Shown here: positions 1-64,000 of the stretch, one piece after another | Layout of the letters: each line of letters starts with the position of its first letter | Numbering within the stretch: the first letter of the stretch is position 1 | Assembly (NCBI GenBank): GCA_964013405.1 | Contig: CAXGWI010000005.1 | Span: forward strand, 3,411-67,410 | Length of the DNA: 64,000 nucleotides | Direction: 5' to 3' | Origin: an uncultured Myxococcales bacterium | GTDB taxonomy: Bacteria > Myxococcota > UBA4151 | Translations under genes and position numbers: made by a program | The notes under the pieces: generated by a model | Database searches by the model: none | Told to the model about the DNA's origin: nothing | Seen by the model: only the letters and a program-made list of their open reading frames with translations

Positions 1-601
1 ACAACTTGGGCAAAGGCGCATCGGTGATGGCAAAAGCCAACATGGTGGCCAGGTTGGGGGCGATCATCCCGGCCCCTTTGCCCACCACCGTCACCGTGTA
101 GGAACCCACCGTGGCGCTCTGGATTTTGGGGCCTTGATCGGTGGTCATGATGGCCTGGGCAAAAGCCATCAAGCCTTCGTTGCCGTCATTTAACTGGGAA
201 AAAGCCGCCGGCAGGCCGCCCAACAAAGCCTCGGCGTCGAGGGGGCGACCGATGACCCCGGTGCTCGCCACCTGGATCTCATAGGCCGGACAACTTAACT
301 GGCTCGCCACCTGCTGGGCTGTGGCCTCCGCCGCCGCCATCCCCGCCGGGCCCGTGCAGGCATTGGCGTTGCCCGAGTTCACCACCACGGCCCGGCACCG
401 CTCGCCCGCGCCGTGGGCTCGGCTCAATTGAACCGGCGCAGCCACCACTTGGTTTTGGGTAAAGCGGGCCGCCAAAAGGCCGCTTTTTTCGGCCACGATG
501 AGCCCTAAATCCAGTTGCCCTTCGCCCTTTAAGCCGCAGTGCACGCCGCTCAGGCGGAAGCCGGGGACAGCCTTCGCCCCCTCGAGCATCGAGATGGTCA
601 T
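1..601 (-). CDS. argJ: Glutamate N-acetyltransferase / ornithine acetyltransferase ArgJ (N-terminal ~200 aa; the gene runs off the left edge)
   Basis: Minus-strand translation from ATG at 601 reads MTISMLEGAKAVPGFRLSGVHCGLKGEG...GAGMIAPNLATMLAFAITDAPL. It contains the ArgJ self-cleavage ATML motif and a typical ArgJ N-terminus. The six-frame track missed it because it runs off the window edge. Confidence 0.8.
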   Translation of the reverse strand, partial: MTISMLEGAKAVPGFRLSGVHCGLKGEGQLDLGLIVAEKSGLLAARFTQNQVVAAPVQLSRAHGAGERCRAVVVNSGNANACTGPAGMAAAEATAQQVASQLSCPAYEIQVASTGVIGRPLDAEALLGGLPAAFSQLNDGNEGLMAFAQAIMTTDQGPKIQSATVGSYTVTVVGKGAGMIAPNLATMLAFAITDAPLPKL

Positions 602-729
602 GATCCCTCTCCGGCGCCTTCCTAGCCTGCTTCGCTGCGCTGGGAAACCGGTGCTGGCTTTTCGCGGCCATCGGACACTTGCCCGAAAAGGACCTGCGCC
701 CTTAAAAAGGGCGTGCTACACCACGATGG

Positions 730-2151
730 GTGCCAGCCCTGAGGTTTCACGTGCTTGCTTTGTCGCTCCGCCTTGTTTCGGTTTGGGCGCTGATCGGTCT
801 CAGCGCCGGTTCCGCGTGGGCGAGCCTGTGCTCCAACGACGCCCAATGCAGCCGAGCCTGGGAGCGTTGCCTTTCAGGCCACGGCATCTCCAGCCAATGC
901 GGCCCCGAGCCCAAGCTGCTGAACTACAAATGGCAACTCATCGGTGAAAGCGGCAGCAACTGTGGCTTTACCGAGACCGTCCGCCTCACCGGCAATTATG
1001 GCGAATGCACCACCGACAGTGATTGCAGCGACGACCGAGTCTGCGCCCAGGGATTTTGCCGCCAAGAACGCTGCGTGGGCCGGGTCAGCTATTATGTGGA
1101 TCCGGCCGGCAGCGATGATTTTTCGTCGGCGGAGCGCAGCAAATCAACCCAAGCGGTGGAAGATGCCATGCGCAGTTGGAAGCTGGTGCCCTGTACCGTC
1201 TGGGACGCAGCCTCCCGAGACGTGCCCGACAACATGACCTGGAGCGCCGCCAACGATGGCCTCAACAAGTTCTTCTTCATGGAGGAGGGCTTTCGGGGCC
1301 TGGGCGGGCCCAGCACCCTGGGCATCACCGTCTCCCACTTCCAAGGGGGCGGCTCCCCCACCAGCGACGCCGACATCGTCTTTAACGGCCAAGATCACCG
1401 CTGGACCAGCCGGGACGCCGGCAGCGGCAGTACGGATATTTTTTCCGTCGCTCTGCACGAGATCGGTCACTTTTTGGGCCTGGGTCACCCCTGTGAACTG
1501 GCCCAAGGGGACTGCTCCGTGGACGCGGTCATGAACCCCACCTGGAGCGGCCAGCCCGAAGTGGGCCCCCGCCCCAGCGATGCTCTGGGCGTCTGCGAGC
1601 TCTATCCCGGCGTTCGCCCCCCGGTGGACGACGGCAGCATGCGCTTGGGCGAGCCCTGCACCACCGATTGCGAATGCGCTTCGGGGATCTGCCGCTACGG
1701 CCAATGCAGCCGTCGCTGCCGCATCGATGACCCCTGCCCCCAGGCCGGCGGCACCAAATGCGTGCTGGCCCGCAACGGGGAAGGCCTGTGCATGAGCCCG
1801 GTCTTCGTGGGCGAAGGCCAAGCCAAATACCCCCTGGGTGCCCAGTGCTCCCCCCGGGAGGAGCACAAGTGTGAAAGCGGTCGATGCACCTTTGTCGACA
1901 TCCGTGGAGTTCGCTATGGTCTCTGCACCACCGCGTGCTCCGATGATGCCGACTGTTCCCCAGGTACGGTCTGTCGGGACGGCAGTTGTCTCTTAGACGA
2001 CCAGGTGGCTGAGCCCTGCACCTCGGGACCCGATCCCGTGGATCCAGGCGAGGGCTGCTCCTGCCAAGGGAGCGGCTCGGGTCTGGCCTTATTGATGATG
2101 GGCGGCGCGTTGTTTCTGCGACGACGCCGCGAGAGGAGTTCGTTCCCATGA
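730..2151 (+). CDS. Secreted matrixin-like (metzincin) zinc metalloprotease with C-terminal Cys-rich repeats and a MYXO-CTERM-type sorting tail
   Basis: Signal peptide (LALSLRLVSVWALIGLSAGSAWA). HEIGHFLGLGHP matches HExxHxxGxxH, with a downstream Met-turn VDAVMNP. C-terminal repeats follow the pattern CxxDxDCxSGxCxxGxC. The terminal GCSCQGSGSGLALLMMGGALFLRRRRE is MYXO-CTERM-like. The start codon is GTG at 730, with an alternative GTG at 751. Confidence 0.7.
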   Translation: MPALRFHVLALSLRLVSVWALIGLSAGSAWASLCSNDAQCSRAWERCLSGHGISSQCGPEPKLLNYKWQLIGESGSNCGFTETVRLTGNYGECTTDSDCSDDRVCAQGFCRQERCVGRVSYYVDPAGSDDFSSAERSKSTQAVEDAMRSWKLVPCTVWDAASRDVPDNMTWSAANDGLNKFFFMEEGFRGLGGPSTLGITVSHFQGGGSPTSDADIVFNGQDHRWTSRDAGSGSTDIFSVALHEIGHFLGLGHPCELAQGDCSVDAVMNPTWSGQPEVGPRPSDALGVCELYPGVRPPVDDGSMRLGEPCTTDCECASGICRYGQCSRRCRIDDPCPQAGGTKCVLARNGEGLCMSPVFVGEGQAKYPLGAQCSPREEHKCESGRCTFVDIRGVRYGLCTTACSDDADCSPGTVCRDGSCLLDDQVAEPCTSGPDPVDPGEGCSCQGSGSGLALLMMGGALFLRRRRERSSFP

Positions 2152-2699
2152 GAAGTCTTTTGCTGTTGAGCAGCCTTTGTGTGGCCAGCGCCGCCCAAGC
2201 CACCGTCGTCCTGAAAATGGACCGGGCCGAGATGACCCAGATGAGCGATGACGTGCTGATGGTTCGAGTCGGTGCCCAGCGGGTGGTGGAAGAACAACCC
2301 GGCGCCCTGGTGACCCTGACCGATCTGGAAGTCCTCGAAAGCTTCAAAGGCAAGTACGAGGCCGGCGACACCGTGCTCTTGCAGCAAGCCGGCGGGGTGA
2401 AGGGTGACTGGGTGATGCACATCCCCGGCAAGAACACCTACCGTTTCGGTGAAACTTTGGTGCTCTTTTTAAATCGTCACCGAGACCGGGTGGTGCCCGT
2501 GGGCGTCGGCATCGGCCGCATGGTGGTCGAGGGGGAAGGCGACAGTGCCCTGTTGAAGGAAGAGTACGGTGATGTGGCCTTCGCTGAGCGTAACCCCAAA
2601 GGGAAAATGCGCTTCATGCACGGACCCCCGCCGAGCAAGCCCGTGAAACTCAGCGTCTTTCGCCGCTGGATCAGCAGTCTCTTGGAGGGCTCGCGCTGA
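2148..2699 (+). CDS. Small secreted hypothetical protein (183 aa) embedded between two metzincin genes
   Basis: Signal peptide MRSLLLLSSLCVASAAQA. A GAGAGGAG Shine-Dalgarno sits 9 nt upstream. The start overlaps the upstream stop as ATGA (2148-2151), and the stop overlaps the downstream start as TGATG (2697-2701). I recognise no known domain. Confidence 0.5.
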   Translation: MRSLLLLSSLCVASAAQATVVLKMDRAEMTQMSDDVLMVRVGAQRVVEEQPGALVTLTDLEVLESFKGKYEAGDTVLLQQAGGVKGDWVMHIPGKNTYRFGETLVLFLNRHRDRVVPVGVGIGRMVVEGEGDSALLKEEYGDVAFAERNPKGKMRFMHGPPPSKPVKLSVFRRWISSLLEGSR

Positions 2700-4687
2700 T
2701 GCGTCTTCTCCTCGTCATGACCGCCTTAAGCCTCGCCACCCCGGCGGCGGCTTGGCAGGCGCAGATCGGCAAGTGGAGCCTCGATGGCTCGCCCAACATC
2801 GCCTACCGCGTGAACACCCGCGGGGCTCCCGGCATCGCCGGCGACTCGGATCTGCAAGCCATTCGAAACTCCTTCGACAGTTGGAGTGGTGTGAGTTGCT
2901 CCACCATCAACCTGGTGGAGTCTGGGACCACGAACAATTTACCCAACGCCCGCCGGGACAACGTGAACAATGTTTGGTTTGAAACCCGTGCCAATGCTTG
3001 GAGTTATGGCTCCGGCACCCTGGGCATCACCGGGACCTCCTTCTCGGGCTTTGGTTGTCGGGGCAATGGTCGGCCCGCTCGGGATTGCTGGATCGTCGAT
3101 GCCGATGTGCAGTTCAATGCGGTGCAACACGCAGACGGCTGGAGCACCAACGGGCGCGGCGGCTTGGACGTGGAGTCCATCTCCGTCCATGAGATCGGGC
3201 ACAGTCTCGGCCTCGATCACCCCTGCGAAAACTGCACCGTCGATGCGGTGATGACCCCGTCGTATGTGGGCTATCCCTTTCGCTATCCCCGCCAGGATGA
3301 CACCAACGCCGTTTGCAGTCTTTATCCCGGTGAGCGGGGCGGCCTCGGTTGGGGCTGCAACCGAGACTCCGACTGCAATTCCCGTATTTGCCTGGATGAC
3401 GGTTCCAACGATTACTGCACCGTGACCTGTGGGAACTGCCCGGACGGCTACGAGTGTCGGGCCGACAATGGTCGCAATGTCTGCCAACGGGCGGCCGCTG
3501 GCAGTGGCGCGGCCCAGCAAGGCGAAAGCTGTGCTGGCGGTCGGGCCTGCGGACCGGGCCTGCTGTGCCTGGGCGATCAAAACGACGCCACCTGCTATGC
3601 CGAGTGCGACCGGGGCAATTGCGAGGCCGGCTTTATTTGCGAAACCTTCTCATCCAATGGGCAAAACATCTCCATTTGCTTGCCCGGTGGCACCACTGCT
3701 GAAGGGGAGCCATGCGATTCGCTGTATGCCTGCGCGGCGGGCCTGGAATGCGCCCCTGTGGGTCGTAGCTATGTTTGTGCCAGAGGCTGCCGGAGCGACA
3801 GCGATTGCAACGAGCGCGAGAACTGTCAGGAGTTGACCCGGCCCGGCATCGACACGGTCCAGGTCTGTGTGGAGTCCAACACCGCCCTCGAAGGGGAGAG
3901 TTGTCAGCGTAAGCGTTGCGCCGATGGTCTGACCTGCTTGAGTGATGCGGGCGAACGGCTTTGCTTTCGCAACTGTCGCAGTCGGGCCGACTGCAGCTCG
4001 GGCCTCGACTGCATCGAGATCAGCGATACGATCTCCATCTGCTATGCCAACAACTGCACCGAAGACCGGGACTGCGAGCGGGGTAAAATCTGCCTCGAAG
4101 GCAGTTGCGTGGACGAGACCGGTGGCTGCCGAGCCGATACCGAATGCCGCCGGGGTGAGCTCTGTGAAAACGGTGAATGCACGCCCTTCGAAAGCAATGG
4201 TGATCTGCCGGACAACGAACGCTGCGCCGACGATGGCGACTGCGTGTCGGGTCGCTGTGCAGCCATTGGCTCCACTCGGGTTTGTCGCCCCGGCTGCGAT
4301 CGCCGCCTGGGGCACTTCGAATGCCCCGAGGGCTTTGGCTGCATCCCCGACGATGAAGGCAATGGCTATTGCGAGCGCGGCGCCGACGAAGGGGGCCAAA
4401 GCATCGGTAGCCCCTGCAGCAGCGCCATCGAATGCCGCCAAGGCATCTGTGGCAGCGACTGGGGCTTTGGTGGCGAATGTCTCACCTGGTGTGGCGAGAA
4501 CTTCATCTGTCCCACGGGCTATCTCTGCGATTCGGCCAACAACCCCATGCCCGGGCTCTGTGTGCCCGAAGGGGGCGGTGTCGCCCCCGGTCTGGCCTGT
4601 GCCTGTGAGGGCACGACACCGGACTTCTGGTTCATGGGATTAGGACTGCTCGCAGTGCTCGGTTGGCGTCGCCGCCGCTCAGCCTAA
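2699..4687 (+). CDS. Secreted matrixin-like zinc metalloprotease 2 with an extended Cys-rich repeat region and a MYXO-CTERM-type tail
   Basis: Signal peptide MRLLLVMTALSLATPAAA. HEIGHSLGLDHPC is followed by VDAVMTP. There are more than ten CxxDxDC/CxxGxC-type repeats. The C-terminus is ACACEGTTPDFWFMGLGLLAVLGWRRRRSA. Confidence 0.7.
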   Translation: MRLLLVMTALSLATPAAAWQAQIGKWSLDGSPNIAYRVNTRGAPGIAGDSDLQAIRNSFDSWSGVSCSTINLVESGTTNNLPNARRDNVNNVWFETRANAWSYGSGTLGITGTSFSGFGCRGNGRPARDCWIVDADVQFNAVQHADGWSTNGRGGLDVESISVHEIGHSLGLDHPCENCTVDAVMTPSYVGYPFRYPRQDDTNAVCSLYPGERGGLGWGCNRDSDCNSRICLDDGSNDYCTVTCGNCPDGYECRADNGRNVCQRAAAGSGAAQQGESCAGGRACGPGLLCLGDQNDATCYAECDRGNCEAGFICETFSSNGQNISICLPGGTTAEGEPCDSLYACAAGLECAPVGRSYVCARGCRSDSDCNERENCQELTRPGIDTVQVCVESNTALEGESCQRKRCADGLTCLSDAGERLCFRNCRSRADCSSGLDCIEISDTISICYANNCTEDRDCERGKICLEGSCVDETGGCRADTECRRGELCENGECTPFESNGDLPDNERCADDGDCVSGRCAAIGSTRVCRPGCDRRLGHFECPEGFGCIPDDEGNGYCERGADEGGQSIGSPCSSAIECRQGICGSDWGFGGECLTWCGENFICPTGYLCDSANNPMPGLCVPEGGGVAPGLACACEGTTPDFWFMGLGLLAVLGWRRRRSA

Positions 4688-6136
4688 GCGTTCACGAGCC
4701 CAAGCCGCCGCTCGCTTGCCGTGGAGTAAGGCGTCTTCCATGGCGCTGTACTCCCAGTTGCCGTAGCGCCCCGCGCTCAGGACCGACTGGGATTCCAGCC
4801 AGCCGACCAGAAGGTCCCGTGCGGCACCATGGTGGTCATCATTGAGCACATAGGCGTGGGCGATGGACTCACCCCAGCACTCGAGGATGGAGTCTGGACC
4901 GTCGATGAGGCCGGCCTCGGTGAGCCCCGTCGCCACGGCATCGAAGTGATCCATGGGGTCAAAGCCTCCCCGGTGGGCGAACTCCACATAGAAGTTGCGG
5001 GTGGCACCATCGGTCATGTTGGGCTCCACCGCGGAGAAACTGCCCACCCGGTAAAAGGGAAAGCGGGCTTCGGGGAAATAGGTCCAATGGGGCTGTCCGG
5101 CCCCGTCCCATGGACCCTTCTGGTCGTGATTGCTGCCTTTGGCCAAGACATCGAGATGGGCCACAAAGGTCGACTGCAGCCGTGATCTCGCCTCAGCCAC
5201 CGCCTCGGGCAGCGGCGCGACCCGAGCGGCCAAATCGATGGCGACGGGCAGGGGGAGGCTGGTGAGCAGGGTTTGATAATGGGTCCAGACCCCATCGGCT
5301 CGTTGTACCCGCTTGTTTTCGAGGTCGATGGCCGTGATCTCGACACCCAACTCGATGGGTGCATCCGTCGATCGCCGCACCGCATCGGCCAACTCTTGAA
5401 TCCCCCGGCCCGAGGGGGGGTAGAGGAAGTGGGCATTGTAACCCAGGGCTTCCCGGGAGGCCCCCACCGCACCGGCGATCACATCCTCGACTTTTGGCAC
5501 CGGGATGTATCGGTCGCACCAGCCGGCGCTCAATTCTCGCGGGTGGGTGGTCCAGATTTTTTGATTGTAGGGCACCATGAAATGCTCGGCGATGCCGGCG
5601 CCGAATTTTTGCAGGATCCAGTCCTCAAAGGTCTCCGGCTCAGGGCGCGTCCGCGGGGCATCGCTTGATTCTAAATCGTGAAGACGGGCATCGACGAAGC
5701 CTTGGAGGCACTCCCTCGCAACGGTCGGCGGCAAGCCGAAGGTGTTGGCCTGAAAAGGGTAGAGGGTGTAGACGCCATGGCTGAAAATCCGCGCCTTGCG
5801 GTCGTGTTTTTGCAAGGTGAGTCCCGGCAGTTTCGGCACCCATTCCAACATGTAGGGATCCCGCAAATGCAGCCAGTGGCCGGTGATGTCGAAGCGTGCC
5901 CCTTGCCGTTCTCGGGTCCGGGCTTTGCCCCCCACTTGGTTTAAGGATTCGAGGACACGGGCCCCTTCTCCGAAGTGGGCAGCCGCCGACAGTCCGGTCA
6001 AGCCGGCACCTAAAATCAAAAAGGGCTGTTGATCCAAGGGTCGACCTTTGCTTGCTAAGCGGCCAGCGCCCTGTAGAACAAAGGCAAGCATCCCGCCAAG
6101 CACCCGAGGACGTGAAGTGGATCTAAGCGTTGTCAT
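4679..6136 (-). CDS. FAD-dependent oxidoreductase (amine-oxidase / UDP-galactopyranose-mutase-like Rossmann fold)
   Basis: N-terminal dinucleotide-binding motif LILGAGLTGLSAAAHF...VLE...VGG. The C-terminal GRYGNWEYSAMEDA resembles UGM/amine oxidase C-termini. The true start may be the internal ATG at 6091 (MLAFVLQGAG...). Confidence 0.5.
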   Translation of the reverse strand: MTTLRSTSRPRVLGGMLAFVLQGAGRLASKGRPLDQQPFLILGAGLTGLSAAAHFGEGARVLESLNQVGGKARTRERQGARFDITGHWLHLRDPYMLEWVPKLPGLTLQKHDRKARIFSHGVYTLYPFQANTFGLPPTVARECLQGFVDARLHDLESSDAPRTRPEPETFEDWILQKFGAGIAEHFMVPYNQKIWTTHPRELSAGWCDRYIPVPKVEDVIAGAVGASREALGYNAHFLYPPSGRGIQELADAVRRSTDAPIELGVEITAIDLENKRVQRADGVWTHYQTLLTSLPLPVAIDLAARVAPLPEAVAEARSRLQSTFVAHLDVLAKGSNHDQKGPWDGAGQPHWTYFPEARFPFYRVGSFSAVEPNMTDGATRNFYVEFAHRGGFDPMDHFDAVATGLTEAGLIDGPDSILECWGESIAHAYVLNDDHHGAARDLLVGWLESQSVLSAGRYGNWEYSAMEDALLHGKRAAAWARERLG

Positions 6137-6824
6137 TCCGGTCTATAACGAGGAGGCCATCCTCGAAGAGGCCCTCGTTGGCCTCTTTGAAGACCTCTCC
6201 GCCCATGCCGGTGACTATGAGGTGATTCTGTCCATGAATGGCTGCGTGGATCAAACCGAAGCCATCGCAGAGCGCTTGGCGAAGGCAGAGCCTCGGTTGC
6301 AACTTCATCGCTGTCCCACCCCCGACTACGGCCAGGCCTTGAAAGAGGGCATCGAACGAGCCCGGGGTGCGCTGGTGATCTGCGAAGAGATCGATCTGTG
6401 TGATGACCGCTTTCATCGCACCGCCCTTGCGATGCTGTTGGCCGATCCGGAGTTGGACATGGTCGTGGGCTCCAAAGCCCTCCAGGGCGCCCGGGATCAG
6501 CGCCCTTGGACCCGCCGCATGGCCACCCGCATCCTCAATCGTATGCTCCGGGCCGCCACCGGTTGGCGGGGCACCGATACCCATGGCTTGAAGGCCCTGC
6601 GCCGAGAACGCCTGTTGCCCGTGATCTCCCGCTGTGAGCTTCGAGCGGATCTCTTCGCCAGCGAGATGGTCATTCGGGCCAACCTCGATGGCCTGCGTGT
6701 GGTGGAATATCCCATCGAGTTGATGGAAAAACGCCCCCCCAGCGTCGCGCTGGTGCGCCGGGTCCCGAAGGTCCTGACGGGCATGGTGAAACTGGCCACG
6801 GCCGTGCGCCGACGGGGCGACTAG
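6048..6824 (+). CDS. Family 2 glycosyltransferase (polyprenol-phosphate sugar synthase / DPM1-like)
   Basis: LSVVIPVYNEEAILEE...YEVILSMNGCVDQT is a GT2 N-terminal signature, and the length matches the DPM1-like group. The start is probably GTG at 6117, since the annotated 5' end overlaps the divergent oxidoreductase gene. Confidence 0.75.
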   Translation: MLAKRPAPCRTKASIPPSTRGREVDLSVVIPVYNEEAILEEALVGLFEDLSAHAGDYEVILSMNGCVDQTEAIAERLAKAEPRLQLHRCPTPDYGQALKEGIERARGALVICEEIDLCDDRFHRTALAMLLADPELDMVVGSKALQGARDQRPWTRRMATRILNRMLRAATGWRGTDTHGLKALRRERLLPVISRCELRADLFASEMVIRANLDGLRVVEYPIELMEKRPPSVALVRRVPKVLTGMVKLATAVRRRGD

Positions 6825-8125
6825 TCGCTGTCTTTCAGGCGACGATAAATCGTCCGCACCCCAAGACCTAAGGCCTTCGCAGCCTGTTCCCGGTTGCCGT
6901 TGTAGCGATGGAGCGTCCATCGGATCACCTCGGACTCGATCCGCTTCATATCCCAGTCGGGCAGGATCTGGAGCCCGGCTTCGGCCCCCGGTGCACGGGG
7001 GCTGCCGAAGTCCTCGGGCAAGGCATCCAAGGCCTCGCCGGGATGGAGGGCACAAAGACGGGCACAATAATGACGCAGTTGGCGAATGTTGCCGGGCCAG
7101 GCCTGCTTTTGCAGGGACTCCAAAGCCTGGGGCCCCAGCTTCGGTGCGCTGGTACCCCCTTGCTGTTCGAGGAAATGGGCCACCAGCAAGGGGATGTCAT
7201 CCCGCCGTTCGGCCAGCCGGGGGATGGTCAAGGTCGCGCCGGCGAGCCGGTAGTAGAGATCCTCCCGCAGGCGCTCACCCACCTCCCGGTTGGTGGCGCT
7301 GACAACCCGCACATCGACAGCGATGGGTTGATTGCTGCCCAGGGGCGTCACCTCACCGTTCTCAAGAATGCGCAGCAGTTTCGCCTGCACGCTCATGGGC
7401 ATCTCGCCGATCTCGTCGAGAAACAAGGTGCCGCCGTCGGCCTCCTGGAAGCGGCCGATTCGCTTGCGGTCGGCCCCCGTAAAGGCCCCCCGGGTGTGAC
7501 CGAACAACTCGCTCTCAAGAAGGCTTTCGGGGATGGCCGCGCAATTGATGGCCACGAAGGGCTTGGTGCCCCGGGGGCCGCCGTAGTGCAGGGCCCGGGC
7601 TGCCAACTCTTTGCCGCTGCCACTGTCCCCTTGAATCAGGATCGGGAGATCGGAGGGGGCGAGGCGGTCCAATTGTTGTCGCAACTGGTCCACAGCCGCA
7701 CTGGCACCGAGAATCTCACTGCCGCTCTTTTGCGCCACCTGGTGGCGCAGCCGCTCCACCTCGCTGCGCATTCGGACCCGCTCGCCGGCCCGGCGGACCG
7801 TCTCCACCATCAAGTCGGGATCGAGGGGTTTGGTCAGGAAGTGGAAGGCGCCATCGCCCATGGCCCGGGCCGCCACATCGGCCGTGCCGTAGGCGGTCAT
7901 CAACACCAGCTCAGGGGCGGCCCGCTCGCTCTTCAAGGTGCTCAGCAAATCGAGGCCGTCCATGCCAGGCAGCATCAAATCGGTGAGCACCACCTCGCAA
8001 GGAGGACGGGCGGCCAGATAGTCTTCGGCCCGTTCAAATGCGGTCACGTCGAAGCCGGCCCGGGCCAGGATGGCGGCGGCGACTCGACGCCCCCCCGGGT
8101 CGTCCTCTACCAGGCTGACGCGCAA
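6821..8125 (-). CDS. Sigma-54-dependent response regulator (NtrC family: REC + AAA+ + HTH)
   Basis: REC domain (VVLTDLMLPGMDGLDLL). Walker A GDSGSGKE. GAFTGA motif in ELFGHTRGAFTGA. The C-terminus TIYRRLK is a Fis-type HTH. Confidence 0.85.
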   Translation of the reverse strand: MRVSLVEDDPGGRRVAAAILARAGFDVTAFERAEDYLAARPPCEVVLTDLMLPGMDGLDLLSTLKSERAAPELVLMTAYGTADVAARAMGDGAFHFLTKPLDPDLMVETVRRAGERVRMRSEVERLRHQVAQKSGSEILGASAAVDQLRQQLDRLAPSDLPILIQGDSGSGKELAARALHYGGPRGTKPFVAINCAAIPESLLESELFGHTRGAFTGADRKRIGRFQEADGGTLFLDEIGEMPMSVQAKLLRILENGEVTPLGSNQPIAVDVRVVSATNREVGERLREDLYYRLAGATLTIPRLAERRDDIPLLVAHFLEQQGGTSAPKLGPQALESLQKQAWPGNIRQLRHYCARLCALHPGEALDALPEDFGSPRAPGAEAGLQILPDWDMKRIESEVIRWTLHRYNGNREQAAKALGLGVRTIYRRLKDSD

Positions 8126-8182
8126 GGCTTGTTCTCCCCTCTAAAGCTGGTGCAGTCTTCGTACGAAAAGGGGACTTAGTCC

Positions 8183-9670
8183 ATGGGCAAACTGCCCTTC
8201 GGTCCGGTGATTGCTGCGAGCCTTAGTGGGCCCGGATCTTCCCTACAGTTCGCAGATCACCAGCGCCGGGACCAACCGGAAGCGGGGAGCCTCGATGCTG
8301 CCCATTTCTTGCTGGTGGTGGCCGAGCGCGCCGTCCTGCATTCGGTGCAGCGGGCCGGCCATCGGCCCAGTCGCTGCGTTGTCCTTGCCGAGCAACAACA
8401 GTTGCTGGAGCGGGCCGGTGCCGATCCGGTCAAGCCCCCGGCCGCCAGCCTGCCCCCCGAGCAGATCCATGGGCTGCTGCAGCGCATCGCCCCGGATTTG
8501 GCCCGTTATGGACTCACCGGGGTGTCCCGCTTGGAGGCGGACTTTGCCCCGGTTCTGGAGGCCATGGAGGCCCGGGGCCTGCCCTTGGACGTGCCCGCCT
8601 GGCGGCAGGTGCTCGCCGAGGCTGAGGGCCGGGCTGCGGCCGCCCGCACCCGACTCGGGGCCTCTGTGGGTACGGATTTAACCGGCAATCCGAACCTGGA
8701 GCCCGGCGAGCGAGGCCGTATTCTGGCCTGGTTTCAAGCCGAGGGTTACCCCATCCAGTCCACCTCGAAACACGCCCTCGGGGGCCTCGATCATCCCGCG
8801 GCCAAGGCCCTGCTGGACTGGCGGGAGGCCGCCAAACTCACCAGCACCTACGAGGGCTATCTCGACCGCCTGGCCGGAGGGCGTATCTTTGGTCGCTTTC
8901 AAGGCCTGGGCGCGGCCAGTGGGCGCATGAGCTGCGGTCACCCTAATCTGCAAAACATCCCGGCCCGTCTCCGGCCCTGCGTCCGGGCCCCGGAGGGGCG
9001 GGTCTTGGTCAGCGCAGACTATTCGGGCTGCGAGCTGCGCATCGTCGCCGCCCTGTCCCGAGACGAGGCCCTCATCGAAGCCCTCCTCGAAGCCGACTTT
9101 CACTCGGCCGTGGCCCGCCGGCTTTTTAATCAGCCGGTCTCCAAAACCGAAAACCCCGAGCTTCGACACCAGGCGAAGGGCATCAACTTTGGCCTGCTCT
9201 ACGGCATGGGGGCCAAGTCCTTGGGTCAGGATCTAGGCATCAGCACCTCCGAGGCCCGGGCTTTGATGGACCGTTATTTTGAGGGCTTTCCCCGCCTGGC
9301 CCAGTGGCGAAAAGAAGCCCTCGAAGCCCCCAAGCAGCAGGGCTTTTTGCGGACTCGACTCGGCCGTCGCCTCGCCGTGGATCGGCAACGGGACATCGGG
9401 CCCTTAGCCCTGAACTTTCCGGTTCAAGGAGGCGGGGCAGACTTGATCAAACGGGCGGCAGTCCGGGTGGAGCAGGGCCTCGCAAAAGCGGGTCTCGATG
9501 GCCAGTTGGTCAACATGATTCACGACGAACTTCTCCTCGAAGCCTCCGCGCCCGATGGGCAAGCGGTGGCCGAGTTGGTCAAGGGGGAGATGATCACCGC
9601 CGGGGCCGAGTTGTTCAAGGAAGTCCCGATGGCCGTCGACGCCGCCGTCTCGGCGAACTGGGCCCACTAG
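8183..9670 (+). CDS. Family A (Pol I-like) DNA polymerase, polymerase domain only (no 5'-3' or 3'-5' exonuclease domains)
   Basis: Motif A VLVSADYSGCELRIVAALS. Motif B RHQAKGINFGLLYGMG. Motif C LVNMIHDELLLE. The C-terminus VPMAVDAAVSANWAH resembles Klenow. The protein is only 495 aa. A divergent sigma-54 regulator gene ends 57 bp upstream, leaving no room for exonuclease domains. Confidence 0.8.
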   Translation: MGKLPFGPVIAASLSGPGSSLQFADHQRRDQPEAGSLDAAHFLLVVAERAVLHSVQRAGHRPSRCVVLAEQQQLLERAGADPVKPPAASLPPEQIHGLLQRIAPDLARYGLTGVSRLEADFAPVLEAMEARGLPLDVPAWRQVLAEAEGRAAAARTRLGASVGTDLTGNPNLEPGERGRILAWFQAEGYPIQSTSKHALGGLDHPAAKALLDWREAAKLTSTYEGYLDRLAGGRIFGRFQGLGAASGRMSCGHPNLQNIPARLRPCVRAPEGRVLVSADYSGCELRIVAALSRDEALIEALLEADFHSAVARRLFNQPVSKTENPELRHQAKGINFGLLYGMGAKSLGQDLGISTSEARALMDRYFEGFPRLAQWRKEALEAPKQQGFLRTRLGRRLAVDRQRDIGPLALNFPVQGGGADLIKRAAVRVEQGLAKAGLDGQLVNMIHDELLLEASAPDGQAVAELVKGEMITAGAELFKEVPMAVDAAVSANWAH

Positions 9671-9710
9671 TCGTTCTTTTCGTTTGAGCCTTCGGTCCCT
9701 TGTGTCGTTG

Positions 9711-9731
9711 GGGTCCGTAGGACCCTTTTTT
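9711..9731 (+). terminator. Putative rho-independent terminator downstream of the Pol A-like gene
   Basis: GGGTCC-GTAG-GACCC hairpin followed immediately by TTTTTT (9726-9731). Confidence 0.5.
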
Positions 9732-9762
9732 GCAAAGGGTCATGACAAGGAGCTCACCCCTG

Positions 9763-12072
9763 ATGTCCCAACCCCAACCGACGCGAATTCTCCAGTCCAT
9801 CTACGACGAGTCCCAGCGGCTCTGTGCGGAGGTGGGTCGGCGCCATGACCCCCACAGCTTTTATGTGCTCATGGCCTTGTTCACCGTGGAGAATCAGGCC
9901 GGTCATCTGCTGCGCTTGTCCGGCTTCTCCGAGGACATCCTGCTCGACAACTTCCCCAACGACTGGAGTGAGCAAGAAGGGGCCCTCGGGCGCCTGCAGG
10001 CCGATTGCACCGAGCTGGCCCACCGCATGGGCGATGATCGGGTGAACTCCCTCCATCTGCTCTTCGCCCTCGCCACCGACGAAGAGGGCCGGGCCCGGGA
10101 AGCCCTGCAGCGCAGCGGCCTCCAGATCGGTGTTAGCCTCGCCAAAGTCCTCGATCGCTGCGAACGGGTGCTGGTGCGGGCTCAAAGGGGCCAAAGTCGC
10201 ATGGGCAGCGTCCCCGAAGCGAAGGTTGCCCACGGCGCCACAAGAACCCGCCCGCCGGTGGCCCGCACCCTGCCGCCGATGGTGGCGCCGGGCGAAGAGT
10301 ATAAGACCCTCGCGCCCCAGTGGGTCGAGCCCGAACAGAGCCCGACACCCACTCTGGACAAGCTCTGCGAAGACATGACCGCCCTGGCCTTGACCGGGGC
10401 CATCAGCCCCATCGTTGGCCGGGGGCAGGAGTTAGAAAAAATCCTCGATATTCTCGGCAAGAGGCGCAGCAACAATCCGGTGATCGTCGGCCCCCCCGGG
10501 GTGGGGAAGACCGCCCTGGTCGAGGGCCTCGCCTACCGGCTTCAGGAGGCCGGCGATGAGCGGCGCATTCTGGGGCTCGACGTGGGGCGACTGCTGGCCG
10601 GAACCGGTCTGCGGGGCTCCCTCTCCGATCGGCTCGGCCGCTTGCGCCAAGAGATCCAGGACAGCGATCAGGCCGTGGTGCTCTTCATCGATGAGATTCA
10701 CGGTCTGCTCGGTTCCGGCGAGGGGGTGAATCAGGAGATCGCCGGCGAGTTGAAGGCCGCCCTCGCCCGGGGGCAATTGCCCTGCATCGGCGCCACCACC
10801 GAGGACGAATACCGCATGGTCTTCGCCAAAGACCCGGCCTTGTCCCGCCGCTTCAGTCCCGTCTTCATCGCCGAGCCCAGCAAGGAGGAAGCCTTTCAGA
10901 TGCTTCAGGGCTCGGCCTCGGCCTATGGCTGCCACCACGGCTTGGAATTGCCCGACGACGCCCTGCGGGCCGCTGTCGATCTCTCCCATCGTTATCTGGA
11001 CGAGGGGCAGCTGCCGGCCAAGGCCTTCGACCTCCTCGACCTGGCGGCCAGTCGAGCTCAACGTACGGGGGCCACAGCCCTCAGCGTCGAAGCCGTCGCC
11101 GGGGTGGTGGCCGAGCGGGCCCGGATGCCCATCGAGCGGTTGCTGGGCGGCGACGAAGAAAAACTCCTGCAGTTCGAAGCCGAGTTGGCCCAGCGGGTCG
11201 TCGGTCACGATGAAGCGCTCCACAAGATCGCCACCACCCTGCGGCGCAATCGGGCCGGCTTCGGTGGCGACAAGCCCATCGGCTCCTTCTTACTTCTGGG
11301 GCCCACCGGCGTGGGCAAGACGGAGGTGGCCCGAGCCACGGCCGAGGCGCTCTTTGGTCGCCACGACGACATGCTGCGCTTCGACATGGGGGAGTTCACC
11401 GAAGCCCACAGCGTGGCTCGCTTGATCGGCGCACCCCCCGGCTACGTCGGCCACGAAGAAGGAGGCCAACTCACCGAAGGTATTCGCCGCCGCCCCTACC
11501 GAGTCCTGCTCTTCGACGAGATCGAAAAGGGCCACCCCGATGTTTTACAAGTCCTCCTCGCGCTCCTCGATGAAGGTCGAGTCAGCGACTCCCGGGGCTT
11601 TACGGTCGATGCCCGCCACTGCGTGGTCTTTCTCACCTCCAACTTGGGAGCCCGCCGGGCGACCCAGCGGAGCGTTGGTTTCGGCGGTGGCTCCCGGGAT
11701 GTGGGAGGCGATGTCCTGGCGGAGGCGAAGCGCAAGTTGCCCCCCGAGTTCTTCAATCGCTTGGACGAAGTCCTCGCCTTTGAGCCCCTGACGCCGGCCG
11801 AGGCCCGGGCCATCGCCGAGCGCCTGATGGAGGCCTCCCTTGACCGCTTCCACGAGCATCGTCGGATCACCGTCGACGTGGAAGAGCGCGTCTTCGATTG
11901 GTTGGTGGAGGAGGGCTATTCGGAGGCTGATGGGGCCCGACCCATGCGACGGACGGTGCAGAATGTCCTCGAGTCGGCCCTGGCAGAAGCGGTCTTAAAG
12001 GGCGACTTGGCCGACGGTGGCGAGGCCCAACTGGTGCTCGGCGCCACCGGGCCTGAGGTCCGATGCGCCTAG
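9763..12072 (+). CDS. ClpA/ClpC-type two-ring AAA+ ATPase (Clp/Hsp100 family, short middle region)
   Basis: Clp_N-like N-terminus. D1 Walker A VGPPGVGKT. D2 Walker A GPTGVGKT. Sensor region YRVLLFDEIEKGHPDVLQVLLALLDEGRVSD. The two P-loops are about 270 aa apart, which is ClpA/ClpC-like rather than ClpB-like. An RSVGFGGG loop resembles the ClpP-docking VGF/IGF loop. AAGGAG lies 11 nt before ATG 9763 (the track ORF starts at TTG 9730). Confidence 0.8.
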   Translation: MSQPQPTRILQSIYDESQRLCAEVGRRHDPHSFYVLMALFTVENQAGHLLRLSGFSEDILLDNFPNDWSEQEGALGRLQADCTELAHRMGDDRVNSLHLLFALATDEEGRAREALQRSGLQIGVSLAKVLDRCERVLVRAQRGQSRMGSVPEAKVAHGATRTRPPVARTLPPMVAPGEEYKTLAPQWVEPEQSPTPTLDKLCEDMTALALTGAISPIVGRGQELEKILDILGKRRSNNPVIVGPPGVGKTALVEGLAYRLQEAGDERRILGLDVGRLLAGTGLRGSLSDRLGRLRQEIQDSDQAVVLFIDEIHGLLGSGEGVNQEIAGELKAALARGQLPCIGATTEDEYRMVFAKDPALSRRFSPVFIAEPSKEEAFQMLQGSASAYGCHHGLELPDDALRAAVDLSHRYLDEGQLPAKAFDLLDLAASRAQRTGATALSVEAVAGVVAERARMPIERLLGGDEEKLLQFEAELAQRVVGHDEALHKIATTLRRNRAGFGGDKPIGSFLLLGPTGVGKTEVARATAEALFGRHDDMLRFDMGEFTEAHSVARLIGAPPGYVGHEEGGQLTEGIRRRPYRVLLFDEIEKGHPDVLQVLLALLDEGRVSDSRGFTVDARHCVVFLTSNLGARRATQRSVGFGGGSRDVGGDVLAEAKRKLPPEFFNRLDEVLAFEPLTPAEARAIAERLMEASLDRFHEHRRITVDVEERVFDWLVEEGYSEADGARPMRRTVQNVLESALAEAVLKGDLADGGEAQLVLGATGPEVRCA

Positions 12073-12770
12073 GCGTCGTCGGCCGGGGGCCGGTCGGGCG
12101 CTATTTAGCAGCCCGCCTGGAGCCGGCTTTTTGGACCGGGCGAGAGCTGCTTTTGAGCGAGGGGCTCGACGGGGTCATCCTCGCGGTACCCGATGGGGCC
12201 ATCGCCAGCACCGCAGAGCAGGTCGTGGCCCGCTACCGGCCCGGCGCGCTCATCCATTGCAGTGGCGCCACCGCCCTCGACGCCTTGGGCACCGAGACCG
12301 AGCGGGCCGTCTGGCATCCCATGCGCCCCTTTCCCGTGGGCGAGCATATCGAGACCCTCGATTGTGTGGTGGGGCTGCGGGGTGACGCCCAATGGGTCGA
12401 CCGCCTGACCACCTGGAGCCGAGCCTGGGGCGGCAGCCCGGTCTGTCTCAGCGAAGACCAGGCCCTGCGGGTCCACTTGGCCTGCTGCTATGCGGCCGGC
12501 GCGACGGCCCTCATGACGACCCTGGCTCGCCAACATTTCCTCGCCGCAGGTTTGGCGCCTGAGGCCATGAAGCAGGCCATTCGTGGGCTCTCCGGGCCGG
12601 CCCTCGAAGCCGTGCTCGACCACGGCGCCCAGGCCATCACGGGCCCGGCAAGGCGGGCAGACCATGATGTGATGGCTGCCCACCGTCAGCTTCAGGATGG
12701 GGCTGAGGCGGCCCTTGCTGACGCCCTTTTTGGCCAACTCAAGGCCCTGGGATTGATCCCCCCAAGCTAA
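12063..12770 (+). CDS. Rossmann-fold NAD(P)-binding protein (DUF2520 / ProC-like)
   Basis: N-terminal LGVVGRGPVGRYLAARL is glycine-rich. GVILAVPD and GPARRADHDV resemble DUF2520-type proteins. Weak call. Confidence 0.4.
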   Translation: MRLGVVGRGPVGRYLAARLEPAFWTGRELLLSEGLDGVILAVPDGAIASTAEQVVARYRPGALIHCSGATALDALGTETERAVWHPMRPFPVGEHIETLDCVVGLRGDAQWVDRLTTWSRAWGGSPVCLSEDQALRVHLACCYAAGATALMTTLARQHFLAAGLAPEAMKQAIRGLSGPALEAVLDHGAQAITGPARRADHDVMAAHRQLQDGAEAALADALFGQLKALGLIPPS

Positions 12771-12795
12771 GGGAAATCCGGTAAGGGGCGGCGCC

Positions 12796-14070
12796 ATGAA
12801 TGCCGCCACCGCCACCTTAGCGCCCCCCAGGGGGGAACTCAGCCGGAGTCCGGCGGCCCAATGGGTTGGCGAAGAAGCAGCCCGCCTCGGCCTGTTGGTC
12901 AGTCAGTTCGAAGCTTGGGAGCCCCCGCCGACGCCGGCCCATTGGTTGCCGGAAGGTCGCCCGGATCTGACCGTGGCGCCCCGTTGGCAGCGAGGGGTCT
13001 TGGTGGAGGGAAAATACCAGGCCCACACCCACGACCGCCGCATCGCCAGTTACCACCCAGGTTATCGGGCAAAATGGATGGCCCATGAGTATCTCCATGG
13101 GATCGTCGGCTTTGCTTGGCATCCTGAGGGCTCGGATTTCTTCCACGCCCTCGCCGCTTGGCAGGCGGAGATTCTGCCCGTGGCGATCTGGTACTTCCAC
13201 GACGAGTATGGCCTGCGGCGCTGTCCGGAGCATCAGGGCGGTGGACCGCTGTTTCGTGTCTTTTGTGCGGCCTGCGAAACGGTGGCTGGCGACGGGCCCC
13301 TGGCCCCATCGAACGACGATCGATGCCGGTGGTATGAAGCCGGTCGAGCCTTCGTTGAAGAACAGCTCGCCGGCGTTCGAGCCAGCGTCAAAGCAGGCGA
13401 TTTTGAGGCCCGGCCTTGGGCGAGCCTCGATCTCGCCAGTGATGGCACGGCCTACGCCCAGGCCCAAAGTGGCCGGCTGGAGAGCGAGGCTTTCCGCCGC
13501 TTCATGGACCTTTTTCCGCCCCCAGCCGACAGCCTCGAAGCCTTCGAAGCCCGGATCCTCCAGGTGCTGGATGCCCTGGAGCAGGGACATGCTCTCGACG
13601 AGCCAGGGAGCGATTGGCGGGCCCGGGACCTGTGTTGGCGCTTGTTGAGTTTGTGGAGCGATTGCGAGGGGGAAGTTCGTGAGCACATTCTCGATCTCGC
13701 CCAGCAGCAAGCCCAGGGCTTCGATCAGTTCCCGGCCGTGCTCGCTGCTTATCGCCAACTCCATGAGGACTGGTACCTGCCCGAGGCCGACGGGCTTTTT
13801 GCGGTGGGCTATCCCCTTGGCTTCGACGGTTTGGGGCGCTCCATCCCCCGAGTGCGGGCCGGGCTCGCCAGCGTTTGTCCCCTCACCCTTGAGGCCGCTG
13901 ATCCGAGCTTGATTCAGGCTTTTGCGAGTCAGGACGGTCTTGAGCGCAGCCCCCTCGTGCAGCGGTTTCAGCGCTTTCTAGAGCGGCAAGATGTCGGCGC
14001 TGAGCTGGGGGAACTCATGGCCATGGAAGCTCGGGCTGCCCGCCTGGCAAGGGGGGGAGAAGCCCCATGA
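12796..14070 (+). CDS. Hypothetical protein with an HExxH motif (WMAHEYLHG), putative metal-dependent hydrolase
   Basis: Long ORF with coding-like GC3. The HEYLH motif is followed by His/Glu-rich segments (WYFHDEYGLRRCPEH). The stop overlaps the MFS gene start (ATGA at 14067-14070). Confidence 0.45.
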   Translation: MNAATATLAPPRGELSRSPAAQWVGEEAARLGLLVSQFEAWEPPPTPAHWLPEGRPDLTVAPRWQRGVLVEGKYQAHTHDRRIASYHPGYRAKWMAHEYLHGIVGFAWHPEGSDFFHALAAWQAEILPVAIWYFHDEYGLRRCPEHQGGGPLFRVFCAACETVAGDGPLAPSNDDRCRWYEAGRAFVEEQLAGVRASVKAGDFEARPWASLDLASDGTAYAQAQSGRLESEAFRRFMDLFPPPADSLEAFEARILQVLDALEQGHALDEPGSDWRARDLCWRLLSLWSDCEGEVREHILDLAQQQAQGFDQFPAVLAAYRQLHEDWYLPEADGLFAVGYPLGFDGLGRSIPRVRAGLASVCPLTLEAADPSLIQAFASQDGLERSPLVQRFQRFLERQDVGAELGELMAMEARAARLARGGEAP

Positions 14071-15266
14071 GCCCAGGCCAGCAACCCAGCTTCAAACTAA
14101 TCTATCTGACGGCCTTTACCCACCTCTTTGGCTTCGGCTTGCTGTTGCCCCAGCTGCCCCAGTTGGTCTCGGGTCTGGGCGGCGCAGGATTTTGGTATGG
14201 GCTCGTGGTCACCGTCTACGCCGGTGGGCAATTCGTCGGCGGGCCCCTCCTGGGGCGTCTCAGTGATCGGATCGGCCGCAAGCCGGTCCTTCTGCTCAGC
14301 TTAGGCGCAAGTGCAGCCGTCCTCTTCGCCACGGCCTATGTGGATAGCCTCCTCGCATTGACCTTGGCTCGACTGGCTGCCGGTCTGGCCGCTGGCGCCA
14401 TTTTGACCTGCCAGGCCGTGATCGCCGATCACACCCAACCCGAGAAGCGGGCCGCCACCCTCGGCAGCCTCGGGGCCTCCATGGGCCTGGGTTTCGTCGT
14501 CGGCCCAGCCTTGGGCGCGGTGCTCTCCGATTTTGGATTTTCCGGTGCCTGCTTTACCGCCGCCATCGCCCTGGGTCTGAACCTGCTGGTGGTCCAGTTT
14601 GGTTTTGCGGAGCGGGCGCCCCTCCATTCGAGCCCAAGCAGTGCCGTGCCGCCGGGCCTGGGGCAGTTGGCCCAGTACCTCCAGCGGCCGATCGTCGGTC
14701 GGGTCCTGGTGGCTTGTTTCCTTTCAGCCATCGCATTAACGGCCCTGCGGGGCAGCTTTCCCATGTACATGCAGGATCGTTTCCTCCTCGGGCCCCGCGG
14801 GCTCGGCATGGTCTTTACGTGGATCGGTCTCTTTGCTGTCTTCAGTCAGGGCGTGTTGGTGCGCATCCTCGTTCGTCGCTGGGATGAACAACGGGTTGCC
14901 CGCCTGGGCATCGCTCTCCTGGCCGTCTGCCTGGGCTTGTTGCCACTGGTCCCCAGTCTGGGGGCCGCCCTTGCGGTGGTGGCAGGTCTCGCTCTGGGGC
15001 AGGGCCTCTTTATACCGACCCTGACCGCCGTGCTGAGTCGGGCCACGTCAGCCCATGAACAGGGGATCGTTTTGGGCCTGGGTCAATCGGCCACGGCCCT
15101 GGCCCGCAGTTTAGGCCCCGTCAGCGTCGGCATCCTCTACGACCAGAACATGGCGCTGCCCTATTATGCGGCCGCGGTGACGGCCGCGGTCGCCCTGTTG
15201 ATCATGTACGGACTCGGCTCGCAGCGGGAGCGCCATCACCGTGCACCTGAAGTTGGAATGGGCTAG
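14067..15266 (+). CDS. MFS transporter (DHA/TetA-like, 12 TM)
   Basis: MFS motif A GRLSDRIGRKPVLLLSL. A second GxxxDRxGR-like motif is in the C-half. Hydrophobic throughout. Confidence 0.8.
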   Translation: MSPGQQPSFKLIYLTAFTHLFGFGLLLPQLPQLVSGLGGAGFWYGLVVTVYAGGQFVGGPLLGRLSDRIGRKPVLLLSLGASAAVLFATAYVDSLLALTLARLAAGLAAGAILTCQAVIADHTQPEKRAATLGSLGASMGLGFVVGPALGAVLSDFGFSGACFTAAIALGLNLLVVQFGFAERAPLHSSPSSAVPPGLGQLAQYLQRPIVGRVLVACFLSAIALTALRGSFPMYMQDRFLLGPRGLGMVFTWIGLFAVFSQGVLVRILVRRWDEQRVARLGIALLAVCLGLLPLVPSLGAALAVVAGLALGQGLFIPTLTAVLSRATSAHEQGIVLGLGQSATALARSLGPVSVGILYDQNMALPYYAAAVTAAVALLIMYGLGSQRERHHRAPEVGMG

Positions 15267-15274
15267 AGAGAAAC

Positions 15275-17857
15275 ATGTCCAGCACCCTTCTTCTCCCCAT
15301 GGCGGTTACGGTCATTCTGGCAACGCCAGGGGCCAAAGCGCCGGCCGGCGGCTTGGTCACCGCACCGGCCTTGTTGCCAGGAGAGCGGGTGCCTTACCCG
15401 GACCCCCCTGGCCTCGGCGGTCCCGAAGGGCGCTGTGATGCCCTCATCGACATCGACGACACGGGCCTAGTGCAACGGATCCAAATCCTGACCTGTAGTG
15501 ACCCTCGTTTTGCGGCCCAGTTGCTCGACCATGGTCCCAATTATCGTTTTTCACCGGGGGCCACGGCGGAGGGACCGGTCCCGGTCCGGATCCGCTGGGA
15601 GGAGCTCTTTGTTCCCCCGGAGCCTCCCAAACCCGTGGTGAAGCCGGTCCGATTGTTGGGCCAGGTTCGGGAAGCCGGCACGGGCGTGGTGTTGCCGGGC
15701 ATTGAGGTGACCGTGGCCAAGCAGCAAGTCGAGACGGACACGAAGGGGCGCTTCTCCTTTCGGGGTACCGGCGATGGGGAGCATATCCTGCGCTTCGTGG
15801 CCGATGGTTATCACCCAAAAACCCAGGGGGTCGTCCTGGCTCCCCAGGAGCAGGTGGAGCTCAACATTTACCTACGCCCAACCGCGGCCAACCGCTTCGT
15901 GGCGGTGGTGAAGAAGCGGAAGGAAGAGGCCTCCATCGTCCGCCGGACCCTCCATGCGGAGGAATTGGCCCGGGTGCCTGGCACGATGGGCGATCCGATC
16001 CGGGCGGTGGAGCGATTACCGGGGGTCGCCCGAGCCCCCTTCTTCGGCGGGGCCTTGATCGTTCGAGGGGGGCAAACTCAAGACACGGGTGTGCATATCG
16101 ACGCCTACCAAGTCCCCCTTTTGTTCCACTTTGGTGGCGGGCCCTCGATCATTCATCCGGACCTCGTCGAGCAGATCGACTTCCTCCCCGGCGGCTTCAG
16201 CTCGGAATATGGCCGGGCCATCGCCGGCATTATCGACGTGAAGACTCGGCGGGCCGACGGCAGTCGGTTCAGTGGGAAGATCGACATCGACTTGCTGGAC
16301 TCAGGGTTGCGGGTCGAAGGCCCCGTGGATCGGGAGGGGAACTGGGCCGCTGCCCTGACCGCTCGACGCTCGTACGTCGACCAGTTGTTGCCCATCGCCC
16401 TCGACGCCGTGGGGGCGGGCAGTGAGGTCCGGGTGCAGCCGGTCTACTGGGATTACCAGGCCCGGCTCGACTATGTGAAGAAGGGCAGCCCTCGAAAGGG
16501 CGGCCTGCGACTCTACGGTAGCGACGATGTTTTTCGCCTGGTCAGCGCCGATGAAGAGGCCGCTCGCCGGGAAGGCCGCCCCCCCGGCATCGGCATTCAT
16601 ACCCGCTTTCATCATCTGGTCGCCGATGTGGAGCAGCGACTGGGCCCAGGAACTCGACTGCTGGCGGACATGAAGCTCGGCACCACCCGAACCGGGGGTG
16701 ATGTGGGCGATATTCGCTGGGATTTGGGCTACACCTCCGCGGCTCTGCGGGGTCAAGTTCGTCACCGAGTCCACCCGGGCCTTGAGTTGAGAACAGGCCT
16801 GGCCTTCGAGGACCAGTACTGGACGAGCGATGCGCGCATCCCGGTCAACTCGATCCTCGAGCGGAATTTTCCAGGCAGCGATTTGGGCGACGACTTCACG
16901 CTGACGGAGATCTCCGAGAATGGCAACGGGATCGGGCTCGATGGCTTTCTCACCCTTCATTGGAAGCCGGACCGAGAACTGGATTTCTTTCCTGGCTTGC
17001 GCATCAGTACCAGCCATTGGGGGGATCAAAGCCGAGTGGCCTTCGAGCCACGCCTGAGCCTGCAGGTGAAGTTGGATCCGGAGGGTCGACACCGGCTTAA
17101 GTTCCAGAGCGGCCACTATACTCGCATGCCCCAGCCCCAGGAGGTGTCGAACACCTTGGGCGATCCCGGCCTCGAGTTGGTGAAAGCCTGGCAATACGGG
17201 ATCGGCTACGAGATCGAGGTCGACCCCTACCTCACCACCGATCTGCAGATGTATTATCGCCGCATGTGGGACGGCATCACGAACAACCGGAATTACGTCA
17301 ATGGGGGCAGTGAGCCCCGCATTCACAATGAAGGCTGGGGCCGGGCCTACGGCATCGAGTTGATGGTGCGGGCGAATCCCGGACCCAAGCCCTACTATGG
17401 CTGGATCGCCTACACCCTCAACCGCAGCGAGCTCTACGATGGGGATCGGCCCGAAGATGGCTGGACCTTGTTCAACCTCGACCAAACCCACATCCTCAAC
17501 ACCGTGCTGGGCTACAAGTTTGGCTATGGCTGGGTCACAGGGCTGACCATTCGACTCGTCAGCGGGACGCCGACCACCACCCTGGAAGGGGCCCGCTTCG
17601 ATGTGGATACGGGGGATTATCGAGCTTTTCGTAGCGAGAAGAACGACGCCCGCAAGCCTCCCTTCTTTCAGGTCGATTGGCGTATCGAGAAACGCATCGC
17701 CCGGGCGAGGACCGCCTGGGTCTGGTATGTGGATGTGATGAACCTAACCAATCACGAGAACACCGAGTTCTACATTTATCAGTATGACTTCCGGGCCCGG
17801 ACCAGCTTGCCTGGCTTGCCCTTCTTCCCTTCCCTCGGTTTGGAGTACACGTGGTGA
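15275..17857 (+). CDS. TonB-dependent outer-membrane receptor with N-terminal carboxypeptidase-regulatory-like domain (Oar-like)
   Basis: CarbopepD_reg-like segment GIEVTVAKQQVETDTKGRFSFRGTGDGEHILRF. Plug region GTMGDPIRAVERLPGV. Long beta-barrel ending in the aromatic residues ...GLEYTW. Confidence 0.7.
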   Translation: MSSTLLLPMAVTVILATPGAKAPAGGLVTAPALLPGERVPYPDPPGLGGPEGRCDALIDIDDTGLVQRIQILTCSDPRFAAQLLDHGPNYRFSPGATAEGPVPVRIRWEELFVPPEPPKPVVKPVRLLGQVREAGTGVVLPGIEVTVAKQQVETDTKGRFSFRGTGDGEHILRFVADGYHPKTQGVVLAPQEQVELNIYLRPTAANRFVAVVKKRKEEASIVRRTLHAEELARVPGTMGDPIRAVERLPGVARAPFFGGALIVRGGQTQDTGVHIDAYQVPLLFHFGGGPSIIHPDLVEQIDFLPGGFSSEYGRAIAGIIDVKTRRADGSRFSGKIDIDLLDSGLRVEGPVDREGNWAAALTARRSYVDQLLPIALDAVGAGSEVRVQPVYWDYQARLDYVKKGSPRKGGLRLYGSDDVFRLVSADEEAARREGRPPGIGIHTRFHHLVADVEQRLGPGTRLLADMKLGTTRTGGDVGDIRWDLGYTSAALRGQVRHRVHPGLELRTGLAFEDQYWTSDARIPVNSILERNFPGSDLGDDFTLTEISENGNGIGLDGFLTLHWKPDRELDFFPGLRISTSHWGDQSRVAFEPRLSLQVKLDPEGRHRLKFQSGHYTRMPQPQEVSNTLGDPGLELVKAWQYGIGYEIEVDPYLTTDLQMYYRRMWDGITNNRNYVNGGSEPRIHNEGWGRAYGIELMVRANPGPKPYYGWIAYTLNRSELYDGDRPEDGWTLFNLDQTHILNTVLGYKFGYGWVTGLTIRLVSGTPTTTLEGARFDVDTGDYRAFRSEKNDARKPPFFQVDWRIEKRIARARTAWVWYVDVMNLTNHENTEFYIYQYDFRARTSLPGLPFFPSLGLEYTW

Positions 17858-18837
17858 GAATCGGGATCCTGCTCATCGCCGCGACGGCCACGGCTTGCCT
17901 GGGGGAATTGGAGTCCTCCCAAAGGGTGAGTCGAACCCGGATTTTAGCCATTCAGGCCGAGCCACCCACGATGATGCTGGGGGCGACGACCCGGTTGCGG
18001 GCCCTGGTGGCGACGCCGCCGGGGGAGGAGGTCGCGGAAACGGCCCTCCGGTGGCTCGACTGTGGTGGCGAAACCCGGCCCGATGAAAGCCGAGATCTGT
18101 GCCAGGAGAACCCGGAGCGCAGCTTGGGAACCGGCTTTGAGGTGGACTACCAGCTCCCCGAAAACCTGGACCCCAGCCTGGTGGCTGAACAGTCCTTTAC
18201 CGGCGGCTACTGGCAACGGGTGAGTTTGCAGGTCGCCGGGGCCGGGGAGAACTTTGACCGGGCTTTTAAACGGGTGGTGGTCCAGCTCCCCGCCCCGGGC
18301 CCGGTCCCGCCGGCCGAAGCCCCCAACCAGAACCCGAACATGGTGGAGCCCGTCGTCGAGATCCTCAAAAAGAACAGCGATGAAGTGGAGGCGGTTCTGG
18401 GGCCCGACGAAGCCCTGAAGCCGGATCTGCGCTACCGGTTCAGTTTCGACTTTCCCCTCGAAGACCACGAAGCCTTCATTCGGCGCTACGTGGATTTATC
18501 CGGCCTCGATTTGGCCAAGGTTGATGACCTCTCTGAGGAGGATTGGCTCCAACGACTCCGGCAGGAGGAGACCTTTGAGAGCCTACGCATGCGGGCTTAC
18601 AGTACCGATGGTCGCATCGGCGAGACCCAGTTAGGGACCACCAAAAACGAGGGCGTTGAGCCCGGTGAGCGGAGCTACTACCCCTTTCATTGGCAATTCA
18701 GCATTCCCCTGACCGAGGGCTTTGAAGAGACGCCTCGAGCCGAGCCTTTGCCCGCGGAGATCCGGCTTTGGTTCATCGTCTATGATGGCCGCGGTGGCAT
18801 CGACTGGTTGGCTTGGAGTCGAGCCCTCGAGCCTTAG
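17851..18837 (+). CDS. Hypothetical lipoprotein downstream of the TonB-dependent receptor
   Basis: Signal with lipobox-like LIAATATAC. The GTG start overlaps the receptor stop. No recognisable domain. Confidence 0.5.
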   Translation: MVRIGILLIAATATACLGELESSQRVSRTRILAIQAEPPTMMLGATTRLRALVATPPGEEVAETALRWLDCGGETRPDESRDLCQENPERSLGTGFEVDYQLPENLDPSLVAEQSFTGGYWQRVSLQVAGAGENFDRAFKRVVVQLPAPGPVPPAEAPNQNPNMVEPVVEILKKNSDEVEAVLGPDEALKPDLRYRFSFDFPLEDHEAFIRRYVDLSGLDLAKVDDLSEEDWLQRLRQEETFESLRMRAYSTDGRIGETQLGTTKNEGVEPGERSYYPFHWQFSIPLTEGFEETPRAEPLPAEIRLWFIVYDGRGGIDWLAWSRALEP

Positions 18838-19476
18838 TTAGCTGCGCTTTCGGATCAGATTGAGACCGTCCCGGACGCTCAGGATGACCTGTTCCACCCG
18901 GTCATCGGCCGCCACCTTTTCATTGAAGGCAGCGAGGGCATGGTCGCTGGGTGCCTGGGGGTTCAGTACATTGCCCGACCAGAGCACGTTGTCGGCCACC
19001 ATGACGCCGCCAGGTCTGAGTTTGGGCAGCAGAAGATCGAAGTAGTTGGCGTAGTTTGCTTTGTCCGCGTCGATGAACACGAAATCGATGGGCTCGCTGA
19101 GATCGGCGAGGGTTTCGAGAGCCGGCCCTAGCCGCAATTCGATCTGCTGATCCTGACCCATCTTTTGCCAGGCCTCTTGGCCTAAGGCCGTGCACTCGGC
19201 GTCCACATCGCAGGTGATCAGTTTGCCGGACTCGGTGAGCCCCTCGGCGATCCAGCTGCTGGCGTAGCCCGTAAAGGTGCCCACCTCCACGGCGAGGCGT
19301 CCACCGCTCAATGCGGTCAGGGTTTTGAGGGTCTGGCCCACCAAGGGACCACTGAGCATCTGGGGCACCTGCATGCGGGCATAGGTCGCTTCCCGCAGCC
19401 AAGTTCGGACGGGATGATCGGCCACCGAATGGCTGCGAGCATAATCTTCGATCGCATCGGGAACGAGGGTGAGCAT
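18838..19476 (-). CDS. Class I SAM-dependent O-methyltransferase (family 3, caffeoyl-CoA O-methyltransferase-like)
   Basis: VEVGTFTGYASSWIAEGL and DFVFIDADKANYANYFDLLLPKLRPGGVMVADNVLW are CCoAOMT-family signatures. Confidence 0.85.
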   Translation of the reverse strand: MLTLVPDAIEDYARSHSVADHPVRTWLREATYARMQVPQMLSGPLVGQTLKTLTALSGGRLAVEVGTFTGYASSWIAEGLTESGKLITCDVDAECTALGQEAWQKMGQDQQIELRLGPALETLADLSEPIDFVFIDADKANYANYFDLLLPKLRPGGVMVADNVLWSGNVLNPQAPSDHALAAFNEKVAADDRVEQVILSVRDGLNLIRKRS

Positions 19477-19586
19477 GGTATGGACTCCTTCAAAAGGGCG
19501 TCAGCCTATAGGCCGAGCAAGGCGACTTGAAAACCGCGACCAGCCGGCGCTCGGCAGCTTGGTTTATTGACAGATGTCGCCGCGGA

Positions 19587-20483
19587 TCACTCCTCGCAGG
19601 TCTGTCCCGATGGCTCACAGGTGACCCAGTCAACGCAGGCCCAGCAGCCATCACGAATAACGCTGACGGTGCCATGTTCGCAGACTGGGCGGGTGCAACG
19701 ACAGGTCAGTCGGTCCTCGGTGGCACAACCATGGGGCGTGCAGGCCTGAACGCAGTCCTCGCAGCCATCACAGCTGGGGTGGGCGCAGTGATTACAGCTG
19801 TGGCTTGCCGGACAGTCTGCGTCATTCTCGCAGGCGCCCTCGCCCCGGGGCATGCAGGTCTCGATGCGCACGCACTCCCAGCACCCCCCTTGGACCGCTG
19901 GGATGTCTGCACCACAATCCGGCATTCCAATTTCACACATGAGTTCCCCGCCGTCATCGCAGGATTCATCACGCCCGGGACCGCCTTCGGGCACGCAGGT
20001 TTCTTCGTCGACGCAAAGCCAGCAACCGTCGATAATCGCCGGGATGTAACCCATATCGCAAACGGGCTCGGCCATGCGGCAGGTGAGTTCACTGCCATCA
20101 TCACAGAAGGTCACCCGTCCCGCACCGGCCGGGCGGCACGTGCGGCTATCCACACAGACCCAACAACTGTCTTGAATCGCTAACATCTCGCCGGCGCCAC
20201 AGGGGGGCTCCTGGGCCGGACAGGTTCGCCGCGTGCCATCATCGCAGCGTTCATCCCGGGCCGGAGCACCGGCGTCGGGGGGTGCGGAACCCGCGTCGGC
20301 GGCCGGCGCTTGGCCCGTGTCAGTTCCTGCGCCGCTATCTTCAACGGGCTCGGGGCCGCTGTCGGTCACGGTGTTCCCCGAGTCCGCGGCTGCCGCCGGT
20401 CCGGCGTCGGCCTCCACATTGTCCTCCGCTGGACATGCGGCGATCAGGCTCAAGGTGAGGCAAGTGGCGATCGTATATCTCAT
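19587..20483 (-). CDS. Cys-rich secreted lipoprotein with about four tandem ~42-aa CDDG...GCWxCV...TCxP repeats
   Basis: AGGGAG lies 6 nt upstream of ATG 20483. Signal with lipobox MRYTIATCLTLSLIAAC. A D/G/A/P-rich linker follows, then repeats such as CDDGSELTCRMAEPVCDMGYIPAIIDGCWLCVDEETCVPEG. The track ORF extends 13 codons further upstream. Confidence 0.6.
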   Translation of the reverse strand: MRYTIATCLTLSLIAACPAEDNVEADAGPAAAADSGNTVTDSGPEPVEDSGAGTDTGQAPAADAGSAPPDAGAPARDERCDDGTRRTCPAQEPPCGAGEMLAIQDSCWVCVDSRTCRPAGAGRVTFCDDGSELTCRMAEPVCDMGYIPAIIDGCWLCVDEETCVPEGGPGRDESCDDGGELMCEIGMPDCGADIPAVQGGCWECVRIETCMPRGEGACENDADCPASHSCNHCAHPSCDGCEDCVQACTPHGCATEDRLTCRCTRPVCEHGTVSVIRDGCWACVDWVTCEPSGQTCEE

Positions 20484-20591
20484 GACGAGCTCCCTAGGCA
20501 GCCTGCCAGCTTGCCCGCCCAAAGGGCAAGGTGGGACAATTGCGGCTGTCGCAGGCCTCGGCTATGACTCTCGCGCCTTCTAGGAGGATTC

Positions 20592-21752
20592 TTGCGTTAC
20601 CCTGCCCTGCTTCTCTCGCTCTTTGTGCTCGCTTGTGCACCCGATGACAGCAATCTACCCGGCGAATTGGGGGGGGAGCCAGAGCCGCCCCCGCCCTACG
20701 ACCCGATGCCTGCGTGGGCGGATTTGGAAGCCGAGGCTTGGACCGAGATCAACCCCGGTTGGAACACCCTCTGCTCTCGAGGTCAGCCTTGGGGCTTCTT
20801 CGTGCGTCCCGGGGACCCGAAGAAGGTGGTGGTTGAGTTTCAAGGCGGTGGCGCCTGTTGGAACTTTGGCACCTGTTCCGTCGCCGACGCCATCTTTAAG
20901 GACAACATCGATGATGTTCGCCAGGCCGTGATGGCGGGCACCTTTAGTGGGATCTATGACCAAAATAATGACGACAATCCGATCAAGGGGTGGACCCACG
21001 TGTTTGTGCCCTACTGTACCGGTGACATCCACTGGGGCGAGTCGGAGATGCTCTACGAACAAGAGGGTGTAGAGTCTTTCAATCTGCACCACAAAGGGGC
21101 CAACAACAGCCGGGCGATGATGTACTGGCTGAGCCAGCAAGGGATCGTGGCGCCCGAAAAGATCTTTGTGACCGGCTGTAGCGCTGGGTCCTACGGCAGT
21201 GTGGGCTGGGCACCTTATTTGATGCAGCAGTACCCGGCAGCGAAGGTTGTTCAGATGGGGGACTGTGGAGCCGGTGTGATCACCGACAGCTTCCTCAGCG
21301 ACTCCTTTCCGGTTTGGGAAGCCCGCAAAATGCTACCCGAATGGATTCCTGCCTTACACCCGGACACGGTCGACCTTTCAAACATGGCCCTCTACGACCT
21401 CTATCGGGAGATCGGCAATCACCACAGTGATCAGCGAGTCAGTCAATACAACACGATCTATGACAGCACGCAGGTGACTTACTTCCGCTACATGGGCGCG
21501 GGCGGTGATGGTGACCCCAGGGAGAACTGGCGTGCCGGCATGCTCGATTCCATGAAGCGAATCGCCGACAGCACCGAGAACTTCCGCTACTTCATCGCCG
21601 AGGGGGAAGATCACTGCATCCTCCACCGCGACAGTTTTTATACGGTCAGCGAAGACGGCACGAGCTTGGTGGATTGGATCAACAGCATGCTCGACGATGA
21701 CACCGTCGAGAACCCGAGCTGTGAGAACTGCGAACCTGCGCTCCTTGAATAG
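20592..21752 (+). CDS. Pectin-acetylesterase/Notum-family (PAE, PF03283-like) serine hydrolase lipoprotein
   Basis: Lipoprotein signal LFVLAC. VVVEFQGGGACWNFGTC matches the PAE GGGWC block. VTGCSAGSYGS is a GxSxG nucleophile elbow. Confidence 0.5.
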   Translation: MRYPALLLSLFVLACAPDDSNLPGELGGEPEPPPPYDPMPAWADLEAEAWTEINPGWNTLCSRGQPWGFFVRPGDPKKVVVEFQGGGACWNFGTCSVADAIFKDNIDDVRQAVMAGTFSGIYDQNNDDNPIKGWTHVFVPYCTGDIHWGESEMLYEQEGVESFNLHHKGANNSRAMMYWLSQQGIVAPEKIFVTGCSAGSYGSVGWAPYLMQQYPAAKVVQMGDCGAGVITDSFLSDSFPVWEARKMLPEWIPALHPDTVDLSNMALYDLYREIGNHHSDQRVSQYNTIYDSTQVTYFRYMGAGGDGDPRENWRAGMLDSMKRIADSTENFRYFIAEGEDHCILHRDSFYTVSEDGTSLVDWINSMLDDDTVENPSCENCEPALLE

Positions 21753-21763
21753 CACAGTGGTTT

Positions 21764-21793
21764 CAGGGAAAGGCTGGAGGGCTTCTTTTCCTG
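21764..21793. terminator. Imperfect hairpin between convergent genes (possible bidirectional terminator)
   Basis: CAGGGAAAG...CTTTTCCTG forms a 9-bp stem with one G-T wobble pair and a 12-nt loop. It lies between the PAE-like gene (+) and ileS (-). There is no clear U-tract. Confidence 0.25.
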
Positions 21794-21818
21794 AGGACCG
21801 AAAGAGACTCGGTCGAGC

Positions 21819-24800
21819 CTAGTCGACGACGAGTCCGAGGGTGTAGTTGTAGTCGCCCACCGACCCTTGGCTCACCAGCGCATCGGCTTGAGGCGCAAGG
21901 CCGGTCTCGATCTCGTTGGCGAGGGTCTCTCCCGCAATCGATGCTGCGAACTGTTTGGCTGCTCTCAACAAAGGTTCGTCCCCCTGCAGGGTCAAGCGAA
22001 TGCGGGCCACATAGTCGAGGTTTTGGTCTTTGCGCAGCGTCTGAATTCGGTTGATCAACTCCCGGGCATAGCCCTCGGTGATCAGGTCGTCGGTGAGCTC
22101 GGTGTCGAGGAGAACGGTGCCGACCGGACCGCCGGCCACGGCGAAGTTGCCTTCTGCCGTCACACTGACCGTGACGTGTTCCTGGGTCAGCCCAAAGCGC
22201 TCCCCATCATCGAGGGTGATCTCGTAGGCGCCGTCGCTGGCAAGCTGGGCCCGCACCTGGCCTGCATCGGCTGCGTCTAGGGCTTTGCGTACCAGCGGCA
22301 TCCGCTTGCCAAAGATCGGTCCGAGGGCCCGGTAGTTGGGCTTCACCTCAAATTGGACTCGGTCTCCTGCGTCCTGGCTAAAGCGCAGCTCCTTCACGTT
22401 GACCTCATTGAGGATGAGCCCCTCGTAGGGCTGCATCCGGGCGGCCAAACCGGTGGAGGCGGGAATGACTTCAGCGAGGGCGAGGGGCTGGCGAATCTTG
22501 AGCTTATGGTGGGTTCGGGTGCTGAGGGCGAGACTGCAGATCTCCCGGACAGCGGCCATGTCTTCGCTTAAGGGGCGGTCGATGAGCTCGGTCTGCACTT
22601 CGGGCCAATCGCAAAGGTGGACGCTCTGCTCGGCCCCATCGATCTGCCCGACCATCAGGTTCTGGTGCAGCTCTTCGGCCAGAAAAGGCACGAAGGGCGC
22701 AATGAGCCGACTCATGGTCACCAGGACCTCGTGAAGGCTGTGGTAAGCGTCCCACTTGTCCTGGTTCTTCTCACCACTCCAGAAGCGCTCCCGGCTGCGC
22801 CGCAACCACCAATTGCTCAAGGCATCGGTGAGGTGGATGATCGCTGCCGCCGCCTCGTGAATGGCGTAGGCGTCCATCTTCGCCGTCACCGTCTCCACGG
22901 TGAGTTGAAGTTCGGAGAGAATCCAGCGGTCGAGAAGGCAGCGCTCGGTGCCCGGGCGCTGAGGCGAGGTGGCGGGCTCGAAGCCGTCGATGTTGCCGTA
23001 GATGACGAAGAAGGCGTAGACGTTGTGGAGTTTTAGCAAGAACTCCTGCTGGGACTGACGGACCGCCTCTGGGCTGTAGCGGGTGTTGTTCCAGGGCGCG
23101 TTCGCCGCATAAAAGTACCAGCGCATCGCATCGGCACCGCTGCTGTCGAGGATGGCATCCGGAGGCGTGTAGTTGCCCTTCGATTTGGATTCCTTCTTCC
23201 CCTTCTTGTCGCAGACATGACCCAGGACGATGCAGTTCTTGTAAGGGTGCGCACCCTCCTTGTCTTCGAACAACAAGGTGCTCACCATCAACAAGGAGTA
23301 GAACCAGCCTCGGGTTTGGTCGATGGCTTCCGAGATGAAATCGGCGGGCCAGTTTTGCTCGAAAGCCTCGGTCCCTTGGTGGGGGTAGCCCCATTGGGCG
23401 AAGGGCATGCAGCCGGAATCAAACCAGCAATCGATGACCTCAGGCACCCGATGCATGGTGCCACCACAGGATTCGCAGGGGACCTCCACCTCGTCGATCC
23501 ATGGTTTGTGGACGATGAGGTGCTCGCTTAGACTCGGATCTTCTTTCTGAGCCGCTTCGAAATGAGCAAAGGCCTTGGGGTTGAGGGCACGGATTTCATC
23601 ACAGCTGGAAAAGGCGCTGCGATCTTCACAAGTGGAGCATTCCCAGATGGGGAGTGGGGTGCCCCAGAAGCGCTCTCGGCTCAAAGCCCAGTCGACATTG
23701 TTGTCTAGGAAGTCGCCAAAGCGACCGTCTTTGATGTGGCCGGGAACCCAGTTGATGGCTTGATTGCTGGCCTTGGCCCGCTCGATCACCTCGGTGGTGC
23801 GGATGAACCAGGCCGGGCGGGCGTATTGGATGAGGGGGTCGTCGTCGGCCCGCCAGCAAAAGGGGTAGTCGTGCCGATAGGTTTTCTCTTCAAACAACAG
23901 ACCACGGTGTTGCAGAGCCCGGATGATGGTCCGGTCCGCATCCTTGCAAAACAGCCCTTCCAGCTCACCCGTACCTGGCAAAAACTTACCGTCGGGGCCG
24001 ATGAGCTGGAGGAGGCCCACGCCGTGTTTCATCGCCGCCCGGTTGTCATCTTCACCAAAGGCGGGGGCGGTGTGGACGATGCCCGTACCGGCGCTGGTGG
24101 TGACGAAGTCCGCATCGATGACCAAGTGATGATCACCGCCTTCGGGAACAGCGAAGTCGAAGAGGGGCTGGTAGCGTTGACCCAGCAGCTCCTCGCCGGA
24201 CACGGTTTTGAGCACTTCGTAGCTGTCTTGACCCAGGACTTTATCCAGGAGGTCCTCGGCGAGAATCAGGACCTCGTCGTCCCGGCGAGCATAGGCGTAG
24301 CGGAGGTTTTTGCGCACGGTGAGGGCGCAGTTGCTGGGCAGCGTCCAGGGGGTGGTCGTCCAGGCGAGGAAGAAGGTCTTGTCCTCCCCTTCGAGGGGAA
24401 AACGAACGGTGATGCTGGGGTCGTCTATGGGCCGGTAGCCCAGGCCAACTTCGGCGCTCGAGAGGGCGGTGCCACCTTGGGGCCACCACCAAACCACCTT
24501 TTTGCCCTGATAGAGCAGACCCCGGTCGAAGAGGGTCTTTAGGGCCCACCACACGCTCTCCACATAGGATTTGTGGTAGGTCACGTAGGCTTCTTCGAGG
24601 TTGACCCAAAAACCGATGCGCTCGGTGAGCTCCTGCCAGACGTCGGTGTAGGTAAAGACCGAGTCGATACAGCGGCGGGTGAAGGCCTCCAGACCGTAGT
24701 CAAGGATGGCTTCTTTGCCGTGAATTCCGAGGGATTTTTCCACCTCCACCTCGACGGGTAATCCGTGGGTGTCCCAGCCGGCTTTGCGGTTCACAAGATA

Positions 24801-25070
24801 GCCCCGCATGGTTTTGTAACGGGGCAGGAGGTCTTTGATGACCCGGGTGAGGACGTGCCCGTTGTGCGGGGTGCCATTGGCCGTCGGTGGGCCTTCGAAG
24901 AAGATATAGGGCTTGGCCCCTTGCCGGGCCGTTAGGCTCTTTTCGAAGATGCCGGCTTCTTTCCAGAATTTCAGGATCCGAGCTTCGAGTCCTGGGAAAT
25001 CCTTCGTCTGCTCCACGGCCTTGAACATGGCGACTCGCTCCTCGGGGCCCGCTTTCTTTGCGCTGGCCAA
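21819..25070 (-). CDS. ileS: Isoleucyl-tRNA synthetase, type 2 (eukaryote/archaeal-like)
   Basis: HIGH-class motif PTANGTPHNGHVLTRVIKD. KMSKS variant KKESKSKGN. The 1083-aa length and N-terminal organisation are typical of type-2 IleS. Confidence 0.92.
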   Translation of the reverse strand: MASAKKAGPEERVAMFKAVEQTKDFPGLEARILKFWKEAGIFEKSLTARQGAKPYIFFEGPPTANGTPHNGHVLTRVIKDLLPRYKTMRGYLVNRKAGWDTHGLPVEVEVEKSLGIHGKEAILDYGLEAFTRRCIDSVFTYTDVWQELTERIGFWVNLEEAYVTYHKSYVESVWWALKTLFDRGLLYQGKKVVWWWPQGGTALSSAEVGLGYRPIDDPSITVRFPLEGEDKTFFLAWTTTPWTLPSNCALTVRKNLRYAYARRDDEVLILAEDLLDKVLGQDSYEVLKTVSGEELLGQRYQPLFDFAVPEGGDHHLVIDADFVTTSAGTGIVHTAPAFGEDDNRAAMKHGVGLLQLIGPDGKFLPGTGELEGLFCKDADRTIIRALQHRGLLFEEKTYRHDYPFCWRADDDPLIQYARPAWFIRTTEVIERAKASNQAINWVPGHIKDGRFGDFLDNNVDWALSRERFWGTPLPIWECSTCEDRSAFSSCDEIRALNPKAFAHFEAAQKEDPSLSEHLIVHKPWIDEVEVPCESCGGTMHRVPEVIDCWFDSGCMPFAQWGYPHQGTEAFEQNWPADFISEAIDQTRGWFYSLLMVSTLLFEDKEGAHPYKNCIVLGHVCDKKGKKESKSKGNYTPPDAILDSSGADAMRWYFYAANAPWNNTRYSPEAVRQSQQEFLLKLHNVYAFFVIYGNIDGFEPATSPQRPGTERCLLDRWILSELQLTVETVTAKMDAYAIHEAAAAIIHLTDALSNWWLRRSRERFWSGEKNQDKWDAYHSLHEVLVTMSRLIAPFVPFLAEELHQNLMVGQIDGAEQSVHLCDWPEVQTELIDRPLSEDMAAVREICSLALSTRTHHKLKIRQPLALAEVIPASTGLAARMQPYEGLILNEVNVKELRFSQDAGDRVQFEVKPNYRALGPIFGKRMPLVRKALDAADAGQVRAQLASDGAYEITLDDGERFGLTQEHVTVSVTAEGNFAVAGGPVGTVLLDTELTDDLITEGYARELINRIQTLRKDQNLDYVARIRLTLQGDEPLLRAAKQFAASIAGETLANEIETGLAPQADALVSQGSVGDYNYTLGLVVD

Positions 25071-25156
25071 AAGAAAGAATCAACGGCTGTTCCCAGTGAA
25101 TGCCAGGGCCTTCTCCCGGTCTAAGATTCTCGATACAAGGATCTTAGGAGCACGGA

Positions 25157-25684
25157 ATGACCCATGTGATCGGCCTCTTTGTCTTACTCGCTGGCCCCAG
25201 CAGTGTGCCTGCAAAGGGCTCCGCACCTTCGAAGGCCCCGGCGGTCAAGTTGCCGGCCGTCCCCAAGGTCAATGTTCCAAAGTTGCCCAGCCCAGGCCTG
25301 GCGAAACCGGCGAAGCCCTTAGCCACCAAGGGCAAGTTGAAGCCGATGCGCCCCCGGGCCTTCTACAAACTGCGTCGCCGCCTTCGCCAGGCTCAGGGCG
25401 CCCAGGCTCGCCTGCGAGTCCTCAAGCGTGGGCTGAAGAAATGGCATGTGGATCTCAACCAAAGCGAGTTGCTCATCAAAGGCTTCAAGGGGGAGCAGGT
25501 TCGCATCGCTGCCTTTAAGGTGATCCGGCCGAAAATGGTGTCGAAGCGGCAGGGGATGGTTGGTTGGTGGGCCGTCGACGGCGCCAACTTTCGACCGGCC
25601 CAAGTTCGCCGGTTTCAAGGGCTGTTTCACAGTAAGAACGGCAAGAGTATCGTCGATTTCGGCGGCAGTCAGCTCAAGCCCTAA
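25157..25684 (+). CDS. Secreted basic Lys/Pro-rich hypothetical protein
   Basis: Signal peptide followed by KxP/PxK low-complexity sequence (PAKGSAPSKAPAVKLPAVPKVNVPKLPSPGLAKPAKP) and a basic C-terminal half. Confidence 0.45.
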   Translation: MTHVIGLFVLLAGPSSVPAKGSAPSKAPAVKLPAVPKVNVPKLPSPGLAKPAKPLATKGKLKPMRPRAFYKLRRRLRQAQGAQARLRVLKRGLKKWHVDLNQSELLIKGFKGEQVRIAAFKVIRPKMVSKRQGMVGWWAVDGANFRPAQVRRFQGLFHSKNGKSIVDFGGSQLKP

Positions 25685-26513
25685 GGTAACCTAGATCTTC
25701 TCGGCGCGTCGTGAAGACCAGGTGTAGGCAGGTCCAAACGTAAAAGGCATTTTGACCAAACCAACCGTCCAGGACGGGGGCGTAGCCGGCCCGCCACAAG
25801 AAGAAGCTGATGAGCATGATGCCATTGACCGTCAGCACATCCCGTACATAGGGCCCCATACGCTCCGGTTTGCCGGCGAAGCGCAAACCGTAGAACAGAT
25901 ACCAGTTGAGGTAGTGATACAGAATGATCGCACCCCAAAGGGTATCTGCGGGGATGCGCCGCCCGGCCAGATAGAAACCTGCGAGGATCAGCCAGGCGCC
26001 AGCAAAGTAGGCTGAGATCCCGTCGCTTCTCCATTGTCGCAGCGGTGCCAGCGCCAGTCGGGCAAGCCAAAGGGCGAGACTTAAAGCAAAGGCAAAGCCC
26101 AGACCTTCAAAAGCGTAGAGGTGTTCCAGTTCGTAGGCTGCGAGCATCAGCAGCGCAGGAAGGATCTCGAGGAGGCCTTGGAGCGTGGCCCGGCCGCCCA
26201 TCAGATGCCGCTCATCACTGAGCATATGCCAGGCAAAATAGATGCTCGTGACCGCAGCCAGGAGCAGGGCGTCCTGGGTCAACCAGTAGCCGCCAGCAAA
26301 GACGAGGACCGCGAGACCGTAGCTGAGGAGGAGGGTGCGGCTGACCTTTTTTGCCTTGAAGCGATAGAGGTAGGCGATCACGAAATGGCCCTGGCCCACC
26401 ACGATGAACAACAGGACCATGTCTTTTGGCGCAAGCAGCAGGGCACAGGCGACGGTGATCAGACCGCTGATCAACTTCTCGCTACTGCGGGGGTATTGGA
26501 GCAGCCAGGTCAT
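25674..26513 (-). CDS. Integral membrane protein (hypothetical), co-transcribed with the acyltransferase
   Basis: Multiple hydrophobic helices. There is a 4-nt overlap with the upstream acyltransferase-3 gene. Confidence 0.5.
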   Translation of the reverse strand: MTWLLQYPRSSEKLISGLITVACALLLAPKDMVLLFIVVGQGHFVIAYLYRFKAKKVSRTLLLSYGLAVLVFAGGYWLTQDALLLAAVTSIYFAWHMLSDERHLMGGRATLQGLLEILPALLMLAAYELEHLYAFEGLGFAFALSLALWLARLALAPLRQWRSDGISAYFAGAWLILAGFYLAGRRIPADTLWGAIILYHYLNWYLFYGLRFAGKPERMGPYVRDVLTVNGIMLISFFLWRAGYAPVLDGWFGQNAFYVWTCLHLVFTTRREDLGYLRA

Positions 26514-27703
26514 CGGGGCTTTCTCCCTCGCTGCAAAATTGGGCGCTCAAGCCCGTACCAACTGGCCGCGCCGAGACCGATGGCGGCGATAAACATCGCG
26601 GGGACCTGAACCCAAGGACTGCTGATGCCTTGTTCAAAGAGGAGGACGCTGACCACCATGAAACCGAGCATGTGCAACAGGTAGAGACCGTAGCTGATCC
26701 GTCCCAGCCAGACAGGGATGGGGTGACTCAGGAAGCTGTGGAGCCCTCTGGGTAGACCGGTGAGGGCGAGGCCAAGCCAGCCGCCAAAACCCAAGGCCAG
26801 AAGGCTGAAGCCGCCCACAGCGAGCCCCGGTCGGTTGATGCCGAGAAGGGGAGCGACGGGGTCCTGCCAGGCCAGCAGGCCCAAGCCGATGAAGGCCAGC
26901 GGGCTCAGGTAGCAGCTGAGCTGGCGGAGGCGGGCCGGCGAGCACCGCTCCGGGTGCCGTTGGGCCCAGGCGACAAAAGCGCCGGCCGCAAAGTCATCCA
27001 AGCGAAAGGGCGTGACGTGATAGATCAAGCCTTCGATGGGCATCTGCTGCAGCGCCAACAGTTTCAGCGCCGGTAGGCCCAGGACCAAGCCGGCGAAGAC
27101 CTTACCTAGATGGCGGCGGGGGAGACGCAAGATGACGAGGGGCCACAGGAGGTAGAAGTGGGCTTCCACACCCAAGGACCAGCTGGGGGTCAGGATCCAA
27201 CTCCAAAAGGGCTGGTCAGTGAAGTTGTGACTCAAGGTGGCGAATCGCCAAAGAGCCAGGCCTTCTGGGTCGTGCTGCAGCGGACCGGGCAAGTGCGGAC
27301 CGAGCCCAAAGGCGATGAGTAAGGTCACAAAATACAGGGGGAGAATTCGCAGGGCTCGCCGGCGATAAAAGGTCCGGAGACTGGCCCCTTGCGGGAGTTC
27401 GAGGAGAATTCGACTGATCAGATAGCCGGAAAGAACAAAGAAAAGGTCCACACCGGCCCAGCCGACTTCCCAAAAACTTCTGGGGCTCTTCTCGGTGATG
27501 GCCGTCAGAAAAGACTGAGGATCACCATTGGCCCACAACACCCATTGGGCGTGCAGCACCATGACCATCAGGATGGCCAAGGCCCTAAGGCCGTCCAACT
27601 GGGGAAGATATCCGCCGCGCCAAGCGCCGGGCTGAGGCTGTTGGTTCACGGCACCAGCCTGCGTCAGCTTGAGGGCTCGATCAAGGTAGCGGCTTTGTGG
27701 CAT
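26510..27703 (-). CDS. Acyltransferase family 3 (OafA/YrhL-like) membrane O-acyltransferase
   Basis: YLPQLDGLRALAILMVMVLHA and FFVLSGYLISRILL are acyltransferase_3 hallmarks. The track ORF extends to 28012 as a Pro/Ser/Thr-rich low-complexity N-terminus. That segment is antisense to a Gly/Asp-rich region of the divergent lipoprotein gene and is probably not translated. The start is therefore uncertain, with ATG 27703 as the candidate. Confidence 0.65.
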   Translation of the reverse strand: MPQSRYLDRALKLTQAGAVNQQPQPGAWRGGYLPQLDGLRALAILMVMVLHAQWVLWANGDPQSFLTAITEKSPRSFWEVGWAGVDLFFVLSGYLISRILLELPQGASLRTFYRRRALRILPLYFVTLLIAFGLGPHLPGPLQHDPEGLALWRFATLSHNFTDQPFWSWILTPSWSLGVEAHFYLLWPLVILRLPRRHLGKVFAGLVLGLPALKLLALQQMPIEGLIYHVTPFRLDDFAAGAFVAWAQRHPERCSPARLRQLSCYLSPLAFIGLGLLAWQDPVAPLLGINRPGLAVGGFSLLALGFGGWLGLALTGLPRGLHSFLSHPIPVWLGRISYGLYLLHMLGFMVVSVLLFEQGISSPWVQVPAMFIAAIGLGAASWYGLERPILQRGRKPR

Positions 27704-27728
27704 GGTCGCCGGGCCGAAGGAGTTTGGT

Positions 27729-28607
27729 ATGCGCGCTGTCTCAATGCTTGCTGTGGGGGTCCTGTTCTGTGCTTGTCCGAGCGAGACGCCGGATGGGGAT
27801 GCGGGGGTCGCGCTCGATACGGGCCCAGGGGGCGGCGGTGCCATGGATGGGGGTGTTGATCCGGCCGACACGGGTGTTGCTCCCGACGGGGACGCCGGTG
27901 GTGGCGATGCCGTTGATGGGGGGGGTGATCCGGTCGATGGCGGCCTTGTTGAGGACGCCGGTGCTGTCGTTGTCGACGCGGGGCCCGTTGAGGGCACCCA
28001 AATGAGCGGCACCGTCCGCGACTTTCAGTCTCAGGTCGGCGTGCCCGGGGTTCGAGTTTGTGTCTACGAGCAGCCGGAGTTTCCCTGCACGACCAGCGAC
28101 CAGGACGGCGCCTATAGTCTCATCGTTCCCCCAGGCGAGTTGGTGATGATCTTCGACCAAGGCGAGAATCCTGTGATTCCGCAACTCATGCCGCTTATCA
28201 TCGGTGAAGCGCCTTTCGGCTGGAACCAGATCGTGATCAATCAGCAGGCCAGCGGCATGATGTTCCAGCTTTGGGGCCAAGAAAACGACCCGACAAAGGG
28301 AAGCGTGGCGGTGACCAGTTTTGTGGCGCCGCGGGAGTCCGATGGCCTGCAGGGCGCGGTGGCTGCGATCGATCCGGTGCGTGGCGCTGGGCCCTTCTAT
28401 ACCGCCAATGGATTTCCCAGCGCCGGCGCTTCGGTGACCGACACTAATGGCCTTGCGGCTTTCCTGAACGTGGATCCGGGCGAAGGTTTCACAGCCACCG
28501 TCACCAAGGAGGGCTGGACCTGTGAGGTGCCGAGCGACCGAGAGCCCAACAGCTTCCCGGTGGTAGCCGGTCACCTCACCAGCGTCACTCGCCGGTGCAC
28601 CGAATAG
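27729..28607 (+). CDS. Lipoprotein with Gly/Asp-rich linker and carboxypeptidase-regulatory-like beta-sandwich domain
   Basis: GAAGGAG lies 9 nt before ATG 27729. Signal MRAVSMLAVGVLFCAC. GTVRDFQSQVGVPGVRVCVYEQPEFPCTTSDQDGAYSLIV matches the CarbopepD_reg pattern. Confidence 0.55.
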   Translation: MRAVSMLAVGVLFCACPSETPDGDAGVALDTGPGGGGAMDGGVDPADTGVAPDGDAGGGDAVDGGGDPVDGGLVEDAGAVVVDAGPVEGTQMSGTVRDFQSQVGVPGVRVCVYEQPEFPCTTSDQDGAYSLIVPPGELVMIFDQGENPVIPQLMPLIIGEAPFGWNQIVINQQASGMMFQLWGQENDPTKGSVAVTSFVAPRESDGLQGAVAAIDPVRGAGPFYTANGFPSAGASVTDTNGLAAFLNVDPGEGFTATVTKEGWTCEVPSDREPNSFPVVAGHLTSVTRRCTE

Positions 28608-28612
28608 CCGAC

Positions 28613-30136
28613 CTAATCGCGGTCTCGGTCTTTGAGTTTGGCGTGCAGGGCCTGGCGACTGATCCCAAGGCAGCGGGCCGCTTCTGATTTTTTGCCGCGG
28701 CAGTGTTTCAGGGTTGCGTCGACGATGCGCTGTTCGAAGGCGCGCATTTGATCCTTCAGGCTGACGCTGCCATCGGCGATGATGTCCAGGCTGCGGGGGG
28801 CGACTTCCTGTCGAAGTTCGGGTGAGCAGCGATTGAGCTCGATGGCCTCACCGGGCGGCGTAAGGGCCACGAGTCGCTCTGCCTCTCGGCGCAGCTGCCG
28901 CACATTACCCGGCCAGTGATAGGCCTCAAAGCGTTCCACCACTTCTGGGGCGATCCCCCGGATCGGCTTTTGCCACGCTTCGCTGGTCTGCGCGACAAAG
29001 CGTTCCAGCATCAAGGGAATGTCCAGCAGTCGCTCCCGCAGGGGGGGGACGGTGACTTGGACCGAGAAGAGTCGATAGTAGAGGTCTTCCCGAAAGCTAC
29101 CGTCGGCCACCTTGGCTTCTAGATCTTGATTGGTCGCTGACAACAAGCGGAAGTGGTAGTGGACCAGCCGCTGACCACCCACTCGGCGCCCTTCTTTTTG
29201 CTCCAATGCGCGCAGGAGCTTTGCCTGCAGGGCCAAAGGCATTTCACCCACTTCATCGAGAAAGAGCGTGCCGCTCGCGGCCATCTCCAAAAATCCGGGT
29301 TTGCTTTTCTCTGCCCCCGTAAAAGCCCCCCGTTCATGGCCAAAGAACTCACTCTCGATGAGGTTTTCTGGGATGGCCGCGCAATTGACGGCCACGAAGG
29401 GGCGCCCTGGGTCGCCGGAGAGTTGGTGTAGTCGCCGGGCCACCAGCTCCTTGCCCGTGCCATTCTCGCCGGTGATCAAGACGGCCGCAGGGGTTGGTCC
29501 GAGGGCTTCGATCTCATCGAGGATCTGAATCATCTGTGGGTCACTGGCGATAAAGGAGCGGCTGCGATCGGGTAGGGACGCGAGCTCTCGACTCAGTTCG
29601 GCGCCGAGCGCGACCAGGCGATCCTGGGCCCAGACGGACTCGATGGCGTGGGAAAGGCCGTCGGCTAGCCCTTCGAGGCGCTCTTGGTCCTGATCGCTAA
29701 AGCCGCCCTCCTTGTTGAGCACTTCGATAACCCCCACGACCTCAGAGCCCATGGCTCGGCTGCGGACGGGTACACAGAGGATGTTTTGGAGTTGGAAGCC
29801 GGTGGCCTTCTCAGCCTGCTGATGGGAGGGGGCTGCGGGGTTGGGCTCATTGTCGATCACTGCTTCGCCGCTGGTCGCCACTCGGCCGGCGATGCTTTTG
29901 GGGTCGCTGACCTCGATCTCTCCTTCGGAGATCCCCGTGCCATACTTGGCGCCCAAGGTGTCGTCTTCGGGGTCGGCTAGGAAGATGGAGCAACGCTCAC
30001 AGTGAAAGAGCTTGGGGAGCAGCTCCACGAAGACTCGAATCAGTCGATCATGGGTTTCCTCCCGACCGAGATCGGCGAGAGATTGCACCCGGTGCTGGAC
30101 GTGTTGGAGCCGTTCGCCAAAACCAAGAGTGTCCAT
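28613..30136 (-). CDS. Sigma-54-dependent transcriptional activator with N-terminal GAF domain
   Basis: GAF-like N-terminus. Walker A GENGTGKE. GAFTGA motif in FFGHERGAFTGA. C-terminal HTH (ARCLGISRQALHAKLK). Confidence 0.85.
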   Translation of the reverse strand: MDTLGFGERLQHVQHRVQSLADLGREETHDRLIRVFVELLPKLFHCERCSIFLADPEDDTLGAKYGTGISEGEIEVSDPKSIAGRVATSGEAVIDNEPNPAAPSHQQAEKATGFQLQNILCVPVRSRAMGSEVVGVIEVLNKEGGFSDQDQERLEGLADGLSHAIESVWAQDRLVALGAELSRELASLPDRSRSFIASDPQMIQILDEIEALGPTPAAVLITGENGTGKELVARRLHQLSGDPGRPFVAVNCAAIPENLIESEFFGHERGAFTGAEKSKPGFLEMAASGTLFLDEVGEMPLALQAKLLRALEQKEGRRVGGQRLVHYHFRLLSATNQDLEAKVADGSFREDLYYRLFSVQVTVPPLRERLLDIPLMLERFVAQTSEAWQKPIRGIAPEVVERFEAYHWPGNVRQLRREAERLVALTPPGEAIELNRCSPELRQEVAPRSLDIIADGSVSLKDQMRAFEQRIVDATLKHCRGKKSEAARCLGISRQALHAKLKDRDRD

Positions 30137-30256
30137 GCTTCTTTCCTTTTGACCTGATTCCTTGACTGGTGCTTACCATTTTTAACAACGACAAGTTAAC
30201 TTGTCCTTCTTGACCCCCGAGGCAGGGCTTCCTAGTTCAGGGAGAGGAGAGACGAG

Positions 30257-31252
30257 ATGGCAGTTCGAGCGAAGGTGTTGGGCACTGGGAGTTATCTGCC
30301 GCCTAAGGTGGTCACGAATGACGACCTCGCACAGATCATGGATACCTCTGACGAGTGGATCCAACAGCGCTCCGGGATCAAGGCCCGCCGTTTCGTCGAT
30401 GAAGGGGTTGTGACGAGTGATTTAGCTTTCGAAGCCTCAAAGGCCGCCCTCGCTTCGGCCGGGCTCGAAGCCAGCGATCTGGACATGATCATCGTCGCGA
30501 CCTTTACGCCGGATCACTTCTTTCCCGGTCTCTCCAGCTTCCTGCAGCGCAAACTCGGGCTCGATGCCACCCCCGCGATGGACCTGCGTTGCCAATGTAC
30601 CGGCTTCGTTTATGCCCTGCAGACAGCGCGGGCCTTCGTGGAGTCTGGTATTTATCAACGGGTTCTTGTTTGTGGCGCTGAACTTCATTCCCGAGGCTTG
30701 GAGTTCACGGACCGGGGGCGGGATACGGCCGTTTTGTTTGGTGATGGGGCGGGAGCGCTCATTCTCGGGCCGAGCGAGGCCGGTGACGGGATTCTCAATT
30801 GTCGTGTGTATGCCCAAGGTGAGCACGCTGAACGGCTCTGGATGGATGCGCCGGGACTGGCCTATCAGGGGCTGACCAACGCCCAGATGATTGCCGAGGG
30901 TCGGCAGGTGCCCTCGATGGACGGTCGTTTCGTCTTTAAGAATGCCGTGGCTCGCATGCCGGAAGTACTTCTGGAGACGCTAGGGGAATGCAGCCTAGGT
31001 CTTGATGACGTGGACCACTTCCTCTTTCATCAAGCGAATCTACGCATCAATGAGATGGTTGCCCGCAAGTTAGGCGCCGATCCCAGCAAAGTGCACAACA
31101 ACATCCAAGTGACCGGGAACACCAGTGCGGCCACTCTGCCGATCCTCTTCGACCAGATCATCCGGGAGGGTTTGGTTGCGCGGGGTCAATTGGTGACCAT
31201 GACGGGATTCGGCAGCGGGTTTACTTGGGGCAGCTGCGTCATGCGCTACTAG
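30257..31252 (+). CDS. fabH: 3-oxoacyl-ACP synthase III (FabH-type KAS III)
   Basis: AKVLGTGSYLPPKVVTNDDLAQIMDTSDEWIQQRSGIKARRF. Active-site Cys context LRCQCTGFVYAL. 331 aa. Confidence 0.85.
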   Translation: MAVRAKVLGTGSYLPPKVVTNDDLAQIMDTSDEWIQQRSGIKARRFVDEGVVTSDLAFEASKAALASAGLEASDLDMIIVATFTPDHFFPGLSSFLQRKLGLDATPAMDLRCQCTGFVYALQTARAFVESGIYQRVLVCGAELHSRGLEFTDRGRDTAVLFGDGAGALILGPSEAGDGILNCRVYAQGEHAERLWMDAPGLAYQGLTNAQMIAEGRQVPSMDGRFVFKNAVARMPEVLLETLGECSLGLDDVDHFLFHQANLRINEMVARKLGADPSKVHNNIQVTGNTSAATLPILFDQIIREGLVARGQLVTMTGFGSGFTWGSCVMRY

Positions 31253-31560
31253 GCGCCGAGACCGACCAGGCGCAGGACAGCCCAGACGAGCCAAGACGCG
31301 AGCAGTGCCGGCTCAACCGCAGACCACAGCATGCGAGCTTGTGGGCCCGCCACCAAGCGACGGTGGTTTTGGGGAATCAAGCTCAAGAGGACGCAGGCCG
31401 TTAGGATGGCGAAGAGGAAGGGGCCAAAGAGGTGTGCGTCGAAGGCCTGGCTCCATTGAAGATGACCCATATGAACGAAGGCTCGGGTGAGGCCGCACCC
31501 AGGGCAGTTCAGGTCGGTCCAGCGACGAAAGATACAGATGATGGGGCCGCTGTGGACCAC
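31249..31560 (-). CDS. DUF2752-family small membrane protein (CPxCGxTRA motif)
   Basis: CIFRRWTDLNCPGCGLTRA is followed by two hydrophobic helices. The annotated start is GTG 31560. An in-frame hydrophobic segment upstream lacks a start codon (see findings). Confidence 0.55.
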   Translation of the reverse strand: MVHSGPIICIFRRWTDLNCPGCGLTRAFVHMGHLQWSQAFDAHLFGPFLFAILTACVLLSLIPQNHRRLVAGPQARMLWSAVEPALLASWLVWAVLRLVGLGA

Positions 31561-31708
31561 CGTTGTTGGGACGAGGGCCGATACCAGGAGGATGAGGGCG
31601 CTGACGGTCCGGCCGGTCCGGCTGAAGAGACCGTCGACCCATAGTGCTGGGCTCTGTTCTCGGGGGGCAGGGGGGGCGTCATGGGTCGTCGTCGATTCGA
31701 TGGCCGCC

Positions 31709-31936
31709 TCACTTCACCAAAGGGCGACCCAGAACATCGGGCAGCTGATTGGTCGCGATCAGGACGATGTCGTAGAGGGCCCAAAGTCCACAGCCACCGA
31801 AGGTCAGGAGCTTCAAGGTACCCAAGAGACGGTAGCCGAGATAAAAGCGATCCAGACCGAGAAAGCCGGTCAGGACCGCGAGGATCAGGGCCAGGATCCA
31901 GTGACATGGCTCCATCGGTTCGGCGTCTTCGCCCAC
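31709..31936 (-). CDS. TM2-domain protein (two-helix membrane protein)
   Basis: LGLDRFYLGYRLLGTLKLLTFGGCGLWALYDIVLI matches the TM2 consensus (hRFYLG...G..G.W.l.D). Confidence 0.65.
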   Translation of the reverse strand: MGEDAEPMEPCHWILALILAVLTGFLGLDRFYLGYRLLGTLKLLTFGGCGLWALYDIVLIATNQLPDVLGRPLVK

Positions 31937-32054
31937 AGTACCCCCTTCACTTCTGTTAAGTGTGGGAGTGGAACCGCCGGGTCAAGACCTTGGGAGCGGG
32001 CTCCCCCGGCAGTGTACATTTGTGCCCGGGCCCGGTGAGGTCTAGTCTGTTGCC

Positions 32055-33425
32055 ATGATTCGTGTCGTCTGTTTCGGGCTTGCCATGGTCTTCGTGATGG
32101 CTTGCGAAGACCCCGAGCCGCTCCCCCCCACGCCGGAGGAGTTGGCCCGCCTCATGGATCCCCAGACCTGTGGGGAGTGTCATCCGGCTCACCTCAGCGA
32201 ATGGGCTGGCTCGATGCACGCCTACGCCAGCGAGGACCCGGTATTTTTGGCCATGAACGCCAAGGGGCAGCGGGAAACCGGCGGGCAGCTCGGTTCTTTC
32301 TGTGTTCAATGCCATGCGCCTGTAGCCGTTCGCACGGGGGCCACGACGGATGGATTGAACCTGGCCGAGCTCCCGGCCGCTATGAAAGGGGTCACCTGTT
32401 ACGCCTGTCATGCCGTGTCTGCGGTGGAAGGAAGTCACAACAACCCACTGGTCTTTAGTGACGATGGTGTGATGCGAGGGGGCTTTGCCGACGCGGCTGA
32501 GAATCCGGTGCACGCCTCGAGCTACAGCAACCTCCACGACCGAGATCACCTCGCCAGTGCCGATCTCTGTGGCAGTTGCCATGATATCGTGAACCCTCTG
32601 GGTGTTCACCTCGAACAGACCTACAAAGAGTGGAAAGACAGCCTGTTCAGCGATCCGACCAACCCGGACCGCTCCACTTGTAATCGCTGCCATATGCCCG
32701 GTCGCACCGATGTGATCGCGGACTACGAGGGGGTGTCTTTGCGTCGCCACCATGATCACCGCATGCCTGGTGTGGATGTGGCCCTGACCCCGTTCCCAGA
32801 TCGGGAAGGCCAGCGGGCCGCAGTCCAGTTGAGCTTAGACACCACGCTGTCAGCCAGACTTTGTGTGGGTTGGGATGGGGAAAACACCCGTTTGTTGGTG
32901 CAGATGGAGAACATGGGCGCCGGGCACGCATGGCCCAGCGGTGCGGTTCAGGATCGGCGGGCATGGATCGAGATCATTGGTCACGAGGGGGATACCCTGC
33001 GTTTCTCCACAGGTCAGGTCGCCGATGGTGAGCCGATGACGAATCTCAAGGCTGAGGACCCCCAGATGATCACCTTTGGCGCCACGGGATACGATGCTGA
33101 GGGCAATGTGACCCATGACTTCTGGGATATGGTGCGCACCGAGTCCGATTTGATGCCTTCGCCTATCCCCCACCTTCGCGGGATCGATACGGGGGAAAAC
33201 CACCGCAACTACAACCTGTCCTTTCCGGGCGCCGTCGATCGGGTGGAGATGCGGGTGCGGTTGCGACCCATGGGCCTGGAGATCCTCCAGGAACTCATCG
33301 ATCATGAGGGCTTAGATCCGGCTGTGAAGGCGGCCATGCCGACTTTTGATTTGGGCTCAACGCGCCTGGTCTGGACCCCTGAAGCGGCCGACCAGAGCGG
33401 CTGCGTGCCAGCCCTTTCCCGCTAA
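32055..33425 (+). CDS. Multiheme c-type cytochrome lipoprotein (five CxxCH motifs)
   Basis: Lipoprotein-like signal LAMVFVMAC. Five CxxCH motifs: CGECH, CVQCH, CYACH, CGSCH and CNRCH. Confidence 0.75.
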   Translation: MIRVVCFGLAMVFVMACEDPEPLPPTPEELARLMDPQTCGECHPAHLSEWAGSMHAYASEDPVFLAMNAKGQRETGGQLGSFCVQCHAPVAVRTGATTDGLNLAELPAAMKGVTCYACHAVSAVEGSHNNPLVFSDDGVMRGGFADAAENPVHASSYSNLHDRDHLASADLCGSCHDIVNPLGVHLEQTYKEWKDSLFSDPTNPDRSTCNRCHMPGRTDVIADYEGVSLRRHHDHRMPGVDVALTPFPDREGQRAAVQLSLDTTLSARLCVGWDGENTRLLVQMENMGAGHAWPSGAVQDRRAWIEIIGHEGDTLRFSTGQVADGEPMTNLKAEDPQMITFGATGYDAEGNVTHDFWDMVRTESDLMPSPIPHLRGIDTGENHRNYNLSFPGAVDRVEMRVRLRPMGLEILQELIDHEGLDPAVKAAMPTFDLGSTRLVWTPEAADQSGCVPALSR

Positions 33426-33472
33426 AGTCTCGAAGCCCTTTTCCTTCGGCTCATTCAGCGCGAACAGCCCCC

Positions 33473-35418
<1,946 letters not shown>

Positions 35419-35422
<4 letters not shown>

Positions 35423-36342
35423 ACCCGCTCGGCAAACCAGGCCACGGTTTGCTGAAGGCCTGTTTGGAGGTCCATGCGGGGTGTCCAGCCTAAGCGCTCG
35501 GTCGCCAACTGATGACTGATCACGCTGCGACGCTGTTCCCCCGGCTTGCCCGGCGCGTAGGCGGGCTCGCCGTCATACTTGGCCGCATCGCCGATCACGC
35601 GGGCAAGTTCATTCACATCGGTTTCAATGCCCGTCCCGATATTCATCGATCCGGAGGCCTCGGGATGGTCGAGTAAACTCAGATAGCCGGCCACCACGTC
35701 GCCCACATAGACATAGTCTCTTGTTTGTCCCCCATCACCGAAGATGGTGGGCTGCTCGCCAGCGAGCATCTTTTGGCTAAAGATCGCGACCACGCCAGCC
35801 TCCCCATGGGGATCTTGGCGAGGACCATAAACATTCGCCAAGCGAAGGGCAGCGGTTCGCATGCCGCTGGTTCGCCCGAAGTAGTCTAGGTACTGTTCGC
35901 CGGCGAGCTTGGACAGCCCGTAGGGGCTTTCACTGCGACAGGGGTGGGACTCGGAGGCAGGATACTCGGACTGCTCGCCGTAAATGGCCCCCCCGGTACT
36001 CGCCATGGCAAAGAGTTGGCAGCCGCTCTCGGCGGCAGCCCGTGCAAGGGCAATGGTCCCCAGGACATTGACTTGGGCATCGAAAATTGGATCGGCGACA
36101 CTATGGCGCACGTCCATCTGGGCGGCGAAGTGAAAGACCGCATCGGGGGCAAAGTCCCGCAGGGCGTCGATCGCTTCCGGTTGGGTGATATCCAGTTGAA
36201 GAAATCGAGCTTGCTCCGGCAGGTTTGCCCTGCTGCCACGACTCAAGTCGTCGATGATGAGGACCTCATGCCCTCGGGCACAAGCGCCGTCTGCAAGGTG
36301 TGAGCCGATAAAACCGGCGCCGCCGGTAACGAGGGTGCGCAT
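35419..36342 (-). CDS. NAD-dependent epimerase/dehydratase (extended SDR, GalE/UXS-like)
   Basis: TGGAGFIGSHL dinucleotide motif. YGLSK is a YxxxK catalytic motif. GAGGAG lies 7 nt upstream of ATG 36342. The track ORF begins 5 codons earlier. Confidence 0.8.
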
Positions 36343-36366
36343 TTGAGATCTCCTCAAGCCAATGGT

Positions 36367-37473
36367 CTAGTCGAGGGCCGCGACGAGGGCATCTGTGACC
36401 CGTTGTTGCCAAGCAGCGACCGAGTAGATTTCCTGGGCTTGCTTGCGCGCTTTCCTGCGAATTCTTTGTAGTTTGGATCGATTCCGATCCCAGTCCTTGA
36501 GTGTGGCGACCAGTGCATCCACGTCCCGCCGTTCCACCACGCTGTCTTTGGCAACCGAGCCGAGGACGCCGCGGGCGCAACCCACATCGAAGCTGGCCAC
36601 CGCTTTGCCTCGGGCCATGGCCTCCAGCCAAACCAGCGGCAGGCCTTCTTGGATATGGGAAGGGAAGATGAGCACCTGGCTATCCTCCAGGGGCTCCCAT
36701 GCGGTTTCAGGGGGGCGCCGGCCGTGGAAATGAACCCGGTCCTTTAGTCCGAGGCTCTCGATCTTCCTGTGGATTTCCTGTGCATAGGTTTCCGATGAAA
36801 AGTTGCCGACCACATCCAAATGAACGCCGGGCAGTTGGGCCATGGCATCGACGGCATAGGTAAACCCTTTGATATGATGAATGTTGCCGATGTAGCACAG
36901 GCGAAACGGCCCCGTGTGTTTGAGGGGCTGCGGCGCGGGGATCGGCACCCCGTTAAAAACGGCCCTCCAGGGCACATGGGCTTCGATGAGCCCGCCAAAA
37001 GGGTGAAAGGACTCGTGTAAGAGGATGTTCATCCGCGCGTTGTTGAGCATGCGCCGATGGAGTTTGCGGATCACTGGGTGATCGGGCTGCCCCTCGTAGT
37101 TGTGGCCGATGCGTTCGTTGTGAATGTGGAGGCAATAGGGGACTCCACGTGCCTGGCACACTTGCATCAGTAAGGCATCGCGCAACACGGCCAGGCCAAA
37201 GAGACCGGGGGTATAATAGACCAGATCGACCCCCTTTAAGCGGCGCGCTAAGCGGGGGAACAACTGGACTGCTCTTTTGGCTTTGTTCAAAGCGAGCTTT
37301 CCGGTCGTTTCGATCTCCTTCATCGACTCAATGCTTTGAATTGGCAGGATATCGACATCAAAGGCCTCGTGTAGCGGGCCGCCGTCGAGCAGGCGCTGAT
37401 TCGAGACGCTGACACCGTGCGCTGGGGGCGGCAGGTGGCCGACAAACAGGAGCTTGGGTCGGGCTTTTGTCAT
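36367..37473 (-). CDS. Family 4 glycosyltransferase (GT-B, Glycos_transf_1)
   Basis: EGLPLVWLEAMARGKAVASFDVG is an EX7E-type GT4 C-terminal motif. Confidence 0.8.
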   Translation of the reverse strand: MTKARPKLLFVGHLPPPAHGVSVSNQRLLDGGPLHEAFDVDILPIQSIESMKEIETTGKLALNKAKRAVQLFPRLARRLKGVDLVYYTPGLFGLAVLRDALLMQVCQARGVPYCLHIHNERIGHNYEGQPDHPVIRKLHRRMLNNARMNILLHESFHPFGGLIEAHVPWRAVFNGVPIPAPQPLKHTGPFRLCYIGNIHHIKGFTYAVDAMAQLPGVHLDVVGNFSSETYAQEIHRKIESLGLKDRVHFHGRRPPETAWEPLEDSQVLIFPSHIQEGLPLVWLEAMARGKAVASFDVGCARGVLGSVAKDSVVERRDVDALVATLKDWDRNRSKLQRIRRKARKQAQEIYSVAAWQQRVTDALVAALD

Positions 37474-37686
37474 GGGGTAGCTAGGCCTTTAGCGGTGAGA
37501 TTGAGTCAAGGAGGTGAGAAGCACCAGATCCCGTTCAGAGCCTCTTCGCGGGGCAGGTACTTGACTCTCGGGGTCGGATCAAGGCTTGCGTGCCCTGTCT
37601 TTGGCCAAGGATTTGAAGCTTGTGTGCGAAAGCGGAGCCTAGGCGAATGGGCTGAGTCTTGGTTCACCGGGGCCGTCGCGCATCGC

Positions 37687-40050
37687 TTACGGCGCTGTTA
37701 GGCGAGCATCAAAACGCCAATCAGCATCATAAAATCCCGTCGCGACCAAGCCTCGGTCGCTCCAGGCGAGAAAGTCGGGGAAGCCGCTGCGACTGGAGTA
37801 GGGCAGGATCTCAAAGAGCAGGTCTTCTTTGCCGGTCGGCGCAGCGAGCACCGCCGAGAGCCGGCCGTCTTCCTCAAAGAGGGAGAAAAAGGCGCCGTCC
37901 CGTTGGCGCTGATCTCGATAGTAGATGCCCTCGTCATCCCAACGAAAAGGGAAGTCATCGGGGAGGTTGAGTTGGTCCTGGGGGACCGCCACGTAGATCG
38001 TGTTCCTGCCTGCATCGATGGCCTCTTGGCGCCGACTCATGGGCAGGGTGCATGCTTGTCCGTTGCCGATCACATTCCATTGACCCGCATGGTGGGCGGC
38101 CACAGCCGCGGCAGGCCCTCGGTCGTCATCACTGACGATGAAGCAGAAGGGGCGGCGATAGACTTCGTTGTAGGGGCCATGGACCCCAGGGCGCTTGCCG
38201 GTTTGGGGGCCATATTCGATGTCGCCCGTGGTCACTGGGATGACTTCACCGTCCACCTCAATCTCGGCGATACCCTTCGCCGTGAGGCCATCACCATCGA
38301 GGATCATGCTGCGGACGTTGACCGTCTCGAGGATGACCCGGTCAGCCTCCTGTCGGCTACGTAGTTCCAGGTCTGCCTCGGGGCTTAGCGCTGAGCGCAA
38401 GCGAACGTAGGCGTGATGTTCGGCGTAAGCAGCGTTCGGGCTGATGAAATCGAAGTCGAGTTCGAAGGGATCCAGGCTGCGGGCCTCCATGAAGTCGAAG
38501 AGGGGCTGCCAGTCGACGCAGTCGACGCCTTCGGAGACATCGCCGTTCCACCAATGCCCTTTGCCGGGCTCCTCATGGTAGGCAACATCATCCGTATGCT
38601 GGCGAGCCGCCTCCACGAGGTTGCGACCCTCTCGGACGGGCACATTGTCATCGGCGTCCGCATGGATCACGTAGACGCCACGCCGGGCGATGTTGGAGAG
38701 GTAATTCAGGGTGTCGGAGTGGGCCCGGGAGCGAGCAAAAAGCCCGCTGGGCCGCTGGGAGCCACCATAGGAATAAAAGCTCTCCCAGCCGGCGCTGGGG
38801 CCCAGCGTCGCAAAGCGGCCCGGCATCATGACGCCATTGTGCCAGGTGCCGTGTCCGCCCATGGAGTGACCGGTGACATAAACACGAGTGTCATCGATGT
38901 TGAAGCGGTCCATGGCGTTGTCGAGCGAGTGAAGGGCGTTGAAATGACCCCACTCCTCCCAGTCGAAGCCGAAGGGACGGCGGTTGGTCGCGGCGACGAC
39001 ATAGTTCCAATCCCGCTGAGAGTAACTGCGGGCCTGACCGATAGCTTCGACACTGGCCCCATGAAGGCTCAGAACCAGCGCATAGTCCCGCTCGGCGTCG
39101 AAGTTTTTAGGCGGTTGAACCCCGTAGTACTGCACCGAGCCATCTTGAGGGCTGATGAAGCTACGGCGATAATGTTTGGTGCTCTCAATGACGGTGTAAT
39201 CTTGTGTGTGCTGGTAGCGGTAGATGAGCCCATCTGCTTCCACCTCAATGGTGATGGGGATGACCGACTCTGGCCCGGTCCACGGCGCCTTCGGCCGGAT
39301 CTCAAAGGCCAGTTGCGTGAGGGTGTAGGAGCCCATGCCGGGAAACACCGTCGTGGTGGCTTCGACGTGGTCACTTTCAAGAACTCGGCAGCGAACATTC
39401 CCAAGCAACTGGGGCGTGATGTTGAGGACCGGCATGCCCAGATAGAGGGGGCTGCCATCCCCTTCCCGCAGGTCGCTGAAGGTGCGGTCTCGAGGATTGA
39501 AGATCAGTTCGTGGCCCGTGATAAAAAGTTGAATCTTGGCGTTGCCCCGGCCGCCCGTGAGTTGAGCGGCGATCAGGTGTTCGCCCGGTTCGTCAGCCAG
39601 GGGGATTCGGTGTTTGCCGCTGCCGTAAATATCCGCCGGTTGGGCCCGGCCGTTCACGTAGACCGTGTAGCCCCGATCCACCCGAGCAAACAGGCGTTCT
39701 CCTTCGCTTAGGTCGATTTTTGCGACCGCCCAATAGAGAGTCCGTTGGGAGGTGGGTAAATCCCCCTCTTCCGTCGCCCGAATCCGCTCCCAGTCGACGG
39801 CGTAGCGGCGATCGGAGCCAACCTCGGGGTACTCCAGGCGGTTCCAGCGCACATCCCGCTCTAAGGCCTGATTATCCGTGTTGCCGATACGTCCCAGCAT
39901 CCACTCATCGGGCAGGACCTGAATCACCTCTTCTTCGGGAGCCAGCTCAGGCCCCTTTGGCACGACGGGGCCGGCATCTTGCGCTGGTGTGGGCTCCTCG
40001 GCTGGACAGGCAGTGAGGAGGAGAAAGCAAAGGGGGATCAGGCGTAGCAT
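37687..40050 (-). CDS. Large secreted lipoprotein with alpha/beta-hydrolase (esterase/peptidase-like) domain
   Basis: GGGAG Shine-Dalgarno before ATG 40050. Signal MLRLIPLCFLLLTAC. Nucleophile elbow VTGHSMGGHGTW. The N-terminal ~400 aa and C-terminal ~230 aa are unassigned. The track ORF extends 31 codons upstream. Confidence 0.6.
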   Translation of the reverse strand: MLRLIPLCFLLLTACPAEEPTPAQDAGPVVPKGPELAPEEEVIQVLPDEWMLGRIGNTDNQALERDVRWNRLEYPEVGSDRRYAVDWERIRATEEGDLPTSQRTLYWAVAKIDLSEGERLFARVDRGYTVYVNGRAQPADIYGSGKHRIPLADEPGEHLIAAQLTGGRGNAKIQLFITGHELIFNPRDRTFSDLREGDGSPLYLGMPVLNITPQLLGNVRCRVLESDHVEATTTVFPGMGSYTLTQLAFEIRPKAPWTGPESVIPITIEVEADGLIYRYQHTQDYTVIESTKHYRRSFISPQDGSVQYYGVQPPKNFDAERDYALVLSLHGASVEAIGQARSYSQRDWNYVVAATNRRPFGFDWEEWGHFNALHSLDNAMDRFNIDDTRVYVTGHSMGGHGTWHNGVMMPGRFATLGPSAGWESFYSYGGSQRPSGLFARSRAHSDTLNYLSNIARRGVYVIHADADDNVPVREGRNLVEAARQHTDDVAYHEEPGKGHWWNGDVSEGVDCVDWQPLFDFMEARSLDPFELDFDFISPNAAYAEHHAYVRLRSALSPEADLELRSRQEADRVILETVNVRSMILDGDGLTAKGIAEIEVDGEVIPVTTGDIEYGPQTGKRPGVHGPYNEVYRRPFCFIVSDDDRGPAAAVAAHHAGQWNVIGNGQACTLPMSRRQEAIDAGRNTIYVAVPQDQLNLPDDFPFRWDDEGIYYRDQRQRDGAFFSLFEEDGRLSAVLAAPTGKEDLLFEILPYSSRSGFPDFLAWSDRGLVATGFYDADWRFDARLTAP

Positions 40051-40160
40051 AGGGGACTCCCGGGGAGGGGAAGGTAGCCCCAAGCCGGGGGCTTTTCCAC
40101 ATCTCCTTGACCCCCGCGTCCCCGCGGGGCAGGCGCAGACCAAAGGGAGTGAGGAAGCCC

Positions 40161-40397
40161 ATGGGTCTTGTCGGTATTCGTTTGGACGCCTTGAAAGCCC
40201 TGCTCGCTGCCGTTCACAATGAACAGTTGCCCTGCCCGCTCAGCCCCGATGCGCTTGCTTGTCAGGGCTTTCAGGACCTCAGCGAACAGATTCTTGCCAG
40301 TCTACGAGGCCTCGAAGAAGAGGCCGTTCGAGCGGTTCTTGTGGCGGTGATTGCCGAGCGTCTCTCCGTACTCGATCAGACCATCGGGTCCGCGTGA
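40161..40397 (+). CDS. Small hypothetical protein (79 aa) translationally coupled to the sirtuin gene
   Basis: GGAGTGAGGAAG Shine-Dalgarno 4-15 nt before ATG 40161. Predicted helical, with no signal peptide. The TGA stop (40395-40397) overlaps GTG 40394 of the Sir2 ORF. Confidence 0.4.
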   Translation: MGLVGIRLDALKALLAAVHNEQLPCPLSPDALACQGFQDLSEQILASLRGLEEEAVRAVLVAVIAERLSVLDQTIGSA

Positions 40398-41143
40398 GCC
40401 CAGCGGAGCACGTGGCTGCCTGGCTGCGTCAGGCGAATCGAGTTCTCTTCATCACCGGCGCAGGTTTGTCTGCCGAGAGTGGCTTGCCCACTTATCGGGG
40501 GGTGGGTGGTCTCTATGAGGACGCAGAGACCCCTGAGGGCCTGAGCATTGAGCAGGCGCTTTCTGGGGGCATGCTGCGCCGTGACCCGGCGCTGTGTTGG
40601 AAATACATCGCGCAGATCGAGAATGCCTGCCGTGGTGCGATGCCCAATCGGGCGCACGAGTTGATCGCCGCCTTTCAGGAACGGGTCGAGACCTGGGTCC
40701 TCACCCAGAATGTCGACGGGTTTCATGGTCAGGCTGGCAGCGATCACGTGATTCCCATTCATGGCGATATCCATGAACTCTACTGCCCATCATGTGGTTG
40801 GGAGGATTGGGTTCATGACTATGCAGAGCTCCCCATGCCGCCCCATTGCCCTCGCTGCCGAGCCATCATTCGGCCACGGGTGGTGCTTTTTGGGGAGATG
40901 CTGCCGCCGGCCGCCGTTGGATGCCTTAATCAGCAACTTCAACAGGGCTTTGATCTCGTCTTTAGCGTGGGCACGACCAGCGGCTTTTCTTATATCGCCC
41001 AGCCCGTGCTGATGGCCGCAGCACAGGGGGTGCCGACGGTGGAGATCAACCCAGGAGAGACGCCGGTGTCACCCCATGTCAGGCAGCGCTTTTCCTGCGG
41101 TGCTGTGGAGGCCTTGGAGGCGATTTGGGCGGCCTGGCGGTGA
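40394..41143 (+). CDS. cobB: NAD-dependent protein deacylase, Sir2 family (CobB-like sirtuin)
   Basis: GAGLSAESGLPTYRG. QNVDGFH. A Zn ribbon CPSCG...CPRC. VVLFGEMLP. VGTTSGFSYIAQP. The track ORF starts at 40259, but the N-terminal 45 aa are Arg/Ser-rich and overlap the small upstream ORF. A GTG at 40394 gives a canonical ~250-aa sirtuin. Confidence 0.8.
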   Translation: MSPAEHVAAWLRQANRVLFITGAGLSAESGLPTYRGVGGLYEDAETPEGLSIEQALSGGMLRRDPALCWKYIAQIENACRGAMPNRAHELIAAFQERVETWVLTQNVDGFHGQAGSDHVIPIHGDIHELYCPSCGWEDWVHDYAELPMPPHCPRCRAIIRPRVVLFGEMLPPAAVGCLNQQLQQGFDLVFSVGTTSGFSYIAQPVLMAAAQGVPTVEINPGETPVSPHVRQRFSCGAVEALEAIWAAWR

Positions 41144-41200
41144 TCCTTCTCAAGCCGCGCTAGGCTGACTCCTCACCAAGCTCCGACCCGACCCAACCCT

Positions 41201-43168
41201 TTAGGGACAGACGCCCATCCCGGGCGGCATGGGCATGCACCCACCCGCCATGCAGCAGGGGGTCTCTTCGGGGCATGGAGGGAGGCCATCGCCGCATTGC
41301 TCAAGGGGGCCAGGTGTGCAGACACCATCGATGCAAGTTCCGCCATCTTGGCAGGGGTTCTCCTCGGAGCATTCGTTCGGCGGTGCGCAGGCTCCAGTCA
41401 TGCAGACGAGGCCGTCGGGACACTCGGGCAAGCCATCGCCGCATTCCTCAAGAGGTCCGGGTGCGCAGATGCCGTCGATGCAGGTTCCGCCATCTTGGCA
41501 GGGGTTTTCATCAGAACATTCGGTCGGCGGTGTGCAGGCTCCAGCCATGCAGATTTCACCCTCCGCGCAATCGTCATCGGCTTCGCAGGGCACAGGGTCA
41601 CAGTTGGTCTCGTCGTAAATACAGCCACAAGCCATCATGTCGCAGCGGTCGATGGTACAGGCTCGTCCATCGTCGCAATCCAGATCACTCTTGCAAGCGG
41701 TACGGAGGTCTTGGGGAAAGACGGGGGGATCTACCTCTTCCGGGAATTCCACCCGGCGATTGATGGGGGAGCCACAGGTCACTTTGACCGTTGAAGATGG
41801 GTTCAATTCCGGGCCGACGATGCGTACATTTTGTGGGTTTTCGAGCACATGCGCTCTCGATAACTCGAGTGTCACCTGCCCAAAAGCCCGGGTTCGAGCG
41901 GTGCCGAGACCGTTATTGTCTGCTCGTTCTGTGTAGACGCTGTGCTCGGTTTTGACCTCGGGGGTCCCTAGGTTGTGCAGGGGTTGTCCGATGGTGAAGG
42001 TTTGAAAGGTTGCGACCGTGTTGTAATGACCCGCAAAGCGGCTATGTGCGACGCCGTCACTCCAGAAGCGGCCACTGTCGAGTTCGCAAGCAAGGCCAAG
42101 GCCAATACTGCAGCCTGGGAGTTCGAGGCCGCCCATGTTGACGCCGAAGGTGAGGTTGCAACTGACGGTGGGGGCTTGGGTACTGCAACTGATCGCACTG
42201 CCGCCGATCGCCGCCTTGCTTTTATCTTCCTGGGAGTAGTTCGTGCCACCAGAGAAGTCAGGGAGTCGAAGGGTGACCTTCGATTGTGCATTGGCATTTT
42301 GATTGCCTAAGAGGGGCAGGGTGGTGCTGTAAGCACGACTTTGCAAAAGGGAATTCGCATGAGATGTGCCACCGACTTGTACGGAGACCTGGCCGCAGGC
42401 ACCGGCTCCATCTTCGGCGAAAGCGCAGCGAAGGGCTGGGCTGACCGACCGGCGACAACTGTTGCCTGCTATGGCCGAAACAGAGCCATTTCGCGCGACG
42501 CCCATGCCACCACATCCCGCTGTCGATCGTTGCTCATTGCTATAGGCGTATCCCGTGCCTGTGCATGCCTCACCGACGCGGGCAAAACCTGCCGTAGGCC
42601 GATCCTCGGTGATGCTTTGCGGCGAGACGACAAAGCTGCAGGAGACGAGGCATTGATGGCATCGACCGACGGTGGCTTCGTTGGCGAGGACGGTTAGCGC
42701 CTGTGTTCCCAGAAGTTCCCGGTCTCTAAGGTAGGCACCGTAAAGAAAGGCATGGACTCGATTCGTTGGGTCGTAGGCGCGAAAATACACGAGGGCCTCG
42801 AACCAGCGCAATTGGCGGTCCATTCCCTGCTCCTCGAACTGGTCTGCGTAGGCCTCGATATTTTCATTCACACCCGGCGGCATCACGACCAGATGTTGAT
42901 GAACTCGGACCGGGCGGCTCACGCTTTCACCCAGGATGGAAATATCGCCTTGAGCAAGGGAGGCCATCATCGATTCGCTCAAGTCTGTGAGTCCTTGTCG
43001 TTCAAGGTACTCTTTCGCTGAGATGATCTCGCCAGCATCGAGCTGACTCGCCGTCTCATAAAGTGCCCCTTGGCTGCGACGTTCCCAGGCTGCAGGGGCA
43101 GTGGGCTCCTGAGGCAGCTGCTCAATGCAGCCTGTCAGCGTGATGGAAAAGACAATGAGCATCCTCAT
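41201..43168 (-). CDS. Large lipoprotein with C-terminal Cys-rich 49-aa tandem repeats (EGF/defensin-like disulfide modules)
   Basis: Signal with lipobox ITLTGC. The C-terminus contains ECSDENPCQDGGTCIDGICAPGPLEECGDGLPECPDGLVCMTGACAPPN repeated near-identically, ending ...GCMPMPPGMGVCP. Confidence 0.6.
   Translation of the reverse strand: MRMLIVFSITLTGCIEQLPQEPTAPAAWERRSQGALYETASQLDAGEIISAKEYLERQGLTDLSESMMASLAQGDISILGESVSRPVRVHQHLVVMPPGVNENIEAYADQFEEQGMDRQLRWFEALVYFRAYDPTNRVHAFLYGAYLRDRELLGTQALTVLANEATVGRCHQCLVSCSFVVSPQSITEDRPTAGFARVGEACTGTGYAYSNEQRSTAGCGGMGVARNGSVSAIAGNSCRRSVSPALRCAFAEDGAGACGQVSVQVGGTSHANSLLQSRAYSTTLPLLGNQNANAQSKVTLRLPDFSGGTNYSQEDKSKAAIGGSAISCSTQAPTVSCNLTFGVNMGGLELPGCSIGLGLACELDSGRFWSDGVAHSRFAGHYNTVATFQTFTIGQPLHNLGTPEVKTEHSVYTERADNNGLGTARTRAFGQVTLELSRAHVLENPQNVRIVGPELNPSSTVKVTCGSPINRRVEFPEEVDPPVFPQDLRTACKSDLDCDDGRACTIDRCDMMACGCIYDETNCDPVPCEADDDCAEGEICMAGACTPPTECSDENPCQDGGTCIDGICAPGPLEECGDGLPECPDGLVCMTGACAPPNECSEENPCQDGGTCIDGVCTPGPLEQCGDGLPPCPEETPCCMAGGCMPMPPGMGVCP
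41204..41600. repeat. 147-bp direct tandem repeat (about 2.5 copies) encoding the Cys-rich C-terminal modules
   Basis: Units starting near 41286 and 41433 are nearly identical at the DNA level (ccatcgccgcattgctcaag... and ccatcgccgcattcctcaag...). A degenerate partial copy follows. Confidence 0.6.
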
Positions 43169-43953
43169 GGCAAGGCTCCGCAGTCGCCCAGATCAACGCA
43201 GCTTGAGCCTCTGACACAGGCGACGACCTCGGGCGTCCATTGCCCTCGGCACTGCTCAAGACAGTCGCCGATGTCGGCACCGTCGATCACCGCACAGGCA
43301 TTCATGATGCCACAGGACTGCTCGCAGAGGTCGACGGGATCGAAACAAGGCTCAAGGGCATCACATGAGGCGGCCTCCACGCACGTTCGCAGGTCGGAAT
43401 CCCCCTGATCAGCGCAGTCCAAAATGCAGGTCTCACGGGTCACGGCGTCCCCCAAGCAACTCACGAGTTTATCGCAATAGCTTACGCAGGTCGTTTGCTC
43501 GGCCTCAAGGCATGCCGCAGCGTCCTCACAGGAAGCAGCCTCCAGGCAGTCGAGCGCGTTTTCGCTAAGGGCATCGCAGTGAAAGTTTGCTCCAAAGACA
43601 CTTTCATCGCCGCAGTTGTCACGACGGTTGCTGAGTGCGTGGCAGCGGTCCGCTTGGTTTTGGCGAAAGCAACTGCCCATTTGGTCGCAGGTTCTCTCTT
43701 TGAGACAGGTCAACTGCTCTGCAGGCACGGACGCGGTGCATTGACTCATACATTGCTCGTACATGGGGCCGGGGTCACCGCTGGTTTCACAGTCCGCCAT
43801 CCGAGCGCAGGCATCACCACAAGGACTGCCGTCGCTGAGAGGGACAGGCTCCACGGGAGGCGGCGGCTCGGCGGGACAGGCACTCCACACGATGAGCAGC
43901 GCAAAATGACAAGTGAGTCGTCGCAAAATACAGGTCTCCCGTCTTCTACCCAT
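43165..43953 (-). CDS. Cys-rich secreted lipoprotein (hypothetical), first gene of a two-gene operon
   Basis: Signal with lipobox LLIVWSAC. About 36 Cys in 262 aa, in CxxxxC patterns. The stop overlaps the start of the downstream lipoprotein gene (43165-43168). Confidence 0.55.
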   Translation of the reverse strand: MGRRRETCILRRLTCHFALLIVWSACPAEPPPPVEPVPLSDGSPCGDACARMADCETSGDPGPMYEQCMSQCTASVPAEQLTCLKERTCDQMGSCFRQNQADRCHALSNRRDNCGDESVFGANFHCDALSENALDCLEAASCEDAAACLEAEQTTCVSYCDKLVSCLGDAVTRETCILDCADQGDSDLRTCVEAASCDALEPCFDPVDLCEQSCGIMNACAVIDGADIGDCLEQCRGQWTPEVVACVRGSSCVDLGDCGALP

Positions 43954-44003
43954 ACCAGGCAGCTTCCAAAGTGACCAGATAAGGGTGAATTGCCCCCGAA
44001 GGA

Positions 44004-45122
44004 TCAGGGCTGTTCAGGCTGAGGTGGACCGCTGCCGACCACGGGGCCCGACCGCTTTGCATTGAGTTCAATGATGGGCGGAAACCGGCGGGATGCGCCC
44101 GGCGGTAGGGGGGCGAAACGATCCGCTGGGATGCCCCGGATTTTGAGGGCTGCGGCCACCTCTTCAAGGGGCTGGTCTTGTCCCTCCATCCCAAGCTTGA
44201 AGGTTCCATAGTGGACTGGGATCGCTGCGGCTGCGCCACACTCCACAAAGCCTTCGACGGCCTCATCCGGATTCACGTGGACCGAGCGCATCATGCCGTT
44301 GGGGAGATAAGCGCCGATGGGCATGACGGCTAAACGGGGTGGTCCGAGGCGCTCGAGGACTTGACGGAAGTGAGGGCCGCTGGCGGTATCGCCGGCGTAA
44401 TACATAAGGCCGCTGGGGGTCTGCAGGGCCCAGCCCATCCAAAGGGTTCGGTCTCGGTCGAAAAGCCCTCGGGAGGAGAAGTGCTGGGCTGGAATGCCAT
44501 GGAGGATGCGTCCCTCGCCGAGATCGAAGACCTGCCACCAGTCGGAAGCTTCGACCCGTTCAATCCCTGCATCTCGAACCAGGTGTTCCACGCCGAGGGG
44601 GACGAAGAGCCGGGCCGGGTGCTCATCCATCAGACGCTTGAGGGTGGGCAGATCCGTGTGGTCGTAATGGTTGTGACTGATCACGATGGCATCGATGGGT
44701 GGTAAATCCTCAAAGTCGATGCCCGGCGGATGAAACCGATGGGGGCCCGCAAAGGAAAATGGGCTCGCTCGATCAGACCAATGGGGATCGGTGAGCAGAT
44801 TGATTCCCTCGGTTTGAATGAGCACCGTCGAGTGGCCCACAAAGGTGGCCACCATCTCGGCGCCGTCGACTCGGTCTTGGGGCTTCGCCTTTGTCTCGAT
44901 CGCTCGGGGCGACCAGGTGCTGTTCTTCGTCTCCCAGGCCGTCTTCATCGCCCGGAGGGGATCCCGCAGGCGGGGTACTTGATTGATGAACTTTTTGCCG
45001 TCGAAGTTACGCTGCGTCGGGCCGTTGTGGCCCTCCGCACTTAAATGCCAGCCCACCAAAGCGGTCGTGAGCCCCAGGAGAACCAGACCCAGGCCGAGGA
45101 ACTTCAGAATGACTCGGATCAT
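44004..45122 (-). CDS. MBL-fold metallo-hydrolase (NAPE-PLD-like, Zn-dependent) with N-terminal membrane anchor
   Basis: HSTVLIQTEG...LLTDPHWSDRASP...IDAIVISHNHYDHTD contains the HxHxDH-type metal-binding motif. The start ATG 45122 overlaps the TrmH stop (ATGA). Confidence 0.7.
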   Translation of the reverse strand: MIRVILKFLGLGLVLLGLTTALVGWHLSAEGHNGPTQRNFDGKKFINQVPRLRDPLRAMKTAWETKNSTWSPRAIETKAKPQDRVDGAEMVATFVGHSTVLIQTEGINLLTDPHWSDRASPFSFAGPHRFHPPGIDFEDLPPIDAIVISHNHYDHTDLPTLKRLMDEHPARLFVPLGVEHLVRDAGIERVEASDWWQVFDLGEGRILHGIPAQHFSSRGLFDRDRTLWMGWALQTPSGLMYYAGDTASGPHFRQVLERLGPPRLAVMPIGAYLPNGMMRSVHVNPDEAVEGFVECGAAAAIPVHYGTFKLGMEGQDQPLEEVAAALKIRGIPADRFAPLPPGASRRFPPIIELNAKRSGPVVGSGPPQPEQP

Positions 45123-45793
45123 ACCGACCACTGGCTCCGAAAGCGTTGCTCGATTTCTGCCACATTGGGAATGACCCCGCGGCACCAATGGAGAAAAATA
45201 TCTATTTTTTCTTCCTCGCTGAGCCCCCAGTCGAGGCCGCTGACCTGGAGTCGAGTGCGTAGGTCATAGAGACCGAGGGCCACGCTGACCGAGAGATTAA
45301 AGCTCTCCGCAAAGCCATACATGGGCAGCCGGACCACGTGATCTGCCATCTCCAAAACCGTCTGGCTTAAGCCTGGCTTTTCTTCGCCGAAGCAAAGGGC
45401 CAGCGGTCGGTCGATGGGCAGATCGGCCAGGGTTTGATCGGTGTGCGGTGTGGTGGCGACCAGTTGATAGCCTTTGGCTCGCAGGGCCTCAAAGCAGTCC
45501 ACAGCGTTCGGGTAGCGAAAGGTACTCACCCAACGCTGACTTCCCATGGCGATGTCTTTATTGGGCTGAAAGCGGTTGTTCAACTCGATGAGGTGAAGAT
45601 CCTGGAGCCCAAAGGCATCGCAGGAGCGAATCACAGCGCTGGCGTTATGGGGTTGGAAGATGTTTTCGAGGACCACGGTCAGGTGGCGAGTGCGTTGATC
45701 GAGAACGTCTCGGAAGCGAGTCACTTTGTGCTCGCTGAGCCACTGGCCGCTCAGATGGGCCATCAGTGCCGCGTCGTAGTGTCGCTCCATCAC
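45119..45793 (-). CDS. trmH: tRNA (guanosine-2'-O)-methyltransferase, SpoU/TrmH family
   Basis: LTVVLENIFQPHNASAVIRSCDAFGLQDLHLI, plus the SPOUT C-terminal motifs (LALCFGEEKPGLS, NLSVSVALGLY). Confidence 0.8.
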   Translation of the reverse strand: MMERHYDAALMAHLSGQWLSEHKVTRFRDVLDQRTRHLTVVLENIFQPHNASAVIRSCDAFGLQDLHLIELNNRFQPNKDIAMGSQRWVSTFRYPNAVDCFEALRAKGYQLVATTPHTDQTLADLPIDRPLALCFGEEKPGLSQTVLEMADHVVRLPMYGFAESFNLSVSVALGLYDLRTRLQVSGLDWGLSEEEKIDIFLHWCRGVIPNVAEIEQRFRSQWSV

Positions 45794-45872
45794 GCTTTCG
45801 TTGCCCCCTGGGTCGACTTACCGTTGAGGCCAGGGCCTAGTCATGGTCAAGGCCTGCGCTCAGGAGATCATC

Positions 45873-46790
45873 ATGTCCATACGAAGCAAAGTGATCTGGA
45901 TGAACGGGGAACTCGTTCCTTACGACGAAGCCAACGTTCATATCCTCTCCCACACCCTGCATTATGGCTTGGGCTTGTTTGAAGGAATTCGCAGTTATGC
46001 CCAAGAGGGTGGTGGCGGCGGCGTCTTTCATTTGGATGCCCACTTGGATCGCCTCTACGACAGTGCCAAGATGTGCCACATCCAAGTGCCGGTTGCCAAA
46101 GAGGCGTTGCGCCAAGCCTGTCTGGAGACCCTGCGGGCCAACGACTTCGATGAAGCCTATATTCGACCCCTCATCCACTTAGGCCACGGGGCCATGGGCC
46201 TTGGAGCTCGTAGCAATCCCGTCCACGTGAGCGTGGCCACTTGGGAGTGGGGGGCCTATCTCGGCGCCGAAGGTCTAGAAAAAGGGATCAGCGTGGGGAC
46301 CTCCTCCTTTGCTCGCCACGCGGTGGGTTCGACCCTGCAGCGAGCCAAGGTCGTCGGCCACTACGTGAACTCGATCCTCGCTCGCTATGAAGCCAACGAT
46401 AATGGCTTCGACGAGGCGGTGATGCTCGACGCCACCGGCCTGGTGGCCGAGGGCACCGGCGAAAACATCTTCGCCATCAAAAACGGTGTGGTGAAGACCC
46501 CATCCGTTACCAATATTCTCGCCGGGATCACCCGCCGGACCGCGATCCAGATGTTGGAGCACCTCGGTTACACGGTGCAAGAGACCTTGTTTGGTCGGGA
46601 CGCCCTTTATGTGGCCGATGAGGTCTTCATGACCGGGACCGCTGCTGAGATCACGCCGGTGCGGGAAGTGGACCGGCGCCCGGTCGGTGCGGGGCAGCGG
46701 GGCCCGATCACCGAGGCCTTGCAGTCTCTCTATGCCGAGGGTGTTCGGGGTCGGGTCGACTGGATGCGGCCCATGATTACGACCTACTGA
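45873..46790 (+). CDS. ilvE: Branched-chain amino acid aminotransferase (PLP fold type IV)
   Basis: IWMNGELVPYDEANVHILSHTLHYGLGLFEGIRSY. The EGxGxNxF-type motif AEGTGENIFAIKNG. The track ORF starts at 45843. Confidence 0.85.
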   Translation: MSIRSKVIWMNGELVPYDEANVHILSHTLHYGLGLFEGIRSYAQEGGGGGVFHLDAHLDRLYDSAKMCHIQVPVAKEALRQACLETLRANDFDEAYIRPLIHLGHGAMGLGARSNPVHVSVATWEWGAYLGAEGLEKGISVGTSSFARHAVGSTLQRAKVVGHYVNSILARYEANDNGFDEAVMLDATGLVAEGTGENIFAIKNGVVKTPSVTNILAGITRRTAIQMLEHLGYTVQETLFGRDALYVADEVFMTGTAAEITPVREVDRRPVGAGQRGPITEALQSLYAEGVRGRVDWMRPMITTY

Positions 46791-49366
46791 TGGCTCGCTG
46801 GACGCTGATCGCCTGGCTCCTGTGTGGTGCGTGCGCTGCCTGTGAAGAAGAGCCGGTTCAAAATTCGATTGAGTTGAGCCAGGGCTCAACACGAGTGGTG
46901 GCGACATTCTCACCCTTTTCGCTCCAGGTTTTCGAGGGCGATCGCTTGGTGGGGCGGACCGCCGAGCGCGGTTGTCCAGCCCTTAGCTTGGCCTTGAAAG
47001 AGGGGACTTCTGCCGAACGTTTCCATGCCCCGGAAGAGCCAACGGATGACCTGACTTGGCTTGAGAGCGTCGATGCGGAGCGACAAGAAGACGGCAGTCT
47101 CCTCATCCCACTCAAGGGCGAACTCGAAGGGGAGAGCGCCCGACTCAGCCTCGCCCCGGGCCCAGAGGGCTTTGTCGACATCGACATTCAATTCACAGCG
47201 CCTCCCGAACAAATCGCCATGAATCGAATCTGCTGGCAGTTACGGGAGGGCGAGCACGTGGTCGGTGCCGGTGAACGCTTCGACGGTGTGGATCTCTTGG
47301 GCCGAGTGGTGCCCTTATATTTTGCCGCACCTCGAAACTACGCGTCCTCCACCAACGAGTCCCATGCACCGGTCCCGTTCTTCGCCACCACGGGGGGAAT
47401 GGCCGTGCTGACGGAGACCGAGCGGGTGGGCGCCTATGATGTGGGCGCCACCGATGCCGATCACCTGCGGGCCCTCTTCCATGGCGACCAGTTGCCCTTG
47501 CGCATCCGGGCCGGTCACATCCTCGATAATGCCGCGGCCCATGCTCGACGGATGGGCCTGCCCCCCAAACCACCCCGCTGGGTCCTTGCTCCCCAACAGT
47601 GGCGTAACGAACATGCGGTGACGGTGCGTAACGGTGAGGTCGTCTCCACCGGTCAGGATCGGGTTTTGGCCGATGCCCGTAAGCTTCGGGAGTTGGAGAT
47701 TCCCGGCAGCCTCATTTGGATCGATGCGCCTTGGTCGACGGGTCACAATACCTTTGAGTGGAATCGGGTTCAGTTCCCCGATCCCGATGCCATGTTGGCC
47801 GAACTGGAAGCATTGGGTTTCAACGCCATCGTCTGGGCTACAGAGCATATTAATACCTCTGACGATTCGGACCAGCAGGTTGGTATGCCCATCGAGGGAA
47901 GCCGGGAACTTTACGACCGCTTTGCTGAGGAGGGCTGGTTGGTCGAGGCACCGGATGGCCAGCCATTTCGCTTTCAATGGGGTCGGGGCTTTGGTGGTCA
48001 TGTAGACTTCTCCAATCCCGATGCGGTGGCTGCTTATCAGGACCTTGTTCGCCCTGTGCTTGAGCAGGGGATTCGAGGATTTAAGTTGGATTATGGCGAG
48101 ACCATGCGGGCGGACCTGCTCGGCATGGACAACCGAGCTGTCACCTTTCACGATGGGGCGGGCTCAGAGATTCACCACACTCGGTACAGTCGACTCTTTC
48201 ATGAGGCGATGATCGGGGTTTTGAAAGAGGTTCACCCGGACGATTGGTATGTAATCACTCGGACCGGGGGGATTTACGACACAAAGAATGGAATTACGCT
48301 CTGGCCTGGTGACTTAGACAATGACTTCCGGCGAGCCGGTGAGGTGGAAGAGGATGGACGCTTGAGCGTCGGCGGACTGCCGGCTGCAGTCAGTGCTCAT
48401 TTGAGCGCCTCCATGAGTGGCTATCCCCTCTATGGCAGCGACATCGGTGGTTACCGAGGGGGGCCCTCCAACACAGAGGTTCTCCTGCGATGGTCTCAGT
48501 TCGGCGCCCTCTCTACAGTGATGCAGTTGGGCGGCGGCGGCCGGGGCGACACGACCCATAATCCTTGGGATGAGAATCTCTATGATACCGAGATCGCCGT
48601 GCCGATCTACCGGACCTATTCTCAACTGCACATGCGACTGATGCCCACCATCGAAGGCCTGATCGACCGGGCGGTCACCGATGGAAGCCCACCGCTGGTG
48701 CCAGTGGGTGTTGCCGCCGGAGAAGTGGAGGCTGCTTGGGCGGACCAAGAGAGTTATCTCTTTGGGCCGGACCTTCTGGTGGCACCGGTGGTGGAAGCAA
48801 GCACCGAGCGCCGGCTGTTTGCGCCCAGTGGGCAATGGTTCAGTTGGTGGGATGACAGCGTGATTGAGGGCGGTCGGGCCTATGTGGTGGCAACACCTCT
48901 GGAGACGATGCCGATCTATCAGCGGGGAGGCAGCCTGCTGGCGATGACCGATCCCCGTCTCCGCACCGTTCTGCCCTATGCTGACGAAGATCTAGACCGT
49001 TATGGGAAGACCCTGTGGTTACGGGTGGTCCCCGGCCTCGCCGGCAACAAAAGTTGGCGCTTCGATGGAGCCTGGGGAGCCAGCGCTGGGCAGGGCAGCG
49101 TGACTGCCAGCCAGGTCACGACGGGGGCTCAGACAAGCATCAGCGTGAATCGATCCCAGCGGGGACGGACCGTCGTCGAACTGCGACTGCGTCCAGACAC
49201 CGGACCTGATGCCGGGGCCCAGGTGACCGCGGCGGGGGCGACGGTTCCCGAGGTGGCGGAAGACGACTTTTTGGACTGCGTCGCGCCCTGCATCGCTCGG
49301 GGCGATAACCACCTGTTGATCGCCGTCGATGGGGAGCGTCCACAGATTCAGGTGGGTCGTCCCTAG
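46790..49366 (+). CDS. Glycoside hydrolase family 31-like protein (alpha-glucosidase/alpha-xylosidase fold)
   Basis: Signal with Cys-rich leader. IRGFKLDYGETM matches the GH31 nucleophile block (FKTDFGE in YicI). YGSDIGGYRG matches the acid/base block (GADIxGF). The N-terminal WxDMNE block is degenerate (LIWIDAPW). Confidence 0.55.
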   Translation: MARWTLIAWLLCGACAACEEEPVQNSIELSQGSTRVVATFSPFSLQVFEGDRLVGRTAERGCPALSLALKEGTSAERFHAPEEPTDDLTWLESVDAERQEDGSLLIPLKGELEGESARLSLAPGPEGFVDIDIQFTAPPEQIAMNRICWQLREGEHVVGAGERFDGVDLLGRVVPLYFAAPRNYASSTNESHAPVPFFATTGGMAVLTETERVGAYDVGATDADHLRALFHGDQLPLRIRAGHILDNAAAHARRMGLPPKPPRWVLAPQQWRNEHAVTVRNGEVVSTGQDRVLADARKLRELEIPGSLIWIDAPWSTGHNTFEWNRVQFPDPDAMLAELEALGFNAIVWATEHINTSDDSDQQVGMPIEGSRELYDRFAEEGWLVEAPDGQPFRFQWGRGFGGHVDFSNPDAVAAYQDLVRPVLEQGIRGFKLDYGETMRADLLGMDNRAVTFHDGAGSEIHHTRYSRLFHEAMIGVLKEVHPDDWYVITRTGGIYDTKNGITLWPGDLDNDFRRAGEVEEDGRLSVGGLPAAVSAHLSASMSGYPLYGSDIGGYRGGPSNTEVLLRWSQFGALSTVMQLGGGGRGDTTHNPWDENLYDTEIAVPIYRTYSQLHMRLMPTIEGLIDRAVTDGSPPLVPVGVAAGEVEAAWADQESYLFGPDLLVAPVVEASTERRLFAPSGQWFSWWDDSVIEGGRAYVVATPLETMPIYQRGGSLLAMTDPRLRTVLPYADEDLDRYGKTLWLRVVPGLAGNKSWRFDGAWGASAGQGSVTASQVTTGAQTSISVNRSQRGRTVVELRLRPDTGPDAGAQVTAAGATVPEVAEDDFLDCVAPCIARGDNHLLIAVDGERPQIQVGRP

Positions 49367-49378
49367 GCCACCACTGCC

Positions 49379-50782
49379 GTGCTCTTCAACTCGCTTATCT
49401 TTCTTCTCTTTGCGGCGGTATTTTACGCCCTCTGGCTCGGTCCATTTCGCCACCGTTCGCCCCTGTTTCGTCAGGGCGTCTTGGTGGTCTTTTCTCTGGT
49501 TTTTTACGGCTGGTGGAAATGGGCCTACATCGGCTTGATTCTGGCCAGTGGGCTTATCGATTACACTGCGGCCCTGGCGATGAAACGCTGGCCGGCTAGC
49601 CGGCGCTGGGCCCTTTTCGCCTCGATTCTGGGCAACCTGGGCATTCTTGCAGCCTTCAAATACGCGGGCTTCCTGGCTGAGAATCTCGATCTGTTGGGCA
49701 AAAGCATCGGCCAGGACTGGGGGGTTCAAGGGGCCTTGCCCAGTTTGCTGGACACCCTGCCGGTCGGCATTAGCTTTTATACCTTTCAGTCCATGAGTTA
49801 CACCATTGATGTTTACCGTGGTCGCTTAGAACCCACGAGAAATATCGTTGGTTTCTTTGCTTATCTTAGCCTTTTCCCCCAGCTCGTGGCCGGGCCCATC
49901 GTTCGGGCTAGCAACCTCCTGCCACAAGTCCTGTTGCTGCCAAGCCCCCGACCGGAACAAGTGCGTGAGGGCTTCATTTTGGTCCTGTCGGGCTTCGTTA
50001 AAAAGGTCGTTCTAGCAGACCAACTTGCCCCTTATGTGGAGACGGCATTTGCCGGCGGTTCAACCACCGGGTCCCCCTTATATTGGTGGCTGGTCACTAT
50101 GATGTTTGCCGTGCAGATTTACGGTGATTTCAGTGGCTATACAGACATCGCTCGAGGCCTGGGCAAATGGATGGGTTTCGACTTTGATGTGAACTTCAAC
50201 CACCCCTATCTGGCCCGTAGCTTGAGGGACTTCTGGCGCCGCTGGCACATCAGCCTTTCCACCTGGTTTAGAGACTACGTCTACATTCCATTGGGGGGAT
50301 CCCGGCGGGGCGTCCTTTGGGGGATTGGTGCCATGGCGATCACCATGGTGGTCAGCGGTCTTTGGCACGGGGCCGCTTGGACCTTCGTGGCTTGGGGAGC
50401 GATTCATGCGCTGGTGCTCGCGGTGGAGCGCCTCGGTGCCCTCGAACGGCGACTGCCGCCGGTGCTCGTTCGCAGCTACACCCTGCTCGCGGTGCTGTTC
50501 GCTTGGGTGATGTTTCGAGCCGAGTCGATGGCCCAGGCTCAAGGCATCTGCGCCCGCATGCTCGGCTTGGGGGCGGAGCAGACGCCTTGGGGTCATCCGA
50601 TTTTTGGTCTCTTTCCCCTCAGCGTCCTCTTGGTTTTTGTCGCCTGGGAAGTAGCCGTGGCCCGACAGTGGCATCGCCCGCTGTTTCGCGACCGGCTCCT
50701 GCCCTGGACCCTGGCTGTCTTCGCCTTGATGGCCGTCTTTCTTCGTGGGCCGTCCGCCCAGTTTATCTACTTTCAGTTCTAG
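49379..50782 (+). CDS. MBOAT-family membrane O-acyltransferase (AlgI/PatA/DltB-like)
   Basis: Multi-TM protein. The conserved MBOAT histidine region FWRRWHISLSTWFRDYVYIPLGG is present. Confidence 0.85.
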   Translation: MLFNSLIFLLFAAVFYALWLGPFRHRSPLFRQGVLVVFSLVFYGWWKWAYIGLILASGLIDYTAALAMKRWPASRRWALFASILGNLGILAAFKYAGFLAENLDLLGKSIGQDWGVQGALPSLLDTLPVGISFYTFQSMSYTIDVYRGRLEPTRNIVGFFAYLSLFPQLVAGPIVRASNLLPQVLLLPSPRPEQVREGFILVLSGFVKKVVLADQLAPYVETAFAGGSTTGSPLYWWLVTMMFAVQIYGDFSGYTDIARGLGKWMGFDFDVNFNHPYLARSLRDFWRRWHISLSTWFRDYVYIPLGGSRRGVLWGIGAMAITMVVSGLWHGAAWTFVAWGAIHALVLAVERLGALERRLPPVLVRSYTLLAVLFAWVMFRAESMAQAQGICARMLGLGAEQTPWGHPIFGLFPLSVLLVFVAWEVAVARQWHRPLFRDRLLPWTLAVFALMAVFLRGPSAQFIYFQF

Positions 50783-50795
50783 GCAGGGGGAGTTG

Positions 50796-51737
50796 ATGAA
50801 GCGCTTGGTATGGCCGGTGGTGTTGAGCTTGGTTGTGGCCGGTGGGCTGCGGACACTCACCGGCGCTATGGGCGACAGTCGAACGGTGGATAGCAGGACT
50901 TTTTGGCGATTAAAAACCCACCCGGGGCAGCAGTTTGATGGCCTGCTGGTGGGGGATTCGAGGACCTACCGGGGCTTGTCACCGACGGTCATGGAGCCCT
51001 TTTTATCGGGCCGGCGCGTGCATAACTTGGGCTATTCCTCGGGGCGCCTTTCCCGGGATCTCTTCGACCATGCTGAGGGCTTGTTGAATCCGGAGGCGCA
51101 GCCACCATTCATCGTCCTGGGGCTCAGTGCCCATGCATTATCGAAGGCGAAGCAGGGGCCGGAAAACCCCCAGTTGGCTCGCTATCTTGATCTGGGTGAT
51201 TGGGAGCAGCGCCTCGACTTATGGGCCCGACCGCTCACCCAGCACGTTTTTAGACCGCTGGTCGCCGACCCTACCGTCGCGCTGCAAATGGCCCGGCAGG
51301 GGGAAGGCCGGGTTCGCTATCACCAGCGCTTTGACGAGCGGGGCTTTGTCGCCTCAATCACCGAGCCTGTGGATCCGCAGCGTGCTTTGAAGAGCTACGG
51401 CAAAACCCTTCGGGAGCACCCTGTGGATCCAGGGGTGGTTCGAGTCCTTATCGACCGGGTGGCCCGTTGGCATAAAGCGGGGGTGAGCGTCTATATTCTG
51501 CGTTTGCCGGTGCCCGCGGCGATGGATGACCTTGAGCGGGGCTTAGGTGGCTTTGATGAGCGGCAGCTGCGAATGGATTTAGCCCGGGCCGGTGGCCATT
51601 GGCTGGGGCTCGAGACGAAGGATCTGAGCACCTACGATGGGAGTCATTTGGATCCGGAATCCGCCCGCCGGCTCTCTCAGCGGGTGGCCGAGGCCATCGC
51701 CACCGACCTGTCCTTGGATCCGGCCCCCAAGCCCTAG
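50796..51737 (+). CDS. Periplasmic SGNH/DltD/AlgJ-like partner of the MBOAT protein (putative O-acetyltransferase/esterase)
   Basis: GGGGGAG lies before ATG 50796. N-terminal anchor/signal. Block I LLVGDSRTYRG (GDS). Block V YDGSHLD (DxxH). Confidence 0.5.
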   Translation: MKRLVWPVVLSLVVAGGLRTLTGAMGDSRTVDSRTFWRLKTHPGQQFDGLLVGDSRTYRGLSPTVMEPFLSGRRVHNLGYSSGRLSRDLFDHAEGLLNPEAQPPFIVLGLSAHALSKAKQGPENPQLARYLDLGDWEQRLDLWARPLTQHVFRPLVADPTVALQMARQGEGRVRYHQRFDERGFVASITEPVDPQRALKSYGKTLREHPVDPGVVRVLIDRVARWHKAGVSVYILRLPVPAAMDDLERGLGGFDERQLRMDLARAGGHWLGLETKDLSTYDGSHLDPESARRLSQRVAEAIATDLSLDPAPKP

Positions 51738-51780
51738 CGCCGGTTGGCTTGCAACGGCGGCCTTAACCCTTCATCGAGGC

Positions 51781-54204
51781 TCATTCGCCATGGGCCGAAC
51801 GGGTCTCAGCGCTAATCGCATGATCCCAAAGAAGCACCGCGTCGAGATCGCCGGTAAAGGCTCGCTCTAAGCAGGCTTCATCGGCGCCACAGCCACCCAT
51901 GCGTAGAGGTGCTACATTGTTCCTGAGGGTGCCTGTTGCTGGGGCAAAGCCCGCATTCTGGCCCCGCACAAACAAGCTGAGACCCTGGCCGTCATAGACC
52001 GTGCAGAGTTGATTCCACTGGCCGAAGGAGACCGGCATGGTGCCATCGACACGGACCTGACCTTCAAGGGTGGCGATGCTCACCCAGGGGCGTTGATTAC
52101 TGGGTTCGATGGCCAGGCGATAGGAGCCCCCCTTCTCGACCACGATAAAGCGCTCTCGCTCCTGCTGGGCCAAGGGGCGCACCCAAGCGCAAAGGGAGAA
52201 GGTATCAAAGCCATCGAGTCGGTCATGATCGGCGATCTCCACATAAGCTCCATCTTGGAAAGCCAAGGCGCCGGCAGGCACTTGGCGCCGATCCGCCACC
52301 ATGGCCGCACCCTGGTTGATGCCGTGGTGCTCATTGCCAGAGGAATCGAGAATATCACCGTCCATGGGATAGCAGGCCATGCTGCCGAGACAGGCGGCCC
52401 CTGAACGGCAGGTGTTCGAACAAAAGTCATTGTCCTCGTCGTTACCATCATCGCAGTCCTCAACACCGAACCAGATGATCCCATCGCCACAGGTCGCCCT
52501 TAGACAAGCATCGGTGCAGGCGTCTTCGTCGCCGTCCTGGCCGTCATCACATTCCTCGCCGGCGAAATCATCGAGGATATTGTCGCCACAGACCGGCTCG
52601 CTGCAGTCTCGGCGGCAGGCATCTCGACCTTCTAGGTTGCCATCGTCGCAGGCTTCGTCGTGGTCGACGACGCCATCGCCACACGCCGGGCGTCGGCAAT
52701 CGGGACGACAGCCGTCTGTAGGATCTTCGTTACCATCATCGCATTCTTCATCGTGATCGACGCGACCGTTGCCACAGGCTGCTAACTGACAGGAGTTGCG
52801 ACAGCCATCGCTGTCCACGTCATTGCCATCGTCACAGCCCTCGTAGCCGAGTTCACCAGCGCCCCGATTGGTGCGAAGAATTCCATCGCCACACCGGGCC
52901 CGTCGACAGTCTCGGGTGCAGTCATCGCCATCTTCGTCATTGCCATCATCGCATTCTTCGATCCCGGCCCGCACGATGTTGTCGCCGCAGCGGGCGGCGA
53001 CGCAGTCAGTGGTGCAGCCATCGCCGTCGACGCCGTTGCCATCGTCGCATTCTTCGACGCCGGCCCGGACATGGCCGTCGCCGCAGCGGGGCAACTCGCA
53101 GCGAGGCGTACATTCATCGCCGCCTTCCCGGTTGCCGTCATCGCAGAACTCCCGGCCCGGGTGGAGAATTCCATCGCCACATTCGGCTTCTGCACACTGG
53201 TTGGTGCAGTCATCGGTGTTGACTCGATTGCCATCATCACAGGCTTCGTAGCCGATCTCGTTGTCGTTCAGGTCCTGCCGCACGAGCCCATCGCCACAGC
53301 GGGCAGAGATGCAGTTGTTGAGGCAGCCGTCGAAGGGGTCATCGTTGCCATCATCGCATTCTTCCCCTGGTCCTCGTAGACCGTCGCCACAGGCCTCGAG
53401 TCGGCAGGTGAATGAGCAGCCATCGCCGCTAAAGGTGTTGCCGTCGTCGCATTCCTCGAAGCCCCGTTCACCGGCCTCGATGTCCGTCCGTAGAAAGCCA
53501 TCGCCACATCGGGCCGGGCTGCAATCGTTCAAGCAGCCATCCACATTGGTTAAGTTGCCATCATCACAGCGTTCACCTTCGTCGATCACCCCGTCACCGC
53601 AGGGGGGCAATTGACAGGCCTCATTGCAGTCCTCGCCCCCGTCACATCCTTCACCGGGTTGCACCGTGCCATCGCCGCAGCGGGCCCGCTGGCACTGACC
53701 GTTGCAAAGGTCTTCCTCGATGAGATTTCCGTCATCGCATTGTTCGCTGCCCGGGCTGCCCTCGTCCAAATCCAGTCGCTGGATCCCGTCGCCGCAGCGG
53801 GCCACAAGGCATCGATGGGTGCAGGCGTCGTGGGCCTCCGCATTGCCATCGTCGCAGGCCTCGTAATCTGGCTCGCCTTCAACCCGGTCCAGCCGCAGGA
53901 CACCATCCCCGCAACGGGCGATGTGGCAACTGTTCAGGCAGTCGTCCGCGTCGTTGCTGTTGCCATCGTCGCAGGCTTCAAAGCCTTCATCGCCCTCGAG
54001 AAGGTCGCCTCGGCGAATCCCATCGCCACAGCGAGCCCGCTGGCACTGGTCCGTGCAAGCATCGTCGGCCACCGTGTTGTCGTCGTCACATTCTTCGCCG
54101 GAATCCAGCAGTCCATCACCACAGACGGGGTCGGGGTCGAGGACGGCGGGAGCCACCTCACAGCCCATGGCGATGAAACCCAAAATCAGAGAGATACGAG
54201 CCAT
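51781..54204 (-). CDS. Lipoprotein with about 14 Myxococcus-type cysteine-rich repeats (CGDG...EECDDGN...C, TIGR02232-like) and a C-terminal LamG/concanavalin-like domain
   Basis: GAGGAGG lies 8 nt before ATG 54204, inside the end of the upstream kinase gene. Repeats such as [39 protein letters not shown]. The C-terminal ~200 aa is LamG-like (FSLCAWVRP...GSYRLAIEP...). Confidence 0.7.
52407..54126. repeat. Degenerate ~105-bp coding repeat array (about 14 units) of the CGDG/ECDDGN cysteine-rich module
   Basis: Periodic tcgccgcagcgggc / gtcatcgcattcttc type segments on the plus strand correspond to the repeated protein modules. Confidence 0.55.
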
Positions 54205-54207
54205 CGA

Positions 54208-56829
54208 TTACACCTCCTCCGTTGCTGCGAGGAGCGATTCGATGGCGGCGCTGAGTTCTTCCGCCCGGTAGGGCTTTGAAATATAGCCATCCATGCCTGC
54301 ATTTAAGCAGGCTTCTCGGTCCTCCGCTTCTGTCCTTGCGGTGACGGCTAGAATCGGCAGGCGTCGTGTAGCGCCGGCCTCCGCTTCCCAGCGGCGGATG
54401 TCACGGCTGAGGTCCAGGCCGCTCTCACGGGCCAACATGACGTCCATAAGCACCAAGTTCACGTCGGTGCCCTCGCCCTTTTGCAGGGCCCCCAGACGGT
54501 CGTTAACCTCGGCACCGGTGGCGACCAACTCCACCGTGAGGCCAAGTTTTTCCAACATGGCTTGGGCGACCAGCTGATTCACAGGGTCGTCTTCAACCAC
54601 CAAGACGAGGGCCGAGAGTGCCGCTTGTGGGTCGGCCTCTTCGTCGCTGAGGACAGGCGGTGCTTCCGTTTCAATGCCGGCCTCGTCCACGACGACGGAG
54701 AAGCCAAAGCGAGTAATACCTGCACCTTGATCGGAGAAGAAAGCCTCTCCACCCATACGCTCCGCCAAGAGTTTGAGGGCCAACAGGTCAATGCCGCACC
54801 AGCGGGCAGCCCCGGGATCGGAACGAGACCCCAGCACACCAAAGACGTTCTCTTGTTGATCGGGGGGGATGGCTGGACCCGCGTCTGATACCTCGATCCG
54901 GACAGTCCACTGACCACCCGCCCTGTGGGCCTCTCCCCGGACCGCAATGGTCCCGGTCTCGGTGTAATGGAGACTGCGACGAAGGAGACAGTTGATCATC
55001 TGGCGCAGCCGCAGGTCGTCAACGATCCCCTGCAGTTCGTGTGGGATCATGAGATCGAGAGCGAGATCGAGCCCTTTGGTCTTGGCCTCGTTGTGATGGA
55101 GTTCGACCACCGCAGAAAGGAGTTCGGCAAGGCGCACCGTGCGCTGGTTAAACTCCAGTGCGTCCGCCTCTAGATGAACCAAGTCCTGAACATCGTAGAT
55201 GGTCTCCATGATGCGTTGGGCTTGGCTCTGCAACTGCTGGGCCGAGGCCCTCAATTGGATGGGCTGGCCTCCCTGGTCAGCCACCAATTGACTCAAGCCG
55301 ATCACCGAATGAAGAGGGCCTCGAACCTCTTGGTTAAGTCCGACCATGAGTTGGTTGCGGGCCTCGGCCTGCCGGCGCAGGTCATCATTTCGTGCCCGAG
55401 ATGCTGTCAGTTGAGCTTCGGTGGCTAACAACTGGTCTTCGATGGTCTTCAGTTCGCTGTTGAGGCTGTCTTTGGCCTGGACCGTCGACGTAACGTCATG
55501 GGCGATAAAGATGGCCCCCTGACCATCGCCGAGGGAGATGAGTGTCGCTTGCAGTGTCCGTTCGCCGTCGCAGTGGAGCAGTCCCGTCCAGTTGAGCGAC
55601 TTCCCCGCTGCCGACGGCCCTGGCAGTTCATGGTCTTTGGCCTCTACGACCTCGCTCAGGGGCACACCGACCAAGGCATCGGGCGACGCTCTACCTACGA
55701 GTTCGGCCAGTGGTGTGCCGGTGATGAGAATTTGAAGTTGGTCGTCGACAATGGCGGAAGGAAGGGCTCGAACGACCGCCTTCTGCCGCTCTTTCAGGGT
55801 GGTGAAACCGCTGGCATCAATGCAGTTGATCAGGCTGATCTCATCGTTGATGCTCTGCCGGCTGAGGATGAGATGGTGACCATCATGCTCCCACTGCAGA
55901 GGCTCGGCACCTTCGAGGAAGCCATCGACGACCTCGGCGCCAAGACCTCGCTGGTCTAAGACTTCGTGCAGGGATTGACCGCTCTCCATCGGGCCGAGCA
56001 ACCGTGTCGCCTCCGGATTGGTGGCGACGATGTAGTTGCGCTCAAGAAGGATGCAGCCTTCCCCCAGGCTCTCTAGAAGGCTTTGGACGATCGGGAGGCG
56101 GTGGGCGCCGCCGGCGAGGGTGCGGCTGGCCTGCTGGAGTGAATCCGTCGCTTCCGCGTCCTCACCAAGAAGGGTGGAAAGACCATCTGAAACCCAGAGC
56201 AGGCGTCCGCCTACCTTCCGTCCTGTCCGCCAGGCGATGAACAGGGTCAGCAGGACACAGATGCCCACAACCAGGGCGACTCGGTCCCGATACATTTCAA
56301 TTTGATCGGCGGTGAGTTGATGCCGCTTTTGCGTGTCACTACGGTAGCTTTGGATCAATCCGAGCAGATCTTGGTACAGCAAGATTTGGGTTGGCTCCCA
56401 GCGCTTCGTTAGGTCCGATCGAGCCCGGTCGAACTGCTGCTCTCTGGCCAGTTCCACGATGGCGTAGCTCGCCTTTTCAAGGGCGCCAAAATGGGTCTCT
56501 GCGGCTTGCAGATGGAGTTTGTGCGCTTCGGATTCCGCCAGGGTCTTTAGACATTCTAGCAAGCCAGTTCGTTGGCTTTGCATGCCTTCCAAGCGACTGG
56601 CGAACTGCTTGGGTTCCAGGGGGACGACCAGGCGCCGAAGGGAGTGGTCCCAATCCACAAGTCGGCGCTCACATTTAAGGATCTGCAGCGCTTGGTCCCA
56701 GTCTTCTGGCGCTTCGCCTTTGTGAATGTTTTGGGTCTTATGAAAGGCGTAGAGAGAGAAACCCCCGGCGGCGAGGACCAAGACCACGAGAAAGGTAAAG
56801 CCCAGTTGCAGGTGTGAACGCAGTTTCAT
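54208..56829 (-). CDS. Hybrid sensor histidine kinase (TM sensor, PAS, HisKA, HATPase, C-terminal REC)
   Basis: H-box NQEVRGPLHSVIGLSQLV. HATPase region. C-terminal REC LVLVVEDDPVNQLVAQAMLEKLG...LVLMDVMLARESGLD...DGYISKP. Confidence 0.85.
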   Translation of the reverse strand: MKLRSHLQLGFTFLVVLVLAAGGFSLYAFHKTQNIHKGEAPEDWDQALQILKCERRLVDWDHSLRRLVVPLEPKQFASRLEGMQSQRTGLLECLKTLAESEAHKLHLQAAETHFGALEKASYAIVELAREQQFDRARSDLTKRWEPTQILLYQDLLGLIQSYRSDTQKRHQLTADQIEMYRDRVALVVGICVLLTLFIAWRTGRKVGGRLLWVSDGLSTLLGEDAEATDSLQQASRTLAGGAHRLPIVQSLLESLGEGCILLERNYIVATNPEATRLLGPMESGQSLHEVLDQRGLGAEVVDGFLEGAEPLQWEHDGHHLILSRQSINDEISLINCIDASGFTTLKERQKAVVRALPSAIVDDQLQILITGTPLAELVGRASPDALVGVPLSEVVEAKDHELPGPSAAGKSLNWTGLLHCDGERTLQATLISLGDGQGAIFIAHDVTSTVQAKDSLNSELKTIEDQLLATEAQLTASRARNDDLRRQAEARNQLMVGLNQEVRGPLHSVIGLSQLVADQGGQPIQLRASAQQLQSQAQRIMETIYDVQDLVHLEADALEFNQRTVRLAELLSAVVELHHNEAKTKGLDLALDLMIPHELQGIVDDLRLRQMINCLLRRSLHYTETGTIAVRGEAHRAGGQWTVRIEVSDAGPAIPPDQQENVFGVLGSRSDPGAARWCGIDLLALKLLAERMGGEAFFSDQGAGITRFGFSVVVDEAGIETEAPPVLSDEEADPQAALSALVLVVEDDPVNQLVAQAMLEKLGLTVELVATGAEVNDRLGALQKGEGTDVNLVLMDVMLARESGLDLSRDIRRWEAEAGATRRLPILAVTARTEAEDREACLNAGMDGYISKPYRAEELSAAIESLLAATEEV

Positions 56830-56864
56830 GGCCAGCCCGCTTGATTCTGCCTCAGGTCGCCGCT

Positions 56865-59258
56865 CTAGACCAGATTCTGCGTTGTTTGGGTTAACACTTT
56901 GAGTTTCGGTTCCAGCTGGGCGTAGACTTGATGGATCTGGTGGATTTCCCCGTGCACATCGACTCGGCCCGCTCTCCCCGCTTGCTCAAGGAGTTTCGCA
57001 AGTTCCGAGAATCGAAGGGCGCCGACCTGGGCAGAAGAGCTCTTGAGGCGGTGGGCCAGGCCCCAGAGTTGCTCTGCGTCTTCTTCTGAAACCGCTTCGT
57101 CAAGTTCCGCAAGGAGACCTGGTGTTTGGGCCAGATAGGTTTCGATGAGGGTGGAGAAGACATGGCCTAGCGTGTCCCGTTGGTAAGCCAGTTGCTCCTC
57201 GTCGAGCTCACTTTCCAGCGCATTTGGAACGGCCGGTGAGCTGGGATCTCCAAGGGGCGCTTTGCCGGTGATCCCTTGGATGATTTGGTGCAGGTCAGCT
57301 TGTCTCACAGGCTTGGCGAGGTAGTCATCCATTCCGGCTGCGAGGCAGTCGGACTTTGTGCCGGGCATGACGTTGGCCGTCAGGGCAATGATTGGGCAGG
57401 CGCCCCGCCCGCTGTCCCGTTCCCATTGGCGAATCTCTTCGGTGGCGTGGAGGCCGTCCAAGATGGGCATATGGAGATCCATCAGGACGAGGTCGTAGGT
57501 TTCCGACTTCAGCGCGCGGACCGCTTGTTCCCCGTCGGAAAGAACGCTGCAACGCTCGCCAAGGTTCTCGATCATGGCTTGGACGACCACCTGATTGACC
57601 GGGTCGTCTTCGACCACAAGAACATGGATGCCCAACGGTGCAGAGTCAGCCTCGGGAGGGACCGTTTGCGACGTCGGTGGTGAGCTTTCGAGATCGCTGA
57701 CTTGAAAGGGAAGTTCGACCCAGAAGAGCGAGCCCCTCGTCTCTGGGCTGTCCAGGCCGATCGTACCGCCCATGAGTTCACAGATCTCCTTCGAGATCGC
57801 AAGGCCCAGCCCTGTGCCGCCGAAGGCTCGAGTGTTGGAGTCGTCGACCTGGGAAAATCGCTCGAAGAGATGATGAGCCCTTTCCGGCCCAATGCCGATG
57901 CCTGTGTCCTCCACTTCAAAGCGAATCGTCCGTGTGGCTCCGGAGCGTTCATGGGCTTGGCAGCGTAGGACGATTCGGCCCGCTTCCGTAAACTTGATGG
58001 CATTGCCCAGGAGATTGACGAGAATCTGACGAACCCGGTCGGCGTCGGCCCGTAGCCAGGTGGCCCCCCTGAGATTTGAGTCCAATGAGAACTCGAGCCC
58101 TTTGCTGCGGGCCGTATGTCCATAGAGGTCCATGAGATCGCTGAGGAGTTCGCTGAGATCGAAACGTTCTTGCCGCAGGCGAACCGCGCCCGCTTCCACC
58201 TGACTGATGTCGAGAACATCGTCCACCAGACGCAGGAGTCGCTCGCCAGAGCGGCTGAGGAGTTGAAGGTGCTCCATCTGGCTTGGCAACAGGTGATGAT
58301 TGCCGATCAACTCAGCGAGGCCAAGAATACCATTGAGAGGTGTCCTAAACTCATGGCTCATGTTGGCCAAGAATTGACTCTTGGCTCGATTCGCCGCCTG
58401 GGCCTCTGTCATCGACTTCGCCAGTTGTTGTTCGATGAGCTTTTGCTCGGTGACGTTGCTGATCACGATCAAGATTTTATCGTCGAAGGGGATGCCGTCC
58501 ACTTGGATGATCAACTTGAGGGAGCCCGAGCCAACCTGCTCCACCTCCAACTCGTGGCGAGAGAAGGCTTCACGCCGGCGGATCTTCTCCTGGAGGGTGG
58601 TCGGGAGGGAGAGGCGCTCAAGAATCTCACTCACCGGGCGCCCCCGCTCCGTCTCGAACAGCCCCTCGAACATGCGACGGAAGCCATCATTGACGAGGAC
58701 GATCCGATCCGCTTGGACCACGACGAGTCCTTGGGGAACCGCACTGAGGATGCGTTGGTTCAAAGCCTCCGAGTCGGCGAGCTCATCGGAGGTCGCAGAC
58801 AGGTTGGCTTCGAGGGCTCGTTGCTTTTGCCGCTCCTGGTCAATGGCCCGGAAGTAGCCTTTGAGTTTGTTGATGAGTTGGCGCTCGTCCACCGGCTTGA
58901 AGAGGTAATCGACCGCACCGAGACCGAAACCTTCCGCCACATCTTCTTCTCGCTTTGCTGCGGCGGTGAGAAAGATGATCGGTACATTGGCGTCTCGTTT
59001 GCGCTGTTTGATCATGTTGGCGGTTTCAAAGCCGTCTAGGCCCGGCATTTGAACATCGAGAATGATCACATCGACCGGCCGCTCGAGTAGGACAGCGAGG
59101 CCGGCCATGCCACTGGAGGCCTGAACGACTTCGACGCCGAGGTGCTCATCAAGCAAGGCTTCCAGGGTGAACAGGTTGTTCGGGTTATCGTCGACAATCA
59201 ATACCGAGAATTGGGTCATATCGAGTTCGGTCAACGGGATCTCCTCTGTACAAACCAA
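56865..59258 (-). CDS. Hybrid histidine kinase with phosphorelay architecture (REC-PAS-HisKA-HATPase-REC-HPt)
   Basis: N-terminal REC VLIVDDNPNN...IILDVQMPGLDGFE. H-box LANMSHEFRTPLNGILG. Second REC HVLVVEDDPVNQVV...LVLMDLHMPILDG. The C-terminal HPt-like segment LWGLAHRLKSSSAQVGA carries the conserved His. Confidence 0.85.
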   Translation of the reverse strand: MVCTEEIPLTELDMTQFSVLIVDDNPNNLFTLEALLDEHLGVEVVQASSGMAGLAVLLERPVDVIILDVQMPGLDGFETANMIKQRKRDANVPIIFLTAAAKREEDVAEGFGLGAVDYLFKPVDERQLINKLKGYFRAIDQERQKQRALEANLSATSDELADSEALNQRILSAVPQGLVVVQADRIVLVNDGFRRMFEGLFETERGRPVSEILERLSLPTTLQEKIRRREAFSRHELEVEQVGSGSLKLIIQVDGIPFDDKILIVISNVTEQKLIEQQLAKSMTEAQAANRAKSQFLANMSHEFRTPLNGILGLAELIGNHHLLPSQMEHLQLLSRSGERLLRLVDDVLDISQVEAGAVRLRQERFDLSELLSDLMDLYGHTARSKGLEFSLDSNLRGATWLRADADRVRQILVNLLGNAIKFTEAGRIVLRCQAHERSGATRTIRFEVEDTGIGIGPERAHHLFERFSQVDDSNTRAFGGTGLGLAISKEICELMGGTIGLDSPETRGSLFWVELPFQVSDLESSPPTSQTVPPEADSAPLGIHVLVVEDDPVNQVVVQAMIENLGERCSVLSDGEQAVRALKSETYDLVLMDLHMPILDGLHATEEIRQWERDSGRGACPIIALTANVMPGTKSDCLAAGMDDYLAKPVRQADLHQIIQGITGKAPLGDPSSPAVPNALESELDEEQLAYQRDTLGHVFSTLIETYLAQTPGLLAELDEAVSEEDAEQLWGLAHRLKSSSAQVGALRFSELAKLLEQAGRAGRVDVHGEIHQIHQVYAQLEPKLKVLTQTTQNLV

Positions 59259-59292
59259 CGGTCTAGAGCGGGGCCCTTCACCGGCATCGAGA

Positions 59293-60609
59293 TCATTTCA
59301 GCCACCAACCCAGTGTGACAAGGCCCGCAAGCCCGAGAAGGCCGATGAGACTCCGCAGCGTCGCCGTCTGCCGCTGCGCTCGGTCCACGGCCTGTTGATA
59401 GGGGATATTGGAGAAGCTCACCATGCCATAGAGGGGGTGAAAGCCTGGCAGGATACGTTCCAGGGCCTGCTCGATCTTCTTTTGCATCAGGAACAGGGGC
59501 GAGGCCACTGCCGCCCGCATTTCGTGGTAGTGGTCGAGGGCGAGCTGCCGGATGGCAAAGCCATGGGGACAGCGCTCGGCACTGAAACGACTCAAGGCCT
59601 CAGCTTGGGGATGTTGGGTCAACAAATCGTCCAGGAGGTTGGCGCTCTCAAAGGCTGCGTTCATGCCTTGGCCATAAAAAGGCACCACTGCGTGGGCCGC
59701 ATCGCCGATGAGAACCACCCGTTCACCATAGTGGTAAGGGCTGCATTTGATCGTGGCGAGACCGCTATGGGGGTTGCTGAAAAAGTCGTCGATCAGCGTT
59801 GGCATGAGGGGGACGGCATCGGCGAACTGCTCATCGAAAAATCGCTGCACATCAGCGGGCTCTTTGAGCCGCTCGAAACACCAGTCGGTCTCGGACTTGA
59901 ACGGTAAAAACAGGGTCACAGTGAAGCTCTTGTCCAGATTGGGCAGGGCGATGAGCATGTAGTCTTGGCGGGGCCAGATGTGGAGCCCTTTGGGGTCGAT
60001 GGCGAAGTTGCCATCCGCGGCCGGCGGGATGGACAGTTCCACGTAACCTGAGTCGATCCACGTTTGGTCGTAGTTCAATTGACTCTGTTTCATCACCTGG
60101 TCGCGAACCGCAGAAAAGGCGCCATCGGCGCCAATCACCAAACTGGAATCATGGCTCTTCCGGTCACCAGAAGGGTCTTGAAAGGTCACCCTTCCCGTCT
60201 CTGCTTCGAGGGCAACGCAGGCTTGATCGAAGTGAAATGGAACGCCCGCAGCCTCCGCTTCGTTCATGAGGAGTGCGTTGAGATCTCGACGGCTAACGCT
60301 GCGTATCGCTTGGTGCGCTTGACCGTAGGCTTGGAAGTTGAGCGCGCCCCCACGGTCATGGAGAATTCGGCCGGGCATCGGCAGGCTTTGCTCCAAGACG
60401 GTCTCTTGCAGACCCACTTTCTCAAGAGCCGTCAGCCCGCGGGTTGAAATAGCCAGATTGATGGATCGTCCGGCTGGAATATCCACTCGCCGTAGATCCG
60501 GGCGCCGCTCCCAAACCTCGACCCGCTGGCCTCGACGGGCCAAGTAGAGGGCCATTAATGATCCGGCCAGGCCGGCACCGACGATGTGAACGGGCGGCGA
60601 GGGGGTCAC
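59293..60609 (-). CDS. kmo: Kynurenine 3-monooxygenase (FAD-dependent, C-terminal membrane helix)
   Basis: IVGAGLAGSLMALYLARRG. GADGAFSAVR. HIWPRQDYMLIALPNLDKSFTVTLFLPF is nearly identical to eukaryotic KMO. The GTG start 60609 overlaps the kynU stop (GTGA). The track ORF begins 12 codons earlier. Confidence 0.88.
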   Translation of the reverse strand: MTPSPPVHIVGAGLAGSLMALYLARRGQRVEVWERRPDLRRVDIPAGRSINLAISTRGLTALEKVGLQETVLEQSLPMPGRILHDRGGALNFQAYGQAHQAIRSVSRRDLNALLMNEAEAAGVPFHFDQACVALEAETGRVTFQDPSGDRKSHDSSLVIGADGAFSAVRDQVMKQSQLNYDQTWIDSGYVELSIPPAADGNFAIDPKGLHIWPRQDYMLIALPNLDKSFTVTLFLPFKSETDWCFERLKEPADVQRFFDEQFADAVPLMPTLIDDFFSNPHSGLATIKCSPYHYGERVVLIGDAAHAVVPFYGQGMNAAFESANLLDDLLTQHPQAEALSRFSAERCPHGFAIRQLALDHYHEMRAAVASPLFLMQKKIEQALERILPGFHPLYGMVSFSNIPYQQAVDRAQRQTATLRSLIGLLGLAGLVTLGWWLK

Positions 60610-61847
60610 GAGAGCCGTTCCCGGAGAATCTCGGCCACTCGCCACAACTCATGATAGCGGTTGTAGAGGGGAGCAGGAGCCATTCGGATCACGTCGGGAT
60701 GGCGGAAATCACAGTAGACGCCAGCCCCTGCGAGGGCCTGATGGAGGCCTGGTCCGTCGCCGTGGATGCGTAGGCTGATCTGCGATCCTCGCCGATGGGC
60801 TTCTGTTGGGCTGATGATCTCCACTCGGCCGGTTGGTAATCGGTCCAGTTGGGAAAGAAAGAAGTCGGTCAGCGAGAGGCTCTTTTGTCGTAGCGCATCC
60901 ATCCCCGCTTCGTCGTGGATGGCCAAGGCTGCTCGGTGGCAGGCCATGCTCATGACGGGGGCGTTTGAAAGCTGCCATGCGCCGGCACCGGCCTGGGCCT
61001 CGAAGGCGCCCATTTTAAAGCGCGTCTCCGGATGGGTGCCCCACCAACCGTGAAAGCGGGGAAGGTCGGCATTTTTGTGGCGGTCGTGGACGAAAAGACC
61101 GGCCACACCGCCCGGACCCGAGTTGAGGTATTTGTAGGAGCACCAGGCGGCGAAATCCACGCCCCAGTCGTGGAGTTGCAAGGGCACGTTGCCGGCCGCA
61201 TGGGCGAGGTCAAAGCCAACCATTGCGCCGGCTTTGTGGGCTGCTTTCGCAATCCGGGCCATGTCGAAGAGTTGGCCGGTGTAATAATGGACGCCACCGA
61301 TCATGACCAAGGCCACCCGGTGGCCATTGGTTTCTAGGTAGGCTTCGATCTCCGCCTCATCGACGAGGTCGCTCTCACCGCCCAAGCTAACGATGGCGTC
61401 GTCGGGGCCAAAGCCATGGAAGCGGGCCTGGCTATCGACAGCGTAGCGATCGGAAGGAAAGGCGCCAGCTTCGGTGAGAATCTGGAACCGTTCGGCCGTC
61501 GGGCGGTAAAACGAGACCATGGCCAAATGCAGGTTATTGGTCAGCGAGCCCATCGAGACCACTTCGTGGGGCTTGGCGCCAACGAGTCGCCCAAGGGGCT
61601 CGCAGAGATCTTCGTGATAACTGTACCAGGGGTACTTGGCCTCAAAGTGCCCCTCCACCGCGAGGCGGGCCCAATCGTCGAGCTCCTGTTCGAGGGCAGC
61701 TCGGGTGGTTCGGGGCTGAAGACCCAAGGAGTTACCGCAGAGGTAAATGGCTTCCTCGCCGGTTTTGGTCCGGGGCAAAAGGAAGCGACTCCGGAAAGAG
61801 GCGAGGGGGTCGAGACGGTCTAAGTCCAGCGCTTGAGATTCGCTCAT
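60606..61847 (-). CDS. kynU: Kynureninase (PLP-dependent)
   Basis: YLCGNSLGLQP. FAAWCSYKYLNSGPGGVAGLFVH carries the Lys-PLP site. 413 aa. Confidence 0.88.
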   Translation of the reverse strand: MSESQALDLDRLDPLASFRSRFLLPRTKTGEEAIYLCGNSLGLQPRTTRAALEQELDDWARLAVEGHFEAKYPWYSYHEDLCEPLGRLVGAKPHEVVSMGSLTNNLHLAMVSFYRPTAERFQILTEAGAFPSDRYAVDSQARFHGFGPDDAIVSLGGESDLVDEAEIEAYLETNGHRVALVMIGGVHYYTGQLFDMARIAKAAHKAGAMVGFDLAHAAGNVPLQLHDWGVDFAAWCSYKYLNSGPGGVAGLFVHDRHKNADLPRFHGWWGTHPETRFKMGAFEAQAGAGAWQLSNAPVMSMACHRAALAIHDEAGMDALRQKSLSLTDFFLSQLDRLPTGRVEIISPTEAHRRGSQISLRIHGDGPGLHQALAGAGVYCDFRHPDVIRMAPAPLYNRYHELWRVAEILRERLS

Positions 61848-62656
61848 CGCTCAAGCTCCAAAGAAAAGAGAAGGGGCCTGGAAGGGGCGGCGTCACAAAG
61901 CATTCGAGGCACCTGAAGGTCCAGCAGATAAAGCCCATCGGGAATCCCCTGAGGAACGAGGGCTAATTCGGTGAGCGTGCGTTGATGGGCTGCCGCTCGC
62001 CCCCCCTTGGGAAGTTGCCAGAAAATACGGTGGTTCGGCAGGGTGCCACCATCCTCATGGCGATCGAGGCTGGGCAGATCGAGCACCAAGTGATCGACGC
62101 CCCGGGCAACGATCAATTCAATGGCCTCGTGGCTCAGGTAGGGGGCCGGTTGTTGGCCATAGTCTCGGCGGGCTTTACCCTTGTCGGGCAGTGTCCGTAT
62201 CACCAGGCTTTGTACCCCTGGGAGCGTGGGCCAGTTGGCCTGGAGCGCCGCTGCGCTGACGATCCAGTCCTCGGCGGCTTCAAAACCGTTGTATGACTCG
62301 TTCCCATCGCTAAACAATTCGGTCTGCACTGACACCAATTGGCAAACGAGCAGTTGGTTCGGCGCTGCTTCGGCAATCGTCGCCTCGTTGCGGTCGAGAT
62401 GGGCGGCGCTCTCGGTGTGGGTCATCGATCCGTGGGGGGTGAGTTCCAGGGTGCTGCAGTTGCAACTCCCTCCCCGGGCCGTATCACCGACGAAGCCGCC
62501 GCCCTCCACGGCTGTGAGACGGGGTTGGGGGAGGTCGTAGAAGCTGGGGTTGCGCCCGTTGAAGTCCACGGGCAGCGCCAGATCGATACCGGCCGCCAAG
62601 TCGGCTCGATAGGTCGAGCCCTCCAGTGTGACTCGAGCTTCGATCAACTGCGGCAC
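61844..62656 (-). CDS. kynB: Cyclase-family protein, putative kynurenine formamidase (arylformamidase)
   Basis: TPHGSMTHTESAAHLD resembles the HxGTHxDxPxH cyclase/KynB motif. The operon context supports the call. Confidence 0.6.
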   Translation of the reverse strand: MPQLIEARVTLEGSTYRADLAAGIDLALPVDFNGRNPSFYDLPQPRLTAVEGGGFVGDTARGGSCNCSTLELTPHGSMTHTESAAHLDRNEATIAEAAPNQLLVCQLVSVQTELFSDGNESYNGFEAAEDWIVSAAALQANWPTLPGVQSLVIRTLPDKGKARRDYGQQPAPYLSHEAIELIVARGVDHLVLDLPSLDRHEDGGTLPNHRIFWQLPKGGRAAAHQRTLTELALVPQGIPDGLYLLDLQVPRMLCDAAPSRPLLFSLELER

Positions 62657-63702
62657 GACTCCTTGAGCCAGGCGCTATGGGCCCGACTTGCGTCCGTTTC
62701 GAAGGCTTCTCGTGCCAAGCCGAGAAACTCCAGTGCGGTCCCTGAGAGGAGGCGTTCTGCGGTATCGTAGTCTTTGATTGTGGTTTCGATGAGTTGTCCG
62801 GGGCTCAACTCCCCCAGTGGAAAGGGGTAATCCGTACCAAGGCCGATGCGCTGGGCACCAAAGGTGCTGAGCAGAAATTCGAGGGCCTTCGGGTGATGGA
62901 CCAGACTATCCAGATAGACTTTGTCCAGATAGGTGCTGGGTTTGTTTTGCGTTTGGGTTTGACACAGATCAGGCCGGACTTCGAAGCCATGGTCGATGCG
63001 CCCGATCGTCACGGGAAAGCTGCCACCGCCATGGGCGAAGCAAACCTTCAACTTGGGGTAGCGGTCGTAGACGCCGCCCATGATCATGGAGCACATTGCG
63101 AGGCTGGTCTCGGCGGGCATGCTCACCAGCCAGGGCAGCCAGTGGCGGGGCATTCGGTCTTTGCCCATCATGTCCCAGGGGTGCACGAAGACGCTGGCAT
63201 TCAGCGCTTCAGCGGCCGCCCAGAACTCGTCCAGCTCCGGCTCGTCCAGATTCCATTGATTGATATGGGTGCCGATCTCAACGCCCGCGAGCCCCAGATC
63301 CTTCATGCACCGTTCCAACTCCTTGATGGCCAGGTCTGGGGCCTGCATCGGCAGTGTGCCCAGGCCAACGAAGCGCTTGGGATGGTCCCGACAGATCCCG
63401 GCCAGGTGATCATTCAGGATCTGACTTAGATCATGGGTGTCCTCCGGTTCTGCCCAGTAGGAAAACATGACTGGGACTGTGGAGAGGACTTGAACATCCA
63501 CCCGATAATCATCGCATTCTTCCATGCGACGGCCAGGACTCCAGCAGTTGTGATCGATCTCGCGAAAGAATTGGTCGCCCATCATCATTCGAGCGCAGCA
63601 GGGCTTATGGTGATCCAAGCGAATGAAGCCAGCGTAGCCGTAGCGATCTTCAAGGTCAGGCCAGCGCTCGGGGAGAATGTGGGTATGGAGGTCGATCTTC
63701 AT
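62644..63702 (-). CDS. 2-amino-3-carboxymuconate-6-semialdehyde decarboxylase (ACMSD, amidohydrolase-2 family)
   Basis: From ATG 63702: MKIDLHTHILPERWPDLEDRYGYAGFIRLDHH...STVPVMFSYWAEPED...FVGLGTLPMQAP...LPWLVSMPAETSLAMCSMIMGGV...KVCFAHGGGSFP...LGTDYPFPLGE. This is near-collinear with human ACMSD. The track ORF carries a 91-codon N-terminal extension that is probably not translated. Confidence 0.9.
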   Translation of the reverse strand: MKIDLHTHILPERWPDLEDRYGYAGFIRLDHHKPCCARMMMGDQFFREIDHNCWSPGRRMEECDDYRVDVQVLSTVPVMFSYWAEPEDTHDLSQILNDHLAGICRDHPKRFVGLGTLPMQAPDLAIKELERCMKDLGLAGVEIGTHINQWNLDEPELDEFWAAAEALNASVFVHPWDMMGKDRMPRHWLPWLVSMPAETSLAMCSMIMGGVYDRYPKLKVCFAHGGGSFPVTIGRIDHGFEVRPDLCQTQTQNKPSTYLDKVYLDSLVHHPKALEFLLSTFGAQRIGLGTDYPFPLGELSPGQLIETTIKDYDTAERLLSGTALEFLGLAREAFETDASRAHSAWLKESCRS

Positions 63703-63706
63703 GGGC

Positions 63707-64000
63707 TCATCCGGGAACCTGAGCGACCGTCCCGCATTGGGAGCAGCGATGCTTTTCCGTGCTGGCGTAATAGTTTTGGATGGCAGGAAGGAGATCCGCT
63801 GCGATGTCTTGGAGGTGAAAGGCTTCGCGGTGGAGCTTCGTATTGCAGGCTTCGCAAAACCAGAGCAGTTGATCGATCTCGTTGTCCCGGCGCTGACGTT
63901 CAACCACCAAGCCAACGGTGTTGGCGGGCCGGCGAGGGCTGTGGGGGACTCCGGCTGGAAGGAGAAGGATTTCACCCTCTCGGATCGAGATGTCCCGGAA
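63707..64000 (-). CDS. 3-hydroxyanthranilate 3,4-dioxygenase (C-terminal part; the gene runs off the right edge)
   Basis: Translation of the minus strand from the window edge reads ...REGEILLLPAGVPHSPRRPANTVGLVVERQRRDNEIDQLLWFCEACNTKLHR...YYASTEKHRCSQCGT. The VPHSP(Q/R)R cupin motif and the C-terminal CxxC...CxxC rubredoxin-like site are typical of bacterial NbaC/HAAO. Confidence 0.85.
   Translation of the reverse strand, partial: FRDISIREGEILLLPAGVPHSPRRPANTVGLVVERQRRDNEIDQLLWFCEACNTKLHREAFHLQDIAADLLPAIQNYYASTEKHRCSQCGTVAQVPG

Follow-up and report, generated by a model that had tools for sequence, protein, structure and literature searches.

Bacterial family-A DNA polymerases with an inactivated exonuclease and an auxiliary function have so far been described only in Actinobacteria, where the APEX/PolA2 proteins are found alongside Pol I; their processivity is low, and their deletion gives a phenotype linked to repair (PMC10201439; PMC12926913). 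The staphylococcal CCPol is likewise an auxiliary PolA, with an incomplete exonuclease domain (PMC10201439). Neither of these two surveys mentions Myxococcota PolAs, and we found nothing specific in the literature on a PolA paralogue of Myxococcus.

In the present study we describe a family-A polymerase gene, chromosomal and intact, from an uncultured marine Myxococcota bacterium; it lies in a window of 64000 nucleotides, by which we mean the whole stretch of DNA that was analysed. The protein belongs to an undescribed family known only from MAGs of Myxococcota/'Deltaproteobacteria', and this MAG-only occurrence is probably why the family is absent from the PolA surveys, one of which covered complete genomes only (PMC12926913).

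A complete polymerase domain in a 495-residue protein

The polymerase gene and the features around it are as follows.

6821..8125, minus strand: NtrC-type response regulator with a receiver, a sigma-54 AAA+ domain with GAFTGA and a Fis HTH (Pfam)
8126..8182, unstranded: divergent intergenic region of 57 bp (sequence, comparison across loci)
8150-8158: conserved element GTGCAGTCT (intergenic comparison across loci)
8166-8174: ribosome-binding site of the polymerase gene, AAAAGGGGA (sequence)
8183..9670 including the stop codon, plus strand: complete, Klenow-like family-A DNA polymerase gene, 495 aa (ORF list, sequence)
8195..8512, plus strand: vestigial, catalytically dead 3'-5' exonuclease-fold domain, aa ~5-110 (homologue alignment, structure comparison)
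8516..9667, plus strand: polymerase domain (thumb, palm, fingers), aa ~112-495, aligning to Klentaq 140-534, with catalytic columns invariant in 45 homologues
9017..9040, plus strand: motif A, D279-YSGCELR-286, with the catalytic Asp and the steric-gate Glu284 (sequence)
9164..9205, plus strand: motif B (O-helix), RHQAKGINFGLLYG, R328-HQAK332-GINF336-GLLY340-G (sequence)
9521..9529, plus strand: motif C, H447-D448-E449, with the second catalytic Asp (sequence; invariant in all alignments)
9710..9733, plus strand: intrinsic-terminator-like hairpin GGGGTCC-GTA-GGACCCT followed by TTTTTTG, with a 7-bp G+C-rich stem, 40 nt past the stop codon (terminator scan, sequence)

The open reading frame translates to 495 amino acids, as an earlier note made from the sequence had claimed, and an upstream extension is impossible because an in-frame TAG (8177-8179) directly precedes the ATG. 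Pfam assigned residues 192-494 to DNA_pol_A (PF00476) with E = 4e-77 and 260 bits against a cutoff of 34.3. Among relatives of solved structure, Klentaq was the best match by sequence (E = 1e-51), and Bst LF, Klenow and M. smegmatis Pol1 also matched, with E-values of up to 1e-41, over residues ~117-493. The AF2 model of the 495-aa polymerase had a pLDDT of 92.2, and a Foldseek search with this model returned Klentaq, Bst LF and Klenow with TMq values of 0.78-0.85.

All of the motifs that had been named in the earlier note could be located in the sequence, i.e. motif A (DYSGCELR), motif B with Phe at position B3, motif C (HDE) and the C-terminus ending in NWAH. Across 45 homologues the metal ligands D279 and D448, the steric gate E284, the O-helix residues R328, K332, F336 and Y340, R248 of the TGR motif, N411, Q415 and D420 of motif 6 and H447 are all present and invariant, as is N335 of motif B; Y280, L285 and R286 of motif A are likewise invariant in the homologue alignment. 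The position equivalent to Ile614 of Taq and Ile709 of E. coli, which influences fidelity, is occupied by Cys283, and this residue is invariant in the exonuclease-dead clades described below. The fingers loop before motif 6 carries a deletion of ~9 residues, found only in the 483-510-aa clade to which the window protein belongs. Position B3 of motif B, as defined in PMC10201439, is Phe336 (NFG) in the window protein and throughout its family, as in Pol I. With every catalytic and dNTP-selecting residue kept, the protein is predicted to be an active DNA-dependent DNA polymerase.

A proofreading domain that is shrunken and inactivated

The gene had been thought to lack both exonuclease domains, with no room for either. 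This was borne out for the 5'-3' nuclease domain, as the protein has no match to PF02739 or PF01367 and the open reading frame begins straight after the in-frame stop. It does not hold for the 3'-5' exonuclease, since in the alignment residues ~5-110 correspond to this domain of relatives of ~580 aa, in which it is recognized as PF01612 and has intact DEDD motifs (DTETTGLD, HNAKFD, DT and YAxxD). All four metal-binding catalytic positions of this exonuclease are replaced in the window protein and its clade, the stretch from ExoII to ExoIII is shorter by ~45 residues, and Pfam no longer recognizes the region in the window protein.

The secondary structure of the remnant consists of strands at residues 9-15, 20-24, 43-46 and 65-67 and helices at 49-57, 68-77 and 92-108. 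In structure comparisons it scored 7.7 with Pol theta, 7.2 with DpoZ, 7.0 with Aquifex Pol I, 6.7 with M. smegmatis Pol1, 6.4 with both Pol nu and Taq and 5.7 with Klenow, each match aligning 100-110 residues at ~2.5-3 Å. From these fold matches and the alignment we therefore conclude that a minimal, catalytically dead proofreading domain has been kept. The proofreading domain is shrunken and inactivated, not absent, and retains the DEDD fold, and the only domain truly absent is the 5' nuclease. At ~110 aa the remnant is the smallest among the family-A polymerases compared in the present study, and its retention probably reflects use as a scaffold, either structural or for binding DNA or protein. 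No other polA and no 5' nuclease, stand-alone or otherwise, was found elsewhere in the 64-kb window.

Relatives of the window protein and its likely role

The 483-510-aa clade of the window protein, hereafter the short clade, is small, and clustering at 50% identity leaves no more than one or two representatives of it in a set of 1.8 billion proteins. Its sister clade, also exonuclease-dead, comprises proteins of 492-571 aa that are ~40% identical to the window protein and form at least 85 clusters at 90% identity. The next relatives follow after a drop in score from 636 to 548 bits and are exonuclease-proficient two-domain PolAs of ~560-590 aa from Myxococcota and other phyla. Every named relative stems from a MAG labelled Myxococcales, Myxococcota or Deltaproteobacteria bacterium (GCA_002696345.1 and GCA_016177705.1 are among the related MAGs). 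The named matches include no cultured Myxococcota, and the proteins carry the annotation 'hypothetical protein' or 'DNA polymerase A family protein'. A scan of metagenomes with family-specific patterns added three new family loci, L094 (86% amino acid identity to the window gene), L095 and L096. A scan of genome collections, for which the patterns were generic PolA motifs, gave mostly unrelated Pol I among the matches listed, together with the loci L010, L012 and L013.

When the polymerase domains were compared in an NJ tree, canonical three-domain Pol I formed a separate group, the short clade branched off by itself on a long branch and the exonuclease-proficient proteins grouped with the sister clade; because the two exonuclease-dead clades branch in this way, one loss of proofreading and two losses are both compatible with the tree. 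By both the tree and profile scores, the PF01612-positive PolAs of ~580 aa are nearest to the window protein. This places the protein near the ~580-aa two-domain PolAs and apart from canonical Pol I. Its sequence match to the Pol theta and Pol nu polymerase domains is much weaker (E ~1e-28), and PHROGs gave only generic similarity to phage PolA families. Scores against the NCBIfam Pol I equivalogs were far under the cutoffs, namely 238 against 600 for TIGR00593 and 271 against 720 for NF004397, and identity as a Pol I equivalog was therefore rejected. The PRK14975 'bifunctional 3'-5' exonuclease/polymerase' models gave 278 against a cutoff of 640.

On balance, we favour an auxiliary role for the protein, in which it fills gaps or takes part in repair without proofreading, possibly tolerating lesions, beside a housekeeping Pol I. 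The family descends from exonuclease-proficient two-domain PolAs of ~580 aa, and the enzyme would extend primers on DNA templates without proofreading and would not remove primers or flaps alone. We propose the gap-filling or repair role because the enzyme appears to be active, non-proofreading and incapable of primer or flap removal, and because of the parallel with the actinobacterial APEX/PolA2 proteins; as for these, a housekeeping Pol I would work alongside it. Against this reading count the lack of a canonical polA in the 64-kb window and the negative results of the promoter scans and the beta-clamp motif search described below.

It is possible, although we consider it rather unlikely, that the protein is instead the only family-A polymerase of its lineage, i.e. 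a housekeeping Pol I of split architecture that fills gaps in Okazaki-fragment processing and excision repair, with a stand-alone FEN-like protein, encoded at another place, supplying the 5' nuclease; Aquifex and the 'PolA1-like' enzymes are examples of such an arrangement. The Phe at B3, the near-equal similarity to Pol I models, the strong purifying selection described below and the presence of Aquifex Pol I among the structural matches would all fit such a role. In addition, PolA1-like enzymes without a 5' nuclease can replace Pol I when a solo 5' nuclease is present, and in approximately half of the Pol I orthologues the proofreading site is dead (PMC12926913). However, the equivalog scores are far below the Pol I cutoffs, the window protein is not nested among canonical Pol I in the NJ tree, the family is patchy and confined to MAGs, and the 64-kb window encodes no stand-alone 5' nuclease. 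To our knowledge, cultured Myxococcota carry canonical polA. PolA1 is also present in 96% of complete bacterial genomes (PMC12926913), which argues in the same direction, and an auxiliary repair polymerase accordingly remains the reading that we prefer.

A divergent response regulator accompanies the polymerase

No conserved partner of the polymerase gene had been recognized previously, but comparison of the family loci revealed one in the divergent sigma-54 response regulator, whose start, as the earlier note had stated, lies 57 bp from the polymerase ATG. By eye this regulator looks functional, having the receiver Asp in TDLMLPGMDG and the GAFTGA motif. A second such response regulator is encoded in the window.

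The regulator is immediately divergent from the polymerase gene in the window and its close relatives (L001-L005 and L094), in L006, where the polymerase is 58% identical, and in L090/L091, L095 and L096 (53-58%). In the sister clade it is divergent next to the polymerase gene in L007 and, with one small gene between, in L092; in L008, L012, L093 and L101 it is divergent from an apparent operon in which a HAMP-GGDEF gene, with or without a periplasmic-binding-protein gene, precedes the polymerase gene, and in L008, L012 and L101 a gene encoding an MshEN domain lies behind the regulator. The regulator thus adjoins the polymerase gene at every short-clade locus that was compared and is found close to it at most loci of the sister clade, a pairing that holds across the two clades while the other neighbours change; among the loci examined, an adjacent regulator was absent from L013 and L102 of the sister clade and from the exonuclease-proficient relatives P0020 and P0025. 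Regulator and polymerase identities fall in step (78/73, 54/55-58 and ~40/~40%), and because the one tracks the other, the sequence comparison indicates that the two genes have been co-inherited as a divergent pair.

The intergenic region contains, at its middle, a 9-nt element, G[TG]GCA[GC]TCT, that is conserved in the short clade. We found no convincing sigma-54 promoter of the form GG-N10-GC upstream of the polymerase gene in seven short-clade loci, including the window, and five sister-clade loci, and a scan of the whole window with TGGCAC-N5-TTGC gave no site with two or fewer mismatches between 6430 and 10005. The best sigma-54-like site in the window, TGGTGCAGTCTTCGTA, was discarded, as its GG is lost in L005. 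A sigma-70 promoter scan gave no sites, and neither the sigma-54 nor the sigma-70 scans identified a damage-response promoter. Downstream, the terminator hairpin and T-run inferred in the earlier note are present at 9710-9733, ahead of a ClpA/B-like gene whose likely start, ATG 9763 behind an AAGGAG site, agrees with the 769-aa length called in related contigs. The polymerase gene, which is intact, is probably monocistronic, as had been supposed.

The linkage to the regulator could tie expression of the polymerase to a two-component signal, which is speculative given that no sigma-54 promoter was found. Extended further, the polymerase could be the effector of a signal-controlled module in which the regulator, together with the GGDEF/MshEN c-di-GMP components of the sister clade, switches on an error-prone enzyme for inducible mutagenesis or lesion bypass under specific stress. 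We regard this as improbable. The persistence of the regulator-polymerase pairing across clades that are only ~40% identical, the parallel divergence of the two proteins, the conserved element in their shared intergenic region and the apparent operon with the HAMP-GGDEF gene, divergent from the regulator, are each consistent with such a module. On the other hand, none of the scanned loci has a -24/-12 sigma-54 promoter upstream of the polymerase gene, L013 and L102 do without the regulator, vertical descent with conserved synteny could account for the pairing, and Myxococcota encode many such regulators, the second one in the window included. There is thus only a slender chance that a phosphorelay or second-messenger signal, and not LexA/SOS, switches on a non-proofreading family-A polymerase through a regulator-polymerase (plus GGDEF/MshEN) module; if it did, this would constitute a signal-programmable pathway of mutagenesis or repair in uncultured Myxococcota, evolved independently of APEX and Pol theta/nu.

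The gene is intact and under purifying selection

Proteins of 495-497 aa with 52-95% identity were found in independent ENA, NCBI, JGI and Logan assemblies, and in every one of these relatives with readable flanks the gene immediately upstream is the regulator, encoded on the other strand. Because the regulator directly adjoins the polymerase gene in all readable relatives, there is no exonuclease remnant upstream, and the frameshifted remnant that the earlier note had raised as a way in which its reading could fail was not found in any of these assemblies. Pairwise dN/dS ranged over ~0.04-0.10 in the polymerase domain and ~0.06-0.18 in the N-terminal one; these values are rough, as dS is saturated, although for both domains they are still well below 1. 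These data show purifying selection on both domains and, with the conserved length and context, rule out truncation, frameshift and mis-assembly. One MAG has the gene split into two partial open reading frames. The G+C content of the gene equals that of its surroundings, and its neighbours are ordinary chromosomal genes, with no integrase or phage genes at the locus. The DRT-associated 'RTasPolA' model of PADLOC matched with only 104 bits, a generic PolA similarity, and with no defence genes nearby this identity was rejected.

An origin from a phage, mobile element or defence system is largely refuted and highly improbable, and so is the idea that the gene is a polA pseudogene in decay or an artefact of assembly, as the generic phage PolA similarity, the weak PADLOC match (far under the Pfam PolA score) and the split gene in one MAG are set against ordinary chromosomal neighbours, normal G+C, synteny that is stable across species-level divergence, low dN/dS in both domains and identical ORF length in many assemblies.

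Comparison with known family-A polymerases

Compared with the eukaryotic enzymes Pol theta and Pol nu, the window protein has no characteristic insertion loops, no helicase domain and a much lower sequence similarity. It resembles the CHEAPs and CCPol in that we read it as an auxiliary bacterial PolA, and CCPol further in that its exonuclease domain is incomplete. It is not a CHEAP, as these keep an active exonuclease and a Leu at B3, neither of which it has, and it is not a CCPol, which is found on mobile elements with MP and the Cch2 helicase, both of which are absent from this locus.

Klentaq/Stoffel and Bst LF are the best matches in both sequence and structure, and share with the window protein a vestigial exonuclease fold, a full polymerase domain and the B3 Phe. 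Those proteins derive from three-domain Pol I by proteolysis or engineering, whereas the two-domain form described here is a native gene product, its exonuclease remnant is shorter still, and the short clade has the deletion in the fingers loop. By description, it could be placed with the 'PolA1-like' enzymes (PMC12926913) and Aquificae-type Pol I, as it lacks a 5'-3' exonuclease domain and its polymerase domain would resemble that of PolA1; however, the PolA1-like group was defined on complete genomes, whereas the present family occurs in MAGs only. The nearest relatives, of ~580 aa, keep an intact DEDD site, whereas that of the window protein is dead and shrunken.

The family does not overturn the current understanding of these enzymes and is a modest variation on a known type, but it provides enzymologists with a small polymerase that is naturally exo-minus, and it lends itself to asking why dead exonuclease domains persist and whether DNA synthesis may be connected with two-component or c-di-GMP signalling.

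The closest described parallel is with APEX 1/2 (PolA2). Membership of that group was rejected on the basis of the B3 Phe, where APEX has a diagnostic Leu, a host in Myxococcota and not Actinobacteria, the absence of a clamp motif and sub-threshold scores. A regex search of 22 family members for the beta-clamp QxxLF motif, an APEX trait, gave no conserved QL[SD]LF or QxxLxF; there was a single loose match, QQQLL at residue 71, and it falls within a predicted helix. In addition, the exonuclease domain here is much smaller (~110 aa), the window protein clusters with different exonuclease-proficient relatives, and PRK14975 scores far below its cutoffs. What the two share is the architecture of a bacterial two-domain PolA without a 5' nuclease and with a folded but dead 3'-5' exonuclease (DxE lost), a chromosomal, non-prophage context and a presumed auxiliary, low-fidelity role in repair, so that the Myxococcota locus would represent a second, independent case of such a polymerase, with a conserved signalling regulator as its neighbour.

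Sister-clade loci and a possible c-di-GMP connection

In the sister clade of 492–571-aa exonuclease-dead polymerases, the gene arrangement considered here occupies these stretches of four loci:

L008: 2098-7653
L012: 1511-7102
L093: 3435-7611
L101: 4182-11650

The polymerase gene in all four closes an apparent operon headed by a HAMP-GGDEF diguanylate cyclase gene, with a gene for a phosphonate-binding-like periplasmic protein between the two in L008 and L101. The sigma-54 regulator gene and this operon point away from each other. A gene encoding an MshEN (c-di-GMP-binding) domain comes after the regulator gene in L008, L012 and L101. Taken together, the GGDEF–polymerase operon and the MshEN gene behind the regulator suggest a possible connection between the sister-clade polymerase loci and c-di-GMP.

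The sister-clade consensus in the thumb-tip segment is RDLFG, and some members (P0123, P0126 and P0128, residue ~172-198) have Q[RKS]DLF there, a sequence that resembles a beta-clamp-binding pentapeptide. The same position in the 483–510-aa clade, that of the window protein, is occupied by GTDLTG or GRDLGG.

Gene neighbourhood and intergenic element in the 483–510-aa clade

The following window genes bear on the comparison of neighbourhoods:

730..2151, + strand, Matrixin-like (Peptidase_M10) gene
2699..4687, + strand, second Matrixin-like (Peptidase_M10) gene, with a 183-aa ORF between the two
9730..12072, + strand, ClpA/B-like double-AAA+ ATPase gene (mechanical ORF, start TTG 9730)
28613..30136, - strand, second sigma-54 activator paralogue (507 aa)

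The AAA+ core of the second activator is 39% identical with that of the polymerase-adjacent regulator, and this value was used as the baseline for calling regulator orthology. The trio of two Matrixin-like genes and the 183-aa ORF lies near the polymerase–regulator pair in the close relatives' loci (L001-L005) and, here together with ArgJ, in the more distant L006 and L090, indicating that local synteny is partly kept at 55-58% polymerase identity. The ClpA/B-like gene downstream of the polymerase gene is conserved in close relatives only. Its mechanical start falls within the tail of the polymerase terminator, and the true start is likely to be ATG 9763, behind AAGGAG (9748-9753), which gives a protein of 769 aa, the same as in related contigs.

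Comparison of loci across this clade, in which the regulator–polymerase intergenic region spans 57-67 bp, revealed a 9-nt element in the middle of that region, GTGCAGTCT (window 8150-8158), with the family pattern G[TG]GCA[GC]TCT kept at matching positions in L001, L005, L090, L095 and L096. In the window and L001 the element reads TGGTGCA, which we take to resemble one NtrC-type half-site; there is no second half-site.

Integrity of the gene and comparison with RTasPolA

In one public MAG the annotation of the orthologue, which falls in the cluster of P0002, breaks it into neighbouring partial ORFs, one of 129 aa and one of 346 aa (P0271/P0272; HBU49309.1/HBU49308.1). As the protein has 495 aa in all other assemblies, the most likely cause of this split is an error of that one MAG, either a frameshift or a fault of assembly.

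The PADLOC model PDLC03816 ‘RTasPolA’, listed under DRT, matched the polymerase domain of the window gene (8183..9670) weakly, at 104 bits, and this match gave no sign of kinship past generic PolA homology; at 475 positions, the model is near the window polymerase in size.

Follow-up and report, generated by a model that had tools for sequence, protein, structure and literature searches.

On the minus strand of the 64,000-nucleotide stretch of uncultured Myxococcales DNA analysed here (the window) lies a gene that almost certainly encodes an exported lipoprotein, in which two kinds of small cysteine-rich module, A and B, follow an acidic linker in the order A-A-A-B-A'. Both are autonomous modules that shuffle, and their family has no description in the libraries we searched. 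The balance of evidence tips modestly toward a new extracytoplasmic family of disulfide-braced binding modules, possibly binding proteases. Small disulfide-locked repeats such as EGF, Kazal, and TIGR02232 are building blocks of extracellular proteins, and those of bacteria are far less catalogued than those of animals; the lineage is already known for many cysteine-rich secreted proteins. Small disulfide-rich extracellular repeat modules are known as a kind, and A and B add a variant within it.

The whole gene (19587..20483, minus strand) is an open reading frame (ORF) of 298 codons that opens with an ATG at 20483 and is followed by a stop codon at 19589-19587, and its ends coincide exactly with those of the segment under study. 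The ATG is preceded, at a distance of 6 nt, by the ribosome-binding site AGGGAG. An alternative TTG start at 20522 seems the poorer choice: it would place the ribosome-binding site within the extension, and the orthologue begins at the equivalent methionine. That orthologue (L005), from a Myxococcales metagenome-assembled genome (MAG; isolate EAC29), shares 65% identity with the window protein and was the sole match among GTDB species genomes in a single-protein scan. Its layout is likewise A-A-A-B-A', and 34 of 34 mature-domain cysteines are kept. Across the module region the two genes differ by 88 synonymous and 51 non-synonymous codon changes, so the reading frame is real and the modules are under purifying selection; over the signal peptide and linker (residues 1-78) there are 22 synonymous and 37 non-synonymous changes, and the linker evolves freely and fast. 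Two plus-strand ORFs (19527-20183 and 20233-20583) were treated as GC-rich shadow ORFs because most differences from the orthologue are silent when read in the minus frame. Scanning the gene's strand for promoters and terminators yielded nothing useful. The window and the orthologue's contig share the order isoleucyl-tRNA synthetase (IleRS), pectin-acetylesterase-like lipoprotein, the gene itself, O-methyltransferase, hypothetical lipoprotein, and TonB-dependent receptor. Two M10 metalloproteases are also encoded in the window, at 799-2148 and 2699-4684.

The precursor begins with a type II (lipoprotein) signal peptide, read from the sequence, comprising residues 1-16, MRYTIATCLTLSLIAA, and followed by the lipobox Cys17 (together 20433..20483; this and the other parts of the protein described below are on the minus strand). 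A positively charged n-region (R2) precedes a hydrophobic core, and the lipobox, I-A-A-C17, agrees by eye with the lipoprotein pattern [LVI][ASTVI][GAS]-C; the orthologue reads ...GLSVA-C at this place. Residues 18-76 (20256..20432) form an acidic, low-complexity linker of 59 residues, 68% of them D, G, A, or P, with neither cysteine nor lysine. An earlier note on this DNA had described a lipoprotein with a D/G/A/P-rich linker, and both points are borne out, a lipobox being present also in most of the 168 family members that we annotated.

Four copies of module A and one of module B account for the rest of the protein. Copy 1 of A (residues 77-119, 20127..20255, 52.9 bits) contains Cys80, 88, 95, 107, 110, and 116; copy 2 (residues 124-166, 19986..20114, 57.9 bits) contains Cys127, 135, 142, 154, 157, and 163; and copy 3 (residues 172-213, 19845..19970, 45.6 bits) contains Cys175, 183, 190, 201, 204, and 210. 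Module B follows (residues 216-249, 19737..19838, 36.2 bits), with the sequence CENDADCPASHSCNHCAHPSCDGCEDCVQAC and eight cysteines (Cys218, 224, 230, 233, 238, 241, 244, and 248) in the pattern C-x5-C-x5-C-x2-C-x4-C-x2-C-x2-C-x3-C. The fourth copy of A (residues 250-298, 19590..19736, 57.0 bits) is of the A' subtype and has a C-terminal cap, with an extra pair of cysteines, Cys263 and Cys296, in addition to Cys253, 261, 268, 280, 283, and 289. The window copies of A follow the pattern C-x7-C-x6-C-x11/12-C-W-x-C-V-x5-C-P, and 12 columns are invariant across all four (C, C, P, C, C, W, C, V, T, C, P, and G). The mature protein has 282 residues, a pI of 4.05, 12% cysteine, and no lysine, and its cysteines are even in number apart from the lipid-modified Cys17.

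The bit scores given above come from hidden Markov models (HMMs) built from homologues only, with the window protein left out. In 300 composition-preserving shuffles of the cysteine-rich region the best score was 9.0 bits, against 36.2-57.9 bits for the real modules. A six-frame scan of the window found A and B modules in this gene only, with nothing above 5 bits elsewhere. The earlier note had reported a unit of six invariant cysteines repeated about four times in tandem with a period of approximately 42 residues. Four copies of A do lie in register, but they do not form an uninterrupted tandem, since B lies between copies 3 and 4; the first cysteines are in fact 47-48 residues apart (Cys80, 127, and 175), and the core from Cys1 to Cys6 spans 36-37 residues. 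Six cysteines are indeed common to every copy, although copy 4 has eight. As for the motifs that had been described, TCxP is invariant in the four copies; CWxCV is also invariant, but the glycine placed before it is serine in copy 1; and CDDG is found in copies 1-3 but reads CATE in copy 4.

Comparison with known families gave no relative for either module. In Pfam-A, no family matched the window protein at E<=10 and nothing meaningful matched the 38 A-B-A' units, each a run of one A, one B, and one A' module, collected from homologues; NCBIfam returned only a noise match (11.9 bits, where the cutoff is 250), and PDB sequence profiles gave no relevant match. The same libraries readily detected a positive control elsewhere in the window, the ORF at 51787-54207, in which TIGR02232 matched 14 stretches (2.2e-85, 280 bits) and DUF4215 scored 238 bits, along with a match to Laminin_G_3. 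No existing Pfam or TIGRFAM repeat thus accounts for the module; a match of that kind is what the earlier note had named as counting against its proposal of a new disulfide-rich extracellular repeat family. That the family is new, in the sense of having no match in Pfam-A, NCBIfam, or PDB profiles and structures, is supported.

Within the window, A bears a likeness to the TIGR02232/DUF4215 repeats, which also form exported, acidic arrays of approximately 40-residue cysteine-rich units in the same lineage and genome and which have C-D-D-G in common with A. The TIGR02232-type repeats of the window, however, have four invariant cysteines (CGDG...CDDGN...C...C) where A has six, and they lack CWxCV. 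Neither profile matched the other in HMM searches, and hhalign of the A profile against these repeats gave a probability of 2.6% over eight columns, the CDDG motif alone; nor did the window protein match TIGR02232/PF13948 at E<=10. That the two are distinct, as had been proposed, is supported. A was also considered as a diverged Kazal or EGF domain, and hhalign supported neither of these readings (0.9% and 0.3%, respectively).

A sequence search recovered 21 close homologues, all of them unnamed metagenome or MAG proteins lacking Pfam domains. The earlier note had proposed building HMMs from the repeats and searching Myxococcota proteomes; here a profile of the A-B-A' unit was run against 1.84 billion cluster representatives, and 329 clusters (at 50% identity) matched at E<=1e-3, 193 of them at <=1e-10 and 77 at <=1e-30. 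All family clusters are unnamed singletons. A word-index search with the 43-residue A profile found just three fragments. The A/B family is genuine but rare, being confined in these data to a few hundred uncultured bacteria. One member is labelled Sandaracinaceae and one Deltaproteobacteria, and the orthologue is from Myxococcales; the GC content of host contigs spans 45.5% to 71.4%, so the family is probably wider than a single order.

In homologues the usual unit is A-B-A', of about 123 residues (121-125), with 20 invariant cysteines over 38 aligned units, and this is the ancestral, true evolutionary unit of the family. We defined A operationally as C-x7-C-x6-C-x11/12-C-[WY]-x-C-V-x4/5-C, and the window protein fits the definitions of both A and B. 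Among 168 members annotated with local HMMs, the architectures include ABA, two to five tandem ABA units, AAA, runs of five to eight A modules, AB, BA, and Kazal-A-B, as well as the AAABA arrangement of the window protein, and members carry from 1 to 14 modules. Conserved residues other than cysteine are DDG, P17, W, V, T, and P, together with DxDC. Variability in the A profile peaks between Cys1 and Cys2 and between Cys2 and Cys3, in the irregular N-terminal half.

Gene context was of little help. Six unrelated neighborhoods had no common gene partner, and no protease gene was found in them. An operon-based function was rejected because these neighborhoods are unlike one another; synteny is limited to the close orthologue. 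Literature searches on myxobacterial cysteine-rich repeats, disulfide-rich Myxococcota, and prokaryotic Kazal domains turned up only work on TraA/TIGR02232.

Natural variation in the cysteines gives a partial view of how they are paired. All six are present in 431 of 434 full-length A modules, and the other three have each lost C2 and C4 together. In B, all eight are present in 211 of 225 full-length modules; C5 and C6 are lost together in eight, C4 and C7 together in four, and a single cysteine in two. Terminal modules with a CxC at Cys2 also have a cysteine in the tail (15/15), whereas the tail cysteine is present without CxC in only 1 of 52. This paired loss and gain is the pattern to be expected of disulfide partners and speaks for them over metal ligands, and it supports, at the level of sequence, putative bonds C2-C4 in A and C4-C7 and C5-C6 (the CPxC pair) in B. 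In the last copy, a cap disulfide between Cys263 and Cys296 would join the C-terminal tail to a residue two past Cys2. An Fe-S site in module B was considered on account of its ferredoxin-type CxxCxxCxxxC spacing and rejected, since the paired losses and the Sec-type export oppose it. Whereas 4Fe-4S proteins have four obligatory ligands and are cytoplasmic or Tat-exported, module B departs from this description and has no Fer4 match in Pfam.

Structure modeling, another of the follow-ups that had been suggested, was done with AlphaFold2 and family alignments. The models are confident for the A3-B-A4 segment of the window protein (an A-B-A' unit; pLDDT 90.2, pTM 0.64) and for a single A module (copy 2; pLDDT 91.8). 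In the predicted A structure, approximately 20 irregular N-terminal residues bear Cys1-3 and an almost invariant proline, and are followed by one beta-hairpin, the second strand of which is CWxCV. The B model is likewise based on a hairpin, and all of the models consist of beta-hairpins. Foldseek found nothing convincing among solved structures (best E-value 0.72, probability <=0.11). Its top, non-significant matches were EGF and furin-repeat arrays, namely CD97, uromodulin, NELL1, EMR2, and RSPO2.

EGF domains resemble A in several respects: both are approximately 40 residues long, their six cysteines are spaced similarly, Cys4 and Cys5 sit on a central hairpin, and both shuffle as tandem modules. 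The EGF disulfide topology is 1-3, 2-4, 5-6, and the C2-C4 bond that paired loss suggests for A would be common to the two. In sequence they differ, A having C-W-x-C-V-x5-C in place of the EGF signature C-x-C-x2-[GP]-[FYW]-x4-8-C. The hhalign probability of 0.3% mentioned above was obtained with a small EGF alignment typed by hand. We regard an EGF-like topology for A as a lead only.

The only association that recurs is with the domains to which the modules are fused in other proteins. Of 91 long representatives, 11 contain Kazal_1 and two contain Antistasin, every other Pfam family being a singleton; in a further 54 matches Kazal, present in nine, is the sole Pfam domain. A Kazal core motif is present in 18 of the 168 annotated members, usually right before A-B, where the junction reads ...GEC-RDTxC-DDG..., and one homologue (P0018) is adjoined by a gene for a Kazal protein of 1,879 residues. 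Kazal and Antistasin are protease-inhibitor domains. Because Kazal and, less often, Antistasin are the sole known domains recurrently fused to A/B, a protease is the leading candidate partner.

A itself does not appear to be a Kazal domain. Both are small, disulfide-locked, exported modules that occur in arrays, and they are physically fused in relatives of the window protein, but the hhalign probability was only 0.9% when A was compared with 27 Kazal domains from fusion proteins of this very family, and the two are unrelated in sequence. Kazal domains contain a helix, whereas A is all-beta in its model and has no recognizable reactive-site loop. The window protein lacks a Kazal domain, matching neither PF00050 nor PF07648 in Pfam. 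Follistatin domains set a Kazal subdomain next to a small EGF-like one, and the boundary between Kazal and A is similarly direct, although the order is Kazal-A rather than small domain-Kazal.

We present the following as a hypothesis of how the window protein may act. Lipid would be attached at Cys17, and the acidic, flexible linker of approximately 60 residues would tether the module array to the membrane. Oxidative folding outside the cytoplasm would yield a rigid, protease-resistant array, strongly acidic and free of lysine, which could bind an extracellular partner through the A-module loops Cys1-Cys2 and Cys2-Cys3, where variability is highest. If the partners are secreted proteases, the protein may serve as an inhibitor or as a decoy shielding the cell envelope. 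That the protein is a binding array of some sort seems fairly probable to us; that proteases are its target is possible but doubtful. Approximately 85% of family members are without a Kazal domain, an observation that counts against the protease reading, as do the lack of one in the window protein itself and of any protease in the six neighborhoods. In animals, Kazal domains also occur in non-inhibitory matrix proteins, and the fusion may therefore merely reflect the shuffling of disulfide-rich extracellular modules. In its strongest form, which we hold to be rather improbable, the proposal would make A and B a class of bacterial disulfide-rich protease-binding modules not seen before, their fold resembling no solved structure, with lipid-tethered arrays that shield the envelope of Myxococcota-like bacteria from proteases.

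The main rival to the binding-array reading is a structural or adhesive coat. In this view the protein would cover the cell surface with an acidic brush that resists proteases, or be an adhesive component of the matrix there, and its modules would serve as inert, rigid spacers, in the manner of EGF or TIGR02232 stalks, with no specific protein target. We consider this possible but unlikely. The protein consists of linker and modules and nothing else; its conserved non-cysteine residues (the DDG, P17, W, V, T, and P listed above) appear structural and not like a binding site; the copy number varies widely among relatives; and the extreme acidity, the absence of lysine, and the absence of a conserved operon partner in the six contexts would all suit a coat. 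The cysteine-rich repeats of the myxobacterial receptor TraA, moreover, are described within a cell-surface receptor. A protein made only of spacers, however, presents nothing, and in many relatives A-B is a compact unit at the C terminus, preceded by unrelated sequence or directly by Kazal, an arrangement more suggestive of a functional module than of a stalk. The fixed length and invariant cysteines of A-B-A' also suggest a defined superdomain rather than a spacer. A different use of the array, as a polyprotein precursor cut at Arg-Asp boundaries to free disulfide-rich peptides of approximately 45-125 residues (defensin-like toxins or signals), might be read from the RD that is conserved just N-terminal to most A modules (...R-D-[ET]-[SH]-C-DDG...) in a protein otherwise poor in arginine and free of lysine, from the tandem arrangement of small, autonomous, knotted modules, and from a plausibly predatory lineage (Myxococcales MAG). 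It is extremely improbable: single-unit members carry the same boundary motif, the lipid anchor and long tether favor retention on the cell, and the protein is strongly anionic (pI 4), a charge atypical of membrane-active antimicrobial peptides.

The remaining alternatives, which like the polyprotein we regard as minor, concern the chemistry and the ancestry of the modules. Were the cysteines to ligate metal or shuttle electrons, the protein might sequester metal at the envelope or buffer thiol redox state; such a role would fit the cysteine content of the mature protein, the C-P-x-C-x-D-C-V-x-x-C of module B, as in 4Fe-4S ferredoxins, and the conserved acidic DDG and DxDC, which could bind cations. 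We hold it to be very improbable, given that the paired losses strike the "ferredoxin" positions too (C5+C6 and C4+C7), that the cysteines are even in number once Cys17 is set aside, and that neither Fer4 nor any other metal-binding Pfam family matched at E<=10. The lipoprotein signal, moreover, is of the Sec type without a twin-arginine motif, and the protein therefore presumably folds after export. Ca2+ may sit on the acidic motifs, but its role would be structural. It is also quite improbable that A is not new at all and is a highly diverged EGF-like or TIGR02232/DUF4215 repeat beyond the reach of HMMs. The EGF-like spacing, the hairpin with C4 and C5, the putative C2-C4 bond, the identity of the top Foldseek matches, non-significant as they are, and the CDDG common to A and the TIGR02232 repeats all point that way, but neither the protein nor the 38 units matched Pfam EGF, hEGF, or DUF4215 at E<=10, the hhalign and Foldseek values are those given above, and CWxCV is not an EGF signature.

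Two modules and a 123-residue super-unit are now defined by HMMs, natural paired losses of cysteine supply part of their disulfide map, and several hundred "hypothetical proteins" from metagenomes could be annotated from the A and B profiles. The recurrent fusion with Kazal provides a concrete protease-binding hypothesis for the family. Should the modules prove not to inhibit proteases, they would be a routine new domain without an assigned function, unsurprising in this lineage. If they do inhibit them, their compactness, high stability, and lack of lysine could make them scaffolds of interest to biotechnology, and, if the protease shield is true, they would constitute a new bacterial family of inhibitor scaffolds beside Kazal and Antistasin.

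The entire block at approximately 15275-25070 of the window is syntenic with locus L005 (NZRT01000108.1) of the marine Myxococcales MAG EAC29, with a shared gene order of TonB-dependent receptor, hypothetical lipoprotein, O-methyltransferase, target lipoprotein, pectin-acetylesterase-like lipoprotein, and IleRS. This synteny indicates that the window belongs to a related uncultured Myxococcota lineage, for which the GC content is about 62%.

In most of the six-cysteine (A) modules at unit boundaries, a conserved Arg-Asp motif, R-D-[ET]-[SH], directly precedes Cys1 (window positions 19970-19962 and 20255-20247; columns 1-3 of the family alignment, A2). This motif could form a structural salt bridge or serve as a processing site.

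Two extra, unnamed cysteine modules, designated N and G, occur in the homologues P0003, P0005-P0008, P0011, P0013, P0015, and P0023 (for example, at residues 60-100 and 240-265 of P0023) and are not present in the target protein of the window. Module N follows the pattern C.PG..R.F.CPDG..VPWC.C..G.W.C...P...C and module G the pattern CE..GG.C…C..G…CP.G…CC.P, the latter in many repeats within P0023; neither matched Pfam. Relatives of the target also include or adjoin very large Kazal (protease-inhibitor) proteins: a Kazal-repeat protein of 1879 amino acids (L003, 9008-14647, minus strand) adjoins the family member P0018, and in P0048 (1095 amino acids; L006, 2736-6023) at least seven Kazal domains are fused to A-B-A' units, the usual module arrangement of the family. 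Kazal arrays of this size are scarcely documented in bacteria.

Several other exported proteins of the window are rich in cysteine. The TIGR02232 repeat to which the earlier note had referred elsewhere in the window was located in an exported 807-amino-acid protein (51787-54207, minus strand), which carries cysteine-rich acidic repeats (14 TIGR02232 / nine DUF4215) followed by a ConA-like Laminin_G_3 domain, and whose resemblance to the fimbrial protein TafC is weak (24.7 bits; cutoff 410). Two further exported ORFs on the minus strand, one acidic and lipoprotein-like with 33 cysteines (43171-43950; zero matches in Pfam and NCBIfam) and one with 43 cysteines whose sole domain match is a single DUF7107 (41207-43192), showed no relation to the A and B modules when compared with them. 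Two adjoining plus-strand ORFs (799-2148 and 2699-4684) encode matrixin-like metalloproteases (Peptidase_M10, HExxHxxGxxH), each with a long cysteine-rich C-terminal region and a weak likeness to the myxosortase-dependent MXAN_2677/2678 metalloprotease family; these are candidate partners of the target protein.

Lysine is strikingly avoided in the target, in its family, and in two other cysteine-rich secreted proteins of the window. The mature target (19590-20435) has none among its 282 residues, median lysine content across the family (P0001-P0167) is 0.2%, and 77 of 168 family members lack lysine beyond residue 30. The two other secreted proteins (51787-54207 and 2594-4684) contain 0.1% and 0.4%, compared with a mean of about 1.9% (range 0.1-4.6%) for 12 tabulated ORFs of the window. 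This avoidance might reflect resistance to lysine-specific secreted proteases, or selection for acidity.

Follow-up and report, generated by a model that had tools for sequence, protein, structure and literature searches.

Within the window, as we call the whole 64,000-nucleotide stretch of DNA from an uncultured Myxococcales bacterium analysed here, the longest open reading frame (ORF) of a Sir2-family gene overlaps a short ORF that lies on the same strand in another frame. This locus raises the question of which reading of the overlapping segment is translated, where the sirtuin begins, and whether the short ORF encodes a functional partner of the enzyme or a protein that shares no more than an operon with it.

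Gene boundaries at the overlap

The ORF list starts the Sir2 gene at TTG 40259, giving a product of 294 aa. Direct reading of the sequence together with the same list delimits a small ORF running from the ATG at 40161–40163 to the TGA at 40395–40397, which comprises 79 codons with the stop included and encodes a product of 78 aa. The TGA shares two bases with a GTG at 40394–40396 that belongs to the reading frame of the Sir2 ORF. The features of the locus are as follows.

40051..40160, no strand: divergent intergenic region of 110 nt that separates the small ORF from the S9-peptidase-like gene (minus strand, ATG at 40050)
40145..40157, plus strand: Shine-Dalgarno-like purine run GGGAGTGAGGAAG, found by direct reading and ending 3 nt before ATG 40161
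40161..40397, plus strand: small ORF of 78 aa plus TGA, with a coding signature, homologues, an AF2 model and a link to DrmC
40259..40393, plus strand: Arg/Ser-rich leader of 45 codons with which the longest Sir2 ORF begins; spurious and non-coding, it lies in frame +2 relative to the small gene
40394..40397, plus strand: GTGA stop/start overlap (spacing of -4) made of the sirtuin GTG start and the small-ORF TGA stop
40394..41143, plus strand: predicted CobB-type NAD-dependent protein deacylase (Sir2 family) of 249 aa from the GTG, based on Pfam, NCBIfam and homologues

The GC content at codon positions 1/2/3 of the small frame (0.75/0.42/0.60) is coding-like, with a profile similar to that of the sirtuin (0.68/0.49/0.68) and to that of the upstream gene. 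The same arrangement is found in a Myxococcota MAG contig (L001, GCA_036154515), in which the small protein is 82% identical to that of the window, and the 52 nucleotide differences between the two small ORFs are distributed 12/4/36 over the three codon positions (chi-square p = 1e-7). Read in the small frame, 28 codon changes are synonymous and 14 non-synonymous; in the two other frames the synonymous and non-synonymous counts are 3/38 and 5/37, and stops are acquired. The 78-aa gene, an SD-like purine-rich stretch and the GTGA junction occur together in seven further contigs (L001–L004, L007, L090 and L091). Moreover, independent gene callers had placed a separate 78-aa gene, followed by Sir2 with a 4-nt overlap, in L001–L003, L090 and L091. 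Cumulatively, divergence biased to third positions, closure of the sirtuin frame in relatives and the independent gene calls mean that the small ORF is a real gene, and its status as more than a product of chance is confirmed.

The 45-aa leader of the longest Sir2 ORF is an out-of-frame shadow of this small gene and an annotation artefact. Its frame has a GC content by codon position of 0.58/0.78/0.40, which is not coding-like. In L001–L004 and L007 the sirtuin frame is closed five codons upstream of the GTG, so that a long leader is impossible in these relatives. In the window, L090 and L091 the frame is open for 57 codons, and the TTG lies 45 codons before the GTG.

Two other readings of this segment were weighed. 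At 61% GC long spurious ORFs are frequent, and the small ORF could on that ground be taken for a chance open frame in GC-rich DNA with no gene behind it; however, the divergence between the window and L001 is biased to third codon positions, the family profile finds matches down to E = 1e-21 among 1.8 billion proteins, the AF2 fold is confident and the independent gene calls concur. The substitution pattern, the profile matches and the fold rule this reading out, and we hold its probability to be practically nil. The long ORF might alternatively be real and yield a long sirtuin isoform with a basic N-terminal extension that overlaps the small ORF out of frame. Long and short isoforms of CobB are indeed documented, Salmonella CobB-L being 37 aa longer (PMC8556138), and in the window, as in Salmonella, an Arg-rich stretch can be read in frame upstream of the catalytic core, within the 57 open codons seen in the window, L090 and L091. 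Unlike the basic extension of the Salmonella enzyme, however, the stretch in the window is another gene read out of frame, and five relatives have a stop within it; its frame is without purifying selection and has an atypical GC2 of 0.78, no SD precedes TTG 40259, and the closest sirtuin homologue among the matches listed (P0156, 96% identical) is called at 249 aa. With the frame closed in relatives and no coding signature, a conserved, translated N-terminal extension is refuted, and we consider a long isoform extremely improbable.

The sirtuin starts at GTG 40394 rather than at TTG 40259 and, judging from its sequence, would be an ordinary CobB-type deacylase, a new member of a well-known family. 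It matches Pfam PF02146 (E = 2.9e-36) and scores 256.6 bits against NCBIfam NF001753 (NAD-dependent protein deacylase; cutoff 243), a match that runs end to end, with sirtuin residues 4–247 on profile positions 3–246 of 252. Its best solved relatives are Sir2Af1 and SIRT5. With these class III-like deacylases it shares, besides the full-length match above a curated cutoff and the length of 249 aa, the motif GAGxSxxSGxPxxRG (here GAGLSAESGLPTYRG), TQNVDG (in TQNVDGFH), the catalytic His of IHGD (in IPIHGD) and a CxxC...CxxC zinc ribbon (CPSC...CPRC). Alignment A5 shows no variation in the motif cores or at the catalytic His; of the four zinc-ribbon Cys three are likewise invariant, and the first Cys of the second CxxC is Ala in P0227. 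There are 5670 sirtuin homologues at E < 1e-40, and the 120 of them listed span 246–290 aa, with N-termini that are short and unconserved. The sirtuin of the clade shows no clade-specific change except its short N-terminus.

In SIRT5 and CobB a Tyr-x-x-Arg pair reads succinyl- or malonyl-lysine. The window sirtuin differs from these enzymes in that the desuccinylase pair is absent: both the Tyr and the Arg of Sir2Af1 are matched by Ile in the HMMER alignment, and the segment KYIAQIE is kept in its place in the aligned orthologues. The acyl specificity of this abundant sirtuin group is therefore not obvious. As a side observation from alignment A5, the sirtuin and six aligned homologues share K(Y/H)IxQIExACRGA at this position.

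Upstream of ATG 40161 the purine run is composed of GGGAG (40145–40149) and GAGGAAG (40151–40157), and a GGAGGGAGGGGA run stands at the equivalent position in L001–L004 and L007. The sirtuin GTG is preceded only by a GGG/GGGG run 6–9 nt upstream. Given this weak motif and a start that overlaps the small-ORF stop, the sirtuin is most likely made by termination-reinitiation. RNA folding of the junction (40340–40440) gave a minimum free energy at the level of shuffles (z = 0.01), which provides no case for an occluding hairpin. The GTGA overlap is kept in 8/8 clade loci. Keeping in mind that NTGA is by far the commonest spacing between co-directional prokaryotic genes (PMC12548453), the overlap alone says little on function.

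The divergent intergenic region (40051–40160) is presumably the site of the promoter; as a sigma-70 consensus scan finds no site there, this can only be inferred. The combined sigma-70 and terminator scan gave one promoter-like site in the small ORF and one terminator-like site in the sirtuin, both at chance level, and an Rfam scan of 39800–41400 matched nothing. In alignment A2 the block 40090–40113 (GGCTTTTCCACATCTCCTTGACCC) is near-invariant relative to the L001 lineage (L001–L003). A second near-invariant block relative to L001–L003, GGGGCAGGCGCA, lies at 40126–40137, the rest of the divergent intergenic region having diverged. Both blocks may be promoter or operator elements, although the sigma-70 scan called neither.

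Cumulatively, these results bear out the original prediction in that the Arg/Ser-rich leader was implausible, that the TGA overlaps a GTG giving a sirtuin of canonical length, and that the deacylase-type zinc ribbon and NAD motifs are kept. The separate helical protein that it proposed from ATG 40161 behind a ribosome-binding site also stands, as a gene with a purine-rich SD and a helical AF2 fold, with its length corrected from 79 to 78 aa.

The small protein and its relation to DrmC

The AF2 model of the small protein is a four-helix domain (pLDDT 91.1) with helices at residues 8–19, 29–34, 38–48 and 53–76. Pfam, NCBIfam and PHROGs gave no match for it, and one relative had a PHROG match at E = 0.044. 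In a profile search of PDB sequences no match was better than E = 0.19, and Foldseek against the PDB found nothing under E = 4.5. A second weak match to the family in the window, near 12522–12617, is noise (i-E = 3).

A profile of the family, run against 1.8 billion representatives, retrieved 195 sequences (at 50% identity) with E < 1e-3, among them 99 with E < 1e-10, mostly 70–100 aa long. A second search yielded 802 clusters at 90% identity; the 120 of these that were listed have no Pfam domain recorded and are all named 'hypothetical'. The family includes proteins of Sandaracinus amylolyticus, Plesiocystis pacifica, Enhygromyxa salina and Pseudenhygromyxa, and its genome matches are Myxococcota almost throughout. 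Seven MAG records (L083, L021, L057, L061, L063, L069 and L080) are labelled Klebsiella pneumoniae, Enterobacterales or Enterobacteriaceae; the gene in them is of Myxococcota type, at 63–74% GC, and the labels are very probably wrong.

In a 35-sequence alignment of the family P26, E66 and R67 are invariant and C25 is the majority residue (21/35), within the overall motif LxxLLRxV...LxCP...GL...LRGLD..VRAVLVAVLAER. K12, the sole lysine of the small protein, is K in 15 and E in 11 of the 35 members. This poor conservation counts against the role of a conserved acyl-lysine substrate.

A few longer proteins carry the family domain at their N-terminus: three are DISARM class I DrmC PLD proteins, with scores of 148–152 bits against NF038319 (DISARM_DrmC_I; cutoff 133) and a PLDc_2 match, and two have a cupin. 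The PADLOC profile for DrmC, PDLC02597, was matched by 6/6 close family members over profile positions ~16–74 (best E = 1e-5). An hhalign comparison of the family with DrmC-type proteins, which had been chosen for matching the small-family profile, aligned 75 columns at a probability of 99.3% (E = 2.4e-20). The small protein and the DrmC N-terminal domain (NF038319; PDLC02597) thus have ~75 homologous residues in common, including LxxLLRAV, LxCP(L/I)T, GL, LxGLD and AVxAVLxAVLAER.

The small protein is a stand-alone version of the domain of ~75 residues with which DrmC begins. It differs from DISARM class I DrmC in standing alone, without the PLD/HKD domain: it has no PLDc match in Pfam, it ends after the helical domain, and it does not match NF038319 at E <= 0.1. 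The locus differs from DISARM class I likewise, with no helicase, DUF1998 or methylase domains in the genes scanned ~8–10 kb to each side. DrmC has been reported to be dispensable for DISARM (PMC9142583), and the literature that we found on DISARM contains no description of this DrmC N-terminal domain. The small protein is a member of an undescribed family whose sole link to known biology is that domain. The homology and structure search suggested by the original prediction has therefore connected a family of ~800 clusters to DrmC, and found no match in the PDB or Pfam.

Distribution and surroundings of the pair

The small gene, the GTGA junction and Sir2 were found together in eight loci belonging to two lineages, one comprising the window, L090 and L091 and the other L001–L004 and L007. 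The paired loci are confined to close relatives, in which the small protein is 82–91% identical or more. Between the lineages the small proteins differ by ~18% and the sirtuins by ~20%, with pairing and overlap kept.

Among 86 family loci, Sir2 was near the small gene only in L001–L004 and L007. Since gene calling based on GC3 misjudged some neighbours (for example, an antisense ORF over the window sirtuin), the absence of Sir2 was judged by tblastn with the sirtuin, while the identities of neighbours rest on Pfam and deposited gene calls. By this search, no Sir2 lies within 6 kb at any of 79 more distant family loci (L005, L006, L008–L086; small protein 37–57% identical where identity is reported). 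In the other direction, two sirtuin orthologues (61–65% identity), P0163 (L087) and P0227 (L088 and L089), lie at three loci on long contigs and have no small-family member in the fetched flanks. By these sequence comparisons, the pair is limited to one narrow clade of marine Myxococcota, and the original prediction, which had named lack of conservation as grounds for refuting it, largely falls short on this point.

Elsewhere the family has varied neighbours. All-against-all clustering of neighbouring ORFs gave no family in more than 8 of 85 loci, and the most frequent downstream family among the same-strand neighbours scanned was COX15/CtaA (6/32). The other same-strand downstream genes encode SLFN AlbA_2 (3), Smr, a KAP NTPase, a RecA-like protein, a GNAT, a histidine kinase and a metallophosphoesterase. 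In about a quarter of the distant loci, some with unverified ORFs, the small gene has an NTGA overlap with whatever gene comes next.

Some of these arrangements deserve mention as observations in their own right. In Sandaracinus amylolyticus (L095 9001–16657, L092 3501–7234) the small gene is the first of three in an operon whose genes overlap by 4 nt, and the 78-aa protein is followed there by a 575-aa HATPase_c_3/sacsin-like GHKL ATPase and then by a 1899-aa protein without a Pfam domain; this operon resembles a conflict-type system, though an uncharacterised one. In Plesiocystis, Pseudenhygromyxa and Nannocystaceae bacterium ST9 (L093 3501–4597, L094 3501–4627, L033 6001–7021) an Smr-domain protein follows the small gene, and a neighbour cluster found at eight loci, represented by Enhygromyxa salina L053, has an Smr-like end and is jointly the most recurrent neighbour family. 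In a single case (L051 2181–3049) the family gene overlaps by 4 nt a GNAT acetyltransferase, an enzymatic activity opposite to that of a sirtuin; taken with the sirtuin coupling in the window, it might point to a connection with protein acylation.

The neighbourhood in the window is a housekeeping one and not a defence island. On one side the locus borders on the S9-peptidase-like lipoprotein gene, which is divergent, and on the other on a gene for a Cys-rich lipoprotein, which is convergent. The scan from 32055 to 50782 covered genes for an acyl-CoA synthetase, an epimerase, a glycosyltransferase, the S9 peptidase, Cys-rich lipoproteins, an MBL-fold hydrolase, sugar-modifying enzymes, an SpoU methylase, an aminotransferase, a GH31 enzyme, an MBOAT protein and others. 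Among them, about 8–10 kb to each side, there were none of the DISARM neighbours drmA, drmB, drmD and methylase, nor was a macrodomain, HerA, pAgo, TIR or other defence gene found nearby.

Two further observations concern the flanks. An acetyl-CoA-synthetase-like gene (ACAS_N + AMP-binding + AMP-binding_C) lies on the plus strand at 33473–35419, ~4.7 kb upstream of the sirtuin, and Acs is the classic CobB substrate; several opposite-strand genes lie between the two, so that this proximity may be coincidence. On the other side two Cys-rich genes (41201–43953, minus strand), encoding a 655-aa lipoprotein-like protein with DUF7107 repeats and a 262-aa protein, separate the sirtuin from the MBL-fold hydrolase. 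This pair is missing at the corresponding position in L001, where the sirtuin adjoins the hydrolase gene, and L090 has genes of 655 and 211 aa in the same place.

Readings of the pairing

With the pairing limited to one narrow group, we favour an ordinary operon over a conserved sirtuin-partner system: two genes that are co-expressed without an obligate functional partnership, a reading to which we give a probability of about 0.7. Both cistrons would be carried on a single transcript. The first (40161–40397) would supply a 78-aa cytoplasmic four-helix protein that lacks enzymatic motifs and is probably a small domain of the adaptor or binding type. The second (40394–41143) would supply a 249-aa CobB-type NAD-dependent lysine deacylase, most likely translated mainly by ribosomes that end on the small ORF and reinitiate at the GTGA. 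The juxtaposition of the two genes, which sets this sirtuin apart from other CobB-, Sir2Af1- and SIRT5-like deacylases in having an overlapping small gene before it in this clade only, would have arisen recently.

The original prediction had suggested that the small protein is a partner of the sirtuin and may be its substrate or regulator, and it could still have been taken on within this clade to regulate the sirtuin, to serve as its adaptor or to be its substrate, with the -4 overlap enforcing matched synthesis of a heteromer. Adjacency and the GTGA overlap persist in 8/8 clade loci across lineages whose proteins have diverged by ~18% and ~20%. Complex subunits are encoded by gene pairs with a -4 overlap more often than expected, according to Huber et al. 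2023 as cited in PMC12548453. Another family member, at L051, is coupled to a GNAT, and absence of the pair elsewhere would be compatible with an interaction limited to the clade. However, Sir2 is found at 0/79 distant family loci and sirtuin orthologues occur without the small gene, the single Lys of the small protein is unconserved, the sirtuin is unchanged in the clade except for its short N-terminus, and NTGA is the default operon spacing (PMC12548453). With the pair seen in close relatives only and K12 unconserved, we find a clade-specific partnership unlikely. A broader form of the same idea is that the domain is a portable adaptor, fused to the PLD of DISARM DrmC and serving as a coupled leading cistron for Sir2, GNAT, Smr, the GHKL ATPase with its giant protein and SLFN/AlbA_2. 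That it is such an adaptor seems to us quite unlikely; equally doubtful is the corollary that it directs or gates these enzymes on a shared target, in which case it would represent, in the window, a new regulator of a CobB-type sirtuin.

The original prediction also drew a comparison with macrodomain/SirTM modules and some anti-phage systems, in which sirtuins are coupled to small partner proteins. Like SirTM-macrodomain operons and the anti-phage SIR2 systems (Thoeris ThsA, DSR, SIR2-HerA and SPARSA), the locus places a Sir2-fold protein in a small operon, but it differs from them in having no macrodomain, GcvH-L/LplA2, HerA, pAgo or TIR neighbour and in encoding a sirtuin that has the zinc ribbon and length of a deacylase and no match in PADLOC. 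The comparison therefore did not hold. The link to DrmC suggests another route to defence, in which a DrmC-N-like module, fused or coupled, would bring effectors (PLD nuclease, Smr, GHKL ATPase with the giant protein, SLFN/AlbA_2, KAP NTPase and Sir2) to one shared target, for example DNA, and the window locus would be a minimal two-gene defence-like module. The fusion to the DISARM DrmC PLD is consistent with this, as are the tight operons with HATPase_c_3 and the 1899-aa protein in Sandaracinus and with Smr, SLFN AlbA_2 and KAP NTPase. In contrast, the sirtuin is a canonical zinc-ribbon deacylase that has no PADLOC match and whose close orthologues number in the thousands, the commonest downstream family is CtaA/COX15 (6/32), the histidine kinase, the phosphoesterase and the cupin fusions are not defence-like either, and the neighbourhood is a housekeeping one. 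We therefore regard this conflict-system role as very unlikely at the present locus.

We thus retain the ordinary two-gene operon as our reading, and for sirtuin biology the locus gives no sign of a new regulatory principle. The analysis corrects the gene model, moving the sirtuin start to GTG 40394 and restoring the 78-aa gene, and errors of this kind, in which an upstream overlapping gene is swallowed by the longest ORF, recur in GC-rich genomes. It also defines an unannotated small-protein family of ~800 clusters in Myxococcota. If the N-terminal domain of DrmC were an adaptor common to a defence nuclease and assorted enzymes, this family would offer a handle on DrmC in DISARM.

Follow-up and report, generated by a model that had tools for sequence, protein, structure and literature searches.

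Linkage of a cysteine-repeat LamG lipoprotein gene to genes for a hybrid-kinase-like pseudokinase and a hybrid histidine kinase

In a 64,000-nucleotide stretch of DNA from an uncultured Myxococcales bacterium (the window), the gene for an 807-aa cysteine-repeat lipoprotein may close a conserved signalling operon of three genes, and its product may be the extracytoplasmic partner of the pseudokinase that is encoded directly upstream. We give this reading about an even chance. Its support includes the junction between the two genes and the recurrence of the whole block in every known lineage of the pseudokinase. The genes and the ribosome-binding site were located as follows.

51781..54204 (-), 807-aa DUF4215/TIGR02232-repeat and LamG lipoprotein precursor gene (ATG-started ORF, translation and family matches; stop codon at 51781-51783)
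54213..54220 (-), Shine-Dalgarno GGAGGAGG of the lipoprotein gene, 8 nt before its ATG and within the final codons of the gene upstream
54208..56829 (-), pseudokinase gene, whose 873-aa product is membrane-bound and hybrid-kinase-like (Pfam, hydropathy, alignments, and the orthologues P0001 and P0232)
56865..59234 (-), gene of the genuine hybrid histidine kinase, a soluble protein with the layout REC-PAS-HisKA-HATPase_c-REC-Hpt (Pfam 185.9/72.5/103.5/46.2 bits)

Gene junctions and conservation of the trio

The sequence confirmed the junction as an earlier note on this DNA had described it. The upstream gene ends in TAA at 54210-54208, TCG follows, and the lipoprotein gene starts at ATG 54204, a spacing of +3 nt. 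The Shine-Dalgarno indeed lies within upstream codons, since GGAGGAGG at 54220-54213 is made up of ACG GAG GAG GTG (T-E-E-V). The window contains 44 copies of AGGAGG on both strands, so the chance of finding one at Shine-Dalgarno distance from a given start is low (p ~0.002).

The junction was compared with those of the orthologous loci. In L001 and L081, the spacing is 0 nt and AGGAGG lies 8 nt upstream of the lipoprotein start; in L087, the genes share a 4-nt ATGA overlap (-4 nt) and GAGG lies 7 nt upstream of the start. All three lineages thus display the arrangement of a translationally coupled pair, with stop and start overlapping or a few nucleotides apart and the Shine-Dalgarno inside the upstream ORF. 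No terminator-like site was found between the pseudokinase and lipoprotein genes, where the earlier note had said that a terminator would speak against its proposal of co-transcription; across the region, such sites were fewer than in shuffled sequence. Co-transcription of the two genes is very likely, with indirect support from the 3-nt gap, the internal Shine-Dalgarno, the lack of a terminator-like site and the tight junctions in two diverged orthologous loci.

Two further features of the junction were considered and rejected. A hairpin that would sequester the Shine-Dalgarno was predicted in the window (z = -2.0), and L001 gave no support for it as a conserved coupling device (z = -0.4). 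The pseudokinase and lipoprotein ORFs share a frame in the window and in L001. A fusion by stop-codon read-through was rejected because the junctions are collinear with the stop merely shifted by one codon, and the overlap in L087 places the genes in another frame.

The trio of kinase, pseudokinase and lipoprotein genes was present in 3/3 known pseudokinase lineages, always with the 807-aa lipoprotein gene immediately downstream of the pseudokinase gene and the Hpt-bearing kinase gene immediately upstream. The lipoprotein gene was found at all of the loci L001, L081 and L087, so that the linkage expected of an accessory protein and its sensor is conserved. The adjacency of pseudokinase and repeat-protein genes, which the earlier note had proposed to check, therefore holds in three lineages, and the idea that it is limited to near-identical genomes was overturned by P0232 at L087. 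The pseudokinase itself is rare. When its N-terminal 460 aa were compared exhaustively with 1.84 billion representatives, only its own cluster and P0232 came up, and a word-indexed search of 5.8 billion proteins returned only P0001.

The downstream flank differs in L087, where Wzy_C and a 232-aa gene without a homologue in the window are found, so the conserved block ends with the lipoprotein gene. The lipoprotein gene has envelope-glycan genes in its flank both in the window (MBOAT/GH31) and in L087 (Wzy_C). Because all three lineages belong to one small clade of uncultured bacteria, vertical inheritance of the operon explains part of the conservation. The conserved gene order supports a plausible functional partnership of the trio genes.

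The lipoprotein and its repeat family

The predicted parts of the lipoprotein are encoded at the following positions.

54160..54204 (-), signal peptide with lipobox, in which Cys15 is the predicted lipidated residue (lipobox pattern)
52405..54123 (-), 17 tandem four-cysteine modules, aa 28-600 (regex count, Cys map, TIGR02232/PF13948 profiles)
51784..52266 (-), C-terminal LamG/pentraxin-like jelly-roll, aa ~647-807 (Pfam, AF2, Foldseek)

The assignment of the product as a TIGR02232-type Cys-repeat/LamG lipoprotein, made in the earlier note, was upheld by profile matches and by the lipobox. Under the pattern [^DERK]{6}[LIVMFWSTAG]{2}[LIVMFYSTAGCQ][AGS]C (a PROSITE PS51257-type rule), C15 falls within the allowed range of 15-35 and R3 lies in the n-region, so lipidation is predicted. 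The same pattern also fits both orthologues (FAFGC, MAAC) and two other DUF4215-LamG proteins. The sole hydrophobic segment of the lipoprotein spans aa 3-23. In the orthologues, this Cys and the linker behind it, (E/D)VAP(A/S)VL(D/E)PDP, are kept, and the h-region has diverged. Export, lipidation and disulfide formation are all likely.

In E. coli, Asp at position +2 means inner-membrane retention. The residue at +2 of the lipoprotein is E, E and D across the three lineages. In M. xanthus, Lys at +2 is an inner-membrane signal and Ala at +7 a matrix signal (PMC3222651), and neither of these two residues is present in the lipoprotein.

The modules were counted directly by regex (CG[DN][GN]...C[D][DG][GD], four Cys per unit), which gave 17 in place of the roughly 14 estimated earlier. 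Each module is 26-39 aa long with the consensus CGDG-x(5-14)-E-x-CDDGN-x(4)-D-x-C-x(3)-C, and 68 Cys stand in register over the array; the lipoprotein without its signal peptide has 74 Cys in all. The invariant columns recur in a 44-sequence alignment of relatives. TIGR02232 scored 280.2 bits over 15 stretches (cut-off 20.8) and DUF4215/PF13948 scored 237.7 bits over 11 stretches (cut-off 27). An AF2 model of four modules, built with a 44-segment alignment, reached pLDDT 83.7 and contained hardly any regular secondary structure.

A short linker with two Cys (C605, C611) precedes the LamG domain, which matched Laminin_G_3 (PF13385) with 73.7 bits over aa 651-800 (cut-off 27.6). The alignment for this domain held 6 sequences, and in the corresponding AF2 model the LamG part had pLDDT 70-94 and the repeats below 50. 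The top Foldseek matches of the LamG model in the PDB were the PTX3 pentraxin domain, a Limulus SAP-like pentraxin, the LamG-like domain of PAPP-A and clostridial neurotoxin Hc-N, with E values from 5e-10 to 1e-8. A homology search with the LamG domain alone returned only fragments from the same lineage, and neither the repeats nor the LamG domain nor the pseudokinase N-terminus had a significant match when the PDB was searched by sequence.

Human pappalysin-1 (PAPP-A; PDB 7ufg, 8a7d, 8d8o) is the only solved structure with a DUF4215 repeat unit. The unit, CGDGIIQKDQGEQCDDMNKINGDGCSLFCRQE at residues ~866-901, was found, among the sequence-based searches, only by the repeat profile (E = 0.009). 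Foldseek superposed the repeat model on it with 46-48% identity and an rmsd of 1.3-1.8 A over 35-41 columns. PAPP-A thus resembles the lipoprotein in this unit and in its LamG-like domain, one of the closest fold matches of the C-terminal part here. However, its one unit is embedded in a metalloprotease, whereas the lipoprotein has 17 in tandem and no protease domain. The resemblance is confined to the module level.

The lipoprotein belongs with the DUF4215/TIGR02232 'Myxococcus cysteine-rich acidic repeat' proteins (PF13948), sharing their four-Cys CGDG...CDDGN units and, like most relatives, an N-terminal lipoprotein signal. Thousands of such proteins are known from Myxococcota and related uncultured bacteria, and eukaryotes have some as well, with one unit in PAPP-A and twelve in a diatom adhesive-trail protein (bioRxiv 10.1101/2023.03.06.531300). 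More than 7,500 matches to the family were counted, and 20 of 35 sampled proteins were lipoprotein-like. The heads vary and include RCC1, FGE-sulfatase and right-handed beta-helix domains; P0110 and P0170 have the same layout of lipoprotein signal, repeats and Laminin_G_3 as the lipoprotein here. No function has been assigned to the family, and it shows no general tie to signalling genes. A scan with kinase and receiver HMMs found a same-strand two-component neighbour at 2 of 78 DUF4215 loci, and a family-wide link was rejected on this count. At L026, an HK and an NtrC-like regulator are followed after a 328-nt gap by two DUF4215 genes on the same strand; at L070, a DUF4215 gene is followed after 73 nt by an HK on the same strand. 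Among the ~17 loci with a match reaching into the LamG region, none had such a neighbour. Unlike the family at large, the lipoprotein here has a constant length of 807 aa, no indels and a permanent attachment to the pseudokinase gene.

Rates of change were compared among the orthologues. The lipoprotein orthologues are 88% (L001) and 78% (L087) identical to that of the window, both exactly 807 aa without gaps, with dN of 0.07-0.16 and saturated dS. These values point to strong purifying selection on the lipoprotein. Each of the 17 repeats keeps its own identity across orthologues; this individual conservation and the unchanged copy number argue against a mere spacer role. Between the window and L087, dN was 0.16 for the lipoprotein and 0.51 for the pseudokinase (78% against 45% identity), so that the lipoprotein changes at about a third of the pseudokinase's rate. 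The high lipoprotein identity was not ascribed to recent horizontal transfer, which was rejected on a third-position identity of 0.46 and a dS above 2.8.

The pseudokinase and the neighbouring kinase

The protein encoded upstream consists of TM1 (~aa 5-31), a periplasmic helical region (~aa 31-183) with conserved C53 and C93, TM2 (~aa 179-204), two PAS-like stretches, a degenerate DHp/CA and an intact receiver. Pfam scores were 26.1 bits for HisKA, below its cut-off of 26.9, 36.9 for HATPase_c and 76 for Response_reg. The two features that bear on phosphotransfer are as follows.

55312..55335 (-), degenerate H-box N499-Q500-E-V-R-G-P-L506 (aligned to SHEFRTPL of the neighbouring kinase)
54238..54606 (-), receiver domain, aa 742-864 (PF00072 76 bits, cut-off 30.2; aligned with the neighbouring kinase's receiver)

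The catalytic motifs were assessed by comparison with the neighbouring kinase and with the residues that do not vary among 36 kinases. The place of the phospho-acceptor His is taken by Q500, which aligns with H302 of the neighbouring kinase, a residue invariant in the 36. In the ATP-binding boxes, N419 of the N-box is replaced by R618, the third Gly of G1 (G455) by A653 and G483 of G2 by D681, and G485 is deleted; neither the phospho-acceptor nor the N, G1 and G2 boxes of a histidine kinase are therefore retained. The E-x-x-T/N phosphatase motif is missing from the H-box as well, which reads QEVRG. The same dead state was found in the orthologues P0001 (70% identical, Q at the His position) and P0232 (45% identical, H to R). 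Judged by these residues, the upstream protein cannot be a kinase and is catalytically dead in all three lineages. The earlier note had called it a hybrid kinase, which is right for the architecture and wrong for the catalytic residues (Q or R for His, R in the N-box, a broken G2).

By contrast with these losses, the receiver retains the acidic pocket E746/D747/D748, the acceptor D796, T830 and K852, none of which varies among the three orthologues. Conservation within the pseudokinase is highest in the DHp (69-86%) and REC (65-73%). Its periplasmic region shows 37% identity between the window and L087, against 78% for the lipoprotein. Simple co-evolution of a tight interface would not lead one to expect a slow lipoprotein beside a fast periplasmic region.

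The genuine kinase is, on its predicted domains and motifs, the product of the next gene upstream. It carries the invariant H302, N419 and G1/G2 residues and no hydrophobic segment. Its likely start is TTG 59234, after GAGGAG. The L001 orthologue is 76% identical, and in L087 the Hpt tail is 59% identical. A promoter-like match precedes the gene at 59321-59292; it was not accepted as a conserved promoter, since it lies inside conserved coding sequence and its conservation in L001 is uninformative. No gene for an output response regulator was found near the trio.

Conserved kinase-like proteins without autophosphorylation are known from other multi-protein assemblies. RedE of RedCDEF works inside a multi-kinase relay (PMC2755868), and PsmA and DivL act as scaffolds or within assemblies (PMC12963549). 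The pseudokinase here resembles them in kind and would join the short list of bacterial histidine pseudokinases as a conserved dead membrane protein with an intact receiver. They differ in that RedE retains the phospho-accepting His, DivL has Tyr there and PsmA is cytoplasmic and polarisome-bound; none of the three is reported with a coupled extracytoplasmic lipoprotein.

Possible roles of the lipoprotein in signalling

A partnership of the lipoprotein with the pseudokinase outside the cytoplasm is plausible. After export, the lipoprotein would be lipid-anchored at Cys15 and, once oxidised, would form a string of 17 disulfide-knotted acidic modules with the LamG/pentraxin-like binding head at the distal end. 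It could then act as a co-sensor or ligand-capturing arm for the periplasmic domain of the pseudokinase. The soluble hybrid histidine kinase (REC-PAS-HK-REC-Hpt) would supply phosphoryl groups, and the pseudokinase might modulate this kinase through its DHp or by accepting phosphoryl groups on its receiver. The earlier note had suggested a 'ligand-presenting or co-sensor' role, which we only infer, and a physical contact of lipoprotein and pseudokinase, or a direction of signal flow between them, would be speculative.

Two-component systems with accessory extracytoplasmic proteins include Rcs (RcsF lipoprotein / RcsC / RcsD), TorS-TorT, LuxQ-LuxP and NlpE-CpxA; in Rcs, the kinase-like RcsD without catalytic activity works beside the real hybrid kinase RcsC. 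The trio appears to resemble such multi-component systems in the sequences and gene order of a small uncultured clade: in these systems, a membrane sensor shares its locus with the gene for a lipoprotein or periplasmic protein, or is acted on by that protein. However, the lipoprotein has no sequence relation to RcsF, NlpE, TorT or LuxP and consists of ~800 aa of repeats. The dead protein carries a receiver and not an Hpt, which is found instead in the real, soluble kinase; the trio is known from sequence. A more specific form of the model is doubtful: a new three-component phosphorelay in which the DUF4215 stalk and LamG/pentraxin-like head would capture an envelope or external ligand and act on the dead membrane receptor, which would gate the soluble Hpt-bearing kinase. 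By analogy, this would be an Rcs-like logic built from unrelated parts and previously undescribed. If true, it would be the first functional assignment for a DUF4215 family member.

The lipoprotein could also be co-expressed and functionally independent, an ordinary adhesin of the envelope or surface or a protein that binds glycans, and would be an operon passenger or cis-regulated product with no part in sensing. This has somewhat less than an even chance. It is consistent with the great size of a mostly lipoprotein-like family with many heads, with the lack of a general linkage to two-component genes, with the repeats of the diatom adhesive-trail protein, with the envelope-glycan genes in both flanks (MBOAT/GH31; Wzy_C) and with a conservation far above that of the pseudokinase periplasmic region. 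Against it, the trio block stays intact with junctions of -4 to +3 nt while the outer flank changes, and every known copy of the rare pseudokinase has the lipoprotein gene attached. The junctions also speak against the view that adjacency has no consequence and that the lipoprotein gene is expressed separately from its own promoter inside the pseudokinase gene. A sigma-70-like match lies there at 55022-54995(-), one of 3 in the region where 1.5 are expected by chance. Three lineages with saturated synonymous sites have the Shine-Dalgarno in the upstream ORF and spacings of +3, 0 and -4 nt, and no terminator-like site is present, which makes separate expression highly improbable.

A further alternative accepts the partnership and changes its nature: pseudokinase and lipoprotein would form a structural or scaffolding envelope complex, PsmA/DivL-like, with little role in phosphotransfer and a loosely connected real kinase. 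The degenerate CA and the H-box without a phosphatase motif fit this, as does PsmA, a hybrid-kinase-like pseudokinase whose function needs neither its H-box nor its receiver Asp (PMC12963549). Yet the acidic pocket, D796, T830 and K852 of the receiver are conserved in three lineages and the Hpt-bearing kinase always lies directly upstream, which argues that phosphotransfer to the pseudokinase receiver is retained. A pure scaffold is therefore unlikely.

On the signalling reading, the recurrence of the unit across distant lineages ties one orthologue group of the huge DUF4215/TIGR02232 family to a signalling pathway. The locus gives this group a conserved, tightly coupled genomic partner, which makes a testable hypothesis of its binding to the pseudokinase's periplasmic domain and of its influence on a defined kinase.

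The design of the lipoprotein was also compared with TraA of Myxococcus xanthus. A TraA-type kin-recognition receptor was rejected, as Pfam/NCBIfam searches gave no PA14, TIGR04201 or MYXO-CTERM match (E <= 0.01) and the C-terminus is LamG. TraA has TIGR04201 repeats (PMC3325183), an N-terminal PA14 head and a C-terminal MYXO-CTERM anchor and is paired with TraB, whereas the lipoprotein has TIGR02232 repeats, a LamG head, the opposite polarity, no MYXO-CTERM and two-component neighbours. The shared design, by analogy only, is that of an anchored envelope protein with Cys-rich repeats and a lectin-like head; in TraA, the tandem repeats have been proposed to form a rigid stalk that presents the head (PMC3325183).

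Anatomy of the lipoprotein and its junction with the upstream gene

The signalling genes of the window were located on the minus strand as follows.

51781..54204, (-), lipoprotein gene with ATG start, 807 aa (ORF translation)
54220-54213, (-), Shine-Dalgarno (SD) sequence GGAGGAGG of the lipoprotein gene, within the T-E-E-V codons of the pseudokinase and 8 nt before the ATG
54208..56829, (-), pseudokinase gene, 873 aa
56865..59234, (-), soluble canonical hybrid kinase REC-PAS-HisKA-HATPase-REC-Hpt, the next gene upstream of the pseudokinase

The lipoprotein was an ordinary DUF4215/TIGR02232 and Laminin_G_3 member by every test run. It matched NCBIfam TIGR02232 (280 bits, 15 stretches), Pfam DUF4215 (238 bits, 11 stretches), and Laminin_G_3 (73.7 bits, aa 651-800), and its N-terminus up to C15, the sole hydrophobic segment, matched the PROSITE-type lipobox rule. 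These matches confirmed the earlier note's description of a Cys-repeat lipoprotein ending in a laminin-G-like domain; its estimate of about 14 modules was too low, as a direct count gave 17 units of 26-39 aa each between aa 28 and 600. Every unit carries four Cys in register with the signature CGDG...E-x-CDDGN...D-x-C-x3-C, and the mature protein contains 74 Cys.

The AlphaFold2 model of four units (aa 199-345) had a mean pLDDT of 83.7 with hardly any regular secondary structure, which is in line with small disulfide-knotted modules. The C-terminal domain was modelled at pLDDT 70-94, and its top Foldseek matches (E 5e-10 to 1e-8) were pentraxin domains (PTX3, Limulus SAP-like), the LamG-like domain of human pappalysin-1 (PAPP-A), and the lectin-like Hc-N of clostridial neurotoxins. 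PAPP-A shares both module types with the lipoprotein, since residues ~866-901 form a single TIGR02232-like unit (profile E = 0.009) that matched the lipoprotein unit model at 46-48% identity and an rmsd of 1.3-1.8 Å (Foldseek); among solved structures, PAPP-A alone contains the repeat unit (PDB 7ufg/8a7d/8d8o). A TraA-type receptor was rejected, as the TraA repeats are TIGR04201 (PMC3325183) and the lipoprotein has neither PA14 nor MYXO-CTERM.

The mature N-terminus reads C-E-V-A-P-A-V in the window and C-D-V-A-P-S-V in L087, the locus of a pseudokinase orthologue. In M. xanthus lipoproteins, +2 Lys marks the inner membrane and +7 Ala the matrix (PMC3222651); the lipoprotein lacks both marks, and its acidic +2 residue would lead to inner-membrane retention if the E. 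coli rule applies. It is predicted with moderate confidence that the lipoprotein leaves the cytoplasm, receives its lipid at Cys15, and is oxidised into an extended acidic string of modules with a putative binding head.

The pseudokinase ORF ends with ACG GAG GAG GTG TAA, followed by TCG and the lipoprotein ATG at 54204. Thus, the claims of a start 3 nt past the upstream TAA and of an SD inside the last upstream codons both held. The window has a G+C content of 61.6%. AGGAGG was not enriched in it (44 occurrences vs 49 expected from shuffles), and the chance of finding it at SD distance from one given start was ~0.002. A scan of the window region found no terminator-like site between the two genes, one of the two features that the earlier note had named as refuting co-transcription. 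We infer with high confidence that the three genes, or at least those of the pseudokinase and lipoprotein, are co-transcribed and that the lipoprotein is translated by ribosomes leaving the pseudokinase ORF.

In the predicted mRNA fold of window 54150-54280 (-), the SD pairs with CUCCUC upstream and the start codon region with CCAUCGA (MFE -49.9 kcal/mol, z = -2.0; 6 of 200 shuffles equally good). Such a fold would tie lipoprotein translation to ribosomes that unwind the last part of the pseudokinase ORF. In L001, the locus of the other orthologue, the corresponding region gave no significant structure (z = -0.4). The junctions themselves (window 54205-54210 and L001:5392-5400) were collinear: the window TAA aligned with GAA (Glu) and the TCG spacer with the TAG stop of L001, and the stop codon has therefore shifted by one codon without an indel.

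The upstream pseudokinase

The upstream protein has the architecture of a membrane hybrid kinase, with hydrophobic segments at ~aa 5-31 and ~179-204, a ~150-aa periplasmic region between them, followed by two PAS-like stretches, DHp, CA, and receiver. Its catalytic residues were judged by alignment to the neighbouring kinase and by the residues invariant in 36 hybrid kinases.

Table. Catalytic residues of real kinases and of the pseudokinase
Motif; real kinases; pseudokinase
H-box phospho-acceptor; His; Q500 (NQEVRGPL)
N-box; Asn; R618
G1 third Gly; Gly; A653
G2 GxGLGL; G483, G485; D681 and deleted (CGIDL-L)

The HisKA score was just under the Pfam cut-off (26.1 vs 26.9 bits), and the H-box carries no E-x-x-T/N phosphatase motif. 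The receiver retains E746/D747/D748, D796, T830, and K852. The defining tests of a histidine kinase were thus negative and those of a receiver positive, so that the hybrid kinase proposed in the earlier note stood in its architecture and fell in its catalytic residues.

The degenerate motifs recur unchanged in the orthologue P0001 (70% identical), and the distant orthologue P0232 (45% identical) has R at both the His and Asn positions, GGIDLTVL at G2, and an intact receiver. Decay was rejected as the reason for the dead motifs, because both orthologues share the dead state with an intact receiver. Judged from these alignments, the gene product is a conserved pseudokinase with a working-looking receiver. 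Its best conserved parts were the DHp (69-86% identity) and the receiver (65-73%).

The periplasmic region aa 31-183 (window 56280-56739 (-)) had no match in Pfam or PDB and no recognisable ligand-binding fold. Invariant in all three lineages were the Cys pair C53 and C93 as well as P-x-DWDQA, KRWEP, and LL-x-Q-x-L-x-GL motifs, which suggests a disulfide-stabilised helical sensor.

Conservation of the three-gene block

The pseudokinase is rare. Among 5.8 billion proteins, a word-indexed search turned up a single full-length relative, P0001; a metagenome scan added only L081, a 3-kb contig of the L001 population; and an exhaustive HMMER search (N-terminal 460 aa, 1.84 billion representatives) returned only its own cluster and P0232. 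The closest relative with the same locus is annotated as Myxococcota bacterium. The adjacency of kinase-like and repeat-protein genes was present, in the same three-gene arrangement, in all three known lineages.

Table. The two orthologous loci compared with the window
Locus; genes; junction; lipoprotein vs window
L001 (GCA_036154515.1); kinase, pseudokinase, 807-aa protein, then convergent 312-aa/MBOAT/GH31 as in the window; TAG directly followed by GTG, AGGAGG 8 nt upstream; 88% identical, no gaps
L087 (Logan run DRR683870); kinase Hpt tail (59% identical), pseudokinase, 807-aa DUF4215/LamG protein; start overlapping stop (ATGA), GAGG 7 nt upstream; 78% identical, no gaps

Past the lipoprotein gene, L087 carries a Wzy_C-domain gene and then a 232-aa gene, neither with a counterpart in the window or L001. 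This limits the conserved block to kinase, pseudokinase, and lipoprotein. Recent common ancestry or transfer was ruled out as the cause, since synonymous sites were saturated in all comparisons (dS > 1.6 or not computable; third-position identity 0.33-0.49). The evidence as a whole is consistent, entirely genomic, and from a small clade of uncultured bacteria.

The lipoprotein dN was 0.07 and 0.16 for the two orthologues, whereas that of the pseudokinase was 0.21 and 0.51; by these rates, the lipoprotein is under strong purifying selection. All three lipoproteins have exactly 807 aa and zero indels, with every repeat keeping its own identity. Between the window and L087, the four membrane-proximal units were the most variable (48-74% identity), units 5-17 were 62-97% identical (mostly > 80%), and the LamG domain was 76% identical. 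Repeat identity among the orthologues is well above the 45-64% seen with other family members, and this points to a role of the repeat region beyond that of a spacer.

Possible function and flanking genes

The lipoprotein may act with the periplasmic region of the pseudokinase, and the pseudokinase may then act on the soluble kinase, via its conserved DHp or phosphoryl groups accepted on D796; both steps are proposed with low to moderate confidence. The main alternative is that the lipoprotein is only co-expressed and acts alone, binding its target in the envelope or at the surface. In favour of this alternative, the gene is flanked by envelope-glycan genes, and the protein is much better conserved than the periplasmic region, its would-be contact. 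Nor is the DUF4215 family at large linked to two-component genes or to signalling in other ways: among 78 DUF4215 loci of other genomes, the kinase and receiver HMMs found a two-component gene next door on the same strand at only two (L026 and L070), and at none of the ~17 loci whose match reaches the LamG region. Against independent action stand the conserved three-gene block, with its boundary directly after the lipoprotein gene, and the tight junction with its internal SD. The partnership of sensor and Cys-rich protein suggested earlier is thus supported in its gene arrangement and not in its kinase.

RcsF, NlpE, TorT, and LuxP are examples of lipoproteins or periplasmic proteins that serve sensor kinases as accessory partners; RcsD, which acts beside RcsC, resembles a kinase without being one. 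Conserved kinase-like proteins without autophosphorylation have precedents in RedE of the M. xanthus RedCDEF relay (PMC2755868) and in the pseudokinases PsmA and DivL (PMC12963549). The three genes would fit the known type of two-component system that includes auxiliary components and a pseudokinase, though their composition is new. A full-text search on DUF4215/TIGR02232 yielded a diatom adhesive protein as the sole literature case (bioRxiv 10.1101/2023.03.06.531300) and no repeat lipoprotein tied to a two-component module. Within the family, 20 of 35 sampled members have a lipobox N-terminus, and at least two others (P0110, P0170) show the order lipoprotein, repeats, LamG. L026:6445-15825 belongs to an unrelated Myxococcales MAG. 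There, two DUF4215 genes (563 and 1400 aa) lie on the same strand, 328 nt downstream of the genes for a classical kinase (570 aa) and NtrC-like regulator (455 aa).

The kinase and pseudokinase genes are separated by 35 nt. Directly upstream of the signalling genes, on the same strand, lies a complete-looking kynurenine/tryptophan degradation cluster (window 59293-63975 (-), running past the window end; L002:1390-7537), with RidA, FAA hydrolase, 3-hydroxyanthranilate dioxygenase, ACMSD-like amidohydrolase, cyclase/formamidase, kynureninase (419 bits), and a kynurenine-monooxygenase-like flavoprotein. From the end of the monooxygenase gene to the kinase start is a gap of 58 nt, and L001 shows this adjacency too (C-terminus 75% identical).

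At window 46790-51737 (+), genes for a GH31 glycosidase, an MBOAT (DltB/AlgI-like O-acyltransferase), and a signal-anchored 313-aa protein without a family match converge on the lipoprotein gene. The set resembles a polysaccharide O-acylation pair with a glycosidase; it is kept in L001 and in a further locus, L086, and the Wzy_C-domain gene takes its place in L087.

A domain uncommon in bacteria, matrixin (peptidase M10), is present in each of the neighbouring ORFs at window 730-2151 (+) and 2699-4687 (+). Two long ORFs on opposite strands overlap, one at 6821-8125 (-) with a receiver domain (E = 1e-16) and one at 6908-8179 (+) with no family match. The former is probably the real gene; apart from the kinase and pseudokinase ORFs, it alone in the window carries a receiver.
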